Shown piece after piece: positions 1 to 64,000 of a stretch of DNA of 64,000 nt (within the stretch, counting starts at the first letter, position 1; each line of letters starts with the position of its first letter). The position numbers and the translations under genes were made by a program. Origin of the DNA: a virus; IMG/VR virus record IMGVR_UViG_3300042197_002234, positions 96,001 to 160,000 of that record; one strand, given 5' to 3'. The notes beneath the pieces were generated by a model. It saw nothing but the letters and a program-made list of their open reading frames with translations, ran no database searches and was not told where the DNA came from.

Positions 1-943
1 ATACACCTTTTATCAATTCGTGCATCAATAGTGGGAATGTCGCAGCTCTTGCTTTAACTGTTGGCGGTTCTGTGTCTGGTTCAACTTCAGTTTGACCTAG
101 TTGACCTCCACCTGAACCCGCCATACCTTCCATGTCAGGATAAACCCAATATAAGTGGTCCATTAAAGATTGTGTTACACCATAAAGACCAACTAATTCA
201 GGGTTTAATCTGTTTAATTCATCCTGTACTAAATGGAACATATAGTGACCTTTTTTAGCCGCTCCTTGAATCAAAGAGTTAATAAATCTTCTTTTAGCTC
301 TTTCCATATTGAATTTTTCAAATTCATCTACAAAATCTTCTAAATCTTCTTTGTGGTCTTCAGCTTCTTTGAACGCGTCTTCAACATCTTCTTTACTTGG
401 TTCTTCAGGTTCACTTCTCATCCCTTCGGCAGAACTCATAGGGCCAGAAACTAATTTGGCATCAAACTGTAAAGCTCCTTCAGGAATACCCATTTCTTTT
501 TTTACTAAATCTACCGCCAAATTTTCAAGATATTCTTTATTATTTCTTTCAACTGATTGTATTTTTTGTAAACCTTGCATCGCCATCATCATTAATTGCA
601 TTAATGGATTAGCTCCTTGTAAAGGTTGCGTAGTACCTAAATAATTTCTAACTTTATTTACGGAATCTTTAAATCTTTTAGATGATACAAGTTCAACAAA
701 GTCTCTATCGCCTTTTGGCATTGCGGGGTGTTCAGAATATGGTGTTTGTTTTGAAGTAATCTTTCTTTCGATACCAGGTTCCATTCTTTCAGGACCCTCA
801 TAATCAATTGGTGCTTCTTTTAAAGATTTTTTTACTTCGTTTAGTAAAGTATATTCTTTTTTAGTTAAACCTTCGTTAACTAATTTTTTTTGTAAATCGT
901 TTTTCAATTTTAAAGACTTTTCTATTTTAGTATTAAGAGCCAT
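1..943 (-). CDS. Conserved jumbo-phage hypothetical protein (acidic, probably head-assembly/virion related); 3' end runs off the window
   Basis: ATG at 943; manual translation MALNTKIEK...EAPIDYEGPERMEPGIERK...AKRRFINSLIQGAAKKGH...FPLLMHELIKGV appears open to the window edge; absent from the ORF track because it has no stop. Confidence 0.7.
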   Translation of the reverse strand, partial: MALNTKIEKSLKLKNDLQKKLVNEGLTKKEYTLLNEVKKSLKEAPIDYEGPERMEPGIERKITSKQTPYSEHPAMPKGDRDFVELVSSKRFKDSVNKVRNYLGTTQPLQGANPLMQLMMMAMQGLQKIQSVERNNKEYLENLAVDLVKKEMGIPEGALQFDAKLVSGPMSSAEGMRSEPEEPSKEDVEDAFKEAEDHKEDLEDFVDEFEKFNMERAKRRFINSLIQGAAKKGHYMFHLVQDELNRLNPELVGLYGVTQSLMDHLYWVYPDMEGMAGSGGGQLGQTEVEPDTEPPTVKARAATFPLLMHELIKGV

Positions 944-945
944 AA

Positions 946-1938
946 TTATTTTAAATTAATTCCTATTTCATCAAAAGATAACCATGTTGGTAAACTTTTT
1001 CTACCTGCTTTTGGAGCTGGTTTAACACCAGGTTTTGGTTGATACGGTGTTGCAGGTTTACTTGGTTTAGTTGGCGTATCAATGTCAATATCAGGTTTAA
1101 CAGGAGCTTCTTTACCTGCTTTAGGAGCTGGTTTAACACCTGGTTTTGGTTGATATGGAGTAGCTGGTTTACTTGGTTTAGTAGGTGTATCAACATCTGG
1201 TTTAACTTCAGGTCTTGCAGGTGCTGTTTGAGTGCCTTGTTCTTTAACCAAATTTAAAAATTCTTTTTTGGTCATTTTAGGTGTTATGTGTTTTTCAATC
1301 AATCTTAAAACTTGTTTTTCCATTTCACTTTCACCAAATGTAGGATTTATAGATACATTATTCAACTGTTTTTTTAACCCACCCGCAAAAGCTGAAGCGA
1401 CTTTCTTAGTGTAATTTGACATACCACTTTCTTTAGTTTCCTCTTTTTTCTTTTCAGGTAACTTTTTGAAGTTTTTTGTTTTTGATGCAAACTCATCAGC
1501 CATTTTACACCATTTCTTTTGTTCTTTAGTTTTTCCATCACCACATTTTGCAAAGAAATATTTTTGTTGTTTTTTGGATTCAAACTTCTCCATTAATCTT
1601 TTGTATTCCTCCTCTAATTCACCAGTTCCGTCGCCATAATTTTTAAATCCGTCGTCAGAGTCTGGACCTACTTGATGTGGGTCTTGGGTTCTTTCACCCT
1701 TTTCAAAATCCATAGGGTCTTCTTCATCCTCATATACTTCAAATGTTGACCCAGTTTGTTTAAGTTTGTCAATCTCAGCTTGATTTTTGCTGGATACCAT
1801 AACTTTTTCATTTGTTTCACCCTTAGACTCAAGTAATTTTTTATATAAAGTATTAACTTGAGATTCACTCAAATTAGTAACAGTTGATGGTTTAAGTCCG
1901 TATTGGATTAATTTTAATTGTTTTTGGTTAGTTTTCAT
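946..1938 (-). CDS. Acidic hypothetical protein with a duplicated Pro/Lys-rich C-terminal repeat (probably virion-associated)
   Basis: 330 aa ORF; two copies of DTPTKPSKPATPYQPKPGVKPAPKAG. Confidence 0.75.
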   Translation of the reverse strand: MKTNQKQLKLIQYGLKPSTVTNLSESQVNTLYKKLLESKGETNEKVMVSSKNQAEIDKLKQTGSTFEVYEDEEDPMDFEKGERTQDPHQVGPDSDDGFKNYGDGTGELEEEYKRLMEKFESKKQQKYFFAKCGDGKTKEQKKWCKMADEFASKTKNFKKLPEKKKEETKESGMSNYTKKVASAFAGGLKKQLNNVSINPTFGESEMEKQVLRLIEKHITPKMTKKEFLNLVKEQGTQTAPARPEVKPDVDTPTKPSKPATPYQPKPGVKPAPKAGKEAPVKPDIDIDTPTKPSKPATPYQPKPGVKPAPKAGRKSLPTWLSFDEIGINLK

Positions 1939-2338
1939 ATACTACCTTTGTTTCAAATTCTAAAACGATGTCACGTTCATACAATTTATCTTTTACAGAT
2001 TTTTCATCGTCACCAAATCTAAATACTAATCTGGTTTTATAATCAAAATCTATATCTTCACTTTCATTTTCCCATGCTAAGGCGATTACACCATCTATCG
2101 CATCAATCATAGAAAAAAAGTCGGAGTTTTGAACTACCGACATTGTTATCTTATCATTTTTTAGAACACCTACTTTTTTGATATGTTCTAAATTAGGTGG
2201 AAACGGGTATCCGTTTGATGGTTTTGAATCCCAATTTTCACCCCATATATTTTCTTTAGTTTCAGAAAATACAAATTCATATATGTTATCACCTTTGTAA
2301 TTAGGCCCAAGTTCATTAACATATATTAAAAAACTCAT
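1928..2338 (-). CDS. Hypothetical protein
   Basis: 136 aa ORF overlapping both neighbours in operon-like fashion. Confidence 0.7.
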   Translation of the reverse strand: MSFLIYVNELGPNYKGDNIYEFVFSETKENIWGENWDSKPSNGYPFPPNLEHIKKVGVLKNDKITMSVVQNSDFFSMIDAIDGVIALAWENESEDIDFDYKTRLVFRFGDDEKSVKDKLYERDIVLEFETKVVYEN

Positions 2339-3600
2339 AAAATTTGACCGTTTACTGAAACCTTAATTTGTTTATTTCTAATTTCAAATACTAAATTTTT
2401 ACTTTTAGTTTTACCCAATAGTTTAGCATTTGGATATTTTGAAATTAATTTTTTAGACATGATTTCTTGTGAAACTGTTTCGGATACTACTTTAATTTTG
2501 TTTAAAGTTTTCTCTTTGTGCTCAACAATTTGTTGTTTTTTAGCAATTATTTGTTTTTTCTCATTTTCAGTAATTGTAAAATATTTTTTCAAAACACTAT
2601 CAACTTTTGATTCAGTAAACATACCTTCAATCATATCAGAAATTTTCTTTTCATGTCTACTTTCTTTAGTTTCAACATCCATACCCTCTTCAACATTCGA
2701 AAATAAATCATCAACAAATTTATCAGCTGTCATTTCTTCAGCCATTTCACCTTCAGGTGCCGTTGGTTCAACAGGTTCTTCAACTTCCATATCAACATCA
2801 ACTTCTTCCTCACCACCTTCCATACCAACTTCTTCTTCAGCACCTTCTAATTTATTAACAATGTCTTCCATATCTTCTTCATCCAAATTATCTAAATTTA
2901 ATGCTGATAATACAGAATTAATAACATATTTAATATCTTTAGAAGACATTTGTTGTTCTTCATCGTCATTTAATGTTCTAATTTTTTGAGCTAATTTTCC
3001 TGTTAACTTTTGTATTGTTTTAAAAGTTACAACTTCTTCCTCACCTTCATCACCTTTATCTTCCATATCAACATCAACATCCATTTCGGTGTCAACATCC
3101 ATTTCAGGTGACGGTTCAGGAGTTGGTTTATCTACAGGTGTTTCAGGTGCGGGTGCTGGAGCGGGTGCGGGTGCTGGAGCGGGCGCCTGTTCTTTAGTTT
3201 CACCAAACTTTAAAATATATTTGGTGGCTGCTTTTTCATAAACATCGCCCTCAAACAAATTAACATTACCCTCATAACCTTCGTTTAAGTTAACTTCTTT
3301 AGCAATTAAATTAAGTCTTTTAAACGCTTGTGAATAAGAAGGATAATATTTTCTATTCTTCATAGGTTCAATATAATCCATTCCAACAGATTCGTTTAAT
3401 GATTTTTTAATTACATATCCATTTTTTTCTTTAACAATGTGGTATTTATTCCCATCGGCTAAAGTTTTTGAATAATCAATGCTCGTGTCCTCGTTTACAG
3501 GATTTGGCGTGTGTTCGTTATATCTAGAAATTTCAAGGATACGACTAATTTTATCCATTCCCTGTAATTTTTCACTTCCAATTGGTTTTAATTTTCCCAT
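2335..3600 (-). CDS. Highly acidic protein with a PA-repeat linker, possible prohead scaffold/core protein
   Basis: 421 aa, E/D-rich, (PA)n linker, upstream TATTTAT motif at 3631-3637. Confidence 0.6.
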   Translation of the reverse strand: MGKLKPIGSEKLQGMDKISRILEISRYNEHTPNPVNEDTSIDYSKTLADGNKYHIVKEKNGYVIKKSLNESVGMDYIEPMKNRKYYPSYSQAFKRLNLIAKEVNLNEGYEGNVNLFEGDVYEKAATKYILKFGETKEQAPAPAPAPAPAPAPETPVDKPTPEPSPEMDVDTEMDVDVDMEDKGDEGEEEVVTFKTIQKLTGKLAQKIRTLNDDEEQQMSSKDIKYVINSVLSALNLDNLDEEDMEDIVNKLEGAEEEVGMEGGEEEVDVDMEVEEPVEPTAPEGEMAEEMTADKFVDDLFSNVEEGMDVETKESRHEKKISDMIEGMFTESKVDSVLKKYFTITENEKKQIIAKKQQIVEHKEKTLNKIKVVSETVSQEIMSKKLISKYPNAKLLGKTKSKNLVFEIRNKQIKVSVNGQIL

Positions 3601-3675
3601 TTTAGTTTTTTTTTAAAAATTATTTTATATATAAATATACGACGAATTAAAAATGTTTGTTTTTAAGTTTCAAAC

Positions 3676-5415
3676 TTATTGCTTAAATAATGAACCTATT
3701 GTTCCACTAAATAAATTAATTAAATCGTCTTGAGTTATAGTACCTGTATTTACTGTAGGAGTTTCTGTGGATGATGGCTCTATTGTTGTTATAGTTTTAC
3801 CACCTTTTATGTATGGTTCAGGGTCCACAGGTTTACCATTTTCATACAATTCAAAGTGTAAATGAGCCCCTCCTGAATTGCCACTACCAATATCACCTTT
3901 AGCACCACCTGTTAATCCAAGAGAATCACCTTGTGCGATAGTATCACCTTTTTTAACATCTATCTTCTTTAAATGACAATATCTACTTTTTAATCCGTTT
4001 CCGTGGTCAATAAATAAAGTACCACCACAAGAATTATTTCTTATTTCAGAATCAACAACAATTCCATTCGCTGGTGAAATTACATTAGTTCCTGATGGAA
4101 CTGCAATATCAATACCACTATGTTTTTTACCCCATCTAGAGCCAAACTTACTACTAATATTTGTGCTGTTAACAGGGTTTAAAAATTTTGTTTGAACTTC
4201 TTTATATGATTCTTTAGATGCGGTTGTTTTACCCGCAAAAATTTCTTCAGAGTTTTTCAATAAATCACGTAAATGTTTTCCATATGGTAGTCCAATGTGA
4301 ACATGGGTCATGTTGTTATTATTAGTCCATTCTGAAATATCACCAATTCTATCACCTACGTTAACTTCATCACCAGGTTTTAATTCAACATTTTTTAAAT
4401 GAGTGTAAAATATATCAGGGTATCCATCACTACCTTTTATTGATACTTGGGTACCGTATACTTTACCTGAATTTTTACCTGTATCCCTAATTTTACTTAC
4501 CTTACCTTTAGTGTATGAGTTGACTAATGTACCTGCGGGAGCAAAAACATCCCAAGCGTTATCTGATTGCCAATTACCAAAAGCTCTGGACCCGTGATTT
4601 TTTGGTCCGTTTTCTAAATCAGTTTTAAAAACACCACCAATATTTGTGGTACTTTCCTTTAAAGATAATAATTTATCCGAATGTTTGTTTTGAGAATTAT
4701 ATAGTTTTTCAATATACCCATTTCTTCTTAATATTTTGAATACAATATTTTCATCGGAATATTCACCACCTTTTTCAAGACCACAAGTTCTATATTTTTT
4801 TAATTTTTCTTTATACTTTTTAAGTATTTTGTTAGCTTCTTCTATAGACTCATCTTCAATGTTTTCAACAACACCGTCGATAATATTCATCCATTGTTGA
4901 GCTTTAGATTTAATTAATTTTTTGTCTATTTTAATATTCTCTTTTTTAGGGGTAACTAACCATTCATCATTTAAAACTGAAAACACACCACTACTAAAAT
5001 GAGACTCAGATTCATTCTGAACATAAAGTTCAACATCATATCCATATATAGTAATATCATGTTTATCATTATATATTGTTTTTTTTAACCTAAAAAGTTC
5101 TTCGTATAATGGTAGTTCTTTTTTTGAAAATTGATTAAAATCGGTTAAAATATGTAAATCAATATCAGAGTATTTAGACCAATTATAATTAGCCAATGAA
5201 CCAGTCATTAAAACATCTGAAACAATAATATCAACATCTAAAAAATTTACAAATTCGTTTGCGATTTCTAATAATCTATTTCTAACTTTTGGGTTCATCA
5301 TATATGATTGACCGTCAGGGTCTCCCATATATTTTTCTTTTGGTAAATACCAAATCTTAGGATTAAGGTTGTCCTGTTGATTAAATGATGATAAGATTGA
5401 TTGTATATTACCCAT
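3676..5415 (-). CDS. Pol-beta-type nucleotidyltransferase domain fused to two M23 peptidase domains
   Basis: GSLANY..SDIDLH (GS..DxD NTase motif); first M23 with NAWD..YTH..HVH; second with HSGID..YCHL..HLH. Confidence 0.75.
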   Translation of the reverse strand: MGNIQSILSSFNQQDNLNPKIWYLPKEKYMGDPDGQSYMMNPKVRNRLLEIANEFVNFLDVDIIVSDVLMTGSLANYNWSKYSDIDLHILTDFNQFSKKELPLYEELFRLKKTIYNDKHDITIYGYDVELYVQNESESHFSSGVFSVLNDEWLVTPKKENIKIDKKLIKSKAQQWMNIIDGVVENIEDESIEEANKILKKYKEKLKKYRTCGLEKGGEYSDENIVFKILRRNGYIEKLYNSQNKHSDKLLSLKESTTNIGGVFKTDLENGPKNHGSRAFGNWQSDNAWDVFAPAGTLVNSYTKGKVSKIRDTGKNSGKVYGTQVSIKGSDGYPDIFYTHLKNVELKPGDEVNVGDRIGDISEWTNNNNMTHVHIGLPYGKHLRDLLKNSEEIFAGKTTASKESYKEVQTKFLNPVNSTNISSKFGSRWGKKHSGIDIAVPSGTNVISPANGIVVDSEIRNNSCGGTLFIDHGNGLKSRYCHLKKIDVKKGDTIAQGDSLGLTGGAKGDIGSGNSGGAHLHFELYENGKPVDPEPYIKGGKTITTIEPSSTETPTVNTGTITQDDLINLFSGTIGSLFKQ

Positions 5416-5446
5416 AATACTATAAATAGTATGGTAAATACATTTA

Positions 5447-5689
5447 TTACAACTTGGTATATTTGTATTTCTTAGAAATATCTGAACTAAAAAATTTTCC
5501 TTGAGATTCTGTCATTCTAAAACGAGTGTATATTTCGTGAGGGACAGAATCGTATTTATATTTAAGACCATTTTTAAATTCAACAATCATTTCTTTTGAT
5601 TCTGTATCGTATTCTGTTCTTACGATATTACTTGACTGGACTTCATTCAATATCTTCGTCCCAATTATCTCTTCTTTCGTTATTGCCAT
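5447..5689 (-). CDS. KTSC-domain protein
   Basis: SSNI..EYD..SKEMIVEFKNG..YKY..VP..Y......S.GKFF pattern. Confidence 0.8.
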   Translation of the reverse strand: MAITKEEIIGTKILNEVQSSNIVRTEYDTESKEMIVEFKNGLKYKYDSVPHEIYTRFRMTESQGKFFSSDISKKYKYTKL

Positions 5690-5984
5690 TTTCTAAAGGT
5701 GTTAATAAATCTATTTTATATAATTCACTTTTAAGGTAATCCGAGAAATCACTAAAGTCAACACTATCACCAAAGTAACTCTTTATTTCGGAAAACAACT
5801 CATCACGTGAATTAAGAAATCTGTGATGTAACGACATTAATTCATTTGGATAGTTGGGTGGATTTCTTAATTCATATTCGGTCCAACCCTCTCTCTGAAA
5901 AAATTTTCTAATTTTATAATAATTTTCAATTAGCTCTTTATCAGCGTTTAAAGTTTTAATGAATTTTTCCAAACGTACATTCAT
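5643..5984 (-). CDS. Hypothetical protein
   Basis: 113 aa ORF with upstream TATTTAT at 5989-5995. Confidence 0.6.
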   Translation of the reverse strand: MNVRLEKFIKTLNADKELIENYYKIRKFFQREGWTEYELRNPPNYPNELMSLHHRFLNSRDELFSEIKSYFGDSVDFSDFSDYLKSELYKIDLLTPLENGNNERRDNWDEDIE

Positions 5985-6053
5985 AACAATAAATATGAAG
6001 TAGGTTGATATTTTACCAAACTATAATTATGTTTATGTCATACATTTTATATT

Positions 6054-8096
6054 ATGATAGAATCAATGGATAATGGTAACAAAGGTAAAACACCTAAAAC
6101 AGGTTCAGAATCTTCAACTCCTGTACTTGATAACTTTAGTCGAGATTTAATTAAATTAGCTGAGCAAGGTAAGTTAGACCCTGTAATTGGTAGAGAAAGA
6201 GAAATTACAAGAATTGCTCAAATTCTATCTCGTAGAAAGAAAAATAACCCGATTATTATAGGTGAACCTGGTTGTGGTAAGACGGCAATTGTTGAGGGAT
6301 TAGCAATTAAAATTTTCAATGGAGATTGTCCTCGTAATTTAATGGATAAAAGAATTGTATCTCTCGATATGACATCGATTGTTGCGGGTACAAAATATCG
6401 TGGTCAGTTTGAGGAAAGAATGAAAGTTATTATTGAAGAGCTACAAACAACTCCAAATACAATTGTGTTTATCGATGAAATTCACACTATTGTTGGGGCA
6501 GGCAATTCTTCAGGTTCTTTAGATGCTTCAAATATTTTTAAACCCGCACTTGCTCGTGGGGAAATTCAATGCGTAGGGGCGACAACTCTTGATGAATATC
6601 GTAAGAATTTTGAAAAGGATGGGGCTTTAGAACGTCGTTTTCAAAAGGTTATTGTAGATGCTGCCACTAAAGAAGAAACATTAGAAATACTTTTAAACGC
6701 TAAAGACAAATATGAAACATTTCATAAAGTTTCATTCTCAAATGAAATATTAAAATTATGTGTGGATTTAGCAGATAGATATATAACTGACCGTGAGTTT
6801 CCCGATAAGGCTTTTGATATTATTGATGAGGTTGGAGCTCGTAGTCAGGTCGAAATTAAAATGCCTGAGATAATTGAAAAATTAAAACAGGAGGCGGCTC
6901 AGGTTAAATTAGATAAACTTGAGGTGGTTAAAAGACAGAACTATGAAGAAGCTGCAAATCTTAGAGATAAGGAAAAACGTATTCTAACCAAATTAGAAAA
7001 TGAAAAAGTTAAATTTGAACAAGAACTTTTAACAAGTAAAAAAGAAGTTTTACCTGAATTGGTTTATGAGGTTGTTTCTAACATGACCAAAATACCAATC
7101 AATAAATTAAATTCAGATGAAACTAAATCTTTATCTGAACTTGAAAATGTTTTATCAAGTAAAGTAATAGGTCAATCTGAAGCGGTGTCAAAAATTGCAA
7201 AGTCAATCCGTCGTAATAGAATCGGAATTAAAGACCCCAAAAAACCTATTGGTTCATTTATTTTCTTGGGTTCAACAGGGGTTGGTAAAACATATTTAGC
7301 AAAACAATTAGCAAAAGAGATTTTTGGTAGTGAAGATAACATGATTCGTGTGGATATGTCAGAATACCAAGAGAAACACACCATCTCACGTTTGATTGGG
7401 GCACCTCCTGGATATGTGGGATATGATGAAGGTGGTCAATTAACCGAACAGGTTAAAAACAAACCTTACTCAGTGGTTTTGTTTGATGAGATTGAAAAGG
7501 CAAATAAAGATATTTTTGCAACTCTTCTACAAGTTTTGGATGATGGTCATTTAACTGATGGTCTTGGACGTAAAATTAACTTTAAAAATTGTGTTATAAT
7601 TATGACATCAAATGTTGGTGTTAAAAAACTACAAGATTTTGGTGTTGGTGTTGGATTTGAGACGAAGGCAAGTTCTTATATTAAAGAAGAACAAAAACGA
7701 GATATGTTAAAGAAAGAACTTAAAAAGTTTTTTGCACCTGAGTTTTTAAATAGGATTGATGAAATTATTATCTTTAATTCATTGGTTAAAGATGATGTTA
7801 AAAAAATTGTTAAGATTGAACTTGAGCAATTAATAAAAAGATTGGTAGGTTTAAACTATAATGTAAAGTTTGATGACACAATTTTAGAAATGATTTCTGA
7901 AGTAGGGTTTGATGAAATGTATGGTGCTAGACCTATTAAAAGAGCAATTCAGGATAAGTTGGAGGATTTCATATCTGAAGAGATACTTAAAGGTTCTATA
8001 GTTGAAAATACCGAATATACTTTAGTTTCGGAAAACAATGAGGTAAAATTTAAGGGTGAGAACAAAAAGGGGAAAAAGAAAAAAGAGGGTGAATAA
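6054..8096 (+). CDS. clpC: ClpC/ClpB-family AAA+ ATPase lacking the N-terminal repeat domain
   Basis: Walker A GEPGCGKT and GSTGVGKT, Walker B VFIDE and LFDEIEKA, UVR middle motif QNYEEAANLRDKE. Confidence 0.9.
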   Translation: MIESMDNGNKGKTPKTGSESSTPVLDNFSRDLIKLAEQGKLDPVIGREREITRIAQILSRRKKNNPIIIGEPGCGKTAIVEGLAIKIFNGDCPRNLMDKRIVSLDMTSIVAGTKYRGQFEERMKVIIEELQTTPNTIVFIDEIHTIVGAGNSSGSLDASNIFKPALARGEIQCVGATTLDEYRKNFEKDGALERRFQKVIVDAATKEETLEILLNAKDKYETFHKVSFSNEILKLCVDLADRYITDREFPDKAFDIIDEVGARSQVEIKMPEIIEKLKQEAAQVKLDKLEVVKRQNYEEAANLRDKEKRILTKLENEKVKFEQELLTSKKEVLPELVYEVVSNMTKIPINKLNSDETKSLSELENVLSSKVIGQSEAVSKIAKSIRRNRIGIKDPKKPIGSFIFLGSTGVGKTYLAKQLAKEIFGSEDNMIRVDMSEYQEKHTISRLIGAPPGYVGYDEGGQLTEQVKNKPYSVVLFDEIEKANKDIFATLLQVLDDGHLTDGLGRKINFKNCVIIMTSNVGVKKLQDFGVGVGFETKASSYIKEEQKRDMLKKELKKFFAPEFLNRIDEIIIFNSLVKDDVKKIVKIELEQLIKRLVGLNYNVKFDDTILEMISEVGFDEMYGARPIKRAIQDKLEDFISEEILKGSIVENTEYTLVSENNEVKFKGENKKGKKKKEGE

Positions 8097-8109
8097 CCCT
8101 CTTTTTTTT
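8080..8109. terminator. Bidirectional intrinsic terminator between convergent genes
   Basis: AAAAAGAGGGT-GAATA-ACCCTCTTTTTTTT. Confidence 0.8.
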
Positions 8110-8938
8110 AATCGAATAACGAATATCTACCGTATCTTGGATTGGAGATGTATTTATATTTATCGTACCCCAAACTCTCAATGAGTTCTTTACCTGTTTT
8201 AATACCGTTATATACATCCTCAACAACTACATACTCATTTGGTGTGTGATATCTGTAATACCCAATCGCAAAATTAATACAAGAAAAGTCGAACAACTTT
8301 TTAAGCATATACACATCAGTATATGGATGTGACTCGTATCGTCTTTCTCGATTAAATGTTTCGGTCAAAACTTTATCACATTTTTCAAAGAAATTACTCG
8401 TTGAATCAAAAAGTTGAACTCCCATACAATATTGACTAACCATAGAATTGCCAGGAGCATCAAATTGAATTGCATAACCCACGTTATCAAAGAAGTTCTT
8501 ACTTGCGTTTTTGGAACCGTGGCATCCTGTTTCTTCTGAAACAAAAAAAGCCACTTTTAAATTAGGTAATTCTTTTAAAAGTTCCAAACAGGCGAAAACA
8601 CCACACTTATCGTCACCACCAATACCTGTTGGTTTTCCTTTGTCATTATAACCTTTTAACGCAAGTTTTAATTCACCTTGGTCATTAGGTAATTGTTCTT
8701 CATGAACATTAATAATATCAAGTTGGTGTACAGTATCTGTATGTGCAACAACACATGGAAAATACTCAATATTTTCATCAGTTTGTTTAGTAACATAAAT
8801 GTTGTAATAGTCATCAACCTCAAATGAAAAATTATTCTTGGTTAACCAATCAACCAAAAATTCAATCATTCTGTCTTCTTTATACGTTTTTGTTGGAACG
8901 GATAGTACATCCTTCAACAATTGATAATCTCTTTCCAT
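8108..8938 (-). CDS. M20/M28/M42-clan zinc peptidase
   Basis: AHTDTV, GGDDKCG, SEETG, QFD metal-binding motifs; start moved to MERDY at 8938, just after a TACCTTTG promoter at 8943-8950. Confidence 0.8.
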   Translation of the reverse strand: MERDYQLLKDVLSVPTKTYKEDRMIEFLVDWLTKNNFSFEVDDYYNIYVTKQTDENIEYFPCVVAHTDTVHQLDIINVHEEQLPNDQGELKLALKGYNDKGKPTGIGGDDKCGVFACLELLKELPNLKVAFFVSEETGCHGSKNASKNFFDNVGYAIQFDAPGNSMVSQYCMGVQLFDSTSNFFEKCDKVLTETFNRERRYESHPYTDVYMLKKLFDFSCINFAIGYYRYHTPNEYVVVEDVYNGIKTGKELIESLGYDKYKYISNPRYGRYSLFD

Positions 8939-8956
8939 AATACAAAGGTAAGACAA

Positions 8957-10018
8957 TTATTTCAATTTACGAAATTTTTTTTGTTCAAATAATTCAGGCT
9001 GATATAAAAACACATTAAAATCTTCGGGACTGTAACTTCTTCTATCCTGATTACTATACGGTTTTTGTGTTGCAACCATAAGTAATTGTTTTTTAACATC
9101 AACATCATAAATATTAAAAGTTAAATCAGGGTTTTTTGGGGTTTTGTACCATGTTCCAACTTTATATTTATCTAATATAGGTGATACTTCATCAATAAAC
9201 TTTTTCATGTCCACAAAATCTTCATCATCAGTTAGTTTATCCATTATTTTTTCTAATTGGTAATCAACATTTCTATCAAAACTTTCTTGGTCAAAATCAA
9301 TACAATCTTGTTCGTACATGTATTCATACCAACTACCACCAATACTAATATCTTTACCTATTTTTTCTAAAACTTCATAAATAGTTAAAGAAGTATCGTT
9401 AACCATTTTGTATAAACTTAATAATACAGATACTGTAGTGTAATAACTATAAAAACACCCTCTTGAAAATATACCATATTGTTGAAATGCTTCACAAGTT
9501 TCAGACTCAATCATTTCTGCAGCACCTCTATTTTTACAATTATTTCTTTCTGAGGTATATTCCCATTTGATTTCATCAACTTGTCTTTCAAACATTGTTT
9601 CTAACAAATTAGACGCTTGTTCAAAATCTTCATCATCTTCAAGTTTAGAATATTTTGGAGCAATTAATTTTAATATATCAGAAACTTTTGATATGTTTTC
9701 AGGTCCAAAACCTCTAATAATATATCCTTGTTTCCAATCGTCATCAACCCAATCGCTACTTTCAAACTCAAAAGTATCATAATTTGAGTATACCCCATTT
9801 GCGAACCATATATCATCATCAGATAAATCAAATAATTTCCAATAATCCTCATTATCTGAAAATCTTAACCTAACTAAACTTTTACCAGGAACTGAAGAAT
9901 TAAATCTATAACTATAAATTAAATCATCTAATCTTTCTAATTCATAGCCAGAAATTTCTTCACCATTCTTAATCTTGACTAAAGCATCGTATATTTCACT
10001 GTTGTTTGATGATTCCAT
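8957..10018 (-). CDS. Hypothetical acidic protein
   Basis: 353 aa ORF, TATTTAT at 10036-10042. Confidence 0.7.
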   Translation of the reverse strand: MESSNNSEIYDALVKIKNGEEISGYELERLDDLIYSYRFNSSVPGKSLVRLRFSDNEDYWKLFDLSDDDIWFANGVYSNYDTFEFESSDWVDDDWKQGYIIRGFGPENISKVSDILKLIAPKYSKLEDDEDFEQASNLLETMFERQVDEIKWEYTSERNNCKNRGAAEMIESETCEAFQQYGIFSRGCFYSYYTTVSVLLSLYKMVNDTSLTIYEVLEKIGKDISIGGSWYEYMYEQDCIDFDQESFDRNVDYQLEKIMDKLTDDEDFVDMKKFIDEVSPILDKYKVGTWYKTPKNPDLTFNIYDVDVKKQLLMVATQKPYSNQDRRSYSPEDFNVFLYQPELFEQKKFRKLK

Positions 10019-10073
10019 GAATATTTATCTTAACAATAAATATTAACTTATTTGGATATTCAAAAAAGTTTCG

Positions 10074-10104
10074 TATATTTGTATAAGAATTAAGTTCTTT
10101 AACA
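10074..10104 (+). promoter_or_regulatory. Bacteroidetes-type -7 promoter element plus boxA upstream of tmRNA
   Basis: TATATTTG at 10074-10081; GTTCTTTAACA at 10094-10104, 3 nt before the tmRNA. Confidence 0.7.
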
Positions 10105-10107
10105 TAT

Positions 10108-10502
10108 GGGGGTAACTCGGAATTGACTGACATAGTTGGTTATTCGGGGCACGCAGTGAGAGGGTTCCTATCACTTAAATCTATGGAGTCAACGATTAGA
10201 CGGCAACGTTCTAAACAAAATGGCGACTATCGGTCTTATCCGTGAAGACGCTGCGGTTGTAGCCTAAGGGATTAGGAAACACCATTCGGGTCGGGAGGAC
10301 ATTAACCCAGGAACAGAAGTCCTTATCAGGTGTGGTTTCTATCTTAAAAGGAACAAGTGGAGGATTAGTTCTCAGTAAACCGAACCACTTTAAAAATAAG
10401 GGAATTGTGAAATTTCGGAACATTAGCTTAAATGTTGTCCTAAGCGTGTAGTCCTTAGTAGTCAAGATGGACAAGACGACGGTTCGAACCCGTCTACCTC
10501 CA
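10108..10502 (+). ncRNA. ssrA: tmRNA; tag reading frame 10202-10267, (A)GNVLNKMATIGLIREDAAVVA*
   Basis: 5' GGGGGTA pairs with 3' TACCTCC-A including G3-U70; T-arm GACGG-TTCGAAC-CCGTC; internal ORF ending AAVVA-TAA; UUCG terminator at 10509-10537. Confidence 0.93.
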
Positions 10503-10506
10503 CTTA

Positions 10507-11058
10507 TTAAACCTCATCTTCGGATGAGGTTTTTTTATTTAAACTAATTAGTTCACAAAATGAAATCATTTCCTCATGGGTCATAGAATTTTTTGCCAAA
10601 TTGGCGGCGATTGATATAAACTGTATGTTCCCTTTCACATAACCTTGTGATGAATCAACCCTATCGATGGATGCTGTTTTTAATTTATCATTACATCCGT
10701 TAATTTTGGGTAAAGATAACTCAACTCCAGTATACACACATGTATTTTGACGTTCCCATAGTTCTTTTAAATATTCTAAATCAATATCAAATTCATAATT
10801 ACGTTGCTTGACCCTTCGTAATAAATCTCTAAATCCTGTAAACTCATCTTTACGATTACTAGAATGTTTTGTAATGTCATATCCTGACCGATTATTAATT
10901 AATTTTTTGGTATTATATAATCCAACACACCTTCTACCACAAAAATTAAGTCTACCCTTGTCCAAATTTCTTTTTATTTCACTAGTTGGTTTATCGAATT
11001 CTAACCCACATTGGTAACAAACACATTTTTCGGTTTTTCGTTTATAAAATTTATTCAT
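10507..11058 (-). CDS. Putative free-standing HNH-like homing endonuclease with an N-terminal zinc finger
   Basis: CYQC..FCGRRC finger; C-terminal CVYTG..SIDRVDSSQGYVKGNIQFI..AN.AK motif. Confidence 0.7.
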   Translation of the reverse strand: MNKFYKRKTEKCVCYQCGLEFDKPTSEIKRNLDKGRLNFCGRRCVGLYNTKKLINNRSGYDITKHSSNRKDEFTGFRDLLRRVKQRNYEFDIDLEYLKELWERQNTCVYTGVELSLPKINGCNDKLKTASIDRVDSSQGYVKGNIQFISIAANLAKNSMTHEEMISFCELISLNKKTSSEDEV

Positions 11059-11127
11059 ATCTTTTATTTTTCAATAAATATTGTGGATGTTAGGAAAAGT
11101 TGTGGATGTAGTAAAATTTAGTACATA

Positions 11128-11550
11128 AAAAAAGGGAAGAACTTTTCGCGAGTTGTTCTTCCCTTGTTTTGTCCTAGGAATTTAAACCTACCGAGTCGTT
11201 AGTGACACAACTGCGGAACCCTATTTCGTTGGGTGGTACTAGTTTCACGAGTATTTTATTTTCAGTTTACATGTTTTAAGACCGTTAAACATTGTGGTTA
11301 TAATACTGTCCACATCCTAAAAATTAGTCTTTACCATTTTTTTACATTAACCATGGTGGTCTTGGTTTGACCCTACAGGGTAACTTTACTTTTTTAGTTT
11401 TTTTATGGAACAAAAACATGGTGTTGTTTGATTACTTATCAATCACCCTAAAACCTGTTGGAATAATTTGAAGGTCAGTTTTGACTCATGACTTCAGAGG
11501 ACTTACCACAATCACCTTCCTACATTGATTGGAGTCACTTGTTTTTCGGC
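11128..11550 (-). ncRNA. Unidentified structured RNA or 3' trailer of the GOLLD transcript, ending in an intrinsic terminator
   Basis: No credible ORF; local helices (GACTC/GAGTC, TGATT/AATCA, GGTC/GACC, GTGG/CCAC); terminator GGGAAGAAC..GTTCTTCCC-U7 at 11128-11164. Confidence 0.5.
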
Positions 11551-11551
11551 T

Positions 11552-12413
11552 TAGGCTGAGAATACACCTTTTGTTGAGAACCTTTAGGGACATTATTGTT
11601 TCTTCCCGTTTCCACTTCCTTTTGAGAAGTATTTCTCAGTGACGGTTATTTAGGTGAACCACTCCTTGAGGTTTGAATTACTCTCATCTTACTTGACTCT
11701 TTCCGAGGATGCCTCCCCAGTTCGTCCTTGCGGGACTAAAGGTTTTTCGGATAACTACACGTTGGCTTGGGACCTCAGTGTGCAATGAACGGCTCATTAC
11801 TAAGTAGTCACCTTTCATTCAAACCTGACGGACACTTTTCCTTTTATTATTATTAAATGGTCTTTAATTTCAAATAAAGAGTTTTGTGTCGTGGATTGTC
11901 GAAGTAGTGGTCCGTCTGAGGATTTGTTATCTTTTGAACAACAAAATACCAAACTACTCCGTGAGATGTCCCCACCTCCATACTTCAAGACTACTTCGAG
12001 AAAATCCCTTTGGTAAAGGAAATTCAAGGATAATGTCGGCACCACCCGTTTGTTATCATACCTTTCGGTTTTAAGTATCCTATGATATTGGAACCCTCAA
12101 TAATGATTTTGGAAAACCATGTTTTGATTGATTCCTACGGGTTATTCCTATTGGTGTTCCCACCTCAAACAGACGACCCACATCGCCTGTTCATCTAACC
12201 ACTTTCCCTACAGCGTTGCCCTCGGTACTAAAGGTTAAACGGTATCCCGCTTGTGTACTCGACCTCGGTTTCCCAAGACGCAAATCTGTCAACACAACAG
12301 ACTCACTTTATCCCACTTTCGTGGTTTATTTAACGACCATACACGGCCGATTATCGTTTTCAAGTTATCATCACTCCGAAGAGTTACTTTCACCTGATGG
12401 ATAATTCAATAAG
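11552..12413 (-). ncRNA. Probable GOLLD-family giant ncRNA (~860 nt)
   Basis: ORF-free, GC-richer than the flanks, many GNRA/UUCG-capped helices, follows promoter plus boxA; size, phage/tRNA context and the 3' GGTGTATTCTCAGCCT end resemble GOLLD as recalled, not searched. Confidence 0.65.
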
Positions 12414-12731
12414 TCAAAGAACTTTTGAGAGTTGTATCTGAATCGTTGTCATTCTCAATTGTTTTACAAAGTTAAGAAGATTTTTTCTATTTGTCAAATT
12501 TTTCTTAAACTTTTTTTTTGATTACTATAACCGTTGTGGTAATATGTTTCACTTACACTTTAAATGCGAAGGACATCTGCTTTATTTCATACAGTTGAAA
12601 GTTTGTCCCGTAGTCACTTTCCTCACATACAACAGTAGCCCTACGGACCTAGACTGTTTCTGTAACCAATATTTTCAAAGAACTTTTGAGAGTTGTATCT
12701 GAATCGTTGTCATTCTCAATTGTTTTACAAA
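12414..12731 (-). repeat. Identical 57-bp direct repeat (12414-12470 and 12675-12731): promoter-proximal leader with hairpin and boxA
   Basis: TCAAAGAACTTTTGAGAGTTGTATCTGAATCGTTGTCATTCTCAATTGTTTTACAAA twice, each next to a minus-strand TAnnTTTG (12467-12474, 12728-12735). Confidence 0.9.
12520..12674 (-). ncRNA. Small structured RNA with a potential pseudoknot
   Basis: Own promoter plus boxA; AACAGT/ACTGTT hairpin whose loop GTCCGTAG is complementary to downstream CTACGG(G)AC; TACAG/CTGTA helix. Confidence 0.55.
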
Positions 12732-12780
12732 TTTAAGAAGAATTTTTTAATCTTCCAAATTTTTAAAGAACTTTTTTTTA

Positions 12781-12867
12781 ATTTCAGACTGTGCTACCGT
12801 CACACCTAATTTGATTAATTATGTGGTTAATTAATCTCGGAATTACACCATGTGTCTTTTCTGAAAT
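12781..12867 (-). ncRNA. Small structured RNA (~87 nt)
   Basis: TACCTTTG promoter at 12874-12881; closing stem ATTTCAGA/TCTGAAAT; inner GATTAATT/AATTAATC hairpin. Confidence 0.5.
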
Positions 12868-13036
12868 GTTTTACAAAGGTAATAAAAAAAATGTGTCTGT
12901 CAATACCCTGAGCGATATTTTTTTTTAATTTAATAATAAATATAGCCATTTTGTTAAAAATTCATTTTTTTTTAGCTTGATTGTTGATTTTTTGGTATTT
13001 GTAACCTATTTATTAATCAAATTAAATTATTTAACT

Positions 13037-13210
13037 ATGAAAAAACTATTTTTCGCAACAATGATTACACTTTCTATGGTTATGGTATCATGTGGAGGAA
13101 ACAACACCGAGGCTACGACTGAATTAACTGACTCAACCGCTGTTGATTCTACTTTGGTAGATACTACAGCCGTATCAGTTGATACTGTTTCTGTGGATAC
13201 TGCAAACTAA
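13037..13210 (+). CDS. Small lipoprotein with a T/D/S-rich tail
   Basis: MKKLFF..MVMVSC-GG lipobox-like signal; repeated VDT/DSTAVDST tail. Confidence 0.7.
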   Translation: MKKLFFATMITLSMVMVSCGGNNTEATTELTDSTAVDSTLVDTTAVSVDTVSVDTAN

Positions 13211-13259
13211 AACTGATTGAAGAATCTAAAAAGAAAAACCCCTCATATGAGGGGTTTTT

Positions 13260-13871
13260 TTATTTCATTAATTTTTTAATCCTTACAATTTCTTCGTTTA
13301 AATTATCTTCATCTTCACTTTTGTCGTCATCTTTTTTCTTTTTAGAAAATAAGTTTTTAACATCTTTTTTAATTTCCTTACCTACGTGAGTTGCAAGACT
13401 AAATGGTGACAAAAGAATGTCCATAAACGGATTTGGATTTTCTTCAGTATCTAATTTTGGTTTTTGTGTTGTCGTTTTAGTAGTTGTTTTATCTGATTTT
13501 TTTTCTTTATCTATTTTTAGTTTTTTACTAAAAAAGTTAGAAAGTTGTTGTTTACTATCTTTGTCATTAACAATATAAAATTTAATTTTATCATCAGAAA
13601 ATTTACCAATCATGGCACCCTGTTTAACTTTTTCACCATAACTAACATTTATGTTTTCAACATCGCAAAAAACAGAGTAAAATATGTTTTCATCAAACAT
13701 ATGTTTAATTTTAATATAGTTTCTACAATTTGGTGTTTGGTCAAACACTACAATACCCTCGTAAGGTGAAACTATTTTAGTATTTGGGGATGAAGATAAT
13801 TCGGCAACTTTTTGACTTTCGTATTTAAAATCACCATAAGGAGCTGGGTTTATAAATGTTGTTTCTGACAT
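13260..13871 (-). CDS. Degenerate M23-fold protein
   Basis: IVSPYEGIV..YIKIKH..YSVFC....VSYGEKVKQG..IG; catalytic HxH not seen. Confidence 0.6.
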   Translation of the reverse strand: MSETTFINPAPYGDFKYESQKVAELSSSPNTKIVSPYEGIVVFDQTPNCRNYIKIKHMFDENIFYSVFCDVENINVSYGEKVKQGAMIGKFSDDKIKFYIVNDKDSKQQLSNFFSKKLKIDKEKKSDKTTTKTTTQKPKLDTEENPNPFMDILLSPFSLATHVGKEIKKDVKNLFSKKKKDDDKSEDEDNLNEEIVRIKKLMK

Positions 13872-13873
13872 AA

Positions 13874-14476
13874 TTAATTATTTAAATGACCCATGAGAAC
13901 ACCCCCTATTGATGCCGCATGATTACTAATGTGGTTTATTGATTCCATACCAAGTTTGGTTTTTTTCTTAACATAATCAACACCTAATACACCAATAAAT
14001 TTATCGTCAATAGTTTTTATTGAAAAAAGATAAGCAGATTTACATCTAGTATCTTCTGCAACATATTTTAGCCCATATGTTGCAACAGTTTCATCTTTAA
14101 AATCAGGAATTTCAATAATATCATTTTCTAATAATTGATTTATTGACCTACTAAAAAGATTTACGGGAATGTTTTGAAAATTTAACTGAATTGAATTTGT
14201 ACTAGGCGTAACTGTTTCGTAAATAAAACTAAATTTGGCCATTGATTTTCCCGTGGGATAAAAATGACCTCCATTGTGAAATTGTAGTATCCAAACTCTA
14301 TCCGCAGAAAACTCATCTTTAATATGTTCAATTTTGGTTGTAACTAATTCACTGACACGTAAAGCATCTTTTACCATATCAGGGGTTTTCTTTTTTTCAA
14401 ACCTATTTTTTAAATATAAAAGAACTACAGGTCCCAAAATACCTGTAATAAATGCAACAATAACTTCTGTACCCAT
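13874..14476 (-). CDS. N-terminal TM helix plus GAF-like domain (T4 holin T-like architecture)
   Basis: Hydrophobic residues 4-22, then ADRVWILQFHNGG...FIGVLGVDY GAF-like pattern. Confidence 0.55.
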   Translation of the reverse strand: MGTEVIVAFITGILGPVVLLYLKNRFEKKKTPDMVKDALRVSELVTTKIEHIKDEFSADRVWILQFHNGGHFYPTGKSMAKFSFIYETVTPSTNSIQLNFQNIPVNLFSRSINQLLENDIIEIPDFKDETVATYGLKYVAEDTRCKSAYLFSIKTIDDKFIGVLGVDYVKKKTKLGMESINHISNHAASIGGVLMGHLNN

Positions 14477-14544
14477 TATTTATTAAATATTTCTGTTTAA
14501 TAAATATTAAAAAATAAAAAAAAAATACGACATTATGTCGTATT

Positions 14545-15624
14545 TTATAATTTTTCAAATTTTGGTTTTAGTAGTCTCCATACAATATGGTCATATGGTT
14601 TTTTATCCCACATTGCAAACATTACTGACCACAATTTAGGATTTACATATTTTTTAACATATTCCGCAAACTCTTTTTTAGAAGGTTCAGGGTCTACATC
14701 ATTATATTTACCATACCTAAAATAATCGTGTATTTTACCACAATATTCACCTATTTGATAGTGTGAATACCTTAAACCGCTTTCATATTGTTTTATTTTT
14801 TGATAAAACTCGTCAGGTATATTATCTAATAAAACTGACATATCACCATTTGATGATAGGACTTCCCACACCGAAGTTGTTGACACATTGGTCATTATCT
14901 TATGAAGACGCAAATATTCTTCACCTTTAACTTTCATTCTATCACCATTTGAAAATTTGATAACAAAACCTTCATGAGTATCTGCAATCATTTGTTTCAA
15001 ATAAGTGTAGTCGGTTATCCCATTATATTTTCTAACTAAGTTAAATCCTAAATTATTTAGTAAGTTTTTAAAACGGATATCATTTTCATTACCTGCGTGA
15101 ATATCAACCTCAACACCAGTTTTAGTGTGAATCATACCTAACAATACCAAGTCCTCAAAATCATACTGACAAACAATTCTATTTTCAGGATATATTATCT
15201 CGAATAAATAAGTGTAGTCAGTGTGTAATTTTTCGTAGTCATACTTTTTAAGTAATTCAGTTCCTTTGATAGATTGGTCAGAAGTAAATGAACCACGAGT
15301 CGCTAATACCCACTCACCTTTGTAATTAAACAAAATACCCAAAGAACCATCCATTTTTTCAAAAACTTCAAAATCGGAGGTTGCTACGTGACGATTTTCT
15401 TCCATATTGAAAAACTTCTTAAATGGTCTGGCAACTACGTTTCCTTCATTATCAGTAACTAAACCGCGACATTGCAGAGTTATTTCATCCCATAATCTGT
15501 ATTGGTCATATTGCACACCGTATTGAGTCTTTGGTGTATAATTCCAAATAGTCAAAGGAAGAGTTGGGTGAACTTGTTTCATCACCAACCCTTCCTCAAG
15601 ATATTTGTTTAACACTTCTAACAT
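14545..15624 (-). CDS. RNA ligase, T4 Rnl1 (RnlA)-like
   Basis: CRGLV..ARPFKKFFN, motif I EKMDGSLG, FEII, HEGFV, KVKGEEY. Confidence 0.88.
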   Translation of the reverse strand: MLEVLNKYLEEGLVMKQVHPTLPLTIWNYTPKTQYGVQYDQYRLWDEITLQCRGLVTDNEGNVVARPFKKFFNMEENRHVATSDFEVFEKMDGSLGILFNYKGEWVLATRGSFTSDQSIKGTELLKKYDYEKLHTDYTYLFEIIYPENRIVCQYDFEDLVLLGMIHTKTGVEVDIHAGNENDIRFKNLLNNLGFNLVRKYNGITDYTYLKQMIADTHEGFVIKFSNGDRMKVKGEEYLRLHKIMTNVSTTSVWEVLSSNGDMSVLLDNIPDEFYQKIKQYESGLRYSHYQIGEYCGKIHDYFRYGKYNDVDPEPSKKEFAEYVKKYVNPKLWSVMFAMWDKKPYDHIVWRLLKPKFEKL

Positions 15625-15640
15625 AACACAAAGATACTAA

Positions 15641-16681
15641 TTATTTTTCATTTAATAAAAAATTATTTGAAATCGCTTTAAAACTAATTTTATTATCAAA
15701 TGAACGAACCACAACACCTTCTCTTTCAGTTTGTCTATTTAAAACTGAAGTACCTTCAGCATATTTCAACATACCCTCAACAGTATTTGGTAGTAGAAAT
15801 GGTAGTTCCAAACAAGGAACGTATTGTAAATTTAATGTTTCCATCAATTCTAAAAATTGTGACATTGTCATTCTTTCATGTTTGTCAATATCAAAAGCAT
15901 TAAAAAACATTACTTTTTGACCTTTAATTTTATACGGATTCCCTTGGATGCCTTCACCAATAAGTTCACCTTGTAAACAGATATTTTTACCAGTTGATTT
16001 AAGTTTTTCTTCCAAGTTCATTTCTCTAGCTACTTTCCAAAAAGTATTACCTTCCGTTTCAAGTAATTCTAAATTACGAGAACATACGCCAAACTCACCA
16101 TCTTTATAATAAAATGTTGATGATGACCCATCAAGTTTTTCAGTAACGTAAAACTGATTTTTTGATTGGTATAAAAATTCTTGATATTCTTTTGTAATAT
16201 TTTGAACTCTTTCTTCGTCGGTTTTTTGTAGAAAAGATGGGAATAAACCTTTAACCTTACCTGCAAGTTCTGCAGGGATTGGTGGTTCATATTTTACGAT
16301 ACCCAACATTTCAGTTATATCAAGACCTTCAAATGGTGTAACATAAATGTTTGTATCGGGTGGGTTCAAAACGATGATTGGTAAAATCAAACCTTGCGAT
16401 ACTTGACCCCTTAATTTAATAGTTTTCAATCTGAACCCTTCTTGGTCACCCATTTTTTTATATGAACTCTTTCTCAAGAATTCAAATTCAGGACGTACAG
16501 GTAAAAATGAATCAATTTCGCAATAAATTACCATATCACCTACTTTGTGACCAACATCTTTTGCAACCACAACTTTCCATCCGTCTACAGTTGCCAATTC
16601 AATTTTATCCGCCCCTTCAATTGGGGATATGTCTGAAATTTTTCTAATCGATGCTAACTTTCTTTCTGTTTTTACTTCCAT
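15641..16681 (-). CDS. RNA ligase, DRB0094 (Rnl5) family with an N-terminal OB fold
   Basis: IEGADKIELA..DGWKVVV, EKLDGSS, QGELIG, REGVV, SFKAISNNFLL. Confidence 0.88.
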   Translation of the reverse strand: MEVKTERKLASIRKISDISPIEGADKIELATVDGWKVVVAKDVGHKVGDMVIYCEIDSFLPVRPEFEFLRKSSYKKMGDQEGFRLKTIKLRGQVSQGLILPIIVLNPPDTNIYVTPFEGLDITEMLGIVKYEPPIPAELAGKVKGLFPSFLQKTDEERVQNITKEYQEFLYQSKNQFYVTEKLDGSSSTFYYKDGEFGVCSRNLELLETEGNTFWKVAREMNLEEKLKSTGKNICLQGELIGEGIQGNPYKIKGQKVMFFNAFDIDKHERMTMSQFLELMETLNLQYVPCLELPFLLPNTVEGMLKYAEGTSVLNRQTEREGVVVRSFDNKISFKAISNNFLLNEK

Positions 16682-16838
16682 AACATTCTAATTTATTGTT
16701 TGTAACATTCCATAAATTTTTTTTACCTTCGGTCATGTGACAATTATGTGATTTTTTTGTTCTATCAGAAAAATCAATAATCATATCATTATGACGATTT
16801 CTAACAATATGTGGACATTCTTTACAATGTTTTTCCAT
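16644..16838 (-). CDS. Small Cys/His-rich hypothetical protein
   Basis: 64 aa; CKECPH..CH..C. Confidence 0.5.
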   Translation of the reverse strand: MEKHCKECPHIVRNRHNDMIIDFSDRTKKSHNCHMTEGKKNLWNVTNNKLECYGSKNRKKVSID

Positions 16839-16843
16839 TTATT

Positions 16844-17515
16844 TTACCCCTTATCTTTATTTATAATCTCATCGGTGTGGTGGTCATTATCCATTTCAGA
16901 AACTTTGTCTCTGTTTCTAAGTAATGGAACAACTTCACGCATAACGTGATAAGGTCTAAACTCAGGGTGACCATCCATACCAACATCCATACGTTGACCA
17001 ACACCAAACCTTTTGTTTGTTGGTAAGTGACAATGGCCATGTAAGTGCATAACACCTTTGTTCAACCCATCCCAAGAACTAATTGGGTAGTGCATCAAAC
17101 GAAAGGTGTATTCATCTATTTTTAATGTGTTATAGTGAGTAACACTTAAAAACAATCTTTGAATATCTTCCCTGTCATTTTCAATGTGGTGGTCGTGGTT
17201 TCCAAGAACTAAGTGAATGTTTTTACAAACAATTCGGTCCCAAAACTCTTTAATAGATTCAAACCCACCAAAACTCCAATCACCAAGACAAATTAAAATA
17301 TCGTCTTGCATAACATAGTTGTTAATGTTATTAACAATCTCAGAGTTCATTCTTTCCAAATCAGAAAAGTTACGAGTTTGACTTATAGGAATTGAACCAT
17401 CGGGCATACGCCAATTAGTAGTACCACGACAAATGTTTTTGTGGTTATAGTGTGGGTCTGAAAAAATCCACACGTCAGGTAATTTACCTTTTGATATTTC
17501 TTTAATTTTAATCAC
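16844..17515 (-). CDS. Calcineurin-like metallophosphoesterase
   Basis: SDPH, LGDW, GNHD, HYP, HGHCH motifs. Confidence 0.88.
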   Translation of the reverse strand: MIKIKEISKGKLPDVWIFSDPHYNHKNICRGTTNWRMPDGSIPISQTRNFSDLERMNSEIVNNINNYVMQDDILICLGDWSFGGFESIKEFWDRIVCKNIHLVLGNHDHHIENDREDIQRLFLSVTHYNTLKIDEYTFRLMHYPISSWDGLNKGVMHLHGHCHLPTNKRFGVGQRMDVGMDGHPEFRPYHVMREVVPLLRNRDKVSEMDNDHHTDEIINKDKG

Positions 17516-18203
17516 GATACAAAGATAAGAAAAAATTCTCTAATTTATCAAGGTTCATAGTAACATTTTTTGGAACATGTGACGGACCGTTGATTGGTTT
17601 CACATCTTTAGTTTGACTTGTCAACTCAAATATTGATTTTGTTTTGGTACCAACATTATATAAACCAAGTGCGTTATGTTTAATTAAATCAACAACCAAT
17701 TTAGTAATAACTGGTGTATAATCGGCATTTGTATAAACATCGACCCAAGCACTTTCATAAGGAAATGGGTGAGGTTTATGAGACAATCGACATATTAAAT
17801 ATTTTTTACCATGATTTATAATGTATTCATCCGCCATTAATTTAGTATATGAATACCAATTTTTATCATGAACAGGGATATCTCTTTCAGTCGCATTTTC
17901 AACTGAATTAACATATACATAATCTGTAGATATATGAACCAGTTTTTTACCATGGTTGTCACAAAATTTTACCAAATTTGTGACAAATTTATAGTTAACA
18001 TCAACCATTGATTCTATGTTGTTAGAATATGTGTCAGTGTTTGCAATACAATTTACAATTACATCATATGGTAACATTTTATATAACCAATAATCAAAAT
18101 TATCCACCCCAATTTCATCTTTCTTTCTTGATAAAAAATCCCAACCTGTTTGGTTTACGATTTCACTACCAAGTTTTCCGTAACCTAAAACTAATACTTT
18201 CAT
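17508..18203 (-). CDS. RmlD-like (dTDP-4-dehydrorhamnose reductase) SDR
   Basis: GYGKLG Rossmann motif, HISTDYVY, YSYTK. Confidence 0.8.
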   Translation of the reverse strand: MKVLVLGYGKLGSEIVNQTGWDFLSRKKDEIGVDNFDYWLYKMLPYDVIVNCIANTDTYSNNIESMVDVNYKFVTNLVKFCDNHGKKLVHISTDYVYVNSVENATERDIPVHDKNWYSYTKLMADEYIINHGKKYLICRLSHKPHPFPYESAWVDVYTNADYTPVITKLVVDLIKHNALGLYNVGTKTKSIFELTSQTKDVKPINGPSHVPKNVTMNLDKLENFFLSLYRD

Positions 18204-18688
18204 ACTAAAATACTTTCTAATTTAAACCATTTAGGAACTTCTCTACCTTTCCAATTTGCAAAACCTGATTTAGCTCCTCTATAATAATTTCTGTAAGACT
18301 CAACAACACTATTAACTTTATATTCTTGAGGCATTGCTCTTGCAGGTTCGGTAAAACCTATGTCAGGTATATTTGGTCTATTTGAAATACACCACATAAT
18401 AACTTCTAACGATTTATGTTGTTTACCGTAACGATATGTATATTCATTACACAACTCAAGACCTAACTCACACAAGTAAAGGTAGTTTGACAAACTTTCA
18501 CGAGCCCAAATAGCGCAAGGGTGATTTTTGTGAGATAATTTGTACGGAACTTGAGGGGTGACTTGAGGGGTCATATGGTGAACACCACACAAAAGTTGTG
18601 CGGTCTCAAGTATCATCTTGACAACGTGTTTGTCAACATGATACTGAGCACACTTTTTAACATCCCAATCTAAAATAAAAATATTCAT
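18200..18688 (-). CDS. Pyrimidine-dimer DNA glycosylase (DenV-like family)
   Basis: Start MNIFILD; DKHVVKMILE.AQLL, HKNHPC.IW, YRNYY. Confidence 0.75.
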   Translation of the reverse strand: MNIFILDWDVKKCAQYHVDKHVVKMILETAQLLCGVHHMTPQVTPQVPYKLSHKNHPCAIWARESLSNYLYLCELGLELCNEYTYRYGKQHKSLEVIMWCISNRPNIPDIGFTEPARAMPQEYKVNSVVESYRNYYRGAKSGFANWKGREVPKWFKLESILV

Positions 18689-18689
18689 A

Positions 18690-19103
18690 TTAAACCGTAT
18701 GAGGAATTTGAACTCTAACACAATTTTGGGGTAATCTATTAATGTGTCGATAGTTATTAATATATCCCATAATATTTCCTGAACCAATTGCGTTTGCTGA
18801 GTGAACAACAACATCAACCACAGGTTTACCATCCATCCATTCATTAACTAACCATTTAGCCACGTCATAACCCGTTTTTTCCTCAATGTTATCATAGTTT
18901 AGTTCGTAATTCTGATAAACATTACGATGCCACTCAGCCATAGCGGTATCACCTAAATCATGGTCTAATGAAATAATATCGATGTTTTCTAACCCAATTT
19001 CATTTACTTTATCAACAAACTCCTCATAAGAACGGACCACAATCCATTTATTTTCTTCAACAGGAGTTCTAACATCATCCAAATAAATTCTTTTCTTTTC
19101 CAT
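18690..19103 (-). CDS. Cyclic-phosphate-processing receiver-like (cREC) protein
   Basis: IYLDDVRTP, SLDHDLG, TGYDVAKWL, VHSAN motifs. Confidence 0.75.
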   Translation of the reverse strand: MEKKRIYLDDVRTPVEENKWIVVRSYEEFVDKVNEIGLENIDIISLDHDLGDTAMAEWHRNVYQNYELNYDNIEEKTGYDVAKWLVNEWMDGKPVVDVVVHSANAIGSGNIMGYINNYRHINRLPQNCVRVQIPHTV

Positions 19104-19202
19104 TTTTAATAACTTTATCAGCAAATATAATCATAATTTCTGTAATAAAAAACCCCACCTATTGGATGGGGTTAATATTTTGAAACCTTGTTGTTTTATT
19201 TT

Positions 19203-19952
19203 TTAATATTTTGTACCGCAGTGAGGACAGAATTTATGAGAATCTTTTTTTCTCTTTGTACCACATTCACCACAATATACTTTTAAATCTTTAGATTCAT
19301 AAGGTTTTTGAGAATTAGGTAATATTTTCCATTCTGAAACCACACTTGACCATGTATCAAATTTCATATTTACATATGAAAATTCTTGGTCACTTTTACC
19401 CCCCATCTCAATACGTCCAGTTTCAATTGATTTCACGTTTGAACTGTATTTACAAGACACTTCTGAAGTGTAGTTTGAATTAGTCATTCCTAAACCATTT
19501 GTGGTGAATGTTGGATTATAATACCTTTTATTAGATGAGTCACCTAACCAGTCGTTATAAACCCAGTCAGTAGACCAATTACCACCATAAGATATTTTAG
19601 GTAATGCTTCGTTATAAAACTCAATTCTAACGTCTCCGTTATTTTGAATTGCTTCCATAACTTCCCTTGAATTGGAATCGACTTCATATGTGTCGAATTT
19701 AAATTTACGGGACTCATCCAAATACCTCTCAAGAAATACTCGTTGACCTGGTTTAAGAACAATACCTCCACCTGAGATATAGGTTCCGTTAATTTTTATT
19801 TTAGATAAAACCGTTGTTTTTGTCGGGTTGAATAACTCAATTTCGAATTCATCCCCATTGTTAAGATAGACATTTTGTCCAAATTGTTTAAGACGTTGTT
19901 TGTCTTTTGTGATAAACGCACATGGCGTTGATTGTTTTGTTTGATAATACAT
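19203..19952 (-). CDS. Hypothetical protein with a C-terminal zinc ribbon
   Basis: C-terminal CGECG..FCPHCG. Confidence 0.7.
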   Translation of the reverse strand: MYYQTKQSTPCAFITKDKQRLKQFGQNVYLNNGDEFEIELFNPTKTTVLSKIKINGTYISGGGIVLKPGQRVFLERYLDESRKFKFDTYEVDSNSREVMEAIQNNGDVRIEFYNEALPKISYGGNWSTDWVYNDWLGDSSNKRYYNPTFTTNGLGMTNSNYTSEVSCKYSSNVKSIETGRIEMGGKSDQEFSYVNMKFDTWSSVVSEWKILPNSQKPYESKDLKVYCGECGTKRKKDSHKFCPHCGTKY

Positions 19953-20096
19953 TTTTTCCTTATTTTAATTTTTATGTTTATTGAACCCCACTTCGTTGGT
20001 AGTTAGCCAACTCAACTGTTACAAGAACAGGTGGACCTCATCAACAAGGTTTCAAGGATAAATATAGTAGTATCTGTTTTTTTTGTAAATGTTTTT

Positions 20097-20939
20097 TTAA
20101 TTTGTAGTACAATTAACAAATTCGTATCCATTACTTGTTTTTCTCCAAACAATAAATACAAGTTCAATTTTACTCAAATCCCAATTGGAATTATAATCAA
20201 TAACACGGGACCAATGGTACACCTCACCACTTGACAAATTGTTAAAAATTTCTTCACCGAAAGCTCCTGATGTGGTTGCGGATTTAGCCAATACGTGGTG
20301 ATGAATGTGGGGATTTTGAGAACTACCATTTTGAGATGCCGTAATCTCTTTATGTAAAAATAATGCAGACATGGTATATACACCTGATAAATTTTCAAAG
20401 GATTTAATATACACATTAACATTTAATTTACCAGCGTTTTTACCCGCACCTTGGGTTATGTGACTACCAATAGATAATTTTGGCGTTTGACTATTTTTAT
20501 TTGTTATTTCACCTGGTATTCCTGAAGTACTTGTACCTACAAAATTGTCATTGACAAAGAAATTAGGCGTGCCTGTATACTGCCATTTTGTAGAAAATTC
20601 ATCAACCAAAGGACCGTTGTCAGGTGTGGTTAACCCATCGTTAATTTGTAAAGACATTGCCAACACATTACCTTTATGGTTGTTATATAATTCCTCAAAT
20701 CTAGTGACACCCCATCCACCACAAGGACCACACCAAGTTGCGGTAAATTTACCAAAAATGGAGTTTTGTGTACTATCAACATACACACAAGACCCGTCAT
20801 TTATAATCGCATTTGGGTTATAATTAACCGATTTTGAATCGGTGCATCCTTTAATTGCCGAATCATCATCAACCAATAATGTTGGTTCTTGACAACTAGC
20901 CAATATAAAGAATAATAAAAATAATAAGTAGTTTTTCAT
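20097..20939 (-). CDS. Omp28-like lipoprotein (thioredoxin fold plus Omp28 domain)
   Basis: Lipobox ILASC; GCTD..NYNP..DGSC; TATWCGPC; GTPNFFVN; HHHVL. Confidence 0.7.
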   Translation of the reverse strand: MKNYLLFLLFFILASCQEPTLLVDDDSAIKGCTDSKSVNYNPNAIINDGSCVYVDSTQNSIFGKFTATWCGPCGGWGVTRFEELYNNHKGNVLAMSLQINDGLTTPDNGPLVDEFSTKWQYTGTPNFFVNDNFVGTSTSGIPGEITNKNSQTPKLSIGSHITQGAGKNAGKLNVNVYIKSFENLSGVYTMSALFLHKEITASQNGSSQNPHIHHHVLAKSATTSGAFGEEIFNNLSSGEVYHWSRVIDYNSNWDLSKIELVFIVWRKTSNGYEFVNCTTN

Positions 20940-21006
20940 AATTAATTTTGAAATATTGTATAGATTATATATACATAAATATAATAATTTTTACTTTAAT
21001 TTAAAG

Positions 21007-21504
21007 TTATTTTATTTCAAACGCACAACGGACAACACGACGTTTTTTAATTGCATCTTCAGTGTTACCAATAACAACACCATCTTTAATGGTAAAAGCG
21101 TGACCACGAACAAGAATGAAAAAAGTACCTTTAGGATTTTGTTTTATAAAAGTACCAACGGTCATTTCACGTTTAATTTTTTGACCTTTAACTTTAACTT
21201 CATAAACCAAAGAATTTGCCATCCAATTATTAGTACGATTACCAACTGTATACACACGTTTACCGTTAACTTCAGTATTATTGTCAGACATATTAACCAA
21301 TTTTGATGAGGTCATAAACGTACCTTTTCTTGGTTTTCTTTTAAAATGTTCGGCAACATATTGGTGAGCAAAATCATAGTCAACTTCAAATGACGAGGCA
21401 AAAGCTCTAACAACACAATCATTTGTTTCACCTTTAGCGATTGAGGATTCAAAATATCCTTTAATAGCTTCGTATCTGTTGCAATATGGGAGTCTGTCAT
21501 TCAT
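21007..21504 (-). CDS. Hypothetical protein (DCVVRA..HAF papain-like signature)
   Basis: Start MNDRLP after a TATCTTTG promoter at 21509-21516. Confidence 0.6.
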   Translation of the reverse strand: MNDRLPYCNRYEAIKGYFESSIAKGETNDCVVRAFASSFEVDYDFAHQYVAEHFKRKPRKGTFMTSSKLVNMSDNNTEVNGKRVYTVGNRTNNWMANSLVYEVKVKGQKIKREMTVGTFIKQNPKGTFFILVRGHAFTIKDGVVIGNTEDAIKKRRVVRCAFEIK

Positions 21505-21555
21505 AATACAAAGATACAAAAAAAATCTGAACCAAAAAAATATTGGTAAAAAAAG

Positions 21556-21629
21556 TGGACCCTGCAGGGCTTGAACCTGCGACCCCTGCATTATGAGTGC
21601 AACGCTCTAACCATCTGAGCTAAGAGTCC
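21556..21629 (-). tRNA. tRNA-CAT, probably Ile2 (lysidine type) or elongator Met
   Basis: Cloverleaf GGACTCT/AGGGTCC-A, loop CT-CAT-AA. Confidence 0.85.
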
Positions 21630-21819
21630 TAAAAATAAAAAATGATGTGGGGTATTCCTATTTAGTTTAAATTAACCAGTAGTCTGTTAATGTACACTTG
21701 TTGGTTTTACATCCCCACACCAATAACACACTCATAAGCATTCTACTTCCAGCTCCGAGAAATCGTATCTAACTTAGCCCATCTCACCGCTGTATGGGTA
21801 CTTAAGTTTATGTGTTTTG

Positions 21820-21891
21820 TAGCCCCTACGGGAATCGAACCCGTCTTTTTAGGATGAAAACCTAATGTCCTAACCGATAGACGAAAGGGCC
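21820..21891 (-). tRNA. tRNA-Glu(TTC)
   Basis: Cloverleaf, TTAGG-TT-TTC-AT-CCTAA. Confidence 0.9.
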
Positions 21892-22427
21892 ATAAATAAA
21901 AGGTGTTGAATCATCCCTACGCCATTATAGGAACACCTTTTGTTTTAATATTTGGCGAATTAATATTCCTACCTATATTCCCAAGATTCGTCAGAACATA
22001 GTAACCATCCAAGGTAGGCCTATACTATTACACTCCGTCCATATTTACTCACCTAATCAGATTAGTCATAGGTTTTTCAGATACAGCGTTCAGTGCTACC
22101 CTCAGGACATCTTCACCCTACCCCATAGTTACGTGGTGGTCTCACTCGGAAGAAGAGTGTGTATTGTAGAATTGTCCAGTATTTCTACAACTTGTGGATT
22201 GTATTATGACTAATTAAAGCCCCTAACCCCCTTAATCCATAATGGGGAACTCTTGTTTTAAAGATTCCAACATACCTGAAAGAACTTCCCCTTCTCAGTG
22301 AACACCGTTTATAAGGTGTTATATGTTTTTCACTTTGTGTGTATCTATCCCCCATAGCCCCAAAGACTTCTAGTCGGGGTTCACACACCATAACAGTCGA
22401 GTACTACTGTTAATCGTGGGGTCATTT

Positions 22428-22519
22428 GCTGATTAAAGGGAATCGAACCCAATCCTCCGACCCCGTTTACCCCTATGAGGGGGCCACTAGGGTCAGTATG
22501 CCCATTACATCATAACCAA
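22428..22519 (-). ncRNA. tRNA-like RNA with an extended anticodon arm (92 nt)
   Basis: Acceptor TTGGTTA/TAATCAG, D-arm ATGT/GCAT, TTCGATT T-loop; arm CTGACCC..GCCCC-TCATA-GGGGT..GGGTCGG. Confidence 0.6.
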
Positions 22520-22568
22520 TCGTCAGTTTCGAACCTGACAGTTCAAGGTTAATTACTCCTTGAGTTTG

Positions 22569-22646
22569 TTGCGATTTGTGGACTCGAACCACACAGGGGG
22601 TGCGACCCAACTCGGTTCATGAGACCGACCTTACACCTGTATCGCA
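22569..22646 (-). tRNA. Atypical tRNA-CAT with a truncated D-arm and long variable arm
   Basis: TGCGAT/ATCGCA acceptor, TCGGT-CTCATGA-ACCGA, TGTGG-TTCGAGT-CCACA. Confidence 0.55.
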
Positions 22647-22651
22647 GTTTT

Positions 22652-22736
22652 TGGTACTCGGAGCGGGACTCGAACCCGCACGGACAATGTCCAGCAGATT
22701 TTAAGTCTGCCTTGGCTACCTTTACAACACCCGAGC
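22652..22736 (-). tRNA. tRNA-Leu(TAA), CCA encoded
   Basis: GCAGA-CT-TAA-AA-TCTGC, long variable arm. Confidence 0.9.
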
Positions 22737-22808
22737 GTTTATTTCAAAGAACACTACAAAGATAAAGAACAAATTTCATATGAACAATACCTTTATAATT
22801 TTTTTTTG

Positions 22809-22912
22809 TCCACTCTGTTGGATTCGAACCAACTTACTCACTCTATATTCGGATACTGCAGTATCAGGCGATATAGAGGTCATCGTGTTTTACCACATAA
22901 CACTAAGAGTGA
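22809..22912 (-). ncRNA. tRNA-like RNA with an extended anticodon arm (104 nt)
   Basis: Acceptor TCACTCT/AGAGTGG-A, D-stem GTGT/ACAC, T-arm GTTGG-TTCGAAT-CCAAC; arm CTCTATAT..GATAC-TGCA-GTATC..ATATAGAG. Confidence 0.65.
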
Positions 22913-22917
22913 ATTTG

Positions 22918-22991
22918 TAGTCGGGGTGGGAATTGAACCCACGACCTTGATGATATAAGCATCCTGCTCTCGACCCCTGAGCTACCCGACC
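22918..22991 (-). tRNA. tRNA-Ile(TAT)
   Basis: Cloverleaf, GATG-CT-TAT-AT-CATC. Confidence 0.85.
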
Positions 22992-23207
22992 AAATGCCCC
23001 CACCCTGAGATTCCAGGTGAGTAGATATATCGGTTTTCTTTCTTTCAATAAACCTGTGGGTCTTACCCTCTTAAAATTAGTCAACACTACTGGGAGGGAT
23101 TGTGTCGGTTCCCTTTGTTCCCACGATGTCCCACTCGCGCCGTAGACATTCTGCGGAATCATTCTTAAAGTCTTGATTCGAAGACTCTGAGTATCTCTTA
23201 CTCATTG

Positions 23208-23279
23208 AGCTTCCACCCAGGGTCGAACTGGGGACTACTGATTACAAGTCAGTTATTTTACCTGCTAAACTACAGAAGC
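23208..23279 (-). tRNA. tRNA-Thr(TGT)
   Basis: ACTGA-CT-TGT-AA-TCAGT. Confidence 0.9.
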
Positions 23280-23289
23280 TTATTTATCG

Positions 23290-23436
23290 TATCTCCGATG
23301 GGAATCGAACCCACCTTGTAAATTACTTGTCAATTGCTCTGACTTATCTCTACAAACTAGTATAAGTAGTGTTAGGCCAATTAACCATCATTTACCCACT
23401 CACTGTTTTTGGTGCGACCTCAACAGATACGGAGAT
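23290..23436 (-). ncRNA. Giant tRNA-like RNA (147 nt)
   Basis: Perfect acceptor ATCTCCG/CGGAGAT-A, T-arm GTGGG-TTCGATT-CCCAT, enlarged D-like hairpin and ~75 nt irregular hairpin in the anticodon position. Confidence 0.6.
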
Positions 23437-23442
23437 GTTTTG

Positions 23443-23522
23443 TACCGAAGGAGAGACTCGAACTCTCACGCCATATGCAGATGCTTCTAAAACATCCGTG
23501 TCTACCATTCCACCACTTCGGC
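23443..23522 (-). tRNA. tRNA-Leu(TAG)
   Basis: GATGT-TT-TAG-AA-GCATC. Confidence 0.9.
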
Positions 23523-23633
23523 AATTTGTGGGTAGGGTCCTCCCACATTAGACTTAAGGTTTCGGATTCTTTAAAGACAATTCCTAAATGTCAACCGCCC
23601 GCATGTCCTTCACCTTAAAGCGGGAGCCCCTTA

Positions 23634-23709
23634 TGGAGCGAGAGACGAGATTTGAACTCGCGACCCCAACCTTGGCAAGGTTGTGCTCTACCAACTGAGC
23701 TACTCCCGC
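23634..23709 (-). tRNA. tRNA-Gly(GCC), CCA encoded
   Basis: AACCT-T-GCC-AA-GGTT cloverleaf. Confidence 0.92.
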
Positions 23710-23917
23710 AATTAAAAGAAACTTTCCTTCTACGCTCACCGTAGTTTTGGATTTTACTGATGGTTGGTTCCCCATCACCTGTTATGAGTGCACCATAGAG
23801 CAGGGTCCATCACAGAGTCCTTCGGGTCATGTACCTTCGTTATAGTTGCGACCTATTTGAAGCCGAAGTACCTTTCAACGGTGCTAATCCGTCTTCTGTA
23901 AGGAAAGGTTCTTTTTG

Positions 23918-23990
23918 AGCAGGTGGAGGTAATCGAAACCTCATCTTCAGAGTGGAAATCTGACATAATATGCCATTATACGACACCTGC
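23918..23990 (-). tRNA. tRNA-Gly(TCC)
   Basis: TCAGA-TT-TCC-AC-TCTGA. Confidence 0.88.
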
Positions 23991-24085
23991 GTATTCGAGT
24001 CAGAGTAGTCACGGCCACCTCTGTTCCTTCTGACTCTTATTATAACCGTGGCAAAATGTGGCTCGACCCAAGTTATAATCATTAG

Positions 24086-24160
24086 TTGCGGGGGTAGGAT
24101 TCGAACCTACGTCATTCGGCTTATGAGACCGAGCTGGAACCAACTCCAGTCCACCCCGCC
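24086..24160 (-). tRNA. tRNA-Met(CAT), initiator-like
   Basis: 1:72 mismatch (G.A), TCGGT-CTCATAA-GCCGA. Confidence 0.85.
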
Positions 24161-24165
24161 ATTTG

Positions 24166-24237
24166 CGGTCCGTGCGGGAGTCGAACCCGCCACACTGCCG
24201 TGACAGGGCAGCATTATAGCCGATTAACTAACGGACC
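24166..24237 (-). tRNA. tRNA-Asp(GTC)
   Basis: CTGCC-CT-GTC-AC-GGCAG. Confidence 0.92.
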
Positions 24238-24243
24238 TAATTG

Positions 24244-24318
24244 TGGAGACAGTGGGAATTGAACCCACCACACTTTCCTTGCAAGGGAAAATCGCCAAGC
24301 CTTGGTACATGTGTCCCC
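24244..24318 (-). tRNA. tRNA-Ala(TGC)
   Basis: G3-U70, TTTCC-CT-TGC-AA-GGAAA. Confidence 0.9.
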
Positions 24319-24411
24319 ATTTTTTTTTCTTCACCAATATGTCAAAGAACCTTTATCTTTTTAACAACACTACAAAGTTACAAAAGAAATTTTAAAAAAA
24401 CAACATCCTTG

Positions 24412-24451
24412 AAAAACAAAAAACCCACCTTTTTATGGGTGGGTTTGGTAT
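24412..24451 (-). terminator. Attenuator terminator of tRNA leader 1
   Basis: AAACCCACC-CATAAAAA-GGTGGGTTT-TTTGTTTTT. Confidence 0.85.
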
Positions 24452-24471
24452 TTCATAGTGTTAGTTTAAAA

Positions 24472-24543
24472 TCATACCATACCCACCTGAGTCAATCCTA
24501 TTGCTTCAGTTGTGCCTAAAAGTATGATATCTAAATTTCTCAT
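24472..24543 (-). CDS. Leader peptide 1 (MRNLDIILLGTTEAIGLTQVGMV*) of a putative tRNA-operon attenuator
   Basis: A-rich initiation context; the last codons GGTGGGTATGGTAT pair 13/14 with ATACCAAACCCACC in the terminator 5' arm. Confidence 0.75.
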   Translation of the reverse strand: MRNLDIILLGTTEAIGLTQVGMV

Positions 24544-24616
24544 TTTTTGCGTTATTGTTTTTTCTTAAATATACCCATTTTTAAAAAAGTATCAATATTA
24601 AGTTTAAAAATACCGA

Positions 24617-24811
24617 TTATTTTTTTGCTTCGGTAATTTTTTCTTTAAACTCAAACCTAATTGTATCACCAACACTATACTTTCGATTGGTACCAATAAT
24701 ACCCGTTTCTAAATGATTTTCAGCGTTTTTTACCTCATAGGTATAGGTTCCGTTAACATCAATGTCACAACAAAGAACCAAAAAAAGTTTAATAATTACA
24801 ATCTCTTTCAT
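24617..24811 (-). CDS. Small hypothetical protein with a hydrophobic N-terminus
   Basis: Start MKEIVIIKLFLVLCC. Confidence 0.5.
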   Translation of the reverse strand: MKEIVIIKLFLVLCCDIDVNGTYTYEVKNAENHLETGIIGTNRKYSVGDTIRFEFKEKITEAKK

Positions 24812-24815
24812 ATGA

Positions 24816-25283
24816 TTAATTTTTAGTAAATGATTTATCTGCCCAAGTTTTAGCACCCATACGCTCCCAAATTTGGATATCACACATTTCAGGGAAAGAA
24901 GTTCTCATGTCACCAACAGTCAACACTTCCAAGAACCCTTTGTCAATACCAAACCACTTTCCGCTCTTGGTGGTGTATACGTTCATCCAATGACCGTACT
25001 CATTTTTAACCTGAATGTTAACCAAGGCGTTTTTCTTGAATCCAGCGATTACGTTTTTAGGGTAATCAGTTGTGTCACTCATTGTAATGAAACCAGCCTT
25101 ACATTTTACTGCCACACGAAACTCATATTTTTTATCAGTGTCTTTAATGTGGTTTGACACCATTACGTTTATTAATTTGTCTTTGATTCGAGTTTTGAAT
25201 GAACCGAAGAATACATCTCCAGCCATTGTTCCTACAGTTTCTACGATAATTGAGCTTGGGGTGTTTGTGTTGGTATTTGTCAT
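24816..25283 (-). CDS. Hypothetical protein
   Basis: Start MTNTNTN after a TATCTTTG promoter at 25305-25312. Confidence 0.65.
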   Translation of the reverse strand: MTNTNTNTPSSIIVETVGTMAGDVFFGSFKTRIKDKLINVMVSNHIKDTDKKYEFRVAVKCKAGFITMSDTTDYPKNVIAGFKKNALVNIQVKNEYGHWMNVYTTKSGKWFGIDKGFLEVLTVGDMRTSFPEMCDIQIWERMGAKTWADKSFTKN

Positions 25284-25342
25284 ATTATTTCCGATTTTGT
25301 TATACAAAGATACAACAAAATTTCAAACTACCAAAACTTTTT

Positions 25343-25804
25343 TTAAAAAAGATAAGAATGTCTGTATTGTAATGGAATTGCTAACCCAAAACCCCAATAT
25401 TTTTCATTAGACACACTATAAGCAATTGCTATATCCCATTGATTTCTTTTTTGAGTTATCATCTTTAATGGGTGAAATTTAACCCAAACTTCAGGTTTTA
25501 TTTCTTTATTGGTATTTGGTAATGTATTGAATTTAATACCCGTACCGATAACTAATCCATTTTTTAAAACACCATAATTAATTCCAAATCTGTTTAAATA
25601 AGGGCTTGGATTCATTTGTCCTATCGGTGCTGAAACCATCCACATATTGTAACCTCCTCCCGCATGAATACCAAACCCTTTGGTGTCCAAGTTTTCCATA
25701 GATAACATAAAACTTTGTTCACCAGGAAAATATGTAATACCTGAGTACTGACCCCACACTTTTGACGTAAAAAATAACGTCAATATAAAAATTATTTTTT
25801 TCAT
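25343..25804 (-). CDS. Secreted or outer-membrane beta-rich protein
   Basis: Signal peptide MKKIIFILTLFFTSKVWGQ; alternating aromatic beta-strand pattern. Confidence 0.6.
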   Translation of the reverse strand: MKKIIFILTLFFTSKVWGQYSGITYFPGEQSFMLSMENLDTKGFGIHAGGGYNMWMVSAPIGQMNPSPYLNRFGINYGVLKNGLVIGTGIKFNTLPNTNKEIKPEVWVKFHPLKMITQKRNQWDIAIAYSVSNEKYWGFGLAIPLQYRHSYLF

Positions 25805-25807
25805 TTG

Positions 25808-25893
25808 TGGAAGTGGTAGGATTCGAACCTACAAGTTTACCGCAAGGGACCTGTTTTACAGACAGGCGAGCACACCATTTGCTCAACACTTCC
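25808..25893 (-). tRNA. tRNA-Tyr(GTA)
   Basis: CCTGT-CT-GTA-AA-ACAGG, long variable arm. Confidence 0.92.
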
Positions 25894-26104
25894 AAGTTAG
25901 GAAAGAGGAAGATGGTTCAGTGGACATCCTCTTTTACGATTGGCGTTACTCAGGTGTATATCTCCAAACTCCGATGATACCGACCGATATACACTCTCAT
26001 GTCATAGGTATCACCATTCCCCAATCAACCTATAATTTTAAACTAACACCATGACTCCTTTCGACCTTGCACGAGTCGTATCATTCAACTCTGTGTTAGT
26101 TTTG

Positions 26105-26179
26105 CTCCCTCGACAGGATTCGAACCTGTGACCCAACGGTTAACAGCCGTTTGCTCTAAACCTACTGAGCTACGAAGGA
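26105..26179 (-). tRNA. tRNA-Asn(GTT)
   Basis: AACGG-CT-GTT-AA-CCGTT. Confidence 0.92.
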
Positions 26180-26184
26180 ATTTG

Positions 26185-26255
26185 CACGGATAGAAGGACT
26201 CGAACCTCCACCAACAGTTTTGGAGACTGGGATGCTACCATTACACCATATCCGT
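26185..26255 (-). tRNA. tRNA-Trp(CCA)
   Basis: CAGT-CT-CCA-AA-ACTG. Confidence 0.92.
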
Positions 26256-26262
26256 GTGTTTG

Positions 26263-26336
26263 AGGTCAGAGTCAGATTTGAACTGACGAATACTTGTTTT
26301 GCAGACAAGCCCCTTAAACCACTTGGGTATCTGACC
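26263..26336 (-). tRNA. tRNA-Cys(GCA)
   Basis: CTTGT-CT-GCA-AA-ACAAG, U73. Confidence 0.92.
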
Positions 26337-26393
26337 TTAGAGTGTAGTGGGGGGTACCTCCCCTGTGGTTACTACACATTTAACCCACTTTAG

Positions 26394-26468
26394 TGTCCCC
26401 GACAGGGCTCGAACCTGTGACCCGTACATTAAAAGTGTACTGCTCTAATCCAACTGAGCTACGAAGAC
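26394..26468 (-). tRNA. tRNA-Lys(TTT)
   Basis: GTACA-CT-TTT-AA-TGTAC. Confidence 0.92.
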
Positions 26469-26531
26469 ATAATTTACGGCTCAAAGAATCTGAGTTTGTG
26501 GCTCAGAAACGCCCAATTTTGAGCCGTATTG

Positions 26532-26606
26532 TAGTCAAGGTTGGACTTGAACCAACGACCTTCTGCGTATCAGGCAGACGCTCTAAACCGACTGAGCTAC
26601 ATGACT
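26532..26606 (-). tRNA. tRNA-Ile(GAT)
   Basis: TCTGC-CT-GAT-AC-GCAGA. Confidence 0.92.
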
Positions 26607-26695
26607 ATGTTTTAGTTTTACTGAGCAAATATAACCATTTTTTGGTATATAACGCTCTGTTTTACTATTTTTTTTTTAATATTACCCGACATCAA

Positions 26696-27241
26696 TCATT
26701 TTGATTCAAACTTTTTAATAAAATTTTCACGATAATTGTCAATTATTTGTGAAATTTCACTTCTATACTTTGAGTGTATGTAGTGATGGTGTGTCGGACA
26801 TAACGGTATTAGGTTTTCTATTGAGTTATTAGTATGAACTTCATCGTAGTGGTGAACCGCAACTATTTTATTTTCACCACAAACAACACATTTGTGTTCA
26901 TGATGTTCAAAACAGATTCTACGATAACCATTTTTAGTTTCCGAATATTTACCCCAATTAGGGTTATTTTCACCACTTCTAAAATAAGTATTAGAACAAG
27001 AATGAGAACATGTAACTTTTTCATCTCTATTACCTTTTGAAGTTTCAAAAGATTTGTTACAAACAGGACATTCTTTAATTATTCTATTATAGATTAATTT
27101 TCTACTCCTCAAATGACTAATATCCACCCCATTTTGGTTTATGAATGATTCAAACTTTTTTCTATTTGACCCATTATCATATCCAAACATTTTTATTATC
27201 GCTTCTGACTTAGTTTTCGATGTTTTAATTATATCCTCCAT
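26696..27241 (-). CDS. HNH endonuclease inserted in the tRNA array
   Basis: CPVC..CSHSC zinc finger; CVVCG..VAVHH..H.NN..ENLIPLCPTHH HNH motif. Confidence 0.85.
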   Translation of the reverse strand: MEDIIKTSKTKSEAIIKMFGYDNGSNRKKFESFINQNGVDISHLRSRKLIYNRIIKECPVCNKSFETSKGNRDEKVTCSHSCSNTYFRSGENNPNWGKYSETKNGYRRICFEHHEHKCVVCGENKIVAVHHYDEVHTNNSIENLIPLCPTHHHYIHSKYRSEISQIIDNYRENFIKKFESK

Positions 27242-27304
27242 ACTAATAAATATCTAAATTTGTCGTAAAGTCAAATTTTAATCAAAACTTGTTTAAACGA
27301 TTAG

Positions 27305-27379
27305 TCGGGTAGACTGGACTCGAACCAGCACAATGTCCTCATCCCAAATGAGGCGACCTACCAATTGGTCTACTACCCG
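27305..27379 (-). tRNA. tRNA-Pro(TGG)
   Basis: CCTCA-TT-TGG-GA-TGAGG. Confidence 0.92.
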
Positions 27380-27389
27380 TTACTTTCAG

Positions 27390-27475
27390 CGGAAGGAGAG
27401 GGGCTCGAACCCTCGCGGCTTTGACACCCTAACAGTTTAGCAAACTGCCCCCTTCACCAACTTGGGTACCCTTCC
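27390..27475 (-). tRNA. tRNA-Ser(GCT)
   Basis: CAGT-TT-GCT-AA-ACTG, long variable arm, G73. Confidence 0.92.
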
Positions 27476-27512
27476 TTTTTTTCCGACCTAGCTCGGGAAC
27501 ACACATCGGATG

Positions 27513-27584
27513 TAGTTCTTGAAGGACTTGAACCCTCAATTCCTCGTCCGTAGCGAGACGTGTTATCCATTACACCAAAGAACT
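27513..27584 (-). tRNA. tRNA-Arg(ACG)
   Basis: CTCG-CT-ACG-GA-CGAG. Confidence 0.9.
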
Positions 27585-27588
27585 ATTT

Positions 27589-27678
27589 TGGCGGAAGCGA
27601 AGGGAATCGAACCCCCAACACGCTATTAACGTGCTACTTGTTTTCAAGACAAGCTCCTCGTCCATTCGGACCACTTCC
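27589..27678 (-). tRNA. tRNA-Ser(TGA), CCA encoded
   Basis: CTTGT-CT-TGA-AA-ACAAG, long variable arm. Confidence 0.92.
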
Positions 27679-27782
27679 ATTTTTTTAGGTCGTGACGAAC
27701 CCATCTGTCACTTCTTAATAGATTCTTGTAGTTTACTTACCGCGGTTCAATCCGTTACTAACAGGGAACCCAACCTATTTTG

Positions 27783-27854
27783 GGTGTAGGGACGGTACCG
27801 ACCCGTCTTATCTAGTTCCACAAACTAGTGCATCACCTTAATGCTTCAAACACC
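27783..27854 (-). tRNA. tRNA-His(GTG) with G-1 and an atypical T-loop
   Basis: CTAGT-TT-GTG-GA-ACTAG; G-1:C73; T-loop GTCGGTA; two acceptor mismatches. Confidence 0.8.
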
Positions 27855-28006
27855 ATGTAAAATTGATGGTAATTGGATTTATCAGGAATCCCGTCCACGA
27901 CTTCACACACCATTAGAGAGTTGAGTATTTCTACTTATCCTTAGTGTGTACCCTTGCGTCACGTCTCTCCACGCTTACCAATCTACGCCTTGTACCATCA
28001 ATTTTG

Positions 28007-28140
28007 TAGTCAGGGTCGGACTCGAACCGAATACCGTTCAAGACGGATTAGACAACCTTACGACTCCATAGAACCCACAAGTGTCTGGGACTATTGGTCT
28101 TGGGGACTCGGGTACCATCCCTCATTACGTCCACCTAACT
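28007..28140 (-). ncRNA. Giant tRNA-like RNA (134 nt)
   Basis: Acceptor AGTTAGG/CCTGACT-A, T-arm TCGG-TTCGAGT-CCGA, variable hairpin CCGT-CTTGA-ACGG, long arm tipped by CCCA..TGGG. Confidence 0.6.
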
Positions 28141-28215
28141 ATTTACCCCACTTCACCAGCTTAACGGACTGGCTGCCATGTGGGAGTGGGGGTTTCCTGT
28201 TATTTCAGGACTCCG

Positions 28216-28288
28216 TGGTGAGAGCTGGAATCGAACCAGCGGCACGTAGGGCTTCAACCTACTGCTCTACCTACTGAGCTATCACACC
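28216..28288 (-). tRNA. tRNA-Phe(GAA)
   Basis: GTAGG-TT-GAA-GC-CCTAC. Confidence 0.9.
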
Positions 28289-28449
28289 ATATAAAAAATG
28301 ATAGTGTTGGGATACCCGTCTCGTCCCAATCTTAACTGCTTAATCGTAGTTTTACGAGGCCTCGGCAGAGGGTGTTGAACACTGTGAACCTTACAACTAC
28401 TTTGTCGACTTTCATTGTAAGAGTGACCACTATCAATATTTTTTCTATT

Positions 28450-28525
28450 TCAAAGAACCCTTTTCGTCTGGGGTGTAGGTAACCCTATCAAACCTACACC
28501 CCCATCGTTTGTGAATACAAAGTTA
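28450..28525 (-). promoter_or_regulatory. Internal promoter, GC-rich hairpin and boxA inside tRNA operon 2
   Basis: TAACTTTG 28518-28525; GGGGTGTAGG..CCTACACCCC hairpin; GTTCTTTGA 28450-28458. Confidence 0.7.
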
Positions 28526-28569
28526 CAAAACATTTTTCTAACTAACAAGTACCCACTTATTTTTTTTTG

Positions 28570-28643
28570 TAGTCCCTGTCGGATTCGAACCAACGACCCT
28601 CTGCATGTAAGGCAGATGCTCTAACCAACTGAGCTAAAGGACT
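28570..28643 (-). tRNA. tRNA-Val(TAC)
   Basis: TCTGC-CT-TAC-AT-GCAGA. Confidence 0.92.
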
Positions 28644-28649
28644 ATTAAG

Positions 28650-28719
28650 TTGCGTGTTCGGGGTTCGAACCCGATTGACCTTCCTTATGAGAGAAAGTTC
28701 TTTTCCCCTAAGCCACGCA
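28650..28719 (-). tRNA. tRNA-Met(CAT) with a degenerate D-arm
   Basis: TGCGTG/CACGCA acceptor, TTCT-CTCATAA-GGAA, TCGGG-TTCGAAC-CCCGA. Confidence 0.65.
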
Positions 28720-28726
28720 ATTTATG

Positions 28727-28797
28727 TTACCCCCCAAGGATTCGAACCTCGATTAAGTGGACCAAAACCACTTGTCCTGCCATTAGACGAGAGGGTA
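28727..28797 (-). tRNA. tRNA-Gln(TTG)
   Basis: AGTGG-TT-TTG-GT-CCACT. Confidence 0.92.
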
Positions 28798-28828
28798 ATT
28801 TTAGGTTACCAATATGTCAAAGAACCCG

Positions 28829-28865
28829 TAAAACAAAAAACCCCGAACTTTTTATGGTTCGGGGT
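28829..28865 (-). terminator. Attenuator terminator of tRNA leader 2
   Basis: ACCCCGAAC-CATAAAAA-GTTCGGGGT-TTTTTGTTTT; boxA GTTCTTTGACATATTGGT follows at 28808-28825. Confidence 0.85.
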
Positions 28866-28897
28866 CTGTTATCTGTTTTACTTTCAAATATCCACAA

Positions 28898-28987
28898 TTA
28901 TTCCGAACCAATATTTTGCACACGTGGATACCAGCAATTTTTAAATTGCGACTTACTGATAATGACCATATGTTTATTAGTTCTCAT
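28898..28987 (-). CDS. Leader peptide 2 (MRTNKHMVIISKSQFKNCWYPRVQNIGSE*) of a putative tRNA-operon attenuator
   Basis: Directly after the TAACTTTG promoter (29011-29018); terminal codons TGGTTCGG are complementary to CCGAACCA in the terminator 5' arm/loop. Confidence 0.8.
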   Translation of the reverse strand: MRTNKHMVIISKSQFKNCWYPRVQNIGSE

Positions 28988-29047
28988 TGTATTTTAATTT
29001 ATAAGTATTACAAAGTTAAGAAAAATTTTAGACAAGTCAAACTTTTT

Positions 29048-29305
29048 TTAAAATCTTTTCGCAATTTTAAGAATTGTTTCCTCTTCTTCCCTAGTTAACA
29101 TCAACCTACTGTTAGATAATTTATCCAAAGCGATTCCCCATTCTAACTCCATAATGTTTTTTCGTTCTTCAGGAACATTGTAATAAGTTGGTTTGATATG
29201 ACCATCCTCGGTCAGAATATCAATCAATTCTTTAATTTCTCTTTTTGAACAAGCGTCAACAAAATCGCTTGGGTCTATGTCTACATAAGATTCAAATTCT
29301 GGCAT
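29048..29305 (-). CDS. Hypothetical protein
   Basis: 85 aa ORF. Confidence 0.65.
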   Translation of the reverse strand: MPEFESYVDIDPSDFVDACSKREIKELIDILTEDGHIKPTYYNVPEERKNIMELEWGIALDKLSNSRLMLTREEEETILKIAKRF

Positions 29306-29317
29306 ATTTTTTTAATA

Positions 29318-29551
29318 TTAAATGGTTTCGTCAATTTTATCTTGAATTTCAATAATTTTTGATTCAATGTATCTTTCTAATTTTTCTGACACATTAAGAT
29401 ATTGTTCCCTTAGTTTATGAAATTCTTCATCATTAATTTCTTTAAAAGAACTATAATGCTTGAAACAATAGTGGAATCCTTCCGCACCTATTCTGTATCG
29501 AACCATTTCAAAGTTCTCTAATTCTTCATGTAAATAATCTATATTACTCAT
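29318..29551 (-). CDS. Hypothetical protein
   Basis: 77 aa ORF overlapping the upstream gene. Confidence 0.65.
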   Translation of the reverse strand: MSNIDYLHEELENFEMVRYRIGAEGFHYCFKHYSSFKEINDEEFHKLREQYLNVSEKLERYIESKIIEIQDKIDETI

Positions 29552-30267
29552 TGGTTTAATTTTCTTTTACAGTTATTACAAAATTCTTTACGGTTAGTAC
29601 CATTAACTTTCATTAAACAGTCTTCGTCGTCGCAGTGATTTAGACCAAAGTTGTGACCTAATTCATGATTAGCAACATTCTGTAGGTTAGAAATTCTATA
29701 GTTACCGTTAATCTTTAATTGATAAGTACTAACAACAGCGGCGTCATGGTAAAATCTTGCGTAACCACTAATTAATTCAAGGTTATTCTCATGAGAACAC
29801 AAAGGATGATTAGTAACATATACGTGACGACCATCACCATCACCTTCTTCCAAGTTTAAAGTTTCAAGAGCATTAACATATTCACCGTTAATGAAATAAC
29901 GAGAGCTAGGGTTTGAATGTGGATTACCGATTTTAGTTTCTAAACCGTAAAAATTTTCGATTCCCTGGCAAACAGTCTCCAAATCTTCATGACTGTAATC
30001 ACCAAAACCATGAACATATACAATGTTTTTCGGTTTTTTAGTTTCAGATTTAACAACAGGTTTAGTTGATGGTTTATTTTTTACATCAACTGATTTACCA
30101 TATTTACCTAACTTATGTTCTTTGTCATAAGAATCCGCATATTCAGCAGCACTTTGTTTGAATTTATCAATACTATAGTTGTGTTTTTCGGCAAGTTCAA
30201 ATAAAGAACCAACAATTACTACAACAATACAAAGATTTACAATTGATTTTAATGGTGATGTTTTCAT
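29548..30267 (-). CDS. Membrane-anchored archaemetzincin (M54)-like zinc metalloprotease
   Basis: HELGHNFGLNHC..CLM..FCNNC; N-terminal TM segment. Confidence 0.85.
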   Translation of the reverse strand: MKTSPLKSIVNLCIVVVIVGSLFELAEKHNYSIDKFKQSAAEYADSYDKEHKLGKYGKSVDVKNKPSTKPVVKSETKKPKNIVYVHGFGDYSHEDLETVCQGIENFYGLETKIGNPHSNPSSRYFINGEYVNALETLNLEEGDGDGRHVYVTNHPLCSHENNLELISGYARFYHDAAVVSTYQLKINGNYRISNLQNVANHELGHNFGLNHCDDEDCLMKVNGTNRKEFCNNCKRKLNQ

Positions 30268-30321
30268 ACTACAAAGATACTAAAATTATTTTAACTACCA
30301 AAAAATAATGATAAATATTTG

Positions 30322-30393
30322 TAGGCCCACCAGGACTCGAACCTGGAATAGAAGCTTAGAAGGCTACTGTTATATCCCTTTAACTATGGGCCC
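30322..30393 (-). tRNA. tRNA-Arg(TCT)
   Basis: AGC-CT-TCT-AA-GCT anticodon arm, cloverleaf. Confidence 0.9.
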
Positions 30394-30402
30394 TAATCTA
30401 AA

Positions 30403-30552
30403 TTAGATTTGTTTGATGATGTACTTATGACCTGAATCTGAGTTTTTTTCAAAAAGAGACCTCATTTTTTCAGCCTCTTCTTGAGTTTCAAACTCCATTA
30501 CATCATCTTGACCGTCTAACAAAACAACAGGTAATTCAACGTTAGTTGTCAT
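30403..30552 (-). CDS. Small hypothetical protein
   Basis: MTTNVELPVVLLD..FETQEEAE; co-oriented with tRNA-Arg. Confidence 0.5.
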   Translation of the reverse strand: MTTNVELPVVLLDGQDDVMEFETQEEAEKMRSLFEKNSDSGHKYIIKQI

Positions 30553-30616
30553 CTGTTTAATCATTTTAACTATAATATACATAACACTGTAAAGGTAATA
30601 CAAAAAATTAAAATAA

Positions 30617-31705
30617 TCAAACTCTTTTTTTACCACCAAAAACATTAGGAGTTAAATTAGTTCTATTTGGTCTGACATTTTTTAGCATATTTGCTTGAGC
30701 TGATAATGAGTTTTTCTTTAATTCTAATGTTTCTTGTCTATTTTTGGGTTTGTTTTGTATTACAGGTTTAATATTTTTTTCTGTTGGTTTATATATAGAC
30801 CTATTATTGATAATTTGATTAACTAAATCGTATTTAACAGTATCTTTAATTTTATCTTTATTAGGATTAAATGGTTTATCATTTATTTTAAATAAAATAT
30901 CATTAAGTAAGTTTAAAGATGTTTGTTTATATTCTAAATCAGTATTATTTCTAAAATCATTATCATAATCATAAACTAATTTTAGTTTTTTATAGGGTGG
31001 TAAAGAATATATATATTTAGCAGTTCTACTTTGTAGTGTTGAATCTTTAATCGCCCCAGTTATTGAGTACGATTGATTTTCATGCCAATTATAAATGTAT
31101 GTAATTTCGTTAATAAATTTGTAATGTTCATTACCCGCCATTTCTAACATAGGTAAACCTATTCCAATATCTACTGCAGCTTTTAAATAATCATTTTCAA
31201 AAATTAAATCTTTTAAATTTATTGACCTAAATAAAAAAGCCCTATATGTTCTCATATGTGAAAAATTCCATGGAGTACTTCTAGCTTTGTCAGGATTTGC
31301 TTTACCATAATTCATACTTCTACCATTTGTATCAACCCATTTAGTACCGCAAATCCAAATATTTTGGTCAGTATAGATTTTATTGATTAACCCAAAAACA
31401 TTATTATCCAACAATTTATCATCACCATCAATTTCTATAATAACATCAGCCCATTCAATATCACCATTATTATAAATTATATCTATAAAGTTTTTAGCTT
31501 TGTATTTTTTTTGTTTATTTTTTATTAAAACAAATCTTTCATCACCATCTATTGTTTTTTCTGCGATAGAATACGAATTGTCGGTAGACATATCGTCAAC
31601 AAGATAACAAACAAAATTTGTAAAATATTGATTTTTTATTGAATTTATACAATCTGATATATATTTTTCAGAATTCCAAAATGTTGATACAACTACTAAT
31701 TTCAT
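30617..31705 (-). CDS. Glycosyltransferase family 2
   Basis: VVSTFWNSEKYI..LVDDMSTD..EIDGDD GT-A motifs. Confidence 0.85.
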   Translation of the reverse strand: MKLVVVSTFWNSEKYISDCINSIKNQYFTNFVCYLVDDMSTDNSYSIAEKTIDGDERFVLIKNKQKKYKAKNFIDIIYNNGDIEWADVIIEIDGDDKLLDNNVFGLINKIYTDQNIWICGTKWVDTNGRSMNYGKANPDKARSTPWNFSHMRTYRAFLFRSINLKDLIFENDYLKAAVDIGIGLPMLEMAGNEHYKFINEITYIYNWHENQSYSITGAIKDSTLQSRTAKYIYSLPPYKKLKLVYDYDNDFRNNTDLEYKQTSLNLLNDILFKINDKPFNPNKDKIKDTVKYDLVNQIINNRSIYKPTEKNIKPVIQNKPKNRQETLELKKNSLSAQANMLKNVRPNRTNLTPNVFGGKKRV

Positions 31706-31769
31706 AAAAAAGGGGTATGGTCTATTTATAAATAGGTTCACTAACTTATTTTTTAAAAAATATCATAAA

Positions 31770-32339
31770 ATGTCTGAAAACAAATACATAATTCCTTCGC
31801 CGAGAGTGTTTCATGTTATACCGTGGAATAGTGACAAAAATATTGGTAAGTCATATAATGAGATGATGGCGATGGTTAGAAGTAATGATTGGGTTTGTTT
31901 TTTAGATGGAGATGCGGTTCACACAACATCATTTTTTGGTGTTAGGATTGAGGAGGTAATTAAAAATAATCCTGATTATTCTTTATTTACTTGTTACACA
32001 AATAGGGTTGGGTGTGGTTATCAAATCGCACCTGGTGTTGACTCTAAATCTAACGACCAACAATACCATAGAAATTTTGGGGAGTTACTTTGGAATAACA
32101 ATGGTACCCAAGTTTTCGATGTAACAAAACAATCTCCAATGAGTGGGGTTTTACTACTTATTAAAAAATCATCATGGGAACAGGTTGGGGGGTTTAAGGA
32201 AGATAAAATGTTAACGGTGGATAATGATATTCACATAAAATTTACAAAAGCAGGTTTTAAATCGGGGCTAATGAAAGGTATATATGTACAACATTGGTAT
32301 AGAGGTAATAATCCTGGAAATAAATCACATTTATTATGA
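31770..32339 (+). CDS. GT-A fold glycosyltransferase-like protein
   Basis: WVCFLDGD, SGVLLLI..W..VGGF, VQHWY. Confidence 0.7.
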   Translation: MSENKYIIPSPRVFHVIPWNSDKNIGKSYNEMMAMVRSNDWVCFLDGDAVHTTSFFGVRIEEVIKNNPDYSLFTCYTNRVGCGYQIAPGVDSKSNDQQYHRNFGELLWNNNGTQVFDVTKQSPMSGVLLLIKKSSWEQVGGFKEDKMLTVDNDIHIKFTKAGFKSGLMKGIYVQHWYRGNNPGNKSHLL

Positions 32340-32935
32340 TATATAAATTTTTAGATGTTGGGTGTAAAGTTGGGGGTTCTTTTGATGTTTCTAAAAAATT
32401 TGGTTACACCAAAAATGAAGGTCTTGGTATTGATATAAATGAAGAACACGTTAAAAAATTCATTAATTCAGGTTATAATGGATTGGTTGCGGATGCAACT
32501 AATTTACCTTTTGATGATAATTCATTTGAATTAGTTATTTTTAGTCATGTTTTAGAACATTTACCTAATGAAGAATTAGGAAAAAAAGCCCTTGATGAAT
32601 GTTTGAGAGTTTCTTCTAAACATGTTTTTTTAGCTTTACCTTTTTTTGATGAGGACGAGTATTTAAACTCTTTAAGATTAAAAACTTACTATTCAGATTG
32701 GACGGGTCATAAAAATAAAGTTCATCTTAAAACAATTTTAGAAAATTATCTTAAAAATTACAAATACGATTTAACTTTAAAAACTAAAATAACTGATAGC
32801 GGATTTCCTGAAATATTACCTATAGAAGCACCTAAAAATTCCCATAATTATGATGAAAAAATACACAGTAAAAAAGAAAAAATATTTTTTGACCGAGATA
32901 TTTGGAGGGAGTATATAATTTTAATTAAAAAATGA
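32336..32935 (+). CDS. Class I SAM-dependent methyltransferase
   Basis: FLDVGC..G, GIDI, ADATNLPF..SHVLEHL. Confidence 0.85.
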   Translation: MIYKFLDVGCKVGGSFDVSKKFGYTKNEGLGIDINEEHVKKFINSGYNGLVADATNLPFDDNSFELVIFSHVLEHLPNEELGKKALDECLRVSSKHVFLALPFFDEDEYLNSLRLKTYYSDWTGHKNKVHLKTILENYLKNYKYDLTLKTKITDSGFPEILPIEAPKNSHNYDEKIHSKKEKIFFDRDIWREYIILIKK

Positions 32936-33543
32936 TTAAATACTCAGTAATTATACCAACAATGTGGTTCTCAAATAAAATTGAATTAATTGTAAAAAAT
33001 TTTAATTCAAGTCAGTTTGTTGATGAAATTATTATAATAGATAATAAAACTGAAAATTCGATTGAGTTGTCTCATTATGAAAAAGTTATACATATTAAAA
33101 ATAAAAAAAATATATTTGTAAATCCTTCTTGGAATTTAGGTGTAAATTTATCTAAAAATGAAAATTTAATAATTTCTAATGATGATATCTTAATTAATGA
33201 TATTGATAGGGTATTAAGTAATAAAGAAATATTTGATTGTGATTTAGTTGGGTTAGATTACGAGAATATTAATAAAAATAATACAGTTATTTTAAAAGAA
33301 ACTAAAAAACATATGGAAAGAGGTTTTGGTTGTTTCTTAATAATTAAAAAAAAATCTTACGTTAATATACCCGAAATATTAAAAATTTGGTTCGGGGACA
33401 ATTTTTTATTCAATAAAGTTAAAAATAAAAAAATGTTTTCGTGTGATAAAATAGAGATTGAGTTGTCAAAAACAATTAAAAATATTAATGGGGTTAATGA
33501 TATATTAAATCAAGATAAAAAAAATTTTTTAAAAGTGTTATGA
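32932..33543 (+). CDS. Glycosyltransferase family 2-like
   Basis: SVIIPT..IIIIDN..N.G..SNDDI. Confidence 0.8.
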   Translation: MIKYSVIIPTMWFSNKIELIVKNFNSSQFVDEIIIIDNKTENSIELSHYEKVIHIKNKKNIFVNPSWNLGVNLSKNENLIISNDDILINDIDRVLSNKEIFDCDLVGLDYENINKNNTVILKETKKHMERGFGCFLIIKKKSYVNIPEILKIWFGDNFLFNKVKNKKMFSCDKIEIELSKTIKNINGVNDILNQDKKNFLKVL

Positions 33544-34319
33544 TTGATATTAATATTGATGAACATGAAATACATAAGATTGTGTTGGATAATTTAAAAA
33601 CAAAAAAACCCTTATCAATTATTAGAATTGGTGATGGTGAGTTGTGTGCATTAGAGTATGACTATAATAAAACATTAACGGATAAATTTTACATTTCTCA
33701 CACTGGAAGAGTATACCCAAAAAATCAAATTATTGAGATATCAAATAATATTAGAACCGCAATTCAGGAGTCTGACATTATTGGGATAACACCTAGTTAT
33801 CTAATATCCCAAAGACCTGACTCTCCTTGGTCAATAACAAATAATAAAATATATGAAATACTATACCCAAATCATGGGTTAAAAAGATATTGTGATATGA
33901 ATCTACATTTTAAATTAACCCATAACAATCTATTAGATGACATTTTAAAATCGGTTAATGAATTGTATATTTTAACAAGTCGGGATGTTAAGGATAAGTT
34001 ATTAAAAAAATACCCAAACATAAAAAAAATATATTTTTATAAAATACCTGGAGAATTTAAATTTGAGGAGGAAAAAACTTTTGAAGATTTTTACCCAACA
34101 ATATACAATAGAATATATTCAGATTTTTCAAAAAACGATTATTCAGGTAAACTATTACTTTTTGGTGGTGGATTTATAGGTAAAAATTTAGGTGTAAAAT
34201 TCTCAAAAAGTGGTGGAGTGTCTATTGATTTGGGTAGTGTTTTTGATTTATTTTATGGTAAATTAACCAGAGGCGAAGGGAAAGGTTCTTATAGTTATAT
34301 AAAATCTATTTTAGAATGA
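33540..34319 (+). CDS. GT-D fold-like glycosyltransferase
   Basis: LSIIRIGDGE, LLFGGGFIGK, IDLGSVFD. Confidence 0.65.
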   Translation: MIDINIDEHEIHKIVLDNLKTKKPLSIIRIGDGELCALEYDYNKTLTDKFYISHTGRVYPKNQIIEISNNIRTAIQESDIIGITPSYLISQRPDSPWSITNNKIYEILYPNHGLKRYCDMNLHFKLTHNNLLDDILKSVNELYILTSRDVKDKLLKKYPNIKKIYFYKIPGEFKFEEEKTFEDFYPTIYNRIYSDFSKNDYSGKLLLFGGGFIGKNLGVKFSKSGGVSIDLGSVFDLFYGKLTRGEGKGSYSYIKSILE

Positions 34320-34996
34320 AAATTATAGTTTACAGTGTTAATACAGGTGGGTATGATATGTTAACTAACCCTGAAGTATATGACCCATCTGTTCGTTATA
34401 TTTTATTTACCGATAACAAGTACTTTAAATCTAATGTTTGGGAAGTAAATCATATAGATTTTATTGACCAATCATTAGATAATCGCAAAAAGGCTAGATA
34501 CGTTAAGTTAAATCCGCACCTCGTATTACCAAAACACGATGTTAGTATTTGGGTAGATAACTGTTACAAGCCAAGATTTGATAATGCTAAAAATTTATTA
34601 GAGGAAATTTCTTTTAATAATTCAATAATGTCATATAAACATGATGTTAGAAATTGTATTTACCAAGAAGCAAAAAAAGTAATACAGGACAAACTGGAAT
34701 ACCCTAATATTGTTAATGAGCAGATTTTAAGATATAAAGAAGAGGGGTTTCCTGAAAATTACGGATTATTTGACAGTGGTTTTACAATTAGAAAAAACTC
34801 AAAACAAGTTAATAAATTTAATGATTTATGGTGGAAAGAAGTATTAAATAATAGCGGTAGAGACCAATTATCGCAAGTGTATTCTTCTTGGAAGACGGGT
34901 ACACCAATTGATAAAATCCCTGTCGGTCAATCTATTTACCATAATAAATTTCTACACCCTAAAGTTAAACACCCAAGAAGATGGTTGATATCATAG
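34316..34996 (+). CDS. DUF616/TOD1-MUCI70-like glycosyltransferase
   Basis: VYSVNTGGYD, ARYVKL.PH, SIWVD, H..RNCIY.EA, RDQLS. Confidence 0.8.
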   Translation: MKIIVYSVNTGGYDMLTNPEVYDPSVRYILFTDNKYFKSNVWEVNHIDFIDQSLDNRKKARYVKLNPHLVLPKHDVSIWVDNCYKPRFDNAKNLLEEISFNNSIMSYKHDVRNCIYQEAKKVIQDKLEYPNIVNEQILRYKEEGFPENYGLFDSGFTIRKNSKQVNKFNDLWWKEVLNNSGRDQLSQVYSSWKTGTPIDKIPVGQSIYHNKFLHPKVKHPRRWLIS

Positions 34997-35565
34997 CAGT
35001 AACATACGGACAAAATGAGATTTTAAAATGTTTTATTAATTCAATAAAATCTCAAACTTCAAATAATTGGAGGCTTGTGATTATTCACGATGGGCCTAAC
35101 CAAAAATTACAAAATGAATTAAATAAAGAAAATTATTTAATAAAGGATAAGATAGAATTTATACAACATCCATTTAGAACTGAAAATTATGGTCATCTAC
35201 TGAGAAAATGGTCTCTTGATAATGTCGTAAAAAATGATTATGTATTACTCACAAACGGTGATAACTATTACACTCCTAATATGATTGAAGAGGTGTCAGA
35301 AAAGACTGAAGATTTAATTTATTTTGATGCAGTACATTCCCACCCAACAAAAGTTAATCATAACAAATCAACCTATGGATACTTTAATAGTCAACTTAAA
35401 AGGTCTCATGTTGATATGGGTAATGTGGTAATACGTAGTTCTTTAGCCCAAAAAGTAGGGTTTAACTCAATTGGTTATGCCGCAGATTGGGATTATTTTG
35501 AAGAGGTCTTGAAATTGTCACCAACTATTTGTAAAATTGATAAAGTTTTATTTGTACATAATTAA
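34981..35565 (+). CDS. Glycosyltransferase family 2-like
   Basis: IIHDGP, LTNGDNYY, ADWDYF, LFVHN. Confidence 0.8.
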   Translation: MVDIIAVTYGQNEILKCFINSIKSQTSNNWRLVIIHDGPNQKLQNELNKENYLIKDKIEFIQHPFRTENYGHLLRKWSLDNVVKNDYVLLTNGDNYYTPNMIEEVSEKTEDLIYFDAVHSHPTKVNHNKSTYGYFNSQLKRSHVDMGNVVIRSSLAQKVGFNSIGYAADWDYFEEVLKLSPTICKIDKVLFVHN

Positions 35566-35571
35566 TATAAA

Positions 35572-36063
35572 ATGGAAAAGGTATTAGTTTTAAATTCCGA
35601 TTACACTCCAATAAACGTAACAACTGTTGTACGCGGTTTTGTTTTGGTAAGTAAGGGTAAAGCGGAGATATTAAAGTCTTCAGAAAACCCTATTGTAACT
35701 GGTTATCAAACATATATTAGACCTGTAATAATTAGATTGTTAACATATGTTAGATATAGGGTTAGAAATCTAAAAATTAATAGAAATCGTATTTTTAAAA
35801 GGGATTTGAATCAGTGTGTATACTGTGGTTCAAGAAAAAGTTTAACTATTGACCACGTGTTACCAAAGTCGAGAGGTGGTGATAACTCATGGACCAATTT
35901 AGTAACTTGTTGTTCGCCATGTAATAGAAAAAAAGGTGATAAGACACCTGAAGAGGCTAATATGAAACTTACTCGCAGACCTTACGAACCTACTTTATTC
36001 TCCGAAATTATAAATCCAAGTATTTCAGATGTTTGGATTGATTTTCAAAAGGATTATGTATAA
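35572..36063 (+). CDS. HNH endonuclease (McrA/HNH_5-like)
   Basis: RD..QCVYCG..LTIDHVLPKSRGG...W.NLVTCC..CN..K. Confidence 0.9.
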   Translation: MEKVLVLNSDYTPINVTTVVRGFVLVSKGKAEILKSSENPIVTGYQTYIRPVIIRLLTYVRYRVRNLKINRNRIFKRDLNQCVYCGSRKSLTIDHVLPKSRGGDNSWTNLVTCCSPCNRKKGDKTPEEANMKLTRRPYEPTLFSEIINPSISDVWIDFQKDYV

Positions 36064-36162
36064 AATAAAAGAGTATCTTTCGATACTCTTTTATTAGATG
36101 TGAACTACCCCCTTTCTTTTAGATGGTTTATACACTTTCAGATTTTACTCTGATAGTCTCTT

Positions 36163-37944
36163 TTAGGATAAAGCCTTTTCTTTCATTGTTTCACCCGCTA
36201 AATCCATTTTATCTTTAATTTTTGATATACTAGGACAAACTAAGTCAGCAATAGCCCCTTCAATTTTTTGACCAAAGCTTGAGTCTGTAAACATATCAAC
36301 CAAAGAATTTCTAATTATATCATATAAATATCCTTCCATTCCTTGTTCTTTTTGTATTTTTCTTGCGATACCTTCACCAACACCTTTGGATATTGCGTTA
36401 CTTAGATATTCACAATTAAATATTTTACCATTTGCGTAATCTCCGATTGGTATGTCACCTATTGTTGCGATAAAAATGTTTGCTAAGTAACCTTCAGTAC
36501 CAATACCTAACTTTTCAAGTATTAATTGTACAAATCTTTCTTTAATTGTATCAAAAATTCCACCAGGTACTTGACCAAAAAAACTTTTTATAATATCTAA
36601 AAATTGTTCATTTATTAAAATATCATTGAAACCTTGAGACTTTAAGTAAAACATTTCACTAAGTAAGTCGTCAACAAATTTTTCTTTTTGTTTTTTTGTT
36701 TTAGGTTTCCCTGATTCAGAAATTATTTTAAATCTGGTATTTATTATCTTATACTCTTCTACCAAACTTTTTTTTTTAGACTCAGAAAGTTCGTTAAGGT
36801 TTTCTCTGATTATCTTTTTAAGGATTGAATCTCTGTTTTCAAATACAGTGGTTTTTTGTTGACCACTACCACTACCAATTCTAAAGTCAATTGATTGTCC
36901 GTATTCATTTTTTCTAATACCTAAATTGTTAATATCTGTTTTAATGTCTTCCCATTTCTTACTACCAAAAATGTTACCAATATCTTGTGTATACGATGCA
37001 CATTTATTAACACCAGGTTTTATTCTAAGTAATGTGTAATAATTTATTGGGTAGTTACCGTAAGCAAAATCGTAATATTGTTTAAATAATTGTCTACATG
37101 CAGTTCTAAACTCTTTACTTTTAACTTCACTACTAGTGACTGTCTTAACATTAGTAATCATATTAGCCGCTAATGTTCTGAAGTTATCACCAACAGATTT
37201 ACAGTACATAGTATTACCAATAGTTACACTTAAAATACTAGTACCTCCCTTCTTAACAAAATCTATTTGTTGACCAGTACATGCCGAATATCCTAAACCA
37301 CCTTCTTCTTCAGGGGTAGTATAGTTACCTATTTCCGACTTCATTTCTGAAGACCTAGATGTTTGTTTACAAACCCAAATAAATGTGTCAGTATTTGTAG
37401 GTATTAATGATTTAATATCGGTTCTGTCTGAAAGTTGTTTAGTAGCAGTAATAAAATCTGATAATTTTGTTAAAGTACAAACACCGTTAACTTTATCAGT
37501 GTTTTTAACATTTTCATCGCCATAAGTGAAAATTTGTAAGTCAGGATTTGCATCTCTAACTGAATTTACAAAATTTATAAGTTCTGGATTCATGGAATCT
37601 TCTTGCAATTTTCTTAATTTAGCACAAGTCCATATACGGGTAGTGGGGTTTTTAGTTTTAAGTTCGTTATCACTATAATATTCTAACACACCATTGTCTT
37701 GCCCTTGTACTGGTGCTCGTAACACCGCGTTTGGGAACCCAGGGACTTTTGTGGAATTTTTCTTAAGCCACACTTCCTCACCATTAAGATTATATACGTC
37801 ACCATCCGCTGGAAAACAACCAGCTTGATAAGCCATTTTTAATTGTTGATTCATCATTTTAACCGCGGTTACATCACTAGCACCGCCTCTGACACCCTGT
37901 TCAGTTAAAACTTTTTTTACTAATTTGTTTATATTTGTTTTCAT
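36163..37944 (-). CDS. Large hypothetical protein, probably virion-associated
   Basis: 593 aa; VLTEQ, IISES, LINEQ motifs. Confidence 0.7.
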   Translation of the reverse strand: MKTNINKLVKKVLTEQGVRGGASDVTAVKMMNQQLKMAYQAGCFPADGDVYNLNGEEVWLKKNSTKVPGFPNAVLRAPVQGQDNGVLEYYSDNELKTKNPTTRIWTCAKLRKLQEDSMNPELINFVNSVRDANPDLQIFTYGDENVKNTDKVNGVCTLTKLSDFITATKQLSDRTDIKSLIPTNTDTFIWVCKQTSRSSEMKSEIGNYTTPEEEGGLGYSACTGQQIDFVKKGGTSILSVTIGNTMYCKSVGDNFRTLAANMITNVKTVTSSEVKSKEFRTACRQLFKQYYDFAYGNYPINYYTLLRIKPGVNKCASYTQDIGNIFGSKKWEDIKTDINNLGIRKNEYGQSIDFRIGSGSGQQKTTVFENRDSILKKIIRENLNELSESKKKSLVEEYKIINTRFKIISESGKPKTKKQKEKFVDDLLSEMFYLKSQGFNDILINEQFLDIIKSFFGQVPGGIFDTIKERFVQLILEKLGIGTEGYLANIFIATIGDIPIGDYANGKIFNCEYLSNAISKGVGEGIARKIQKEQGMEGYLYDIIRNSLVDMFTDSSFGQKIEGAIADLVCPSISKIKDKMDLAGETMKEKALS

Positions 37945-37974
37945 TTTGAAATTTATTTTTTTGATTTAAATTTA

Positions 37975-38847
37975 TTACACATCGGTACCTGTTATAATAT
38001 TATCTTCAACACTACCTCCGTCAACGTCAACTTGAGTTTTACGACAATTTTTAATAATTTTATCGTAAACTTCTTGAGTGATTGTTGTTGGATACCCTTT
38101 TTCTTTTAATTTAGTTTCAGTTTCAGGACCGTAATACCCATCAGGTTCTGCTCCAATACATTCTTGAATCTCTTTAAGTTTAGGGTTCTTACAATATTTA
38201 GTGAATGGTAAATCAGGACAACCCCTATATTTTCCATCTTCAGGAACTGGTGGTGGAACTGGTTCTTCTTCATCTTCTTCAGGTGGTGTTTCGCCAGGAT
38301 AAAAATATGCGAAAATAGCCGCTAAAATTCCTGCTGCCGCGTATTTTTTCCAATGCTTACCAAAGTGTTTTTTAATCGCCTCCCAAGTACCACTTTTTGT
38401 TGGTTGTTTAGTTATTTCTTTAGCGTATTTTTCGGCTAATTCTTTGGAAGTTTTATTTATAGATTGTTTAATTTCTTCCGTCATAGTTCTTCTAATTTCT
38501 TGTTCTAACGTTAACTTTTCAGCGTTAGTTAAAGTTCTTCCACCTTGTTTTTCAATCTGTTGTAAAACTTTCTCAACGGTTTGTTTTTCTATATTTTTAG
38601 CCCCTTGAGCACCAGCTCTATAACTAGTTGCGGTACCTTTTTTAATTTCCTGTATTGCTAATTCTTTAGCCTCACTTTTCATAAACGCTTCGATTTCCTT
38701 TTCAATAGACTCCAAACCCATTCGTTTTAATGCAGCAAATTGTTCAGATAATACACTGTGGGTAACATCTTCATTAATAGCGGTAATTGGTTTAAGGGAC
38801 ACCAATTCTCTAAATCTATTAATTTCTTCTAAAACTTCTTTTCTCAT
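37975..38847 (-). CDS. Virion-type protein with a TM segment and a C-terminal peptidoglycan-binding-like domain
   Basis: LKEIQECIGAEPDGYYGPET; N-terminal LEEINRF/LSEQ. Confidence 0.65.
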   Translation of the reverse strand: MRKEVLEEINRFRELVSLKPITAINEDVTHSVLSEQFAALKRMGLESIEKEIEAFMKSEAKELAIQEIKKGTATSYRAGAQGAKNIEKQTVEKVLQQIEKQGGRTLTNAEKLTLEQEIRRTMTEEIKQSINKTSKELAEKYAKEITKQPTKSGTWEAIKKHFGKHWKKYAAAGILAAIFAYFYPGETPPEEDEEEPVPPPVPEDGKYRGCPDLPFTKYCKNPKLKEIQECIGAEPDGYYGPETETKLKEKGYPTTITQEVYDKIIKNCRKTQVDVDGGSVEDNIITGTDV

Positions 38848-38867
38848 TTTATTTTTATTTTTTTATT

Positions 38868-40601
38868 TTAAACTTTTGTTTGTTTATTACTTATTGGTGA
38901 TAATACTTTTTCAGCACCTTTAGATAATGTTTTCATTACATTACCAATTGTATTACTAAATGCTGATTTAACTGAATGTGGTATATACTTTGTAACCAAA
39001 CCTCTATCATCCATTTCAACATTGGTGTATAATGCCAATTCATAATTGTTGATTTCACCATCAACTTTTTCAATAACACCTTTATATTGAGGATTTTTAC
39101 TAATACACCCTTCAAATGTTTTTACAGCGGTTTCGGTATTTTTGGTAAATTTATTACCATCATTTTTTAATGAATTTACAATATTGTCATCTATTTTACA
39201 ATCAGGCCACATAGTATTATGGTATTCTGAAAAATATTGGTTAACACCCGCAATATCATTACCTGAATCTCCAACTTTGAGGTTTCTTTCTTTAAAAAAC
39301 CAAGCTATTGCTAATCCACTTCCAACCGCAACTACACCTTTCTTAGAAAATAATTGTTTAATAAATGTTTCAACACCTGAAATAACTTTATTCAAACCGT
39401 TAAATACAGTTTGAATTACTTTATTAATACCTGGCATTTTTTCAGCCAAATAAGCTCCAACACGGCTTAAACCATTTTTCAACCCTGGTAATTTTTCAAT
39501 CAAACCTTGTAATAATTTACCTGTCGCTGAAGTTGTAGTAACTTTACCCGCAGTTTTTAATGCTGCTTTAGTTGATTGTCCCGCTGCCGCAGCGAATAAC
39601 CACGCGATTAAATCAATTATTAAAAACATATATGGGTTCGCATTACGTTCAGGGTCTTTAGGGTCTGACTCTCCACTTACTATTTCATACAAATCAAGTA
39701 TCACTATTAAACCCCATATCGCTTTATTAATTCCTGTTGTAATAGGAAGTAATGCGGTTGCAACGTCAACAACAATACCTATTGTCGTATAAGCGTTTCT
39801 TCTAATCCATCTTAACAAAGGAATGACACCTTTTTTAAGAATCGGCAATATAATTTTTTTAGCCGCAGCACTTAATCCTGACAACACTATACCACCAACT
39901 TTAGCACCTGCATCGACAACTTTACCTGTTGCTCGTAAGAATTTATTTGATTTATAACCTGAAGATAAAGTAGCGTCAAGAGTTTTTAAATGGTCGTAAA
40001 TGGCTTTATATTCCCAATCAATATCAGACATCTCATCGTTAATATACGCTTTGATATCCATGTTTTTTTTCTTTTTTAGTTGTTGATTAACTTTATCTAA
40101 TAATTCTTTATTATTGATTCTTTTAATTTGTTTTAACGCTTCTTCTTCATCGTCGTTGAATGTTTTTGATAAAGCATCAACTAATTTTGTTGTGATATCT
40201 AAAGCGGTTGCGTCAACATTTTGTTCTGAAATCAAAGTTCTTAATCCATCAAATGACTCACTAACAATTTGTTTAGCGGTTTTAGTATTAATAGATTCAG
40301 TTATTATTGTTTTTTTACCGAAATTTTCTTCCCATTCTTTAACCAATCTCAATGATTGTTGTGGTGAAAATATTTCAGAAATAATTGTTAAAATTTTTCT
40401 TGGCTTTGATAGATATTCTTTTAAAGTTATCTCACCTGAATTAAATTCAAAATCGTTATTATCTTTAGCGATTTGAACTAAATATGGTAACATACTTTCA
40501 TTGTATGGTACATAAAAACCTTCATTTTCACAAACATAAAAACCTTTGTTTGTAAAAACATATTTTTCATCTTTTGATACCCCTAATAGCTCTGTATTCA
40601 T
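38868..40601 (-). CDS. Virion-type membrane protein with a PG-binding-like segment
   Basis: Several hydrophobic helices; LKVGDSGND..DGNKFTKNT..AVK. Confidence 0.6.
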   Translation of the reverse strand: MNTELLGVSKDEKYVFTNKGFYVCENEGFYVPYNESMLPYLVQIAKDNNDFEFNSGEITLKEYLSKPRKILTIISEIFSPQQSLRLVKEWEENFGKKTIITESINTKTAKQIVSESFDGLRTLISEQNVDATALDITTKLVDALSKTFNDDEEEALKQIKRINNKELLDKVNQQLKKKKNMDIKAYINDEMSDIDWEYKAIYDHLKTLDATLSSGYKSNKFLRATGKVVDAGAKVGGIVLSGLSAAAKKIILPILKKGVIPLLRWIRRNAYTTIGIVVDVATALLPITTGINKAIWGLIVILDLYEIVSGESDPKDPERNANPYMFLIIDLIAWLFAAAAGQSTKAALKTAGKVTTTSATGKLLQGLIEKLPGLKNGLSRVGAYLAEKMPGINKVIQTVFNGLNKVISGVETFIKQLFSKKGVVAVGSGLAIAWFFKERNLKVGDSGNDIAGVNQYFSEYHNTMWPDCKIDDNIVNSLKNDGNKFTKNTETAVKTFEGCISKNPQYKGVIEKVDGEINNYELALYTNVEMDDRGLVTKYIPHSVKSAFSNTIGNVMKTLSKGAEKVLSPISNKQTKV

Positions 40602-40633
40602 ATTAAATGACGATTATCTATAAATATATCGAT

Positions 40634-40873
40634 TTACAATAAAGTATTTGCCTTTCCTCTTGTTAACCCAGAAGTCCATACTTTTTGTTCAGGATTATGA
40701 GTTGGTCCAAATTTTCTACCACTAGACCACTTAGTTACAGTCGGGTAAGCTGGTTTAGAACCACCACCTGAAGAAGGTGCTGCAGCAGCATCTTGTTCAT
40801 CAATCTCACCATTATTTTCTTTTGTGGTGAACTTTTTCATTAAATAGATAATTTGGTCAACATCACTCTTCAT
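40634..40873 (-). CDS. Small hypothetical protein
   Basis: 79 aa, TATTTAT at 40878-40884. Confidence 0.65.
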   Translation of the reverse strand: MKSDVDQIIYLMKKFTTKENNGEIDEQDAAAAPSSGGGSKPAYPTVTKWSSGRKFGPTHNPEQKVWTSGLTRGKANTLL

Positions 40874-40925
40874 ACCAATAAATAGTTTGATAATAAAAAA
40901 CCCACTGTGATGTGGGTTTATTTCT

Positions 40926-41258
40926 TTAAAAAAAATCTGATTTAGGCAATTTGTCAGGATATATCAGATAATACTCATTCAAAAATGATTTGATTTCATC
41001 TTCTTCATTTCCTTTTTCCAACTCATCGTCAAAAAAATTACCAAATAAATCATCAATATCGTCGTCCTCCTCGTTATACATTTCAATTAATGTATTTTCG
41101 GTAAAATTATCAAAATCATACCCAAAAGATTCTACCTCATCTAACTGTACTTGGTCTGTTCTTATTTCATCATCACCATCGGTAGTTAATCTAAAGGTAA
41201 CGTCCAATGTTTTTGACGATTCATTAATGTAATACGAAACTAATTCTTTAATTTCCAT
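40926..41258 (-). CDS. Acidic hypothetical protein
   Basis: 110 aa ORF. Confidence 0.7.
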   Translation of the reverse strand: MEIKELVSYYINESSKTLDVTFRLTTDGDDEIRTDQVQLDEVESFGYDFDNFTENTLIEMYNEEDDDIDDLFGNFFDDELEKGNEEDEIKSFLNEYYLIYPDKLPKSDFF

Positions 41259-41322
41259 GTTATTTTTGTTTAATTTTGTTTATAACAAAGAAATATCGCA
41301 AATTTATTAAAAAGACAAAAAA

Positions 41323-41880
41323 TTAATTATATTTTTTAAATCTATTAAACATATCCAATGACTCTTGTATGTTAAATGCGATTTCACCCTTTTCATCATC
41401 TTCAAAATCATCACCAAACATATTATTTTCCCACTCACCTTCAACATCCTCATCATTAAAAAACATACCTCTCATTGTTTCAAAATCATCGTTTTCAACT
41501 TCAGGTTCTATTAAAAACATTGTTTCACTTTCAGTATCATCAACGTCAACGGTTCCATTTGGTAAATCATATGGGCCGTCACCAATCATATCAAGTCTTT
41601 CACCTAAAGTAACATATTCTTCATCTTCAAAAGTTTCTTCTGGTTCAAAGCCATGTGAACCTGAATAAACATCTTCATTAATGTTCATGTTTCTGTATGT
41701 CATAACATCACCTTTGTTACTTACAGTTATACCACCTTTATCATTGGCGAAATCTTGGGTATATAATGGACTCATATTTGATGAGACGTTATTGGTCGCA
41801 AAACCATTATAAAGTTCTTTGTGTTGGTCAAGGATATTATTTCTTTCCTCTTTTGACATTTTGAAAAAATAAGCGTTCAT
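41323..41880 (-). CDS. Acidic hypothetical protein
   Basis: 185 aa; ends IQESLDMFNRFKKYN. Confidence 0.7.
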   Translation of the reverse strand: MNAYFFKMSKEERNNILDQHKELYNGFATNNVSSNMSPLYTQDFANDKGGITVSNKGDVMTYRNMNINEDVYSGSHGFEPEETFEDEEYVTLGERLDMIGDGPYDLPNGTVDVDDTESETMFLIEPEVENDDFETMRGMFFNDEDVEGEWENNMFGDDFEDDEKGEIAFNIQESLDMFNRFKKYN

Positions 41881-41939
41881 AGTTTTCTTTTACTAATAAA
41901 TATATTGATTGATGAGAATATTTTATCTATGATTATAGT

Positions 41940-42233
41940 ATGTTTAAAGTAGATATAAACGAGTATGCTGAAGGTGCTATTTTATTAGATGGTCTTGAGT
42001 CTGCAATAATTGGTGTTGTTGAAGAATTTGGAAATGGTCGTAGAATTTTATATTCTAAAGCTAAGATTTTAAAAATTCTTGAGGAGAGAGATTTAATGAC
42101 ACAAGGTGAGGCTGAAGAGTTTTTTGACTATAATATATTGGGTCTTTATGCTGGAGAACAGAATGCCGTGTTTTTAGATTTGGAAATTGAACCTGTTGAA
42201 AACGGTGGTAATTGGGAATATATGTTAAAATAA
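41940..42233 (+). CDS. Hypothetical protein
   Basis: LDGLESAIIG..AEEFFDYN..G.Y.G, a pattern common in phage proteins. Confidence 0.7.
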   Translation: MFKVDINEYAEGAILLDGLESAIIGVVEEFGNGRRILYSKAKILKILEERDLMTQGEAEEFFDYNILGLYAGEQNAVFLDLEIEPVENGGNWEYMLK

Positions 42234-42830
42234 CAACATATAATTTTCAAGAACCATTTGTGAATAACGATGTAAGTATCTATTAATTTGGTCTAAGTCA
42301 GGTTCAATATTTTTAGATTCTAAAGCTTTAATAGTACCATTAATCATTTCAGCTTGAGCTTGGTCAGCCATTTCAATTACTTTATCAAAGGCCTCTTCGT
42401 CGTGAATTGGTCGGTATTTGAATTCGTGTTTTATTCTTTCTGAACCCATGTATAAATACGGTGCGGCGCCAAACATATTTGTAATACCTGACTCTCTAAC
42501 AGCAATTAAATATTCTTTTAAAAACTTCCTATTAAAGAATTTAAATATATCCATATTCTTTACTAGTTTTTTAAATTTTTCAATTTCACCTTGGTTTTCA
42601 CCTAACTTAACTTTTTTTCTTTTTTCAAAACTATCAACTAAATCCCACTTATCAATTCCATCAATTAACGCTAATTTACTTCCGTTATCCCACTCCACAT
42701 AATACTGAGTATCCCCAAATATAGTGATTTTCTTAATAACAGTACCTTTAGTTCCAATTGGAACAGGTGTATTGTCTTCCATGTGAAATAATATAATTCT
42801 ATCACCTTCTTTTAATTCAGGATTTATCAT
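42225..42830 (-). CDS. DUF4314-like plus DUF5049-like fusion protein
   Basis: GDRI....M.D..PVP.GTKGTV..V.WDNGS.LAL..G.D; AVRESGITNMF. Confidence 0.6.
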   Translation of the reverse strand: MINPELKEGDRIILFHMEDNTPVPIGTKGTVIKKITIFGDTQYYVEWDNGSKLALIDGIDKWDLVDSFEKRKKVKLGENQGEIEKFKKLVKNMDIFKFFNRKFLKEYLIAVRESGITNMFGAAPYLYMGSERIKHEFKYRPIHDEEAFDKVIEMADQAQAEMINGTIKALESKNIEPDLDQINRYLHRYSQMVLENYMLLF

Positions 42831-42877
42831 CTGTCGTAATATTTATTAAATAAATATAATCAAAGTATTTATTGTAT

Positions 42878-43516
42878 ATGAGTAAAACCTTGTTAATTAA
42901 TGAATCCCAAAAAAAATTGATTCTTTTAGAATCGGCTAATGACGAGTTTGGTGATATTATAAAAAAGAATTATGACTTTGTTAAGAAGGTTATTAAACTG
43001 TCTTCAGAACAAATGAGTCTTAATTTGGAATTTTTATTAACTTGGGGTGCAACTATTGGTGGTTTTGTCGGTCCTTTAAATGATTTTATTGTTGGTAAAT
43101 TTCCTGAAGTTTCGGATGTTGAGTTAAGTCTTATAATCACGGGAATAATTGCGGTTTATTATGTTGACAATAAAGAAACAGTTAAAAAAATAATTGAACA
43201 TATAAAAGAAAAAGGTGTTTTTAACATTTTTACCTCAGCATTTAATAAAAGTAAGGAATTAAAAAGTACTTTTTTAAATTTTATGAGTAGTTTAAATTTG
43301 ACTCTGCATAAAGTAACAAATATTATGTCATATGCGTTTATAATTCCACTTATACCTATGATTTATGAATCAGTTTCAAGTGGGATTATGACACCTGAGG
43401 ATGGTAAAGAAATTGCTCTTAGATTAGGGTTATTTGGTTTATTAACCGTATCAGGTATTGCTCTAAGAGAGTTTATAATTAAATTAATTAAGAGATTTAG
43501 AGGTCCCCATCAATAA
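42878..43516 (+). CDS. Membrane protein
   Basis: Several hydrophobic helices; N-terminal LLINESQ. Confidence 0.65.
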   Translation: MSKTLLINESQKKLILLESANDEFGDIIKKNYDFVKKVIKLSSEQMSLNLEFLLTWGATIGGFVGPLNDFIVGKFPEVSDVELSLIITGIIAVYYVDNKETVKKIIEHIKEKGVFNIFTSAFNKSKELKSTFLNFMSSLNLTLHKVTNIMSYAFIIPLIPMIYESVSSGIMTPEDGKEIALRLGLFGLLTVSGIALREFIIKLIKRFRGPHQ

Positions 43517-44261
43517 AATCAGATAGTTTATTTCTAAACATTTCAATCGATTCATAACTTAATGGGTAATTATCCGATTTATTACCCAAAATTATTGTTG
43601 GGTAGAACTGTACCGCGGTATATATGTCATCACAATTATATATGTCTTGTTCATTATTAAGTAGTTGCCAACAATCATCAGCAATAATGTCCCTATAGTT
43701 ATCTAATATTTGATAACTTACACCAGCAATCGATTCTAAAAGTACTTCATTATCAGTAATTAATGGTTCACCATTCAAAGTAATTTTATAAATATTTAAA
43801 TCAAAATAGAACCAAAAAGTGTTGTCATTATGTTCAACACCATCATGTTTAAATTTAGAATAAAACTTTACAGTAATTCTTTCACCTTTATGGTATGTGT
43901 TTAACGCGAATAGTTTTATGGTGTCATTAGTAAAATCAGTCATTTCTTTTGACATTTTTTTAGATATTGAATAATCACCTAAACTAACCTGTTCCCCATT
44001 TAAATAAACTAAATCAATTTGATACTCAACATCATCTAACCCAATTAGTTTTGAACCATAATTAATTATTTCATTAATTTGGCAGGTAAACGCGTCAATA
44101 ATATACGACGAATAATTTTCAGTTGGGATTATATTGATATTAATTAATAAAAAATCATCATCAAGAACTTGAATATCTAAAAATTCAATTAGATATTTTT
44201 TATCTTTATGTTTCTTTTTTTTAAGATAATTGATTAATGCTTTTATTTTGGCGTTGCTCAT
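43497..44261 (-). CDS. Hypothetical protein
   Basis: 254 aa ORF. Confidence 0.65.
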   Translation of the reverse strand: MSNAKIKALINYLKKKKHKDKKYLIEFLDIQVLDDDFLLININIIPTENYSSYIIDAFTCQINEIINYGSKLIGLDDVEYQIDLVYLNGEQVSLGDYSISKKMSKEMTDFTNDTIKLFALNTYHKGERITVKFYSKFKHDGVEHNDNTFWFYFDLNIYKITLNGEPLITDNEVLLESIAGVSYQILDNYRDIIADDCWQLLNNEQDIYNCDDIYTAVQFYPTIILGNKSDNYPLSYESIEMFRNKLSDFIDGDL

Positions 44262-45205
44262 TTTTGTTTACCGTAATCTAATATTTTATCAATAACAATC
44301 TTAATTTCTTCATCATTCATTTCGTGAATATCTTTATTGTTTTCAAACCATTCTTTAGCAATAACCTCAATAGGTTTTTTCGTTAATTTAGATAACCTTT
44401 TAAACCCTCTATATTGTGCGGGAATTTCATGTTCTTGAGTATAATATGGTAATGATTCTTCGGGTTCTTCATCTTTATCTAAAAACTCACCTTTGTATTC
44501 TTGTCTTCCGTGTTCTAGTTCGTGAGCCATTAGCTCGTTTATTTCGCCAACTAGTTCGTACATTTGTGATTCTATTTTTTCAGGATTAAAAAGTATTAAT
44601 ACCTCAACAACATCTTCATCAGGTACATAATAACCGTTTACTTTAAATCTATCTTGCATTTTAGAAGCTTTAAGTGTTAGTTCTACTGTAAAAGTAAATG
44701 GTAAGTTAGTAAACTTGTATTCATCACTTTCTTCAGGTAAATAAAAAAACCCACTTTTTTTCTTTTTAATTTTTTTAATAATATCTTTTACCGCAGTTCT
44801 TATGGCTAATCTACTCATTGTACTTTCATTAACGATTTCTTCTTTTGGTACTTTAAAGTTAATCTCTTCAATTAAAACTCTATTGTTGTCAACATCAAAC
44901 ATAGATAAAATTTGACTAATATCATTAGTTAAAACTCGTTTAAAATAAAACGGAGCTTTTTCACTAGTTAACTTTGAGGATAATATAATTTTTGATATAT
45001 CATCATTTAAATTAATAATATTAACCGAAACTTTAATATAATCATACCACTCTCCAACGCTTATCATTTTTTTATACCCCAAAATCTCAAATGTATAATC
45101 AATATCAGATTCGAAATCAACATTCAATATAATCGGATTCCTATACTTAAAAACCTTATCTTTAAGAATAAGATTAACTTTATTTACTTGATTTTGATTT
45201 AACAT
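44258..45205 (-). CDS. Hypothetical protein with a zincin-like HExxH
   Basis: AHELEHGRQ..QEHEIPA. Confidence 0.6.
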   Translation of the reverse strand: MLNQNQVNKVNLILKDKVFKYRNPIILNVDFESDIDYTFEILGYKKMISVGEWYDYIKVSVNIINLNDDISKIILSSKLTSEKAPFYFKRVLTNDISQILSMFDVDNNRVLIEEINFKVPKEEIVNESTMSRLAIRTAVKDIIKKIKKKKSGFFYLPEESDEYKFTNLPFTFTVELTLKASKMQDRFKVNGYYVPDEDVVEVLILFNPEKIESQMYELVGEINELMAHELEHGRQEYKGEFLDKDEEPEESLPYYTQEHEIPAQYRGFKRLSKLTKKPIEVIAKEWFENNKDIHEMNDEEIKIVIDKILDYGKQK

Positions 45206-45290
45206 ATCAATAAATACTTTTTTTTGACAAATAGTTCTTTATATAATTTGGTTTGGTAGTTAATTACTTTTTGGTGGTTAATTAATATTT

Positions 45291-45965
45291 ATGTATATGA
45301 ACTATAGAAAAATATGGGAATCATATCACGGTAAGATACCCACAGATAATTTAGGTAGAACTTTTGATATTCATCATATAGACGGTAACCGTAATAACAA
45401 CGATATTACAAATTTAATGTGTTTGTCACTGGAAGACCATTATAAAATACACCTAAAACAGTATAATGAAAATAAATCCGAAAAAGAATTTCGTTCATTA
45501 GTTTTCTTGTCTAGTCGACTTAGTAAACCAATTGATGATTTGAGTGGGTGGTCAGTTTCAGACAAAACTAAGGAGAAAATTAGAAACACTTTATTGGGTA
45601 GTAAGAGACCTCCTGAGGTTGTTAAAAAATACCAAGAAAAGTTAAAAGGTTATGTATGGAAGCCTGAAGATATCGAGTCCAGACGACAAGGTTTATTAAG
45701 GTATCATAAGGAAATGACCGAAGATTTTAAAAATGAATGGAGAAGTAAACTATCAAATTCCCATAAAGGGAAAGTTCTTAGTGATTCAACCAAAGAAAAA
45801 TTATCAAAGGTAAATTCAAAATTGACGGATAACGAAGTTTTATTGATTTATGACTTGATTATGTCAGGTGAAAGGTATAAAATTATATCTGAAAGATTTA
45901 ATATTAGTCAATCACAAATAACATCAATAAAACAGAAAAAAACATATAAATGGTTATGGAGTTAA
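45291..45965 (+). CDS. HNH homing endonuclease with NUMOD3-like repeats
   Basis: DIHHIDGNRNNNDITNLMCLS..H; VSDKTKEKIR, SHKGKVLSDSTKEKLS. Confidence 0.85.
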   Translation: MYMNYRKIWESYHGKIPTDNLGRTFDIHHIDGNRNNNDITNLMCLSLEDHYKIHLKQYNENKSEKEFRSLVFLSSRLSKPIDDLSGWSVSDKTKEKIRNTLLGSKRPPEVVKKYQEKLKGYVWKPEDIESRRQGLLRYHKEMTEDFKNEWRSKLSNSHKGKVLSDSTKEKLSKVNSKLTDNEVLLIYDLIMSGERYKIISERFNISQSQITSIKQKKTYKWLWS

Positions 45966-46387
45966 TATCAACACATCCAATTAAAAAATCAGACTTAGGA
46001 TTTCACGGTAATCTTTTTGGAGGTTCGTTACTTAAATGGATTGATTCAGCAGCTGCGGGTTATTCAATGCAGTTGTGCGATACTCCAAGGATGGTTACTA
46101 TATCAATAGATAAATGTTTTTTTGAAAGACCTGCCAAGGAAGGTCAATTGCTGAAAATTTATGGGACACCATCTAAATTAGGTAACACTTCCATAACTTT
46201 ATATATGGAGGCGAGAGCACATAATGTTTACACGGGAAAACAGACAATTATTTTAAGAACTAACATTAGGTTTGTTTCAATCGATGGTGAAGGTAATCCA
46301 ATCCCAATAGGTGAAAGAGGTAAAATAAGAATTCAAAATATAATAGACACACAAATAGAAAACAAAAATGAAAACGAAGAAGTTTGA
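45950..46387 (+). CDS. Acyl-CoA thioesterase (hotdog fold)
   Basis: DLGFHGNLFGGSLLKWIDSAA..FVSID..G.P. Confidence 0.85.
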   Translation: MVMELISTHPIKKSDLGFHGNLFGGSLLKWIDSAAAGYSMQLCDTPRMVTISIDKCFFERPAKEGQLLKIYGTPSKLGNTSITLYMEARAHNVYTGKQTIILRTNIRFVSIDGEGNPIPIGERGKIRIQNIIDTQIENKNENEEV

Positions 46388-47396
46388 TTTTAAAGACATT
46401 ACAATTGTACCAGAAATGGTTTCCTCAATCTCAAGTCGTAAAGAGATTAATATTTTAACATCAGAACTCAAGTTACCTTTAATGGTGTCCCCAATGGATA
46501 CTGTTGTTGATACTGAAAACTTTTTTAAATTTAGTAAAAAAGGAATGGTTGTTTGTATGCCAAGAGGTGAATCTGAAATTTCAGGAGTGTTTTGGTCAAT
46601 ATCATTAGAAGAGTTTGATTTAATAATTACCAATGAGATTATTCTTGATACGTGTGAACCAGTACATATTTTAGTTGATATGGCTAATGGTCATATTAAA
46701 AAGTTACACAAATTGTGTGAAAAATTTGTAAAACAAAATAAAAAAGGTGTGCATAAGTTAATGGTTGGTAATGTCGCAAATCCTGAAACATATGCCGTTT
46801 TATCGGAAATAGGTGTTGATTATGTTAGAGTTGGTATTGGTGGTGGTTCAGGATGTTTAACTTCTGCAAATACAGGTGTTCATTATCCAATGGCATCATT
46901 AATTAATGAATGTTTTAAAATTAAAAAAATTAACAGTTATAGAACAAAAATTGTTGCTGATGGCGGTTTTAGTAATTATGACGACATTATCAAAGCTTTA
47001 GCTTTAGGTGCTGATTATGTTATGTTGGGGGGTATTTTAAATAAAACTTTAGAGTCGTGTTCACAAACAAAACTTTTTAATTTAATACCGATTAATGAAT
47101 CGACTGCGGAAAAAATATGGTATGATTTACCTTTTTTAAGAAAATACATGTATAAAAACTTTAGAGGTATGAGTACTAAAGAAGTTCAAAGGAAATGGGG
47201 TAAGTCTGTTTTAACAACATCTGAAGGCATTGTAAAAACTAATAAAGTTGAATACACGTTAGGTCAATGGGTTGATAATTTTGGCGACTACTTGAGGTCC
47301 GCAATGTCTTATACTAACTCAAGAAATTTAGAAGATTTTAAAAATTGTGAGATTGTGTTTATTACAGAAAACGCCTTAAAAAGATTTAATAAATAA
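46368..47396 (+). CDS. IMP dehydrogenase/GMP reductase family (no CBS domains)
   Basis: SPMDTV, VD.ANGH, VGIGGGSGCLT, ADGG, VMLGG, FRGMS. Confidence 0.88.
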   Translation: MKTKKFDFKDITIVPEMVSSISSRKEINILTSELKLPLMVSPMDTVVDTENFFKFSKKGMVVCMPRGESEISGVFWSISLEEFDLIITNEIILDTCEPVHILVDMANGHIKKLHKLCEKFVKQNKKGVHKLMVGNVANPETYAVLSEIGVDYVRVGIGGGSGCLTSANTGVHYPMASLINECFKIKKINSYRTKIVADGGFSNYDDIIKALALGADYVMLGGILNKTLESCSQTKLFNLIPINESTAEKIWYDLPFLRKYMYKNFRGMSTKEVQRKWGKSVLTTSEGIVKTNKVEYTLGQWVDNFGDYLRSAMSYTNSRNLEDFKNCEIVFITENALKRFNK

Positions 47397-47672
47397 TTAG
47401 ACAAATGATATGGAGACTTTAAGGTCTCCATTTCCTTTTATAACCCTGTGATAAGTACCCTCAGGTATTAAATAACTTTTACCCACTTCTAATGTGATTG
47501 GTAATTCGTTATCTAACTGAACTTTCCAATTGTCGGACTCTAATACTTCAACTATTCTATTTTCTCTATCTCGATGCCATTTTAATTCATGTTCATCAAC
47601 ATTAGAATCAAAAGTTCTTATTTTAGTATTATTATGTTCTTTTTGAATAAAAGGTAATTTATTTTTCATCAT
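47397..47672 (-). CDS. Small cupin-like protein
   Basis: WHRDRE..IPEG.YHRVIKG. Confidence 0.65.
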   Translation of the reverse strand: MMKNKLPFIQKEHNNTKIRTFDSNVDEHELKWHRDRENRIVEVLESDNWKVQLDNELPITLEVGKSYLIPEGTYHRVIKGNGDLKVSISFV

Positions 47673-47681
47673 ATTTAAATT

Positions 47682-48257
47682 TTACCAATATCCACCGTAT
47701 GTTTTACCACCCCATAAATGAGCATATCTGTTAATTCTACAAGCCCAATATCCTGCGGTCATTCTATCTTTTTTTGCCTTACAATTATGTCTTGATGCAA
47801 ATTTTCTTCTAGCTTCAGGGTTAGATACTTTAGCTGTGAGCCCACCTTTAACATCACCAAAACTTATTTTTTTAACCTTACCTGTCGATGGGTTTTTTAC
47901 ATACACAACATATTTTTTACCACCACCACTATTTCTCATTGGTTTACCTAGTTCAACTTTCCTACCTTGATATTCAGCCTCATTAATAGATTCAATAACA
48001 TAAGGTACTTCTAACCTAACCATTTTACCATTAGATAATTTAACTTTTTTACCAAAGTCAGACTCCATCAACCACTTGTCCTCAAGACCAATTTGTATTA
48101 AATTTTTATTATATAATTTTCTAGTTTCATTAATTAACTCAAAAAAATTTTTAGAATAAGGTCTAAAAACATTCTCAGTTACGGATAAACCCTCATCTAA
48201 ATGGAATTGTAGATTCTTTGATACTTCTGTTTCAGTTATTAAACTTATTGGTGTCAT
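47682..48257 (-). CDS. Hypothetical protein (basic C-terminal domain)
   Basis: KYVVYVKNP..KKISFGD..RH.C..AGYWAC. Confidence 0.65.
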   Translation of the reverse strand: MTPISLITETEVSKNLQFHLDEGLSVTENVFRPYSKNFFELINETRKLYNKNLIQIGLEDKWLMESDFGKKVKLSNGKMVRLEVPYVIESINEAEYQGRKVELGKPMRNSGGGKKYVVYVKNPSTGKVKKISFGDVKGGLTAKVSNPEARRKFASRHNCKAKKDRMTAGYWACRINRYAHLWGGKTYGGYW

Positions 48258-48305
48258 AATTTGTCTTTTCAAATAAATATCACTAACTTTGCTTATATTA
48301 TTACT

Positions 48306-48701
48306 ATGAACGAAAAAGTATTATACATTGTTAGAGGATTACCAGGTAGTGGTAAATCAACGTTTGCAAAATCATTAGGTGGGAAACACTTTGAGGCTGA
48401 TATGTATTTTATTGATGAAAACGGAGTATATAACTTTGATTTTGCTAAAATAAAAATGGCTCACAATTGGTGTATGATTCAAACCCAAAAAGTAATGGTT
48501 GATGAGGAACCAAAAATAGTTGTCTCAAACACATTTACTCAAGAGTGGGAAATGGATACATATTTTAAATTAGCGAAAGAGAATAATTACAAAGTATTTT
48601 CTGTAGTCGTCGAAAATCGTCATGGTGGTAAAAACGAACATGGGGTTCCTGAAGATAAATTACAAATAATGAAGGACAGGTTTGAATTTAAACTATTATG
48701 A
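48306..48701 (+). CDS. AAA_33 / polynucleotide-kinase-like P-loop kinase
   Basis: RGLPGSGKST, EAD, VSNTF..WE, HGVP. Confidence 0.85.
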   Translation: MNEKVLYIVRGLPGSGKSTFAKSLGGKHFEADMYFIDENGVYNFDFAKIKMAHNWCMIQTQKVMVDEEPKIVVSNTFTQEWEMDTYFKLAKENNYKVFSVVVENRHGGKNEHGVPEDKLQIMKDRFEFKLL

Positions 48702-48892
48702 AAATATTTTTTAATTTATTAATTTTTATTATAAAACTTTTAATATCAATTAAAGTTTCATACCTATTATATATTACATATAACAATCCAACCAATGCTA
48801 TTATAGATAAATTATCTTGGTGGATTTGTTTATTAGTTTTTGATGTTTGGTTAATGTCTAATTTACCACAACCAAAAGAAGATGAATCTTAA
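48698..48892 (+). CDS. Small membrane protein
   Basis: Two hydrophobic segments. Confidence 0.55.
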   Translation: MKIFFNLLIFIIKLLISIKVSYLLYITYNNPTNAIIDKLSWWICLLVFDVWLMSNLPQPKEDES

Positions 48893-49962
48893 GGTTGTGG
48901 GTTTAAAACAGATATAGCCTCAGGATAATTTTGTGACAATACTTTTTCATTTTTATTTTCATAAGGTATGTTCTGAAGTACATATCTAATTGAATTTAAT
49001 CCTGATATTCTTTTATCGTTTGAATCTATAACAACCCAAGGATGATTTACAGTTGACGTTTTATCAAATAATCTATCCTTAAACTCTGTGAATCTGCCCC
49101 ATAAATCTTGCATTTTTTCATCATTTGGTGAATATTTCCAAGATTTAAGAGGTGATTGTTGTCTCATTTGAAATCTTTTAGCTTGAGTATCTTTTTCGAT
49201 TGAAAACCATAATTTAAATAGATAATCACCGTCTTTAACTAAATCATTTTCAAAATCTTCAACATTATTCATAAAATCCTCATACTCTTCAGGCTCACCA
49301 TAACCCATTAACGGTTCTATTAAACCTCTATTATACCAACTTCTGTCTAGTAAATTTATTTTACCTTTTTGTATTCTACTTCTATATCTATCCCACCAAT
49401 TTTTTCTTTCTTCGGGTGTTGGTATTCCAAGAGCAATTACATTATAATATCTCGGATTCATATTTTCAATAAACTTTTTAATTGTGGAGCCTTTACCTGC
49501 AGAATCCCTACCTTCAAAAACAATAATAACAGTTTTACCTGTCTTATTTAACCATTCCTCTAATTTCAACAATTCAATTTGTAGATAATAAAGTTCTTCT
49601 CTGTAAACTTTTTTTGGTAGTATTGAAGGTTCTTGTGGTACCATTGAAAATTCTTCGGGTTCATCCACAATATCTTTAATATTTTGTTGTCTAACTTCTA
49701 AAGACTTTAAAAGCTCATTGAAGAATTTAGACACATTCATTTTTCTATTACCTTTTAATTTTGTAATTTTTTCTAAACCACGTTCAAATAACGATAATTC
49801 AATTAAACCTTTGTCATGATATTCTTTTATTTTAATTAAATTCATTTTGTTTTCAGTGTTATATAATCTGTGTAATTTTAACAATGTTGTAATTTTTTCC
49901 ATGTAAAATTCAGAGTTATCGCTAACACCCTCTTCAATAATAAATTTATATAAATTAGACAT
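48889..49962 (-). CDS. ppk2: Polyphosphate kinase 2 with an N-terminal extension
   Basis: FEGRDSAGKG, DRSWYNR, KLWFSI, WKYSPND, T...PWVVI. Confidence 0.92.
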   Translation of the reverse strand: MSNLYKFIIEEGVSDNSEFYMEKITTLLKLHRLYNTENKMNLIKIKEYHDKGLIELSLFERGLEKITKLKGNRKMNVSKFFNELLKSLEVRQQNIKDIVDEPEEFSMVPQEPSILPKKVYREELYYLQIELLKLEEWLNKTGKTVIIVFEGRDSAGKGSTIKKFIENMNPRYYNVIALGIPTPEERKNWWDRYRSRIQKGKINLLDRSWYNRGLIEPLMGYGEPEEYEDFMNNVEDFENDLVKDGDYLFKLWFSIEKDTQAKRFQMRQQSPLKSWKYSPNDEKMQDLWGRFTEFKDRLFDKTSTVNHPWVVIDSNDKRISGLNSIRYVLQNIPYENKNEKVLSQNYPEAISVLNPQP

Positions 49963-49965
49963 AAA

Positions 49966-50184
49966 TTATTTAGAGCGTTTTTGAAAATAAAAATACAATC
50001 CAAAACAAAGACCCGATAAAAAATACAAAATTAGATTGGCGCACCAAATACTCCCTGTTAAAACAAAAAGTTGATATTGAATTATATCGAATCCAAACGG
50101 GTTGAAAAACATAGCTAACATTAAAAATTTTACTGACAAGTTTTCTAAAAAAACTTTTCTCCACGTTCTCTGTATGTTCATCAT
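49966..50184 (-). CDS. Small membrane protein
   Basis: 72 aa hydrophobic; FFNPFGFD. Confidence 0.55.
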   Translation of the reverse strand: MMNIQRTWRKVFLENLSVKFLMLAMFFNPFGFDIIQYQLFVLTGSIWCANLILYFLSGLCFGLYFYFQKRSK

Positions 50185-50297
50185 CCATAGATTTGTAATT
50201 AAAATTTATGTTTCTTTTGGAAACTGTTTTATTATAAATATTATAAACAACGAATAATTGTTAAGTGATGAATATTTATTGAGTAAAGACCAATTGT

Positions 50298-50804
50298 ATG
50301 AGAAAAAATATTATTGACGAAAGAAAAATTCGTAAAATTATTAGACAACATATTTTAGAACAAGTTAACATAGAAAAAGAACCTGAAAAAAAACAAAGAT
50401 GTGTTGCGGGTAATGTTATTCCGTTAGACGATATTGTAGGACCTTCAGATAGTTTTAATAGTTATGCGAAAAATCTATCTAAGAGAGATGGTGGAATTAA
50501 CGGTATGACAGATACTTTAGATATGTTAAGAACATTAAGATTACATCCAGATATTAATGATGGTGGTGAACATTTGTCCTATAGTTTAATGAATCATTTA
50601 AATAAGTTTAGAAACAAAAATTATTTTGATGAGACAAATAGTGGTTGTATGAAAGCTATGGATAAAGTAATTGAACTTTACAAGGAAAATGAACATGGTG
50701 AAGATTTAGTTAGAGACATTGAAAAAGTTTTAAAACACAACGACCCGACACCAAGAGCTAAAGAATATCTGAAAAGATGTCTTGTGTTAATTAAAGAAAA
50801 ATAA
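50298..50804 (+). CDS. Hypothetical protein
   Basis: 168 aa, TATTTAT at 50273-50279, HILEQ motif. Confidence 0.7.
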   Translation: MRKNIIDERKIRKIIRQHILEQVNIEKEPEKKQRCVAGNVIPLDDIVGPSDSFNSYAKNLSKRDGGINGMTDTLDMLRTLRLHPDINDGGEHLSYSLMNHLNKFRNKNYFDETNSGCMKAMDKVIELYKENEHGEDLVRDIEKVLKHNDPTPRAKEYLKRCLVLIKEK

Positions 50805-50919
50805 TCCTCAATCGAGGACTTTTAGGACCGTTATCGTTTCGGTAACAAAATTAAAGGGGAATCCGCTACTCCCCTTTTTTATTTAATAACTTTTTATTAC
50901 CTTTGTAGAAAAAATAGAG

Positions 50920-51528
50920 ATGAAAACTAATTTTGCAAATTCATTTTTTGATAGTTTTAAAAAAATGATGAATAGAGGTCGTTGGTATTGGAAACTTTGG
51001 GATTTGTTTAGATATGATATCCCAAGATTTTTCCGTAATCTATGGTTGTTCCGTAAAAACCTGTGGAATCACACTTGGTATAATGGAGACGGTTCAATAT
51101 TACCATGGGTCAAAACAGCGGTTGATGATATGTGCTGGAGGATTGAAAAACATGGTATGGAGGTTGAAGAAAGTCGTATGAAAAAAGTTGCTAAAATGAA
51201 AAGACTTTCATACTTAATTGATGTTTGTGTTAATGATAATTTTATTGATGTGGCGGAAGAAGAATTAGGCGTTAGAATGATTTATCATGATTGGGTATTC
51301 AAACCTGTTGAGGGAAGAGAGGATGTTGTTGAATTGGTGGATATGGACACCCCTGAAGAAAAGGAGATTAATACAAAAATCATAAAAAGAGCTCACGAAA
51401 TTCAAAAAGAATACTGGGAAGAACTAATATCAATTATTAAAGGTCCCGATTACGATAAAATTAGAGAGTCTGAAGAAGATTTTGATAAATTATATGATGG
51501 TTCTGATATTAGAGCTTGGTGGGATTAA
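50920..51528 (+). CDS. Hypothetical protein
   Basis: After TACCTTTG at 50898-50905; ends RAWWD. Confidence 0.75.
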   Translation: MKTNFANSFFDSFKKMMNRGRWYWKLWDLFRYDIPRFFRNLWLFRKNLWNHTWYNGDGSILPWVKTAVDDMCWRIEKHGMEVEESRMKKVAKMKRLSYLIDVCVNDNFIDVAEEELGVRMIYHDWVFKPVEGREDVVELVDMDTPEEKEINTKIIKRAHEIQKEYWEELISIIKGPDYDKIRESEEDFDKLYDGSDIRAWWD

Positions 51529-51550
51529 AAATTATTATTATCTTTGTATT

Positions 51551-51643
51551 ATGAAATCAATTATCAAAAAATATTCAGTGGGAATTGCAATCATAACTTG
51601 GTTTGTTGCTATTATAACTTTTGCTTACTTTATGACTAAATAG
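51551..51643 (+). CDS. 30-aa single-TM small protein (not in the ORF track)
   Basis: MKSIIKKYSVGIAIITWFVAIITFAYFMTK*, directly after TATCTTTG at 51539-51546. Confidence 0.55.
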   Translation: MKSIIKKYSVGIAIITWFVAIITFAYFMTK

Positions 51644-51645
51644 AC

Positions 51646-52338
51646 ATGAAAATTACATTAATATCCGATACGCACAATAAACACAAGCAAATCACGGAAG
51701 ATTTGATTGGTGGTGACTTGTTGTTACACGCTGGTGATATGTCAAGTATGGGATATCAGCATGAAATTAGAGAATTTCTCAAATGGTTTAACAATCTAAA
51801 CAACTATACTCATAAAATTTTTATTGCGGGTAATCATGATTGGGGTTTCCAAGACAGTCCTATGATGTGTGAAGGACTTTTAGATTTTTATAATAAGGTA
51901 ACCTACCTTGAAGATATGTTGGAGGTTATTGGGGATGATTATAATAGTTCTGTTAAAGTTTGGGGTAGTCCTTGGCAACCAGAATTCTATAATTGGGCAT
52001 TTAATTTACCACGTAATGGTGAACAACTCAAGGAAAAATGGGATATGATTCCTATGGACACTGATATTTTAATTACTCATGGACCCGCCTGGGGATATGT
52101 TGATGACGTTGAGGGTCGTAGAGGTGAGCACTTGGGTTGTGAGTTGTTGGCAGAAAGAATTAAAGTTGTTAAACCTAAAATTCATCTATGTGGTCACATT
52201 CACACTGGTAATGGTTATATGTTTGATGGTAACACTCATTATATTAACGCATCTGTGTTAAATGAAAGATACAATTACGCTCACAAACCATTTCACATTG
52301 ATTGGAATCCTGAAACTAACGATTTAATTTTCTTATAA
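51646..52338 (+). CDS. Metallophosphoesterase (MPPED/239FB-like)
   Basis: SDTH, HAGD, AGNHD, THGP, CGHIH. Confidence 0.9.
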   Translation: MKITLISDTHNKHKQITEDLIGGDLLLHAGDMSSMGYQHEIREFLKWFNNLNNYTHKIFIAGNHDWGFQDSPMMCEGLLDFYNKVTYLEDMLEVIGDDYNSSVKVWGSPWQPEFYNWAFNLPRNGEQLKEKWDMIPMDTDILITHGPAWGYVDDVEGRRGEHLGCELLAERIKVVKPKIHLCGHIHTGNGYMFDGNTHYINASVLNERYNYAHKPFHIDWNPETNDLIFL

Positions 52339-52342
52339 AAAT

Positions 52343-52960
52343 ATGAAATACATACTTGAAACTTATGGGTGGACTATGGATGTATCCTGTCACTCTCTAA
52401 CTGATGAACAAGTCTCAGAAATCCAACAAATTATGACTGAAAATGGTTATGAAGAACTGTGGGAGGCTAGATACGACATTGAAGATAAATTAGGAATTTA
52501 TATTCATGAACCTAACATGTTTCAAATTTCTAAAGGATTTCATAATGGAACCATGTATTTTTATGTTAAAGATGAGGATGGTAAAATTGTTACTGAATTT
52601 GGTATTGAGGACACTACTGATGTATATGACGCGGTACCAAATATTGATGACTATGAATATGAAGGTTATGACGCTTTTCCATCAAAAGACAAACATAAAA
52701 ACATTTTGTTAGTTATTGATGAAAATAAAGGTGGTATTAATGACTATCACTTTGAAAGTGATAAAATTCCTACCGCAGCGGATTTTTCATATCAACCAGG
52801 TTGTATTGAAACCCCTGATGGTGATTGGGATTTTATATCAAGAATATTTTTTAAAACAACCGAACTAGAAGTTTACGACCATTTGGACAATACTGGTAAG
52901 GCATCAACAATCGAGTTGTGGACATTGGAAAATTCAGGTGTTTTGGGTAATGAGGAATAA
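52343..52960 (+). CDS. Acidic hypothetical protein
   Basis: 205 aa ORF. Confidence 0.7.
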   Translation: MKYILETYGWTMDVSCHSLTDEQVSEIQQIMTENGYEELWEARYDIEDKLGIYIHEPNMFQISKGFHNGTMYFYVKDEDGKIVTEFGIEDTTDVYDAVPNIDDYEYEGYDAFPSKDKHKNILLVIDENKGGINDYHFESDKIPTAADFSYQPGCIETPDGDWDFISRIFFKTTELEVYDHLDNTGKASTIELWTLENSGVLGNEE

Positions 52961-52989
52961 AAAATGGGGGTTAGTGACCCCCATTTTAT

Positions 52990-53904
52990 TTATAGACTTA
53001 ATAACATCTCAACTAATTCAGGCTGTGGAAACATGTCTACTTTACCTCTCATAACATTAGTATGGGACCACATACCTTTAGTTCTTTCGCACATGGCAAC
53101 ATCCATCCTATCAAAAGCCTTAAACTCACCATCTTTTTTAATTAATTTAATTAAACCTTCTCTAACATCAATTGAATGTTTGTTACCTATATATAAAATT
53201 AGTTCTTTTAAACTAACAATTTGGTTGTCGGAATATTTGTGCCAATATTTAAACCCTCTAAATTCTTGACGTAATTCAACAATCTGACTTGGGTGAGCTT
53301 CGGTACCAACATAAGTATAAAATTTATCAGGATTTAATTTAATCCAAACACCATTTTTACTATAACCGCCTTTGGTTAATTGACCAAAATTACAAACTTC
53401 AATTCCTATTGAATTTCTGTGCATAATATTGTTTCCAGTACCAAGATGCCATCCATATCCTCCGTCAGGTATGCACTTTACAACTTCACCATCAAATTTT
53501 TCATCATTACCTCTTATTGACGGTCCCCCAAGAACAAATTCAGTGGCGACTTGACCTCTATTGTCATTAGCCCAAGCATCTATTGTATTGTATGGGTTAT
53601 GCCATCCTGCGGTGTGATGTAAAAATAACCATTCTTTTTTTGTTGGTCCTGGTAAAAATTGACCTTTAGGTAGTAATTTTTCCTTAATTAAAATCTCATT
53701 ATTTTCTGTAATGTCTGTTGTCGCAATCGCCATTGCGTTCCAAGTTACTGGACCAACCAAACCATCATCGAGTAAACCATTTTCTTTTTGCCATTTTTTA
53801 ACCGCTTTTTCAGTTTTTGGACCAAAATCACCATCAACATAAATGTTTAAAAATTCTTGTAGTAATTCTACGTTTTTTCCTTTTGAACCTAATCTTAGTG
53901 TCAT
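52990..53904 (-). CDS. Endolysin: PG-binding domain plus N-acetylmuramoyl-L-alanine amidase (Amidase_2)
   Basis: LRLGSKG..DGDFGPKT..DG.VGP.TW; LHHTAG, SIGIEVC, SH..V..K.D..P. Confidence 0.85.
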   Translation of the reverse strand: MTLRLGSKGKNVELLQEFLNIYVDGDFGPKTEKAVKKWQKENGLLDDGLVGPVTWNAMAIATTDITENNEILIKEKLLPKGQFLPGPTKKEWLFLHHTAGWHNPYNTIDAWANDNRGQVATEFVLGGPSIRGNDEKFDGEVVKCIPDGGYGWHLGTGNNIMHRNSIGIEVCNFGQLTKGGYSKNGVWIKLNPDKFYTYVGTEAHPSQIVELRQEFRGFKYWHKYSDNQIVSLKELILYIGNKHSIDVREGLIKLIKKDGEFKAFDRMDVAMCERTKGMWSHTNVMRGKVDMFPQPELVEMLLSL

Positions 53905-53952
53905 AATATTTCTTTTACTATAAATAATCTAAAAAAATAAAAAAGGTGGGAA

Positions 53953-54141
53953 TTATTTTTTCCCACCTAATTTAGTTCTTTTTACACCCTTAGTTATTGG
54001 GGGTTTTTTGTACTTAATCTCAACCTGATATGGGTTTACTGTACTTATCTTAGAGTCGTACTTCCAAATACTAATAGTGTCTTCATCTTCATAAATTCTT
54101 TCCCATTTTTTATGTTCTTCTTGACTTATTTTTTTACTCAT
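53953..54141 (-). CDS. Small basic hypothetical protein
   Basis: 62 aa, co-oriented with the aaRS-like gene. Confidence 0.55.
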   Translation of the reverse strand: MSKKISQEEHKKWERIYEDEDTISIWKYDSKISTVNPYQVEIKYKKPPITKGVKRTKLGGKK

Positions 54142-54164
54142 ACTGCAAATATAATAAAAAAATA

Positions 54165-54989
54165 TTAATCCACCTCAACCTCAACCATATTTAGTTCATA
54201 AGCCCTTGCAAGTCTTGTCATTCCAATACCCCCTCCGAATCTTGGGAAAAATTTGTGAGATAGAAATTCTTCTAATTCGGCTTCAACTCTTTCTTTACCG
54301 AATAACTCAAACAACTTGGCGGAATAACCACCATTTTCAATTGTATAGAACATATTTCTCATTTCTTCAACATCACAACTTCTTTCCGCACTACCAATGG
54401 TTTCTTGACCATATAAAATAACATCCACTTTGTTAAATACACCATTAGTTCCGTGTTTCATATTCCAAAATGGATTAGTTCTAAGTGGAAAGTGTTGTAA
54501 TGAGATTGATTCGCTAATCTCTTTCCACATTTTGGTTTCGTGTTCTGCTTCCAATATATCAGTACCATATTGAGAACACATTCCTTCATAAGCAACAGCC
54601 TTAGGACTTCTAAATCCTAAATAATTTAGTAAATCCTCTTCAAGTTTTATCATTTCAGATATGGTACCCTTGGATTCGAACTCAAACATTGGAAAAATTA
54701 ATTCGTGTCTACCAGGTATTGGATTTTTTTCTTCTCTATATGAAGTTGATATACAAAAAACTCCATTCCATTCAGGGTTTTTAAGTAATTCATATTCTAA
54801 CCACATCTGACCTGTCTGTGGTAATGGCCATATTAAACCACCATACTCAAAAGTTTTAACCGAGTGAGGGTTTTCACATGCTGCTAAAATTGATAATCTG
54901 GATTGTGTTGGAACTTCAACAAATCCTCTCTTTAAGAAGAATTCTCTCATCTTCTGCACAAGTTCATTGTAAATTTTTGTGTTTTTCAT
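54165..54989 (-). CDS. Stand-alone class IIb aminoacyl-tRNA synthetase catalytic domain (AspRS/AsnRS-like, no anticodon-binding domain)
   Basis: Motif 1 FVEVPT, motif 2 SYREE..RH..FPMFEFE, ETIGSAER, motif 3 GGGIGMTRL. Confidence 0.8.
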   Translation of the reverse strand: MKNTKIYNELVQKMREFFLKRGFVEVPTQSRLSILAACENPHSVKTFEYGGLIWPLPQTGQMWLEYELLKNPEWNGVFCISTSYREEKNPIPGRHELIFPMFEFESKGTISEMIKLEEDLLNYLGFRSPKAVAYEGMCSQYGTDILEAEHETKMWKEISESISLQHFPLRTNPFWNMKHGTNGVFNKVDVILYGQETIGSAERSCDVEEMRNMFYTIENGGYSAKLFELFGKERVEAELEEFLSHKFFPRFGGGIGMTRLARAYELNMVEVEVD

Positions 54990-55175
54990 TTTAATTTAAT
55001 TTATGGTTTATGTTTATTTTTGTTTGGGCAAAAAAAATCCCCTCAATAGAGGGGACTAATAATGGTAATGATTTATTAAAATTTTTATATTTTCGTAAGT
55101 CGCTCAGTATTTTTACCATCAGAATATAAATATGATAAAAGTTTGTAAAATGTAAATTGTTTTGTATTTATTGTT

Positions 55176-56222
55176 ATGAAACTTGTAATAACCGAAAGTA
55201 AACTAAATTACATATTGGAAAGGTTAGGGGTTGCAGAACCAACACTACCATATGTTAATTTAGTGTATGAAATTTTAGAAGATAAAATTCACAAGTTATT
55301 AGAAGAAAAACCAAAAAATTATGTTGAAGAAGTAAAAATAGGTCACGATTATATAAAAGACATTTACACCAATTATTTTGATGAATTTGAGGAATTACCT
55401 ATCGAAAGCATGTCAATAGATTTATATTTCAAAATTGTTAAGGAAGTTGAGTCTAATAATTTTGCAACTGGCGGCGCCGCTTATCAGATTGAAAAAAAGA
55501 AAAAAGGTGGTTCTTATATTAAAAGAAAAAATATATTACTACCTAAAAAAATTTTAAAAGAGATTGATGATTGTGTTGTTGTTAAAATGGATATCGAAAT
55601 TTACATAACAAAAAAATTCGATTCATCATCAACTGACGAATTGTTGTATGACTTAAGAGATACTATACTACATGAGTTTAATCATATTTATGAGTTTTAT
55701 AAAAGAAGTCAGTCCGACAAAAGTTTAGTAGATACTAGTTTAGGTTTATCAGGTGGTAAAAATTATAATGTACCTAAAAGTATTTTTAATGTTTGGAATG
55801 ATTTTATCTATTTTGTTTACTACTCTCAACCCCATGAAATAAACGCTAAAACTCAAGAAGCATATAGTAAGAGACTCAGAATGAGTTTTGATGATTTCAA
55901 AAACACTTACTATTGGAAAACAGCTAAAGGGATGGAGGAATTTGATTCAAGTGTGTTTTATAATAAATTAGTAGATACCATAAAATCACATAATCCTGAA
56001 TATGTTGAGTCTGTTTTAAATAGACTTTATTCGTGGTTTATGAGAGATTATAAAGAAGTATTAAACTACTTCGATAATGAACCAATAAGTTTAGTTAAGA
56101 AATCTAAAAACTTGGAAAGTTTAATACGTAATTTTGAACCTAAAATTAAAAATGCGGGTAAAAAATTACAAAGAAATTATATAAGATTGTACAGTTTGTC
56201 ACCTGAAGAAAATAATTTATGA
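55176..56222 (+). CDS. Hypothetical protein with a zincin-like HExxH
   Basis: ILHEFNHIYE..HEINA; N-terminal LVITES. Confidence 0.65.
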   Translation: MKLVITESKLNYILERLGVAEPTLPYVNLVYEILEDKIHKLLEEKPKNYVEEVKIGHDYIKDIYTNYFDEFEELPIESMSIDLYFKIVKEVESNNFATGGAAYQIEKKKKGGSYIKRKNILLPKKILKEIDDCVVVKMDIEIYITKKFDSSSTDELLYDLRDTILHEFNHIYEFYKRSQSDKSLVDTSLGLSGGKNYNVPKSIFNVWNDFIYFVYYSQPHEINAKTQEAYSKRLRMSFDDFKNTYYWKTAKGMEEFDSSVFYNKLVDTIKSHNPEYVESVLNRLYSWFMRDYKEVLNYFDNEPISLVKKSKNLESLIRNFEPKIKNAGKKLQRNYIRLYSLSPEENNL

Positions 56223-56308
56223 CAATTTGTCAGTAATTTTCTGTTGGCATAGTTTTTTATATTGATTTGCGAAAAAAAATAAACTAAATTTCGTAAAAAA
56301 AGAAAACT

Positions 56309-56776
56309 ATGGATTTATTCAGGTATTTTAGAAACAACAAAAGCTTAGATGAGCTAATTAAAGACTTAAACAAAAATTTAAAAGATTTTGGGTTTGAACC
56401 TTATTCAACAAATTTTAACACATCGGAAGAATCGGGATTTGATGATAACGGTGAATGGACTAAATCAACATTCAAATCAGACGATGGTAAAATAATGATG
56501 GTTACCGTAACACGTAATTACAATTTTAACGATGAGTCAACTAACGATGAAATAAATTCATCAGACATTAAATTTTTGGAAAGTGAGCTATCTAAAGCCG
56601 TAGACTCTCAGAACTTTGAAATGGCGGTTAAATTAAGAGACAAAATTAAACATTTAAAATCTAATGAAAAGGTTTTAAAACAGTTTGAAAAAGAATTGGA
56701 GTTGGCAATTAAAGAACAAAATTTTGAAAAGTGTATTGACCTTAGGGATAAAATTAAAAGTATAAAGACAAAATAA
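56309..56776 (+). CDS. Tandem UVR (UvrB/C-motif) protein, McsA-like candidate ClpC adaptor
   Basis: [18 protein letters not shown] and [18 protein letters not shown]. Confidence 0.75.
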
Positions 56777-56777
56777 T

Positions 56778-58634
56778 ATGGGAAAAATAATAGGAATTGA
56801 TTTAGGAACAACTAACTCTTGTGTTGCGGTAATTGAAGGTAAAGAACCTGTGGTTATTGCAAACAGTGAAGGTAAAAGAACCACACCTTCAATTGTAGGA
56901 TTTGTAGGTTCGGGAGAAAGAAAGATTGGTGACCCAGCTAAAAGACAAGCGATTACCAACCCTGATAAAACAATTTATTCAATCAAAAGATTCATGGGTA
57001 CTAACTATAACGAATCCAAATCTGAGATTGGTAAAGTAACTTATAAAGTGGTTAATGAAAAAAATAGTCCTCGAGTTAAAATTGATGATAGAAATTATTC
57101 TCCTCAAGAAATTTCAGCAGCTATTCTTCAAAAAATGAAACAAACCGCTGAAGATTATTTGGGTGAAAGTGTTACTGAGGCGGTTATTACGGTTCCCGCA
57201 TATTTTAACGACGCTCAAAGACAAGCAACCAAAGAGGCGGGTGAAATTGCTGGTTTAAATGTTCGTAGAATTATCAATGAACCAACCGCAGCGGCTTTAG
57301 CATACGGTTTAGATAAGAAATCAACAGACATGAAAATTGTTGTTTTTGACTGTGGTGGTGGTACTCATGATGTTTCAGTTCTTGAATTAGGTGATGGTGT
57401 ATTTGAAGTTTTATCAACAGATGGTGATACTAATTTAGGTGGTGATGACTTTGATAGAGTTTTAGTTGAGTATTTAGCAGAACAATTCAAAAAAGAACAC
57501 GGTATGGATATTTTGAAGGACACTATGGCGTTGCAACGTCTTAGAGAAGCGGCGGAAAAAGCTAAGATTGAATTGTCATCTTCGTCTCAAACCGAAGTTA
57601 ACTTACCTTATATCACCGCAGATTCTTCAGGTCCTAAACACTTACTTACAACAATAAACAGGGCTAAGTTTGAACAGTTAACTCAGTCTTTGGTTGAAAG
57701 AACCATTAAACCTTGTGAATCGGCTTTGAAAAATGCAGGTTTAAAACCGAGTGACATTGATGAGATTATTTTAGTGGGAGGTTCCACACGTATTCCAGCT
57801 ATTCAAGACGCGGTTAAAAAGTTTTTTGGTAAAGAACCTTCAAAAGGTGTCAATCCTGATGAAGTTGTTGCTTTAGGAGCGGCAATTCAAGGAGGTGTTT
57901 TAGCAGGAGATGTTAATGATGTTTTATTATTAGATGTAACACCATTGTCTTTGGGTATTGAAACTATGGGGGGTGTGTTTACTAAACTAATTGAATCTAA
58001 CACAACTATTCCAACAAAAAAATCCGAAACATTTTCAACAGCTGTTGACAATCAACCTTCAGTAGAAATTCATGTACTTCAAGGAGAAAGAGCAATGGCT
58101 AAAGATAATAGAACTATTGGTAGATTTCATTTAGACGGATTACCACCATCTATGAGAGGTGTTCCAAAAATTGAAGTAACTTTTGATATTGACGCTAATG
58201 GGATAATTAATGTATCGGCAATTGATAAAGCAACTAACAAACAACAATCAATTAGAATTGAGTCTTCTTCGGGTTTGTCCAAAGAAGAAATTGAAAAAAT
58301 GAAATTGGAAGCTGAACAAAATGCCGAATCTGATAAAAAAATGAAAGATGATGCCGATACTCTAAATTCCGCAGATTCTTTAATATTCCAAATTAACAAA
58401 TCAATGTCTGATTTTGGTGATAAATTAACTGAAGAACAAAAAATAGATATTGATACAACAATGAATAAACTTAAAGAAGCTCATTCTCAGAGAAATGTTT
58501 CCGAGGTTAAAACTTTAATGGAAGAAGTTAACACAAAATTCCAAAAAATAAGTCAGGAATTGTACAATTCAACAACAGAAACGAATGAATCTGGTTTTGA
58601 CGCATCAGATGTCGAATTTGAGGAAATGAAATAA
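56778..58634 (+). CDS. dnaK: Hsp70 chaperone DnaK
   Basis: [41 protein letters not shown]. Confidence 0.97.
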
Positions 58635-58699
58635 CAGTTTTTATTCTAAAAAATTAAATCCCGATTTATATATCGGGATTTTTTATTTATATTTGCATT

Positions 58700-59287
58700 A
58701 TGAAAGTTATTTTTTTAGACAATGATGGGGTAATCTGTTTATCTGATAATTGGGGAGGTAGGTTTAAAAAACAAAAGAAGTGGGGTGGACGAAAATTATC
58801 AATGACTAATAAAGAAATTCCTGTAGAATATAGATTTGATAACTTTAACAAAAAAGCGGTTAAAGTTCTTAATGAAATCTTAGAAGAAACAGGTGCTGAA
58901 ATCGTAGTGTCTTCTGATTGGAAGCATCACTCCACTTTGGAAGAATTGGGGGAATATTACCTTTCTCAAGGAATTATTAAGAAACCTATTGCGGTAACAC
59001 CTAATTTAGGTCAATGTACTTGGTATAAAGACTGGGTATGGTCAAGGGATTGGGGTTTAGAAATGACTCGTGTTATCGAAATTAAACAGTACTTAAATGA
59101 CCATCCTGAAATAACTAATTGGGTCGCCATTGATGATTTAAATATGGGTAAAACTGGTATGTACTACGGTATGTCATTTGAGCACGATTGGGCTTTAGAT
59201 AATTTTGTATACACACCTTTGGCTAAAGAAGGTATTAAACAAAGTGGTGTAAAAGATAAAATTTTAAAATTTCTTATAAATGATTAA
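58700..59287 (+). CDS. HAD phosphatase of the Swiss-Army-knife RNA-repair type
   Basis: IFLDNDGV, IVVSSDW, WVAIDD. Confidence 0.8.
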   Translation: MKVIFLDNDGVICLSDNWGGRFKKQKKWGGRKLSMTNKEIPVEYRFDNFNKKAVKVLNEILEETGAEIVVSSDWKHHSTLEELGEYYLSQGIIKKPIAVTPNLGQCTWYKDWVWSRDWGLEMTRVIEIKQYLNDHPEITNWVAIDDLNMGKTGMYYGMSFEHDWALDNFVYTPLAKEGIKQSGVKDKILKFLIND

Positions 59288-60284
59288 TTACGCGGATGTG
59301 ATTGTAGACCTACAAGCTGGGGATACAGGTAAAGGTAAAGTTGCCCACTCTTTATTAAAAAGTGGTGAATATACTCATGTTGTTAGGTATAATGGTGGTG
59401 GAAATGCGGGACATACAATATACCATAATGGTAAAAAAATTGTAACTCATTTTATACCTTGTGGTGTTCTTTACGGTATTAAATCAATCATTGGTCCAGG
59501 ATGTGTAGTTAATATTGATAAGTTGGTTAATGAAATTAATGAATTAAAAAACGAAGGTATTGAGATTTATGGTAAGTTGTTCATTGACAAACGAGTTCAC
59601 ATTATAACTGACAAACACGTTGAAGAAGATTCTAAAGACACTGAAATTGGTACGACTAAAACGGGGAATGGACCTTGTTATCGAGACAAGTATTACCGTA
59701 AAGGTTTACAAGCCAAAGACATTTCTTTTTTATCCCCAATGATGATTGATGTTTACGAAGAGTTTCATATGTCACAAAAAGTATCTATTTTGTTTGAAGG
59801 TGCTCAGGGGTTTGAATTGGATATTGATTGGGGTGATTATCCATATGTAACTAGTTCTCATTGTACTATTGGTTCCGCAATACTTAACGGTGTTCCACCA
59901 CAAAAAATTAAAAATGTGTTTGGAGTTGCAAAAGCTTATAGGACTTACGTAGGTGCAAAAAATTTTGAGGGTGATTCCGAATATTTCCAAAAAATTCGTG
60001 AAGTTGGTAATGAGTTTGGTGCAACAACTGGTCGTCCAAGACAAATCAACTGGATTGATTTGAATGATTTAATAAAATCTATTCAAATTAACGGGGTTAA
60101 TAAATTAATTATCAATAAAATTGATGTTCTTGAAAGTATTAATATTTTCAAAACAATTTACAATGGTTTGGAATTGTCACATGATAATAGAAAACACATG
60201 GAAGAGTTTATCGAAGACGCGATTTATACGTCCTGTCCTAGTGTAGAAAGTATTATATTCTCAACCACACCATTCGATATTTAA
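59280..60284 (+). CDS. purA: Adenylosuccinate synthetase
   Basis: GDTGKGK, NGGGNAGHT, EGAQG, YPYVTSS, E.GATTGRPR. Confidence 0.93.
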   Translation: MINYADVIVDLQAGDTGKGKVAHSLLKSGEYTHVVRYNGGGNAGHTIYHNGKKIVTHFIPCGVLYGIKSIIGPGCVVNIDKLVNEINELKNEGIEIYGKLFIDKRVHIITDKHVEEDSKDTEIGTTKTGNGPCYRDKYYRKGLQAKDISFLSPMMIDVYEEFHMSQKVSILFEGAQGFELDIDWGDYPYVTSSHCTIGSAILNGVPPQKIKNVFGVAKAYRTYVGAKNFEGDSEYFQKIREVGNEFGATTGRPRQINWIDLNDLIKSIQINGVNKLIINKIDVLESINIFKTIYNGLELSHDNRKHMEEFIEDAIYTSCPSVESIIFSTTPFDI

Positions 60285-60353
60285 TTGTCATAAAATTGTC
60301 ATATTTTAAACCTCTCATTTTTTTGAGAGGTTTTTTTGTTTATAATTGTGGGT

Positions 60354-60749
60354 ATGAAAAATTTATTAATTCTATTATTATTTTTGACCCCTGTTATAGG
60401 TAAAAGTCAGTATGTTAAAATACCAACAAATTATGACGCAAAAAAAACTGCCGAACATATTATGATGGGACATATTAAAATGTTTCTGAATGACTCTATA
60501 ACTGAAGTGGTAGTTGAAAAAAATAATGGTAGATGGGTAACGTCATATCTAAACAAATCTCAGGTTGAAAAAATTGTTTGGAAAACACTTAAAAAGGGTA
60601 AGTCACATTTTACAGGTAAAACAAATGGGGGTTACAGATTTTACATAACAATTGAAGATGTAAACGATGACACTAAAATTTTAAATTCCTTAGATATTAC
60701 TATGGATTCATTTACCCAACAGATAAAATCAATTGAAATAAAAAATTAA
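60354..60749 (+). CDS. Secreted hypothetical protein
   Basis: Signal peptide MKNLLILLLFLTPVIGKSQ. Confidence 0.65.
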   Translation: MKNLLILLLFLTPVIGKSQYVKIPTNYDAKKTAEHIMMGHIKMFLNDSITEVVVEKNNGRWVTSYLNKSQVEKIVWKTLKKGKSHFTGKTNGGYRFYITIEDVNDDTKILNSLDITMDSFTQQIKSIEIKN

Positions 60750-60753
60750 TAAT

Positions 60754-61578
60754 ATGAAAAAACTACTATCTATTTTAATGGTGTTGTTCACAGCCTTAAA
60801 TGTGACAGCAAAATGCGATTTTTCAAAAATAAAATTGCAACGATGGAATCAAGGAATTTATTACAAGTGGTATCTATCTGGTTGGGAAAGAGACACTTGT
60901 AAAGGTTTTATGTTTACCGTTTATGACTTTCAGAAGAAAAAAACAGACACTGTTGTTGACACTCGAGGAATTCTTGAGGTAGGATTTAATGCTCCTGGAA
61001 AGTATAAACTTATTGTTAAACTTTGGGACAAATGTAATAAGTGTGATACTGTATTGTATGATTATGTAGACATTATTGCTTGGAAACCTACTGCTGGTTT
61101 AAAATGGATAAAGAAAACTTGTGATAGTGCTTGGTTTGAGTTGAATTCTTTTAATATGAAGGATACTTGTTGGGACTATTATTTTTGGATTTATAACGGT
61201 CCTGAATTGGAAAAACTATCTGACAAGGATTTCTTGGGTATGAGTGATTATCAACTTTACAACTATTATAGCTTTTCAGATGATGATATTAAGTTGTTTA
61301 AAAATGAACGATTGATTAAATTTAAATTCCCTAAAAAAGGTAAATATCTAATTGTGGGTTATTATTATAATAAATGTTTGGGTCAAGACACAATGTTTTT
61401 TAATCGTCAAATTATAGATTGTAATACCACGTCTGTAAATGTTTATAATAAACCCGAACCAAAACTCATTGGAATATATGATATGATGGGTAGGTCTGTA
61501 TACAATATTCGAGAAAACGAAATATTAATATACGTCTACGATGATGGGTCTAAGATAAAAAAACAAGTAATTAAGTAA
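60754..61578 (+). CDS. Secreted PKD-like protein with a T9SS-type C-terminal domain
   Basis: Signal peptide; two F.APGKY/FPKKGKY PKD-like repeats; C-terminal IYDMMGRSV...DDGS..K.VIK. Confidence 0.6.
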   Translation: MKKLLSILMVLFTALNVTAKCDFSKIKLQRWNQGIYYKWYLSGWERDTCKGFMFTVYDFQKKKTDTVVDTRGILEVGFNAPGKYKLIVKLWDKCNKCDTVLYDYVDIIAWKPTAGLKWIKKTCDSAWFELNSFNMKDTCWDYYFWIYNGPELEKLSDKDFLGMSDYQLYNYYSFSDDDIKLFKNERLIKFKFPKKGKYLIVGYYYNKCLGQDTMFFNRQIIDCNTTSVNVYNKPEPKLIGIYDMMGRSVYNIRENEILIYVYDDGSKIKKQVIK

Positions 61579-61608
61579 TAAAAAACCCCTTAGTTGGGGG
61601 TTTTTATT

Positions 61609-61851
61609 TTATTCCTCAGAATTATCTTCCTTAAAAAAGTTAGTTAAGAATTTACCTACAACACCTGAGACTATAGATGTAATTATTAATAATTTTAATT
61701 CTGAAGGTGTGAAAATATCTTTTAAATTATCGAATTGCCACAACCCACCTATCGCCAATACAGAAGCAACCGCCAATAAAGAGTCTCCGACTTTTCTCCA
61801 TTTTTTTGGGGTTGGTTTCCAATAATTTTTAAGTTCAGGTTTTTTAATCAT
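61609..61851 (-). CDS. Two-TM small membrane protein (holin-like)
   Basis: YWKPTPKKWRKVGD plus two hydrophobic helices. Confidence 0.55.
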   Translation of the reverse strand: MIKKPELKNYWKPTPKKWRKVGDSLLAVASVLAIGGLWQFDNLKDIFTPSELKLLIITSIVSGVVGKFLTNFFKEDNSEE

Positions 61852-61879
61852 ATATCTATAAATATTTGAAAAATCCTAT

Positions 61880-62008
61880 TTATCTACCTTGACCTTTATA
61901 TTTCTTTGGTTTTGCCTCTTTTGGGCCGAACTTCTTTTTTGCTTTACCAACACTCTTTTTACCAAAAGACTGTTTCATTGAGTTTGATGTTGATTTTCCT
62001 TTAGTCAT
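61880..62008 (-). CDS. 42-aa basic protein ending in KYKGQGR (not in the ORF track)
   Basis: MTKGKSTSNSMKQSFGKKSVGKAKKKFGPKEAKPKKYKGQGR*; TATTTAT at 62042-62048. Confidence 0.7.
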   Translation of the reverse strand: MTKGKSTSNSMKQSFGKKSVGKAKKKFGPKEAKPKKYKGQGR

Positions 62009-62192
62009 TTCACTTATTATAAAATTTTTGTTTATATATCAATAAATATCAAAAATTTTAAACAAAAAAAGGGAGTAAAAACTCCCCTTTTTTGTTATAT
62101 ATATAAAGGCCCTCAAGATGAGAGTGATAGTAATAATAAATATACCTAAACCTAAAAAAGTTTTATTTTAAATATATTCAGAAGTATTTTTT

Positions 62193-62411
62193 TTACTTTT
62201 TAAATTTAGAAAACATTCCGTTCATTTCTTTAAATAAATCATCCATACTTTTAAGTGATGACATATCCATTTTTTTTGGGGTACCAATAGTTTGAATTTT
62301 TTCAATCATATCAAACAATTTTTTACCATAATTTTTCCACCAAAAATAAATACCAACTGAAATTAGAACTAAAACAATTACTAAAATAGTTAACACAATT
62401 TCTAAAAACAT
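62193..62411 (-). CDS. Small membrane protein
   Basis: N-terminal TM helix. Confidence 0.6.
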   Translation of the reverse strand: MFLEIVLTILVIVLVLISVGIYFWWKNYGKKLFDMIEKIQTIGTPKKMDMSSLKSMDDLFKEMNGMFSKFKK

Positions 62412-62493
62412 AATTTTTTTTTCTAATTATAAGGTATTAACGGTGTTAAGTCAAATAAATTGATTATTGTTTTATTTAAACTATATTTAAGTT

Positions 62494-62763
62494 ATGAAGC
62501 GTTGTATAGAAGTTCTACTTAATAAGGTCTTCAAATCTGACTTGGAACTACTATTTGGTATTGGTAGTTACGTTATCATAAATTACTGTAAATACAGTAC
62601 AAATAATTTGAGTTTTGTAATTGACTGTAAAGTAATGGTATCCGATGTTGAGTTAACAAAAGAGGTGTATCCTGACGGATTAATCTTATTAGTTGAGGAA
62701 TCTTGGAAATTTATAGGTTTTAATGAAAAAATATCTGTAGTAACATCAATAGACATTACCTGA
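62494..62763 (+). CDS. Hypothetical protein
   Basis: 89 aa ORF. Confidence 0.6.
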   Translation: MKRCIEVLLNKVFKSDLELLFGIGSYVIINYCKYSTNNLSFVIDCKVMVSDVELTKEVYPDGLILLVEESWKFIGFNEKISVVTSIDIT

Positions 62764-62937
62764 AACCCCTATTAATCCGTTTTTGATATACTCATAATAG
62801 ACTTCTTCAATAACCAAAATACTATTGTTATTTGTCGTATTTTTTAATCTAACACAAACCTCATCACGAAAAGTATCAATAACACCATGCTGATGAGCGG
62901 TCCAATAAATTTCTTCAATTAGTTCTTCGTTTGTCAT
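62746..62937 (-). CDS. Hypothetical protein
   Basis: 63 aa, TATTTAT at 62962-62968. Confidence 0.55.
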   Translation of the reverse strand: MTNEELIEEIYWTAHQHGVIDTFRDEVCVRLKNTTNNNSILVIEEVYYEYIKNGLIGVSGNVY

Positions 62938-63044
62938 TTTAATAAGATTTGTTATGTCTATATAAATATAGTAATAAGGGAATATTAAATCAAATAAAGG
63001 TTGATTATTAAATAAAAAAGGTCTAAACTTATAAAAAAAATATT

Positions 63045-63470
63045 ATGAGACAAATTAAAATCGGTGATACTGTAAAGGTACACTACACAGGAAAACTTGA
63101 GGATGGTACAGTTTTTGATTCCTCATTAGTAGAAGGTCGAGAGCCGTTAGAAACAGTATTGGGTAACAATATGTTGATTAAAGGTTTTGAAAACGGTCTG
63201 ATTGGATTATCCGAAGGTGATAAAAAAACTTTGGAAATCGAACCATCAGAAGGGTATGGCGAATACCAAGAAGAGATGGTAAACGAAATACCTAAAGGTA
63301 ATGTCCCTGAAAATGTTAAAGCGGGAGAAATGTTACAAGGTATGAGTCAAATGGGGCCTATCAATGTTAAAGTCATTGAAGTTAAAGATGAAACTGTTGT
63401 TATTGATGCCAATCACCCTTTGGCTGGTAAAAAATTGGTTTTTGATATTGAAGTTGTAAACATAAAATAA
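63045..63470 (+). CDS. FKBP-type peptidyl-prolyl isomerase (SlyD/FkpB-like, no His-rich tail)
   Basis: VKVHYTGKLEDGTVFDSS, IKGFE.GL, VIDANHPLAGK.L.FDIEV. Confidence 0.92.
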   Translation: MRQIKIGDTVKVHYTGKLEDGTVFDSSLVEGREPLETVLGNNMLIKGFENGLIGLSEGDKKTLEIEPSEGYGEYQEEMVNEIPKGNVPENVKAGEMLQGMSQMGPINVKVIEVKDETVVIDANHPLAGKKLVFDIEVVNIK

Positions 63471-63476
63471 TTTAAC

Positions 63477-63800
63477 ATGACAAGTATTTTAAATAAAATC
63501 TCAGAAAAACTAAAACAATTATTTAAAACAACATTCATTTATGTTGTAATTTTAATATCATCATCAGCTTCATTTTTTGTTGGCATGTATTACCAAAAAA
63601 TTAACACTAAAACTAAAAAACATGAAGTAACCAAAATATTAAAACATGAAGTTGTTTTAGCTGTTGATGAAAATAATAGTCTGATTATCATCCAAAAATC
63701 CACAGGAGATTATACAATATTTCAGGATTCAATCGGGAAACACATTTTTAATATGTACGCAAATAGCGTTTGGAATCAAAACACACAAAAAACTCAATAA
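63477..63800 (+). CDS. Membrane-anchored hypothetical protein
   Basis: TM helix near residues 20-40. Confidence 0.65.
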   Translation: MTSILNKISEKLKQLFKTTFIYVVILISSSASFFVGMYYQKINTKTKKHEVTKILKHEVVLAVDENNSLIIIQKSTGDYTIFQDSIGKHIFNMYANSVWNQNTQKTQ

Positions 63801-63802
63801 TT

Positions 63803-64000
63803 ATGAAAACTAAGAACATATTTTTATTTTCACTACTAACAATATCAACAATTGTTATATGTAGTTATTTTATTGAAAATAAATATGTTCATAACGAGTA
63901 TGTTTATATCGATGGAACAGGTGGAGAATCGTCTTTACCTGTTTCGTTAAAGATGTATGAAATTATTGAGGAACTCAGTTCAAAATATAATATTCCAAAA
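63803..64000 (+). CDS. Partial ORF, possible SLT lytic transglycosylase
   Basis: N-terminal TM, then MYEIIEELSSKYNIP at the window edge, resembling an SLT domain start. Confidence 0.4.
   Translation, partial: MKTKNIFLFSLLTISTIVICSYFIENKYVHNEYVYIDGTGGESSLPVSLKMYEIIEELSSKYNIPK

Follow-up and report, generated by a model that had tools for sequence, protein, structure and literature searches.

Probable leader-peptide attenuators ahead of two tRNA arrays in a freshwater phage genome

Described attenuators and the layout of the phage tRNA locus

The leader-peptide attenuators of enterobacteria include the multivalent ilvGMEDA (Ile/Val/Leu) and thr (Thr/Ile) systems, as well as trpL, hisL, leuL and pheL. 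Decoding capacity is itself subject to feedback in the pheST attenuator, in which the pheM leader precedes the genes of the E. coli phenylalanyl-tRNA synthetase. Phage tRNA genes are usually viewed as static codon-usage aids or as spares against tRNA-cleaving defences, and the control of their expression is largely unknown. No description of leader-peptide attenuation of tRNA genes was found in the literature searched, and an earlier note, made from the sequence alone, knew of no described equivalent.

The window analysed here is a stretch of 64,000 nucleotides from the 195.5-kb genome of a freshwater phage, in which all 25 tRNAs reported by ARAGORN at default settings are on the minus strand. 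Positions are those of the window, and every tRNA, leader, terminator, antiterminator, promoter-like and boxA-like feature of the window located below lies on that strand. The same upstream order, in which a short ORF leads to an intrinsic terminator, a boxA-like 19-mer and then the tRNAs, occurs twice in the window, once for each of two tRNA arrays. It is likely that a ribosome-mediated (leader-peptide) transcription attenuator of the trp/ilv type, and then an rrn-like boxA, stands ahead of each array, a reading for which there are no expression, 3′-end or ribosome data.

These units share with the enterobacterial attenuators the short 5′ leader ORF, the intrinsic terminator, an antiterminator that would be masked by the ribosome and the putative sensing of more than one amino acid, translation and sensing being inferred, and the phage leaders (22–37 codons) are similar in length to ilvL. 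They differ in that the regulated genes would encode tRNAs instead of biosynthetic enzymes, that 8–17 amino acids are represented by 1–3 codons each instead of by runs of one or a few residues, and that the units are phage-encoded, are followed by boxA and occur several times per genome, dividing the tRNA set among them. Similarly, pheST differs from these viral units with tRNA targets in being cellular, in sensing a single amino acid and in having protein genes as its target.

Array 2 (25807–28797; ARAGORN and Rfam) comprised in the default prediction Gln, Val, Phe, Ser(tga), Arg(acg), Ser(gct), Pro, Ile(gat), Lys, Cys, Trp, Asn and Tyr, and with two weak members its order was Gln, a degenerate CAT tRNA, Val, Phe, His, Ser, Arg, Ser, Pro, Ile, Lys, Cys, Trp, Asn and Tyr. 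The His(gtg) tRNA (27783–27853) scored 30.2 bits with Rfam and was reported by ARAGORN solely at a relaxed threshold, while the "Met" tRNA (28650–28719) was degenerate, carried CAT in its loop and scored 22.7 bits, under the Rfam cut-off. Array 1 (21555–24316; ARAGORN and Rfam) carried Ala, Asp, CAT, Gly(tcc), Gly(gcc), Leu(tag), Thr, Ile(tat), Leu(taa), Glu and CAT; its first CAT tRNA appeared initiator-like and its last resembled Ile2. When the His and degenerate CAT tRNAs were included, the two arrays together covered 20/20 amino acids, with overlap limited to Met and Ile. The proposal that the arrays partition the 20 amino acids held, with weak His and "Met" tRNAs and with Met and Ile shared.

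A stand-alone tRNA-Arg(tct) found by ARAGORN (30321–30393) decodes AGA, the second codon of both leaders, and no leader was recognized ahead of it. The arrays also contained other elements, such as an HNH-like ORF within array 2 (26696–27241) and, within array 1, a freshwater-1 RNA (23752–23814) and an unnamed structured RNA (21892–22445).

Leader composition and array content across related phages

Leader ORF 2 (28898–28987; 29 codons plus stop) encoded in codons 4–26 exclusively amino acids with tRNAs in array 2, and leader ORF 1 (24472–24543; 23 codons plus stop) encoded in codons 4–18 exclusively amino acids of array 1. Both ORFs opened with ATG AGA. In the core of each leader, upstream of the antiterminator, 22/25 residues of leader 2 were matched by array 2 (24/25 with the His and CAT tRNAs) and 15/17 residues of leader 1 by array 1, and neither core left out any amino acid of its own array. 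The misfits were an ATC codon in leader 1, decoded by the Ile tRNA of array 2, and codons 2–3 of the leaders (Arg AGA, then Thr or Asn), foreign to their own arrays. Computed on the whole peptide, the probability of such a match in a random peptide was 7.5e-6 (leader 2) or 1e-3 (leader 1), which makes the earlier estimate of about 1e-5 per leader right for the former and too small for the latter. Moreover, among 700 ATG-initiated ORFs of 20–40 codons in the 195.5-kb genome, the precision and recall of each leader on its own array were reached by that leader alone. The core matches and this comparison upheld the claim that the leaders split the amino acids as the arrays do.

A search with the boxA-like 19-mer recovered 57 viral contigs, many of them carrying the ORF–terminator–boxA–tRNA array unit, and in dozens of viral contigs leader ORFs recurred upstream of terminators that precede tRNA arrays. 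Statistics were calculated on 21 non-redundant units from the contigs reached in this way, all of which (21/21) had an ATG leader ORF of 22–37 codons. Whole-peptide precision and recall were 0.757 and 0.943, against 0.584 and 0.755 with permuted arrays, and these values were reached in 0/20000 permutations. The permutation counts overstate the significance somewhat, because the 21 units lack phylogenetic independence. The match resided in the core, where 388/477 residues (81%) corresponded to the array, while the antiterminator-forming tail matched at the null level (76/131, 58%), and 94% of array amino acids were found in the array's own leader. At the codon level, the unit's own array could read 77% of core codons, against 51% in the null, and the leader covered 88% of its anticodons, against 61% in the null; for Leu, Ser and Arg, the isoacceptor boxes agreed with the downstream anticodons in 76/93 cases.

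The leaders also followed the arrays where the tRNA set was divided differently. For example, the leader at L040:10820–10915 had 25/25 residues matched and a recall of 14/14, in contrast to L040:7749–7853, which has a different partition, and the L024 leader reached 25/25 and 17/17; differing partitions were likewise tracked in L010, L027, L030, L035, L046, L055 and L109. Residues that discriminate between arrays of the same genome fell on the leader's own array in 171 cases versus 65 on the other. Among tRNAs found only with relaxed ARAGORN settings, 11/20 carried an amino acid present in the leader and absent from the default list, compared with a control rate of 45/400 (11%). Some units matched weakly, such as L023:4785–4856, L015 and L048, and some such arrays ran off the end of the locus. 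Across phages, leader codons were shown to co-vary with array content. The earlier note had named two outcomes that would refute its reading, leaders not conserved as ORFs and codon content uncorrelated with anticodons across genomes; ORF conservation and codon–anticodon correlation were both present, and neither refuting outcome occurred.

Discovery relied on one motif, except for L109, which was reached through a second boxA variant, and for phiCbK, a cultured Caulobacter phage that may possess at least one leader/array unit, a possibility based on a partial check. Since nearly all units were found through that one motif, breadth beyond Bacteroidota-type phages rests on this partial phiCbK check.

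Conservation of the leaders as ORFs would also be expected if they were functional micropeptides, or if their translation acted on how the tRNA precursor is processed or how stable it is, and not on termination. This explanation is very improbable, given that leader composition is conserved and residue order is not, that the peptides have no common motif past the first few codons and that RNA pairing dictates the C-terminal residues.

Terminators, alternative pairing and promoter-like sites

Terminator 2 (28828–28867) has an 11-bp stem and terminator 1 (24412–24446) a 9-bp stem; both stems are GC-rich, both loops are CATAAAAA and both hairpins are followed by a T tract. Folding placed the antiterminator 5′ strand of leader 2 in the last ORF codons (28903–28910), pairing with 28862–28855 and overlapping the 5′ arm of terminator 2, and this 8-nt Watson–Crick run was equalled in 0/2000 shuffles. 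In leader 1, the corresponding strand (24474–24487) extends to the stop codon and pairs with 24451–24438, which includes the terminator 1 5′ arm, in a fold of −19.7 kcal/mol (z −3.2). Across the 21 non-redundant units, the terminator 5′ arm paired within the last 0–31 nt of the ORF in 21/21, although as an interrupted helix in a few related units, and the longest complementary run between ORF end and terminator averaged 6.8 nt versus 4.0 nt in shuffled sequences (combined p 4e-18). The leader-1 family showed compensatory changes, with 90% of cells paired against 41–65% in slid controls and 0/500 shuffles matching, and the distance from stop codon to terminator was 21–37 nt in all related units. 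These findings establish the anatomy of the units and their alternative pairing, and the previously described ATG-AGA start, common terminator loop, shared boxA extension and antiterminator at the ORF end all held. In the minimum-energy fold of leader 1, codons 4–9 paired with the stop region, and nothing comparable was clear in leader 2; neither a 1:2 (anti-antiterminator) helix nor a polymerase pause site that would keep transcription in step with translation was established.

T-box elements resemble these units in that tRNA status sets the choice between terminator and antiterminator ahead of genes with roles in translation, and they differ in binding one uncharged tRNA directly, without an ORF. 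Direct, T-box-like binding of tRNAs by an untranslated leader RNA would link tRNA status to the same choice. It can be considered a remote possibility, as the leaders begin with a start codon, stay open in frame and end in a stop codon whose spacing from the terminator is fixed, and up to 17 consecutive "specifiers" are, to our knowledge, without precedent in such an element. A T-box riboswitch identity was likewise rejected for 19000–33000 with Rfam: there was no sign of a Stem I with specifier loop or of the conserved T-box sequence in the antiterminator, and the leaders gave no Rfam match to the T-box or another riboswitch family in that interval at E up to 1.

Under the attenuation reading, a promoter would start a short transcript with a leader ORF that ribosomes translate without delay, and the sense codons ahead of the antiterminator would form a one-by-one list of the codons decoded by the downstream tRNAs. 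If all listed codons were decoded fast, the ribosome would reach the stop codon and cover the last codons, and the terminator hairpin would form, ending transcription, because those covered codons are the antiterminator 5′ strand. Scarcity of the aminoacyl-tRNA for any listed codon would slow decoding, the ribosome would lag, the 3′ end of the ORF would pair with the terminator 5′ arm and RNA polymerase would continue, crossing the rrn-like boxA and then transcribing the array; boxA would probably load Nus factors that shield the long untranslated transcript from termination. Each attenuator would act as an OR gate across 8–17 tRNA species, and the predicted outcome is negative feedback on tRNA supply, with one loop per tRNA bank. 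As the leaders are written in array codons and are coupled to a terminator that can be switched, the array is probably made only when those codons decode slowly. The earlier proposal of tRNA-supply surveillance is supported as an interpretation, and translation of the ORF, read-through upon ribosome stalling, tRNA supply as the sensed signal and the role of boxA remain inferences without RNA data.

Promoter-like sites were recognized by pattern scan as consensus matches only. Leader 2 is preceded by a site of the Bacteroidota −33/−7 type (29011–29040; TTG, 19 nt, TAACTTTG), and most related units have a similar site 23–55 nt upstream of the leader ATG; the leader 1 site (24568–24595; TTGATA, 16 nt, TATATT) has a layout that recurs in related units. 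Other consensus matches lie downstream. One, past terminator 1 and ahead of the boxA-like motif (24373–24403), is kept in many related units and missing in L003 and L041, and it is possible that it drives array 1 without passage through the attenuator. Inside array 2, a promoter-like site (28548–28518) and a second boxA-like motif (28457–28448) form a pair (28448–28548) between tRNA-Val and tRNA-Phe, and inside array 1 a similar pair (22742–22787; promoter-like 22787–22757, boxA-like 22751–22742) sits immediately upstream of tRNA-Leu(taa). The pattern scan revealed no promoter between terminator 2 and tRNA-Gln, and L003 and L041 likewise lack a promoter separating terminator from array. Much array transcription may therefore bypass the attenuators, given the promoter-like sites that follow terminator 1 or lie within the two arrays. 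Consequently, the description of the arrays as two simple operons had to be corrected, and that of a phage-wide circuit was overstated.

These sites, together with the common occurrence of ORFs of this length in AT-rich DNA, could speak for another explanation, in which the hairpins are ordinary terminators or insulators closing the transcription units upstream, downstream promoters drive the arrays and the small ORFs are chance occurrences or untranslated. It is nevertheless very unlikely, considering that ORF content tracks array content across differing partitions beyond all 20000 permutations, that the match is restricted to the ORF core preceding the antiterminator, that the stop codon keeps its 21–37 nt spacing in all units and that leader 2, L003 and L041 have no promoter between terminator and array.

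A further alternative accepts the attenuator hardware and assumes that it senses amino-acid charging or general translation stress instead of tRNA abundance, the arrays being induced by starvation-like states and not by a loss of tRNA. The anatomy is equally compatible with this, and stalling cannot distinguish a missing from an uncharged tRNA, as established for trp- and his-type attenuators. This alternative is unlikely, since amino-acid starvation is not relieved by extra tRNA and the codon-by-codon match to downstream anticodons, including the Leu, Ser and Arg isoacceptor boxes, is what would be expected of feedback by the product.

If product feedback is correct, these tRNA genes would be regulated by the decoding speed of their own codons, a form of control described for amino-acid operons and for a single synthetase operon, and the grouping of phage tRNAs into banks would be explained. 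A bolder reading, toward which the evidence leans only slightly, considers codon-matched leader attenuators a general and undescribed phage principle, in which banks are gated by a translated "table of contents". Phages would then exert closed-loop control of decoding capacity and could respond when host tRNAs are depleted, be it through codon-usage mismatch, through host shut-off or through anticodon-nuclease defences. The leaders would be a sequence-readable label of array content that could predict cryptic or non-canonical tRNAs, and would serve as compact sensors that read decoding capacity from several inputs.

The boxA-like motif

The boxA of the rrn leader is a Nus-factor antitermination site in rRNA operons. 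An identical 19-mer, GGTTCTTTGACATATTGGT, follows both phage terminators: the array 2 copy (28808–28826) is 14 nt past terminator 2 and 10 nt ahead of tRNA-Gln, and the array 1 copy spans 24333–24351. A GTTCTTTGAAAATATTGG-like motif, near-identical to the phage 19-mer, was present 104–141 nt upstream of 16S rRNA in 9/20 Bacteroidia genomes, the phage 19-mer differing from GTTCTTTGAAAATATTGG by one substitution and one missing base. The boxA identity proposed from the phage letters is supported by these Bacteroidia motifs, while NusB/NusE binding and termination resistance are inferred from rrn biology. In 49/57 contigs, the 19-mer lay no more than 700 nt upstream of same-strand tRNAs, often just 6–13 nt. 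As with rrn boxA, the phage motif begins long untranslated RNA operons; it differs, in the absence of binding data, in its position downstream of an attenuator and in the genes it precedes, as boxA-like motifs were found ahead not only of phage tRNAs but also of phage tmRNA and other RNA genes.

tRNA arrays and leader ORFs of the phage contig

The window derives from a single viral contig of 195.5 kb with 31.6% G+C, and its sequence was present in 20 sequencing runs, all of them DNA metagenomes, mostly from freshwater. A search of a phage collection by DNA for cultured relatives returned only tRNA-level or very short matches, and a Bacteroidota host was inferred from sequence alone, as indicated by TTG / TAnnTTTG promoter-like sites, an Omp28-family ORF and the rrn-like boxA. 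The contig's tRNA genes are confined to the minus strand within 21555-30393, and ARAGORN at default settings identified 13 of them in array 2 (28797-25807), 11 in array 1 (24316-21555) and a single isolated Arg(tct) gene at 30321-30393. The two additional tRNAs listed in the earlier note, His and Met, held as real but weak according to their Rfam and ARAGORN scores: the His(gtg) gene (27783-27853, minus strand; Rfam 30.2 bits) was reported by ARAGORN at a relaxed threshold only, and a degenerate tRNA with a CAT anticodon loop (28650-28719, minus strand) scored under the Rfam cut-off. With these two added, the arrays cover all 20 amino acids, Met and Ile alone being common to both.

A short ORF is placed upstream of each array (leader ORF 2, 28987-28898, and leader ORF 1, 24543-24472, both on the minus strand), with a promoter-like site upstream of each leader. 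Each array is also preceded by a strong intrinsic terminator (the two share an identical loop) and by the identical 19-mer GGTTCTTTGACATATTGGT. Folding without the terminator 3′ arm revealed that the last codons of both leader ORFs pair with the terminator 5′ arm, forming an antiterminator. In leader 2, all amino acids of the array appear at least once by codon 22, and codons 23-26 merely repeat earlier ones. The specific claims of the earlier note (tRNA lists, leader ORFs, terminator loop, shared boxA extension and antiterminator pairing) thus all held. Its estimate that each leader-array match had a chance probability of about 1e-5 was corrected, since the whole-peptide value was 7.5e-6 for leader 2 but 1e-3 for leader 1. 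Among the genome's 700 ATG-ORFs of 20-40 codons, the combination of precision and recall shown by each leader was reached by that leader alone.

Leader composition and array content across units

The exact 19-mer was present in 57 IMG/VR contigs, and in 49 of them same-strand tRNAs were found at most 700 nt downstream, often at 6-13 nt. Units were defined by a fixed rule, which required a same-strand tRNA at most 700 nt from an intrinsic terminator and took the longest ATG-ORF ending no more than 60 nt upstream of that terminator; this rule recovered leader units in most loci. The association set comprised the 21 non-redundant units that remained after clustering, each with at least 6 distinct tRNA amino acids downstream. 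Across units the leader sequences are widely divergent and residue order is not conserved; it is their composition that tracks the array. Relative to a null in which arrays were permuted among units, whole-peptide precision was 0.757 (null, 0.584) and recall 0.943 (null, 0.755), while 77% of the codons in the core, the part of the ORF upstream of the antiterminator strand, were decodable by the unit's own array (null, 51%) and 88% of own-array anticodons had a cognate core codon (null, 61%). For all four measures, the observed value was reached by 0 of 20000 permutations, counts that overstate independence because the 21 units share ancestry. The fit is weak in a few units, in part owing to truncation of their arrays where the locus ends. 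A further scan of viral sequences with an rrn-type motif, intended as a held-out set, yielded few loci with tRNAs; the only two informative ones, L109 and L118, both agreed with the pattern, L109 presenting yet another tRNA partition that its leader fits.

The correspondence was concentrated in the core. With the core/tail split placed at the start of the antiterminator strand in each ORF, 388 of 477 core residues (81%) matched the unit's own array, versus 76 of 131 tail residues (58%, the null level; Fisher p 1e-7). This contrast is the one expected of a sensing stretch that gives way to a structural one. Furthermore, 76 of the 93 Leu, Ser and Arg codons belonged to a codon box that the array's isoacceptors read, and in genomes with two units the discriminating residues favoured the leader's own array by 171 to 65. 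For tRNAs detected by relaxed ARAGORN only, the amino acid was present in the leader yet absent from the default list in 11 of 20 cases, versus 45 of 400 for other leaders, and the window's His tRNA is one of the 11 anticipated in this way.

Individual loci on other contigs illustrate the range of partitions. The leader at L040:10820-10915 matches its 14-amino-acid array in 25/25 core residues with 14/14 amino acids present; on the same contig, the leader of the second unit (7749-7853) draws on another set of amino acids, namely Leu, Arg, Pro, Asn, Tyr, Gly, Gln and Ser. Similarly, the L024 leader matches in 25/25 core residues and 17/17 amino acids. The L010 leader is composed, before the antiterminator, solely of Asn, His, Trp, Ser, Ile, Met and Arg, and that of L027 has abundant Ser, Leu and Thr, its array comprising three tRNAs for Ser, four for Leu and one for Thr.

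Proposed attenuation switch and boxA coupling

In 21/21 units, pairing of at least 6 nt was present between the terminator 5′ arm and a segment within the final 0-31 nt of the ORF. The mean length of the longest Watson-Crick run was 6.8 nt, whereas shuffled tails gave 4.0 nt and the adjacent core window about 3.9 nt (combined p 4e-18). Pairing in the antiterminator helix of the leader 1-related family reached 90%, versus 41-65% when the helix was slid by 1-3 columns, and both-sided changes were observed at three pairs, with a covariation score reached by 0/500 shuffles. In this column-wise alignment the window's leader 1 and L023 are offset in register relative to the remaining eight rows, and so their cells were partly counted as unpaired.

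This geometry probably corresponds to attenuation of the trp/ilv type, although this was inferred from sequence alone, without RNA data. A ribosome at the stop codon would mask the antiterminator strand, and one stalled further upstream would leave it free. A pyrBI-type mechanism, with the ribosome itself melting the terminator, was rejected because in 21/21 units 21-37 nt separate the stop codon from the terminator stem downstream, too great a distance for direct melting. Leader-peptide attenuation as a mechanism class is textbook knowledge. What appears to be new in the trp/ilv-type arrangement proposed here, its mechanism being inferred, is the targeting of tRNA genes, a sensing breadth of 8-17 species per leader, the coupling to boxA and the viral setting. 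No description of leader peptides or attenuation before tRNA genes or arrays was found in the literature searched, which left out most subscription journals.

phiCbK is a cultured Caulobacter phage. In its genome (JX100813 49540-49771; L098:3041-3272), a leader-like ORF of 45 codons, with abundant Ser, Leu, Ala, Lys, Pro and Thr, and then a terminator are placed directly before a Pro-Pro-Lys-Lys-Leu-Leu-Leu-Ala-Ser-Ser tRNA block, the candidate unit being at JX100813 49541-49678. No annotation of this ORF was seen in the examined part of the record, and a simple unit detector found no leader units before the other tRNA blocks of this phage.

Regarding the 19-mer, its exact matches among bacteria, on 19 contigs that were mainly Bacteroidota MAGs, were singletons or ends of repeated elements, none beside rRNA in the available sequence. 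These matches being uninformative, the boxA reading was checked upstream of Bacteroidia 16S rRNA instead, where 9/20 genomes carried a GTTCTTTGAAAATATTGG-like motif at 104-141 nt; GTTCTTTGAAAATATTGG differs from the phage 19-mer by one substitution and one missing base. Related boxA-like motifs precede the phage tmRNA (GTTCTTTAACATA at 10092-10104, immediately before the gene) and follow promoter-like sites in two cassettes upstream of GOLLD RNA as well as the internal promoter-like sites of both arrays. The 19-mer was therefore read as an rrn-type boxA, which, by analogy with rrn biology, would quite plausibly make polymerase termination-resistant on long untranslated transcripts.

The tmRNA gene itself (10108-10505, plus strand; Rfam RF00023, 68.7 bits) was missed by ARAGORN. 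GOLLD RNA (Rfam RF02032, 327.7 bits) lies at 11553-11961 (minus strand), and the two repeated cassettes upstream of it (about 12400-12880, minus strand), each composed of a promoter-like site, a 45-nt leader and a boxA-like motif, sit in a 1.8-kb stretch without long ORFs. Among the bacterial matches, the exact 19-mer occurs near the end of a repeated element of about 120 nt at several contig ends (L063, L065-L067 and L070-L072, from Lentimicrobiaceae and other Bacteroidota MAG contigs), and in a second context, found in five Bacteroidales MAGs, it is followed by TTACACG and a promoter-like site.

Internal promoter-like sites and other elements of the arrays

A promoter-like site is placed between terminator 1 and the boxA-like motif (24403-24373), and others lie inside the arrays at 28548-28518 and 22787-22757. 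The site downstream of terminator 1 is conserved in many relatives and absent from L003 and L041, where the 19-mer directly follows the terminator. Because such sites lie downstream of them, the attenuators might control only part of array transcription.

Array 2 is interrupted between tRNA-Pro and tRNA-Ile by a 181-aa ORF (26696-27241, minus strand) with a weak HNH_2 match (E 0.005), conceivably a homing endonuclease. Four spacers between tRNAs (25894-26103, 27854-28214, 28289-28568 and 22992-23206, minus strand) present a G+C of 0.38-0.47, above that of the genome, and are conserved in distant contigs (L023, L007, L008, L016, L022, L032 and L047); additional small RNAs or signals for processing could reside in them. 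A freshwater-1 RNA (RF02979, 76.3 bits, over its cut-off) was found in array 1 at 23752-23814 (minus strand), where it separates the two tRNA-Gly genes.

Array 1 also contains a structured RNA of about 450-530 nt (21892-22445, minus strand), flanked by degenerate tRNA-like sequence and tRNA-Glu, which had no Rfam match even at E 10. It was present in 19 IMG/VR contigs, with compensatory changes in 22/74 predicted pairs among 13 non-redundant copies (64-88% identical), a terminator-like hairpin at its end and, in some copies, its own promoter-like site. Downstream of tRNA-Leu(taa) lie two degenerate tRNA-like sequences (22428-22519 and 22571-22645, minus strand), one of them detected by relaxed ARAGORN only and with its anticodon region expanded by a 19-nt insert, the other being an 18-bit tRNA-Sec-like match.

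Follow-up and report, generated by a model that had tools for sequence, protein, structure and literature searches.

Putative leader-peptide attenuators ahead of two tRNA gene blocks in an uncultured large phage

INTRODUCTION

Leader-peptide attenuation is a textbook means of controlling amino-acid operons. In the trpL leader of Escherichia coli a kinetic race between ribosome and RNA polymerase decides between 2:3 and 3:4 pairing, the stop codon lies near the antiterminator strand, and two adjacent codons sense a single amino acid; a 1:2 pause hairpin enforces termination on untranslated RNA. The ilvGMEDA (Ile/Leu/Val) and thr (Thr/Ile) leaders respond to more than one amino acid, through a promoter, a short leader with the regulatory codons, and exclusive antiterminator and terminator structures, the antiterminator strand being masked by a ribosome at the stop codon. 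Two further systems tune a component of decoding itself to the tRNA or amino-acid pool by a choice between terminator and antiterminator, namely pheST with its pheM leader, and the T-boxes, which bind tRNA directly without a ribosome. Both are cellular, control synthetases and sense one amino acid or tRNA.

Why phages carry tRNA genes is debated, with codon mismatch, decay of host tRNAs and escape from tRNA-cleaving defences all under discussion. To our knowledge, almost nothing has been established about how phages control these genes. A full-text literature search, whose coverage was incomplete, found no account of tRNA genes controlled by a leader peptide.

Here we follow up a prediction that a leader-peptide attenuator keyed to a tRNA operon lies in viral DNA from IMG/VR record IMGVR_UViG_3300042197_002234, of which we analysed a 64,000-nt stretch (the window). 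Two units of this kind, unit 1 and unit 2, precede two blocks of tRNA genes. An attenuator is expected to have a leader ORF behind a promoter, a terminator before the structural genes, an exclusive antiterminator that a ribosome can mask, and regulatory codons cognate to what the operon supplies. The first three are present, and the last is met in a transposed sense, the codons matching the tRNAs encoded downstream.

The units thus share their layout with the ilv and thr leaders, the proposed ribosome/polymerase race and the position of the stop codon with trpL, and the tuning of a decoding component with pheST and the T-boxes. Unlike the ilv and thr leaders they control tRNAs rather than biosynthetic enzymes, are phage-encoded, and span 8 (unit 1) to at least 13 (unit 2) amino acids, mostly by single codons rather than runs. 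They also have an rRNA-type boxA behind them and no conserved region-1 hairpin that we could find; a counterpart of the 1:2 pause hairpin of trpL is unsupported across families. The boxA 18-mer is identical to an element before Bacteroidota 23S rRNA; unlike in rRNA operons, the phage copy precedes tRNA arrays, downstream of a conditional terminator.

MATERIALS AND METHODS

ORF background. The background for leader composition was the complete set of 1808 ORFs that start with ATG and have 15-45 codons, taken from the entire 195.5-kb genome.

Relatives. Related loci were gathered with the boxA 18-mer as seed. Clustering gave 11 leader families, 8 of them clearly independent, with leader ORFs of 23-40 codons. 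L044, the locus closest to unit 1, was compared by alignment with 24320-24640.

Transcripts. Metatranscriptome contigs came from one run. They covered a small share of the stretch and left 24440-25047 uncovered, and are therefore uninformative on leader expression.

RESULTS

The phage and its tRNA blocks

The genome that carries the attenuators is a single contig of 195.5 kb with 31.6% G+C, in which GOLLD RNA, tmRNA and freshwater-1 RNA are also encoded, and the stretch was found in freshwater and sediment metagenomes from several studies. This genome content and occurrence mark the source as a large phage that has not been cultured, and its promoter-like boxes follow the Bacteroidota pattern, TTG ... 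TAnnTTTG. A distant BLASTN search of 24300-25400 against a phage database gave a single irrelevant match of 51 nt.

ARAGORN at default settings places 25 tRNA genes between 21555 and 30393, every one of them on the minus strand, and none elsewhere in the genome. Two blocks stand behind attenuator units:

21555-24316, minus strand: tRNA block 1, 11 tRNAs, downstream of attenuator unit 1
28797-25807, minus strand: tRNA block 2, behind unit 2, tRNA-Gln first

Block 1, headed by tRNA-Ala from 24316, reads Ala(TGC), Asp(GTC), Met(CAT), Gly(TCC), Gly(GCC), Leu(TAG), Thr(TGT), Ile(TAT), Leu(TAA), Glu(TTC), Met(CAT). Block 2 has 13 tRNAs at default settings, for 12 amino acids. A low-scoring tRNA-His(GTG) at 27782-27853 (minus strand; 30.2 bits) was missed by default ARAGORN and found by relaxed ARAGORN. 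Between tRNA-Gln and tRNA-Val lies a weak tRNA-like stretch (28650-28719, minus strand) whose identity as a tRNA-Met is not secured, its score being only 22.7 bits (E 0.46).

Anatomy of unit 1

Read along the minus strand, unit 1 runs from promoter P1 through an A-rich 5′ UTR, the leader ORF, a terminator, the P2 box and boxA to tRNA-Ala:

24566-24595, minus strand: promoter P1, with TTGATA at 24595-24590, a 16-nt spacer and a -7-like box TATATTTA at 24573-24566
24472-24543, minus strand: leader ORF 1, 23 codons, ATG at 24543, TGA at 24474-24472
24474-24487, minus strand: antiterminator 5′ strand, running from the last base of codon 19 into the first base of the stop
24438-24451, minus strand: antiterminator 3′ strand, overlapping the terminator 5′ arm
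24411-24446, minus strand: intrinsic terminator, stem-loop 24446-24421 (9-10 bp, 5 G-C) and T-run 24420-24411
24373-24403, minus strand: internal promoter-like P2, with TTG at 24403-24401, a 20-nt spacer and TAACTTTG at 24380-24373
24334-24351, minus strand: boxA 18-mer GGTTCTTTGACATATTGG, rRNA-type

P1, which reads TTGATA-16-TATATT over 24595-24568, is a promoter-like element of the Bacteroidota type, only the last base of its box departing from the consensus, and is situated between the stop of the upstream gene (24617) and the leader ORF. No Shine-Dalgarno sequence precedes leader ORF 1, and the 5′ UTR is A-rich, as is usual in Bacteroidota. The ORF itself has exactly the coordinates and codons given in the original prediction. 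Its codons 4-18 specify only the eight amino acids of the 11 block 1 tRNAs, which bears out the claim that this run is confined to amino acids whose tRNAs lie downstream. ATC had been singled out as the exception at codon level, and indeed no block 1 tRNA decodes it (a block 2 tRNA does); CTT and ACT additionally require relaxed, U34:U wobble by the TAG and TGT anticodons.

The stem-loop and T-run of the terminator are present where they had been placed, and the final codons of the ORF can form the proposed antiterminator, a helix of 13 bp with one A/A mismatch (24487-24474 with 24451-24438) that overlaps the terminator 5′ arm. The folded leader has a z of -3.8 against shuffles. Before the 3′ arm of the terminator exists, the predicted fold of the nascent RNA is the antiterminator. 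With a ribosome at codon 8 or 12 the antiterminator is predicted to stay the minimum-energy fold of the full leader, and once the ribosome occupies the stop codon, nothing but the terminator is predicted to be able to form.

Matches to Rfam leader families are below threshold in both units (Phe_leader, 25.8 bits at 24415-24471; Thr_leader, 27.6 bits at 28832-28891; cut-offs 55) and are terminator-like resemblance only.

A second promoter box between terminator and boxA had been raised as a caveat, in that read-through might then only boost a basal level. The box is present, and it is conserved in L044 and in the unit-1-type families; from this conservation of P2 we judge the caveat right. Transcripts from P2 would start beyond the terminator, and block 1 can therefore not be controlled by the attenuator alone. 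P2 probably provides basal (constitutive) transcription of the block, to which attenuated P1 transcripts would add an inducible supplement.

Other lake studies supplied DNA contigs that extend across unit 1 and show 12-17 differences from it. Among the differences listed, the best supported within 24342-24573 fall in the spacer (24406, 24408, 24411 and a 2-nt deletion at 24363); we base no inference on them.

A sister unit ahead of block 2

The same layout recurs ahead of block 2:

28809-29040, minus strand: sister unit 2
29040-29035 and 29018-29011, minus strand: unit 2 promoter, TTGACT and TAACTTTG, of clean Bacteroidota type
28987-28898, minus strand: unit 2 leader ORF, 29 codons
28910-28903 with 28862-28855, minus strand: unit 2 antiterminator, 8 bp
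28867-28838, minus strand: unit 2 terminator, loop the same as in unit 1
28826-28809, minus strand: unit 2 boxA, the same 18-mer as in unit 1

Unit 2 is the cleaner of the two. It has no internal promoter, and the core of its leader is a 19-residue run within the tRNA set that takes in 12 of the 12 amino acids of the block 2 tRNAs detected at default settings. A His codon is also present, matched by the low-scoring tRNA-His.

Both leaders stand out from the ORFs of their own genome. For the tRNA set of leader 1, an in-set run of at least 15 residues, or of at least 7 set members, is found in two of the 1808 background ORFs, leader 1 included; for its own set, leader 2 ranks first among the 1808. 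Residues exclusive to one block are distributed between the two leaders as 14/5 versus 4/21 (Fisher p = 1.7e-4). The boxA 18-mer has two copies in the genome, one behind each attenuator.

Recurrence in other viral contigs

The 18-mer was found in more than 116 viral metagenome contigs, mostly with a tRNA array 25-30 nt behind it. A terminator directly precedes the box in 33 non-redundant loci, and nearly all of these have an ORF ending 20-26 nt before the terminator stem; in the 11 families the distance is 20-30 nt. An ORF of at least 21 codons that ends 15-35 nt before the terminator is present in 11 of 11 families, versus 4.8% of shuffled upstream regions. Leaders exemplifying the families, and three that the automatic filter missed, are the following, by locus:

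L034, 2988-3077, minus strand: leader, family example
L050, 10482-10580, minus strand: leader, family example
L056, 7885-7977, minus strand: leader, family example
L043, 5587-5709, minus strand: leader, family example
L004, 933-1040, plus strand: leader, family example
L102, 4079-4192, plus strand: leader, family example
L023, 8427-8525, plus strand: leader missed by the filter, independent family
L046, 3123-3218, plus strand: leader missed by the filter, unit-2 type
L091, 3067-3147, minus strand: leader missed by the filter, GTG start, unit-1 type

The L023 leader, a 32-codon ORF, is rich in Thr, Tyr, Leu, Ser, Phe, Pro, Gln, Cys and Glu; the array behind it encodes Cys, Thr, Gln, Pro, Leu, Glu, Tyr and Phe.

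Boxes like that of P1 lie 25-50 nt before the leader ATG in other families. All unit-1-type families have a TAnnTTTG ~20 nt before boxA, and in the L060, L027 and L044 families it has the same position as in unit 1. Unit 2 and five other families, among them L102, L034, L043 and L050, lack an internal promoter box, and in these the tRNAs can therefore be reached only through the terminator.

The alignment of unit 1 with L044 separates what is kept from what is free to change. The -7 box of P1 and the ORF start are kept, the antiterminator strand is invariant, the terminator is identical, and P2 and boxA are nearly so. The core of the leader ORF is ~50% substituted, with the frame open and exactly 23 codons long in both, and the L044 core is written in the amino acids of its local array. 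The leader thus appears to be under selection for translation, length and composition, not for peptide sequence.

Leaders covary with tRNA sets

If leaders sample the codons served by the tRNAs behind them, the two should change together. Across the 11 families, a fraction of 0.77-0.80 of the core residues belongs to the family's own tRNA set, versus 0.53 under permutation, and none of 100,000 permutations equalled the true pairing. The chance background is this high because tRNA sets cover 7-16 of the 20 amino acids. For the 8 independent families, the true pairing of leaders with sets is the single best of 40,320 permutations. The L034 leader, for instance, is rich in Ser, Thr, Cys, His, Asp and Glu, and its array holds three tRNA-Ser, two tRNA-Thr and one each for Cys, His, Glu and Asp; the L056 leader is made of Arg, Met, Asn, Ile, Cys, Asp and Tyr, exactly the amino acids its array encodes. 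Codon choice beyond the amino acid, assessed by synonymous shuffling among leaders, adds a modest further match (p = 0.026 with strict wobble, 0.0036 with loose wobble).

The match depends on position. Between codons -9 and -20 from the stop the in-set fraction is 0.9-1.0, and in the last 7 codons it is 0.2-0.5. A ribosome stalled fewer than ~8 codons from the stop would itself cover the antiterminator strand, so that a peak at -9 to -20 is what the attenuation model predicts.

Within families, leader and array can also be seen to change jointly. In one family of 20 members, tRNA-Ala is present only in the three whose leader has an Ala codon, and in the unit-1-type family an Arg codon in the leader goes together with tRNA-Arg(TCT) in the array. 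Each case probably reflects a single evolutionary event and so counts as one observation. Some relatives retain the same leader despite the loss of tRNAs from their arrays.

ORF ends covary with terminators

The second covariation concerns RNA pairing. Each of the 11 families shows pairing over 8-14 bp between the final codons of the ORF and the 5′ arm of the terminator at the same locus, even though the stems differ in sequence. The duplex of ORF end and own arm averages -16.2 kcal/mol, versus -8.9 when permuted, and none of 100,000 permutations was as good. The own arm is the best partner in 9 of the 11 families; the exceptions are unit 1 and L044, which share one terminator. A region 1:2 strand is predicted in unit 1, L044 and L027 (z -1.7 to -2.9), and across families such an anti-antiterminator pairing is unsupported (permutation p = 0.18, mean z -0.4).

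The 18-mer as an rRNA-type boxA

Most bacterial records that contain the 18-mer are from Bacteroidota, and it lies there 30-50 nt 5′ of the 23S rRNA and behind the spacer tRNAs (placed with Rfam; L122, L129, L138, L156). A regular expression for the 16S start found no match behind the box in these loci, Rfam having placed the box before 23S rRNA. The spacer boxA of E. coli rRNA operons occupies the corresponding position, and we identify the 18-mer, by sequence and position, as the Bacteroidota rRNA spacer boxA. That it acts as a Nus site, binding NusB/NusE and yielding a termination-resistant polymerase, is inferred only by analogy with rrn antitermination in E. coli. A conditional terminator placed before boxA would make sense if this inferred step holds.

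DISCUSSION

Proposed mechanism

We are fairly confident that the unit is a ribosome-mediated transcription attenuator that gates a phage tRNA operon by measuring decoding speed on the codons these tRNAs serve. The original prediction of a leader-peptide attenuator is upheld to this extent by the full anatomy, by its recurrence and by the two covariations, without experimental evidence. Comparative evidence supports attenuation; that the leader is translated, that the hairpin terminates transcription, in which direction the unit responds and what boxA does are inferences from sequence.

The model would run as follows. Host RNA polymerase would start at P1, and a ribosome would at once translate the 23-codon leader, whose codons 4-18 are for the most part ones that the block 1 tRNAs read. 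With fast decoding, the ribosome would reach the stop codon and cover the antiterminator strand, the terminator would form, and transcription would stop before boxA. With slow decoding, where tRNAs are scarce, uncharged or damaged, the ribosome would lag, the end of the ORF would capture the 5′ arm of the terminator, and polymerase would read through, meet boxA, there presumably become termination-resistant, and transcribe the tRNA block. Each unit would in this way sum decoding time over the codons served by its own tRNAs, a form of negative feedback on the supply of tRNAs. Since a leader samples most of its tRNAs with just one to three codons, it is better regarded as summing over the whole set than as a sharp sensor of one species, and its sensitivity to any single tRNA may be low. 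The phage probably makes more block 1 tRNAs when ribosomes read the codons of these tRNAs slowly.

Alternative explanations

The same switch geometry would work with any codons. A general sensor of translation status, responding to ribosome availability (e.g. during host shut-off) and indifferent to codon content, is therefore to be weighed, the more so as single codons per tRNA give weak specificity and as untranslated nascent RNA is predicted to fold into the antiterminator with no conserved anti-antiterminator to oppose it. We regard such a sensor as unlikely: it leaves unexplained why leaders match their tRNA sets (in 8 independent families, the best of 40,320 pairings), why in-set codons concentrate 9-20 codons before the stop, and why Ala and Arg codons were gained jointly with their tRNAs. 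There is no more than a slim chance, in our estimate, that the ORF encodes a small functional peptide, possibly membrane-active, with its own terminator, and that block 1 is transcribed only from P2. The strong conservation of P2, the hydrophobic leader 1 peptide and the loose pattern at N-terminus and C-terminus shared by unit-1-type leaders would suit such a peptide. Its core, however, is ~50% substituted between unit 1 and L044 with composition, frame and length kept; the conserved C-terminal codons coincide exactly with the strand that base-pairs to the terminator arm in the RNA; the layout is the same in units that have no internal promoter (unit 2, L102, L034, L043, L050); and unrelated leaders match unrelated tRNA sets.

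T-boxes too sense tRNA charging through a choice of terminator or antiterminator, and a leader RNA that binds uncharged tRNA directly would make the ORF incidental. This is very unlikely, given that no T-box covariance-model match was found at E up to 1 in 21400-30500, that the leader is too short for a specifier stem and a T-box, that 8-15 tRNAs cannot be specified by one RNA, and that an open frame at a fixed distance to the terminator is conserved. As for a chance ORF beside the terminator of the upstream gene, AT-rich DNA is full of short ORFs and 4.8% of shuffles place one correctly; yet such an ORF accompanies every one of the 11 families, the rank of the leader among 1808 genome ORFs and both covariation tests support function, and a promoter intervenes between the stop of the upstream gene (24617) and the ORF, so that chance is hardly credible. 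None of these alternatives accounts for both covariations and the positional profile together.

Significance

If leaders sample codons as the attenuation model holds, the phage would possess a direct feedback sensor of decoding capacity. Classical attenuation, which senses one to three amino acids and controls enzymes, would then extend to 8-15 amino acids and to tRNA genes. With less assurance, we lean towards a broader reading, in which these units represent a widespread and undescribed class of tRNA-supply sensor in phages of Bacteroidota, perhaps also of other hosts. Each block would be gated by its own codon-sampling leader, replacement tRNAs would be switched on if, and only if, those of the host for the sampled codons are limiting, whether through codon-usage mismatch, decay of host tRNAs during infection or an anticodon-nuclease defence, and boxA would commit polymerase to the array. 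The model predicts that read-through rises on depletion of cognate tRNAs and falls when phage tRNAs are supplied. It also offers a simple sequence signature by which regulated tRNA operons may be recognized in metagenomes, and points to small, programmable elements with which tRNA supply might be controlled synthetically.

Other features of the arrays

The 18-mer is also found behind a G+C-rich stretch in L001, L017, L028, L035 and ~15 near-identical viral loci; no tRNA or rRNA was found near the box in contigs of the L001/L017/L035 type, and no Rfam hit in L017 or L035.

One tRNA gene, tRNA-Arg(TCT) at 30321-30393 (minus strand), is isolated upstream of both gated blocks. Codon 2 of both leaders is AGA, the codon this tRNA reads.

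Freshwater-1 RNA (Rfam RF02979, 76 bits) lies inside block 1 at 23752-23814 (minus strand), between the two tRNA-Gly genes, and would therefore be co-transcribed with the gated tRNAs. The arrays contain long tRNA-free gaps (21892-22651, 27854-28214 and 22753-22916, all minus strand), in which relaxed ARAGORN reports odd candidates, intron-containing or elongated and tRNA-like; the gaps may hold other structured RNAs. Within block 2, between tRNA-Pro and tRNA-Ile, a 181-aa ORF (26696-27241, minus strand) has Cys pairs and a His-rich C-terminal part and, without a Pfam search having been made, looks like an HNH-type homing endonuclease.

Besides the two full 18-mers there are five shorter boxA-like copies, GTTCTTTGA or GTTCTTTAACA, at 10094-10104 (plus strand) and at 12412-12422, 12673-12683, 22742-22752 and 28448-28458 (minus strand). 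One directly precedes the tmRNA gene (10108-10505), two lie inside the tRNA arrays, and two are 450-720 nt upstream of GOLLD RNA (11553-11961). The phage seems to place rRNA-type antitermination sites before its stable RNAs.

Follow-up and report, generated by a model that had tools for sequence, protein, structure and literature searches.

A putative leader-peptide attenuator ahead of a phage tRNA array, with codons matched to the downstream tRNAs

Here we describe a short stretch of phage DNA, lying immediately ahead of an array of tRNA genes, that judging from its sequence is probably a ribosome-mediated (leader-peptide) transcription attenuator controlling the array. Read along the minus strand, which carries all of the relevant elements according to the sequence and the listing of open reading frames (ORFs), a Bacteroidota-type promoter is followed by an ORF of 29 codons, a terminator, a boxA-like element and then the tRNA genes. 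The attenuator reading had been put forward in an earlier note made from the letters alone, and it was borne out by every comparative test that we ran, namely conservation, composition, codon box, reading frame and the pairing of antiterminator with terminator, as well as by folding of the nascent RNA with a masked ribosome.

Background

For fifty years it has been debated why phages carry tRNA genes, the explanations being compensation for codon usage, replacement of tRNAs that are degraded in the host, and escape from anticodon nucleases. To our knowledge, almost nothing is known about how the expression of phage tRNAs is controlled. Among the leader peptides of enterobacteria, those of ilvGMEDA (Ile/Leu/Val) and thr (Thr/Ile) are multivalent, and trpL, hisL, leuL and pheL are further members of the group. 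In Escherichia coli, the pheM leader provides the attenuator of a synthetase gene, pheST. T-boxes also sense the status of tRNA, and they switch between an antiterminator and a terminator upstream of translation-related genes. The Bacteroid-trp leader of Rfam has Trp codons and lies upstream of trp genes.

Results

Layout of the unit

The window, by which we mean the whole stretch of DNA analysed, is 64,000 nucleotides long and corresponds to bases 96001-160000 of a 195.5-kb IMG/VR virus record, for which CheckV estimates a completeness of ~65%. Every sequence feature that the earlier note had described was found at its minus-strand position, and the elements of the unit are listed in Table 1. 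The -7 box of the promoter lies 23 nt before the ATG of the leader, whose stop codon is in turn 30 nt ahead of the terminator stem.

Table 1. Elements of the candidate attenuator and of its surroundings in the window
Feature	Positions	Strand	Sequence or content	Basis or remark
Promoter, Bacteroidota-type	29041-29011	minus	-33 TTTG (29041-29038), -7 TAACTTTG (29018-29011)	pattern match
Leader ORF, 29 codons + TAA	28987-28898	minus	MRTNKHMVIISKSQFKNCWYPRVQNIGSE	ORF listing
Region 1, possible anti-antiterminator	28983-28975	minus	GAACUAAUA in codons 2-5	partner UAUUGGUUC, 28913-28905
Region 2, putative antiterminator 5' strand	28910-28903	minus	UGGUUCGG in codons 26-29	ends 3 nt before the stop codon
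Region 3, terminator 5' arm and putative antiterminator partner	28867-28855	minus	AGACCCCGAAC (28867-28857) and CCGAACCA (28862-28855)	
Region 4, terminator 3' arm and T tract	28848-28829	minus	GTTCGGGGTTT (28848-28838)	
boxA-like 18-mer	28826-28809	minus	GGTTCTTTGACATATTGG	between the attenuator and the first tRNA
tRNA-Gln, first gene of the array	28797-28726	minus		
tRNA array under putative control	28797-25807	minus	Gln to Tyr	
Possible internal bypass	28525-28446	minus	TAACTTTG (28525-28518), G+C-rich hairpin without a T tract, boxA-like GGTTCTTTGAAATA (28459-28446)	by eye
Paralogous unit upstream of the second tRNA array	24543-24334	minus		search of the phage's own record

Codons of the leader and genes of the array

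Every one of the array's 14 amino-acid types has one codon or more among codons 4-23 of the leader, as does each of the two serine boxes, and the list of codons and anticodons in the earlier note proved correct throughout (for example AGT with Ser-GCU, TCG with Ser-UGA, CGT with Arg-ACG, and both ATT and ATC with Ile-GAU). Its statement that 23 of 23 codons (codons 4-26) are on-array stands if two degenerate tRNAs are counted, and becomes 21 of 23 if they are not. Four codons of the leader fall outside the array: GGT and GAA, which the antiterminator requires, and AGA and ACT, which region 1 may require. Since most of the tRNAs of the array are sampled by only one or two leader codons, sensitivity to any single tRNA may be low. 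All 14 amino-acid types occur together in just one of the 156 ATG ORFs of 24-36 codons in the window, which is this leader, and in 76 of 200,000 random 28-residue windows (3.8e-4) taken from the window's long ORFs. On these two tests, and on the class permutations and the frame test given below, we rejected a chance origin of the leader's composition.

The array itself reads Gln, Met-like, Val, Phe, His-like, Ser(UGA), Arg(ACG), Ser(GCU), Pro, Ile(GAU), Lys, Cys, Trp, Asn and Tyr, and a weak HNH-like ORF (27241-26696) lies between its genes. The earlier note had counted 15 downstream tRNAs, of which ARAGORN finds 13; the Met-like and His-like genes look degenerate. The Met-like tRNA with anticodon CAU (28719-28650) scores 22.7 bits, under the Rfam cut-off of 29, and the His-like tRNA with anticodon GUG (27853-27783) scored 30.2 bits in one Rfam scan (cut-off 29), was missed in a narrower scan, and by eye has two mismatches in the acceptor stem and an odd T loop. 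There are relatives with a good tRNA-Met and a good tRNA-His at the positions of both degenerate genes.

Terminator, antiterminator and folding

The terminator consists of the arms AGACCCCGAAC and GTTCGGGGTTT around the loop CATAAAAA (28867-28838) and is followed by a T tract. Its hairpin has 11 pairs, 6 of them G-C, with an 8-nt loop and a folding energy of -17.0 kcal/mol, and it ends 40 nt before tRNA-Gln; it is terminator-like on the plus strand too. The 8-bp antiterminator that had been proposed is present, in that TGGTTCGG (28910-28903), at the end of the leader, is complementary to CCGAACCA (28862-28855). With the 5' arm of its own terminator this segment forms a duplex of -13.7 kcal/mol, compared with a mean of -7.5 kcal/mol for the arms of other families, and its local fold is -14.5 kcal/mol (z -3.2). 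By either value the antiterminator is thermodynamically weaker than the terminator, and therefore it can act only kinetically.

In order to follow the two structures as a ribosome moves along the leader, we computed folds of the nascent RNA as far as the terminator loop, keeping a ribosome footprint of 28 nt single-stranded. With the A site on any of codons 1-23, which we call the modelled sensing zone, ~0.70 of the terminator 5' arm is sequestered by the antiterminator; the value falls to 0.52-0.35 on codons 24-28, to 0.05 on the last codon and to 0.14 on the stop codon. This is the behaviour to be expected from the earlier note, which had suggested such folding with footprints placed codon by codon and had proposed that the antiterminator is free when the ribosome stalls and covered when it reaches the stop.

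The full leader folds to a minimum free energy of -50.5 kcal/mol (z -6.2 against shuffles), and in that structure GAACUAAUA, in codons 2-5, is paired with UAUUGGUUC and the terminator is formed. This 9-bp helix between codons 2-5 and the antiterminator, which is conserved, had been overlooked in the earlier note. It is present in the nascent-RNA folds of all six homologs (6/6), with 53 of 54 cells of the region 1-region 2 helix paired (98%) in their alignment, where the antiterminator helix is 100% paired; both helices are invariant, and no double-sided compensatory changes were found in them among the six homologs. Class-wide, the pairing of the 5' part of the ORF with the antiterminator is weak (-9.9 vs -8.8 kcal/mol, z -2.6). 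We thus claim region 1 as a possible anti-antiterminator, on the model of these folds, for this leader family alone.

Promoters and boxA

The TAnnTTTG form of the -7 box is kept in the six homologs, its middle bases being variable. Across the wider class described below, 13 of the 26 leader families carry the promoter motif no more than 80 nt upstream of the ATG, compared with 7% of random 80-nt windows, and 7 of the 26, including the paralogous unit of this genome, carry it after the terminator. The earlier note had held that no promoter separates the terminator from tRNA-Gln, and indeed no TAnnTTTG is found in those 40 nt. It had also pointed to an internal promoter, and the motif is present as described between tRNA-Val and tRNA-Phe (28525-28518); going by its position, this putative promoter can feed tRNA-Phe and the 11 later tRNA genes, that is 12 of the 15, bypassing the switch. 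The bypass is missing in one homolog, L094, where the genes for Val and Phe abut.

The 18-mer that we label boxA also lies upstream of tRNA-Ala in this genome, and more than 116 viral contigs contain it, in most cases in front of a tRNA array. An exact copy was found in 63 stretches of bacterial genomes, nearly all from Bacteroidota; in 17 of these loci it follows tRNA-Ala, and in 15 of those 17 the tRNA-Ala is itself preceded by tRNA-Ile. The downstream context was examined by cmscan at ten loci. In the six with a nameable downstream gene, boxA stands just before 23S rRNA or tmRNA: it lies 30-50 nt before 23S rRNA at the three rRNA loci examined (L124, L150 and L151) and abuts tmRNA at L132 and L138. 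In Fodinibius, tmRNA follows it directly. Because the 18-mer precedes 23S rRNA or tmRNA in bacteria that are almost all Bacteroidota, both the boxA label and a host in this phylum are supported, and the host is supported further by the promoters, since these are of the TAnnTTTG type.

A second unit in the same genome

When the leader region was searched against the full viral record, a second copy of the terminator and of the 18-mer revealed a paralogous unit, in which a second ORF (24543-24472, MRNLDIILLGTTEAIGLTQVGMV) ends in GGTGGGT. Its terminator (24446-24421), with the arms AACCCACC and GGTGGGTT, differs from the first and has the same CATAAAAA loop, and the antiterminator GGUGGGU matches this terminator of its own with -17.4 kcal/mol. 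A copy of TAACTTTG follows the terminator (24380-24373), and then come a boxA (24351-24334) and an array of Ala, Asp, Met, Gly, Gly, Leu, Thr, Ile(UAU), Leu, Glu and Met. In the masked-ribosome folding, 0.85 of the terminator arm is sequestered with the ribosome on codons 1-15, falling to 0.01-0.04 close to the stop codon. The amino-acid compositions of the two leader peptides are complementary, like those of their arrays.

Direct homologs of the leader

A degenerate pattern derived from the leader retrieved five further distinct phage contigs, making six phages in all. The frame from ATG to stop is kept in all six, with length differences of whole codons. Neither a frameshifted homolog nor one of unrelated composition, which the earlier note had named as evidence against its reading, is found among them. 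The pN/pS ratio of the leader, in answer to a dN/dS comparison suggested in the same note, is 0.11-0.26 for the nearest pairs and 0.52 when pooled. Synonymous changes are preferred (CAT/CAC, AGT/AGC, AAG/AAA, CCA/CCG/CCC, TGC/TGT and GTG/GTA/GTT). The residues present in a single copy (H, F, C, W, Y and P) are invariant and those present in several copies (K, N, S, I and V) shift position, which is the outcome to be expected of selection for at least one codon per tRNA. The arrays of the homologs have the same content, in an order that is permuted in L120.

A survey of phage leaders

For a broader view, we took loci from boxA-bearing contigs and scanned them for a G+C-rich hairpin with a T tract at most 300 nt upstream of a tRNA gene, accepting as candidate leaders ATG ORFs that end 12-45 nt before the hairpin; composition was not used in the selection. 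From IMG/VR this yielded 81 units, which group into 26 clusters when the identity cut-off is 50% and into 21 superfamilies when it is 30%.

The candidate leaders match the arrays that follow them. Over the 26 clusters, 0.645 of the leader residues are cognate to the leader's own array, compared with 0.482 after permutation of the arrays (z 8.3, 0 of 100,000 permutations), and without the last six codons the fraction is 0.70. At the level of superfamilies the values are 0.635 and 0.471 (z 7.6), and of the amino-acid types of an array 0.984 are found in its leader, against 0.772 (z 6.2). The match extends to the codon box. Leucine is encoded by TTR and CTN codons in a ratio of 7:0 where the array has only Leu-UAA and of 0:10 where it has only Leu-UAG (p 5e-5); for arginine (p 1e-3) and isoleucine (p 2e-3) the codon box likewise follows the isoacceptor, and pooling Leu, Ser, Arg and Ile gives an odds ratio of 29 (p 7e-11), a dependence that a function at the level of the peptide would not predict. 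The match is also specific to the reading frame, at 0.653 in the frame of the ORF against 0.46-0.52 in the other five.

The geometry of the units recurs as well. The 3' end of the ORF pairs with its own terminator arm at -15.0 kcal/mol, compared with -8.35 kcal/mol when arms are swapped (z -13, 0 of 20,000), and in the 26 families the pairing segment mostly ends 1-10 nt ahead of the stop codon and the gap from stop to terminator is 21-37 nt. Of the codons in the modelled sensing zone 72% are cognate, compared with 38% of the other leader codons (odds ratio 4.2, p 2.5e-14). For several other families, the simple thermodynamic model shows no release of the terminator arm at the stop codon. Nor do the leaders follow the arrays on a fine scale: where close relatives differ in their detected arrays, the leader stays the same, giving 4 wins, 5 losses and 17 ties, and therefore either the match is kept over long rather than short evolutionary times or the array calls are noisy.

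Examples from the survey are L037, where a leader beginning MKNLFHTTTSSSTSTSSCDEDT precedes tRNAs for Ser, Ser, Thr, Cys, His, Thr, Ser, Glu and Asp, and L091, where one beginning MKLLNNIELNLRRLE precedes Glu, Asn, Leu, Arg, Met and Leu. By terminator similarity we also found units in two published genomes of huge phages, LR756501.1 (735 kb), with SKHSKHFSSSSKWF within its leader and tRNAs Trp, His, His, Phe, Lys and Ser, and LR756504.1 (636 kb), with KQDKQYQPQYD within its leader and tRNAs Asp, Tyr, Tyr, Gln and Lys. No isolate was found that could serve as a model: a search for cultured relatives by blastn against 50,697 phage records gave only tRNA-level matches, and two candidates were rejected, Chryseobacterium phage MA9V-1, which has no tRNA genes, and Cellulophaga phi46:3, in which the match is boxA-like and lies between small ORFs, with tRNA genes again lacking.

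Discussion

Proposed mechanism

From these features we infer that the leader is translated, that its translation is coupled to transcription, in which direction the switch works, and what its physiological role would be. Transcription would start at the TTTG/TAACTTTG promoter, and the 29-codon leader would be translated while the RNA polymerase advances. Slowing of the ribosome on any codon from 2 to 23 would leave UGGUUCGG free as the 5' arm of the terminator emerges, and this segment would pair with CCGAACCA (regions 2 and 3), so that the terminator is blocked and the polymerase continues (on). The polymerase would then cross boxA, which probably recruits the Nus antitermination factors of the host, and proceed through Gln, the Met-like gene, Val and the rest of the array; a boxA placed after the attenuator would make those polymerases that have passed the checkpoint processive over 3 kb of untranslated RNA. 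When decoding is fast, on the other hand, the ribosome would reach the last codons or the stop and cover UGGUUCGG, and the terminator would form (off). If the leader is left untranslated, GAACUAAUA, in codons 2-5, would probably pair with region 2, making termination possible in that case also (off). The net effect would be negative feedback, in which the set of tRNAs is made when its decoders are short and stopped when they are ample, and since the transit time of the ribosome is the sum of its dwell times on the codons, the leader should integrate the supply of all of the decoders that it samples. We take the purpose of such an arrangement to be feedback control of phage tRNA synthesis; that it might act as an inducible counter-defence against anticodon nucleases is a conjecture.

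Other readings of the unit

A translation-coupled attenuator might instead report the general capacity for translation, or the stage of infection, with its diverse codons standing for an average message. The sampling of most tRNAs by one or two codons only, the sharing of one leader by close relatives with different arrays, and the four off-array codons would all suit such a device. An average message, however, would not fit its own array better than other arrays, would not select the codon box of Leu, Arg and Ile that fits the isoacceptor present, and would not concentrate cognate codons in the sensing zone, and in this genome the two leaders are compositionally complementary, as are the arrays; we therefore consider this reading improbable.

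Less probable still, and in our estimation very improbable, is that the terminator merely ends an upstream protein-coding unit, with the ORF an unrelated conserved micro-protein or spurious and the tRNAs owing their transcription to other promoters or to basal read-through. The terminator does come after a series of protein genes on the same strand, the hairpin would also serve on the plus strand, and promoters that could take over are at hand, both after the terminator (in the paralog, and in 7 of 26 families in all) and within the array at 28525-28518. A conserved promoter motif, however, sits between the upstream gene and the ORF. This account also leaves without a reason the copy at the end of the ORF of its own terminator 3' arm in at least 21 unrelated families, and the in-frame match of codons to downstream tRNAs, and a micro-protein is further disfavoured by peptides that are unrelated between families except in composition and the MK start. 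We give hardly any credence to a switch made of RNA alone, similar to a T-box, in which tRNAs would bind the leader triplets directly without a ribosome. As in T-boxes, there are triplets complementary to each downstream anticodon and an antiterminator/terminator pair; against this, Rfam provides no match to a T-box or other riboswitch and there is no conserved scaffold (the T-box covariance model had no match at E <= 1 within 20000-32000), the signal is bound to the frame from ATG to stop, with substitutions mostly synonymous and indels of whole codons, and the stop codon lies at a fixed distance from the terminator. We also know of no precedent for one RNA that binds at least 14 different tRNAs. 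Ribosome-mediated attenuation thus remains the reading that we prefer.

Relation to known systems

The logic of the phage unit appears most like that of the multivalent ilv and thr leaders, and its target most like that of the pheST leader. With the ilvGMEDA and thr leaders it has in common a short ORF, translated in those leaders and presumably here, mutually exclusive antiterminator and terminator structures, a stop codon just upstream of the terminator, a decision on termination that would be taken by the position of the ribosome, and the sensing of more than one amino acid. Unlike them, it would control tRNA genes rather than biosynthetic enzymes, so that the product feeds back on the sensor; the phage units have no runs of a single codon and devote one to three codons to each tRNA species, of which there are up to 17, they show matching at the level of isoacceptors, and they are borne by phages. 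In pheST, a gene of the translation apparatus is likewise under leader-peptide attenuation and responds to charged tRNA, but there the target is a synthetase, a single amino acid is sensed and the system is bacterial. A T-box binds one uncharged tRNA directly and without a ribosome, whereas for the phage unit the evidence points to a translated frame. Going by the Bacteroid-trp leader, the likely host phylum, Bacteroidota, seems to use leader-peptide attenuation, though in that case not on tRNA genes. Membership of the Rfam families Thr_leader (RF00506) and Phe_leader (RF01859) was rejected, the scores of 27.6 and 25.8 bits, against a threshold of 55, reflecting terminator hairpins only. The 18-mer resembles the boxA of rRNA operons, in keeping with its place before 23S rRNA or tmRNA in Bacteroidota genomes, but unlike that element the phage copy, a putative Nus site, follows a leader-peptide attenuator and precedes phage tRNA arrays.

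In the papers and preprints searched, the huge-phage paper among them, we found no description of leader-peptide control of tRNA genes, which is not proof of absence. What appears to be new, as far as sequences can tell, is the tRNA-gene target, the multiplexed design of one codon per tRNA with matching of isoacceptors, and the phage setting; the logic of leader-peptide attenuation is itself known.

Significance

On balance we favour the broader view that units of this kind provide closed-loop control of phage tRNA arrays, in which leaders integrate decoding speed over the codons of their own tRNAs, measure how much usable tRNA the infected cell has, with account taken of losses to anticodon nucleases or of a mismatch in codon usage, and top up the pool on demand. 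They would then be widespread in Bacteroidota phages, up to the largest known phage genome (735 kb), and would represent the first tRNA genes under leader-peptide attenuation. The signature of an ORF, a copy of the terminator arm, a terminator and a boxA may help to annotate tRNA operons in uncultured phages, and the leader would offer a natural, compact sensor for the availability of chosen tRNAs. Leader-peptide attenuation would be extended from amino-acid metabolism to the decoding machinery itself. Sampling, codon by codon, of the very tRNAs that are controlled would show a phage monitoring the speed of decoding and adjusting its tRNA supply by feedback, and a supply controlled in this way would favour demand-driven explanations of phage tRNAs and make them testable with simple reporters.

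Leader-terminator units in published huge phages

Leader-terminator units in which the leader peptides spell out the downstream tRNAs were also found in two huge phages that are already published, LR756501.1 and LR756504.1, whose records carry no annotation. The stretches concerned are listed below, together with the other features of the window treated here.

Table. Features around the two tRNA arrays of the window, and units in other phages
Feature	Position	Strand	Score or remark
Isolated tRNA-Arg(UCU)	30321-30393	(-)	
239-aa protein with C-terminal zinc-metallopeptidase motif	29548-30267	(-)	Peptidase_M54, 31.7 bits; Peptidase_M10, 27.7 bits
G+C-rich, tRNA-fragment-like stretch (~360 nt), tRNA-Phe to degenerate His-like tRNA	27854-28215	(-)	
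181-aa ORF with Cys/His motifs, interrupting the tRNA array	26696-27241	(-)	same strand as array
Second promoter-like motif class	24560-24595; also loci L063, L009, L030	(-) in window	
Freshwater-1 RNA (Rfam RF02979)	23752-23814	(-)	76.3 bits (cut-off 72)
Leader-terminator units (L186)	LR756501.1, 203337-211372		735-kb phage
Leader-terminator units (L187)	LR756504.1, 397825-405858		636-kb phage

Leader starts and promoters

ATG AGA stands at the start of both leaders in the window's phage and of all but one of the six leader-2 homologs. This AGA is the codon read by the lone tRNA-Arg(UCU), which has no leader unit and lies about 1.3 kb upstream of leader 2, immediately 3' of an 80-aa ORF, with the gene of the 239-aa protein positioned between this tRNA and leader 2. 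Many leaders without the Bacteroidota-type -7 box TAnnTTTG are preceded instead by a second motif class, consisting of TTGAYACTTTT, a spacer of about 12 nt and then TATATTTA, with a variant in other leader families that reads AACTTTT followed by GATATATA; this class may represent a phage-specific type of promoter.

Elements within the tRNA arrays

The tRNA-fragment-like stretch gave no match in an Rfam scan at E ≤ 5. Of the phages with homologs of leader 2, one (L047) has a Phe-His spacer of comparable length at the equivalent position, whereas in another (L094) only 80 nt separate the two tRNAs. Farther along the same array, the 181-aa ORF, with a weak match to HNH_2 (17.2 bits, under the cut-off of 21), is likely a homing-endonuclease-type insertion. 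In the second array, the freshwater-1 RNA is flanked by tRNA-Gly(UCC) and tRNA-Gly(GCC), and this location within a phage tRNA operon may offer a clue to its function.

The boxA-like 18-mer that stands between attenuator and first tRNA in the phage also occurs in two Fodinibius bacterial genomes (L138, 2535-2552, and L132), where it immediately adjoins the tmRNA gene on its 5' side, an arrangement suggesting that tmRNA transcription there is subject to antitermination of the Nus type.
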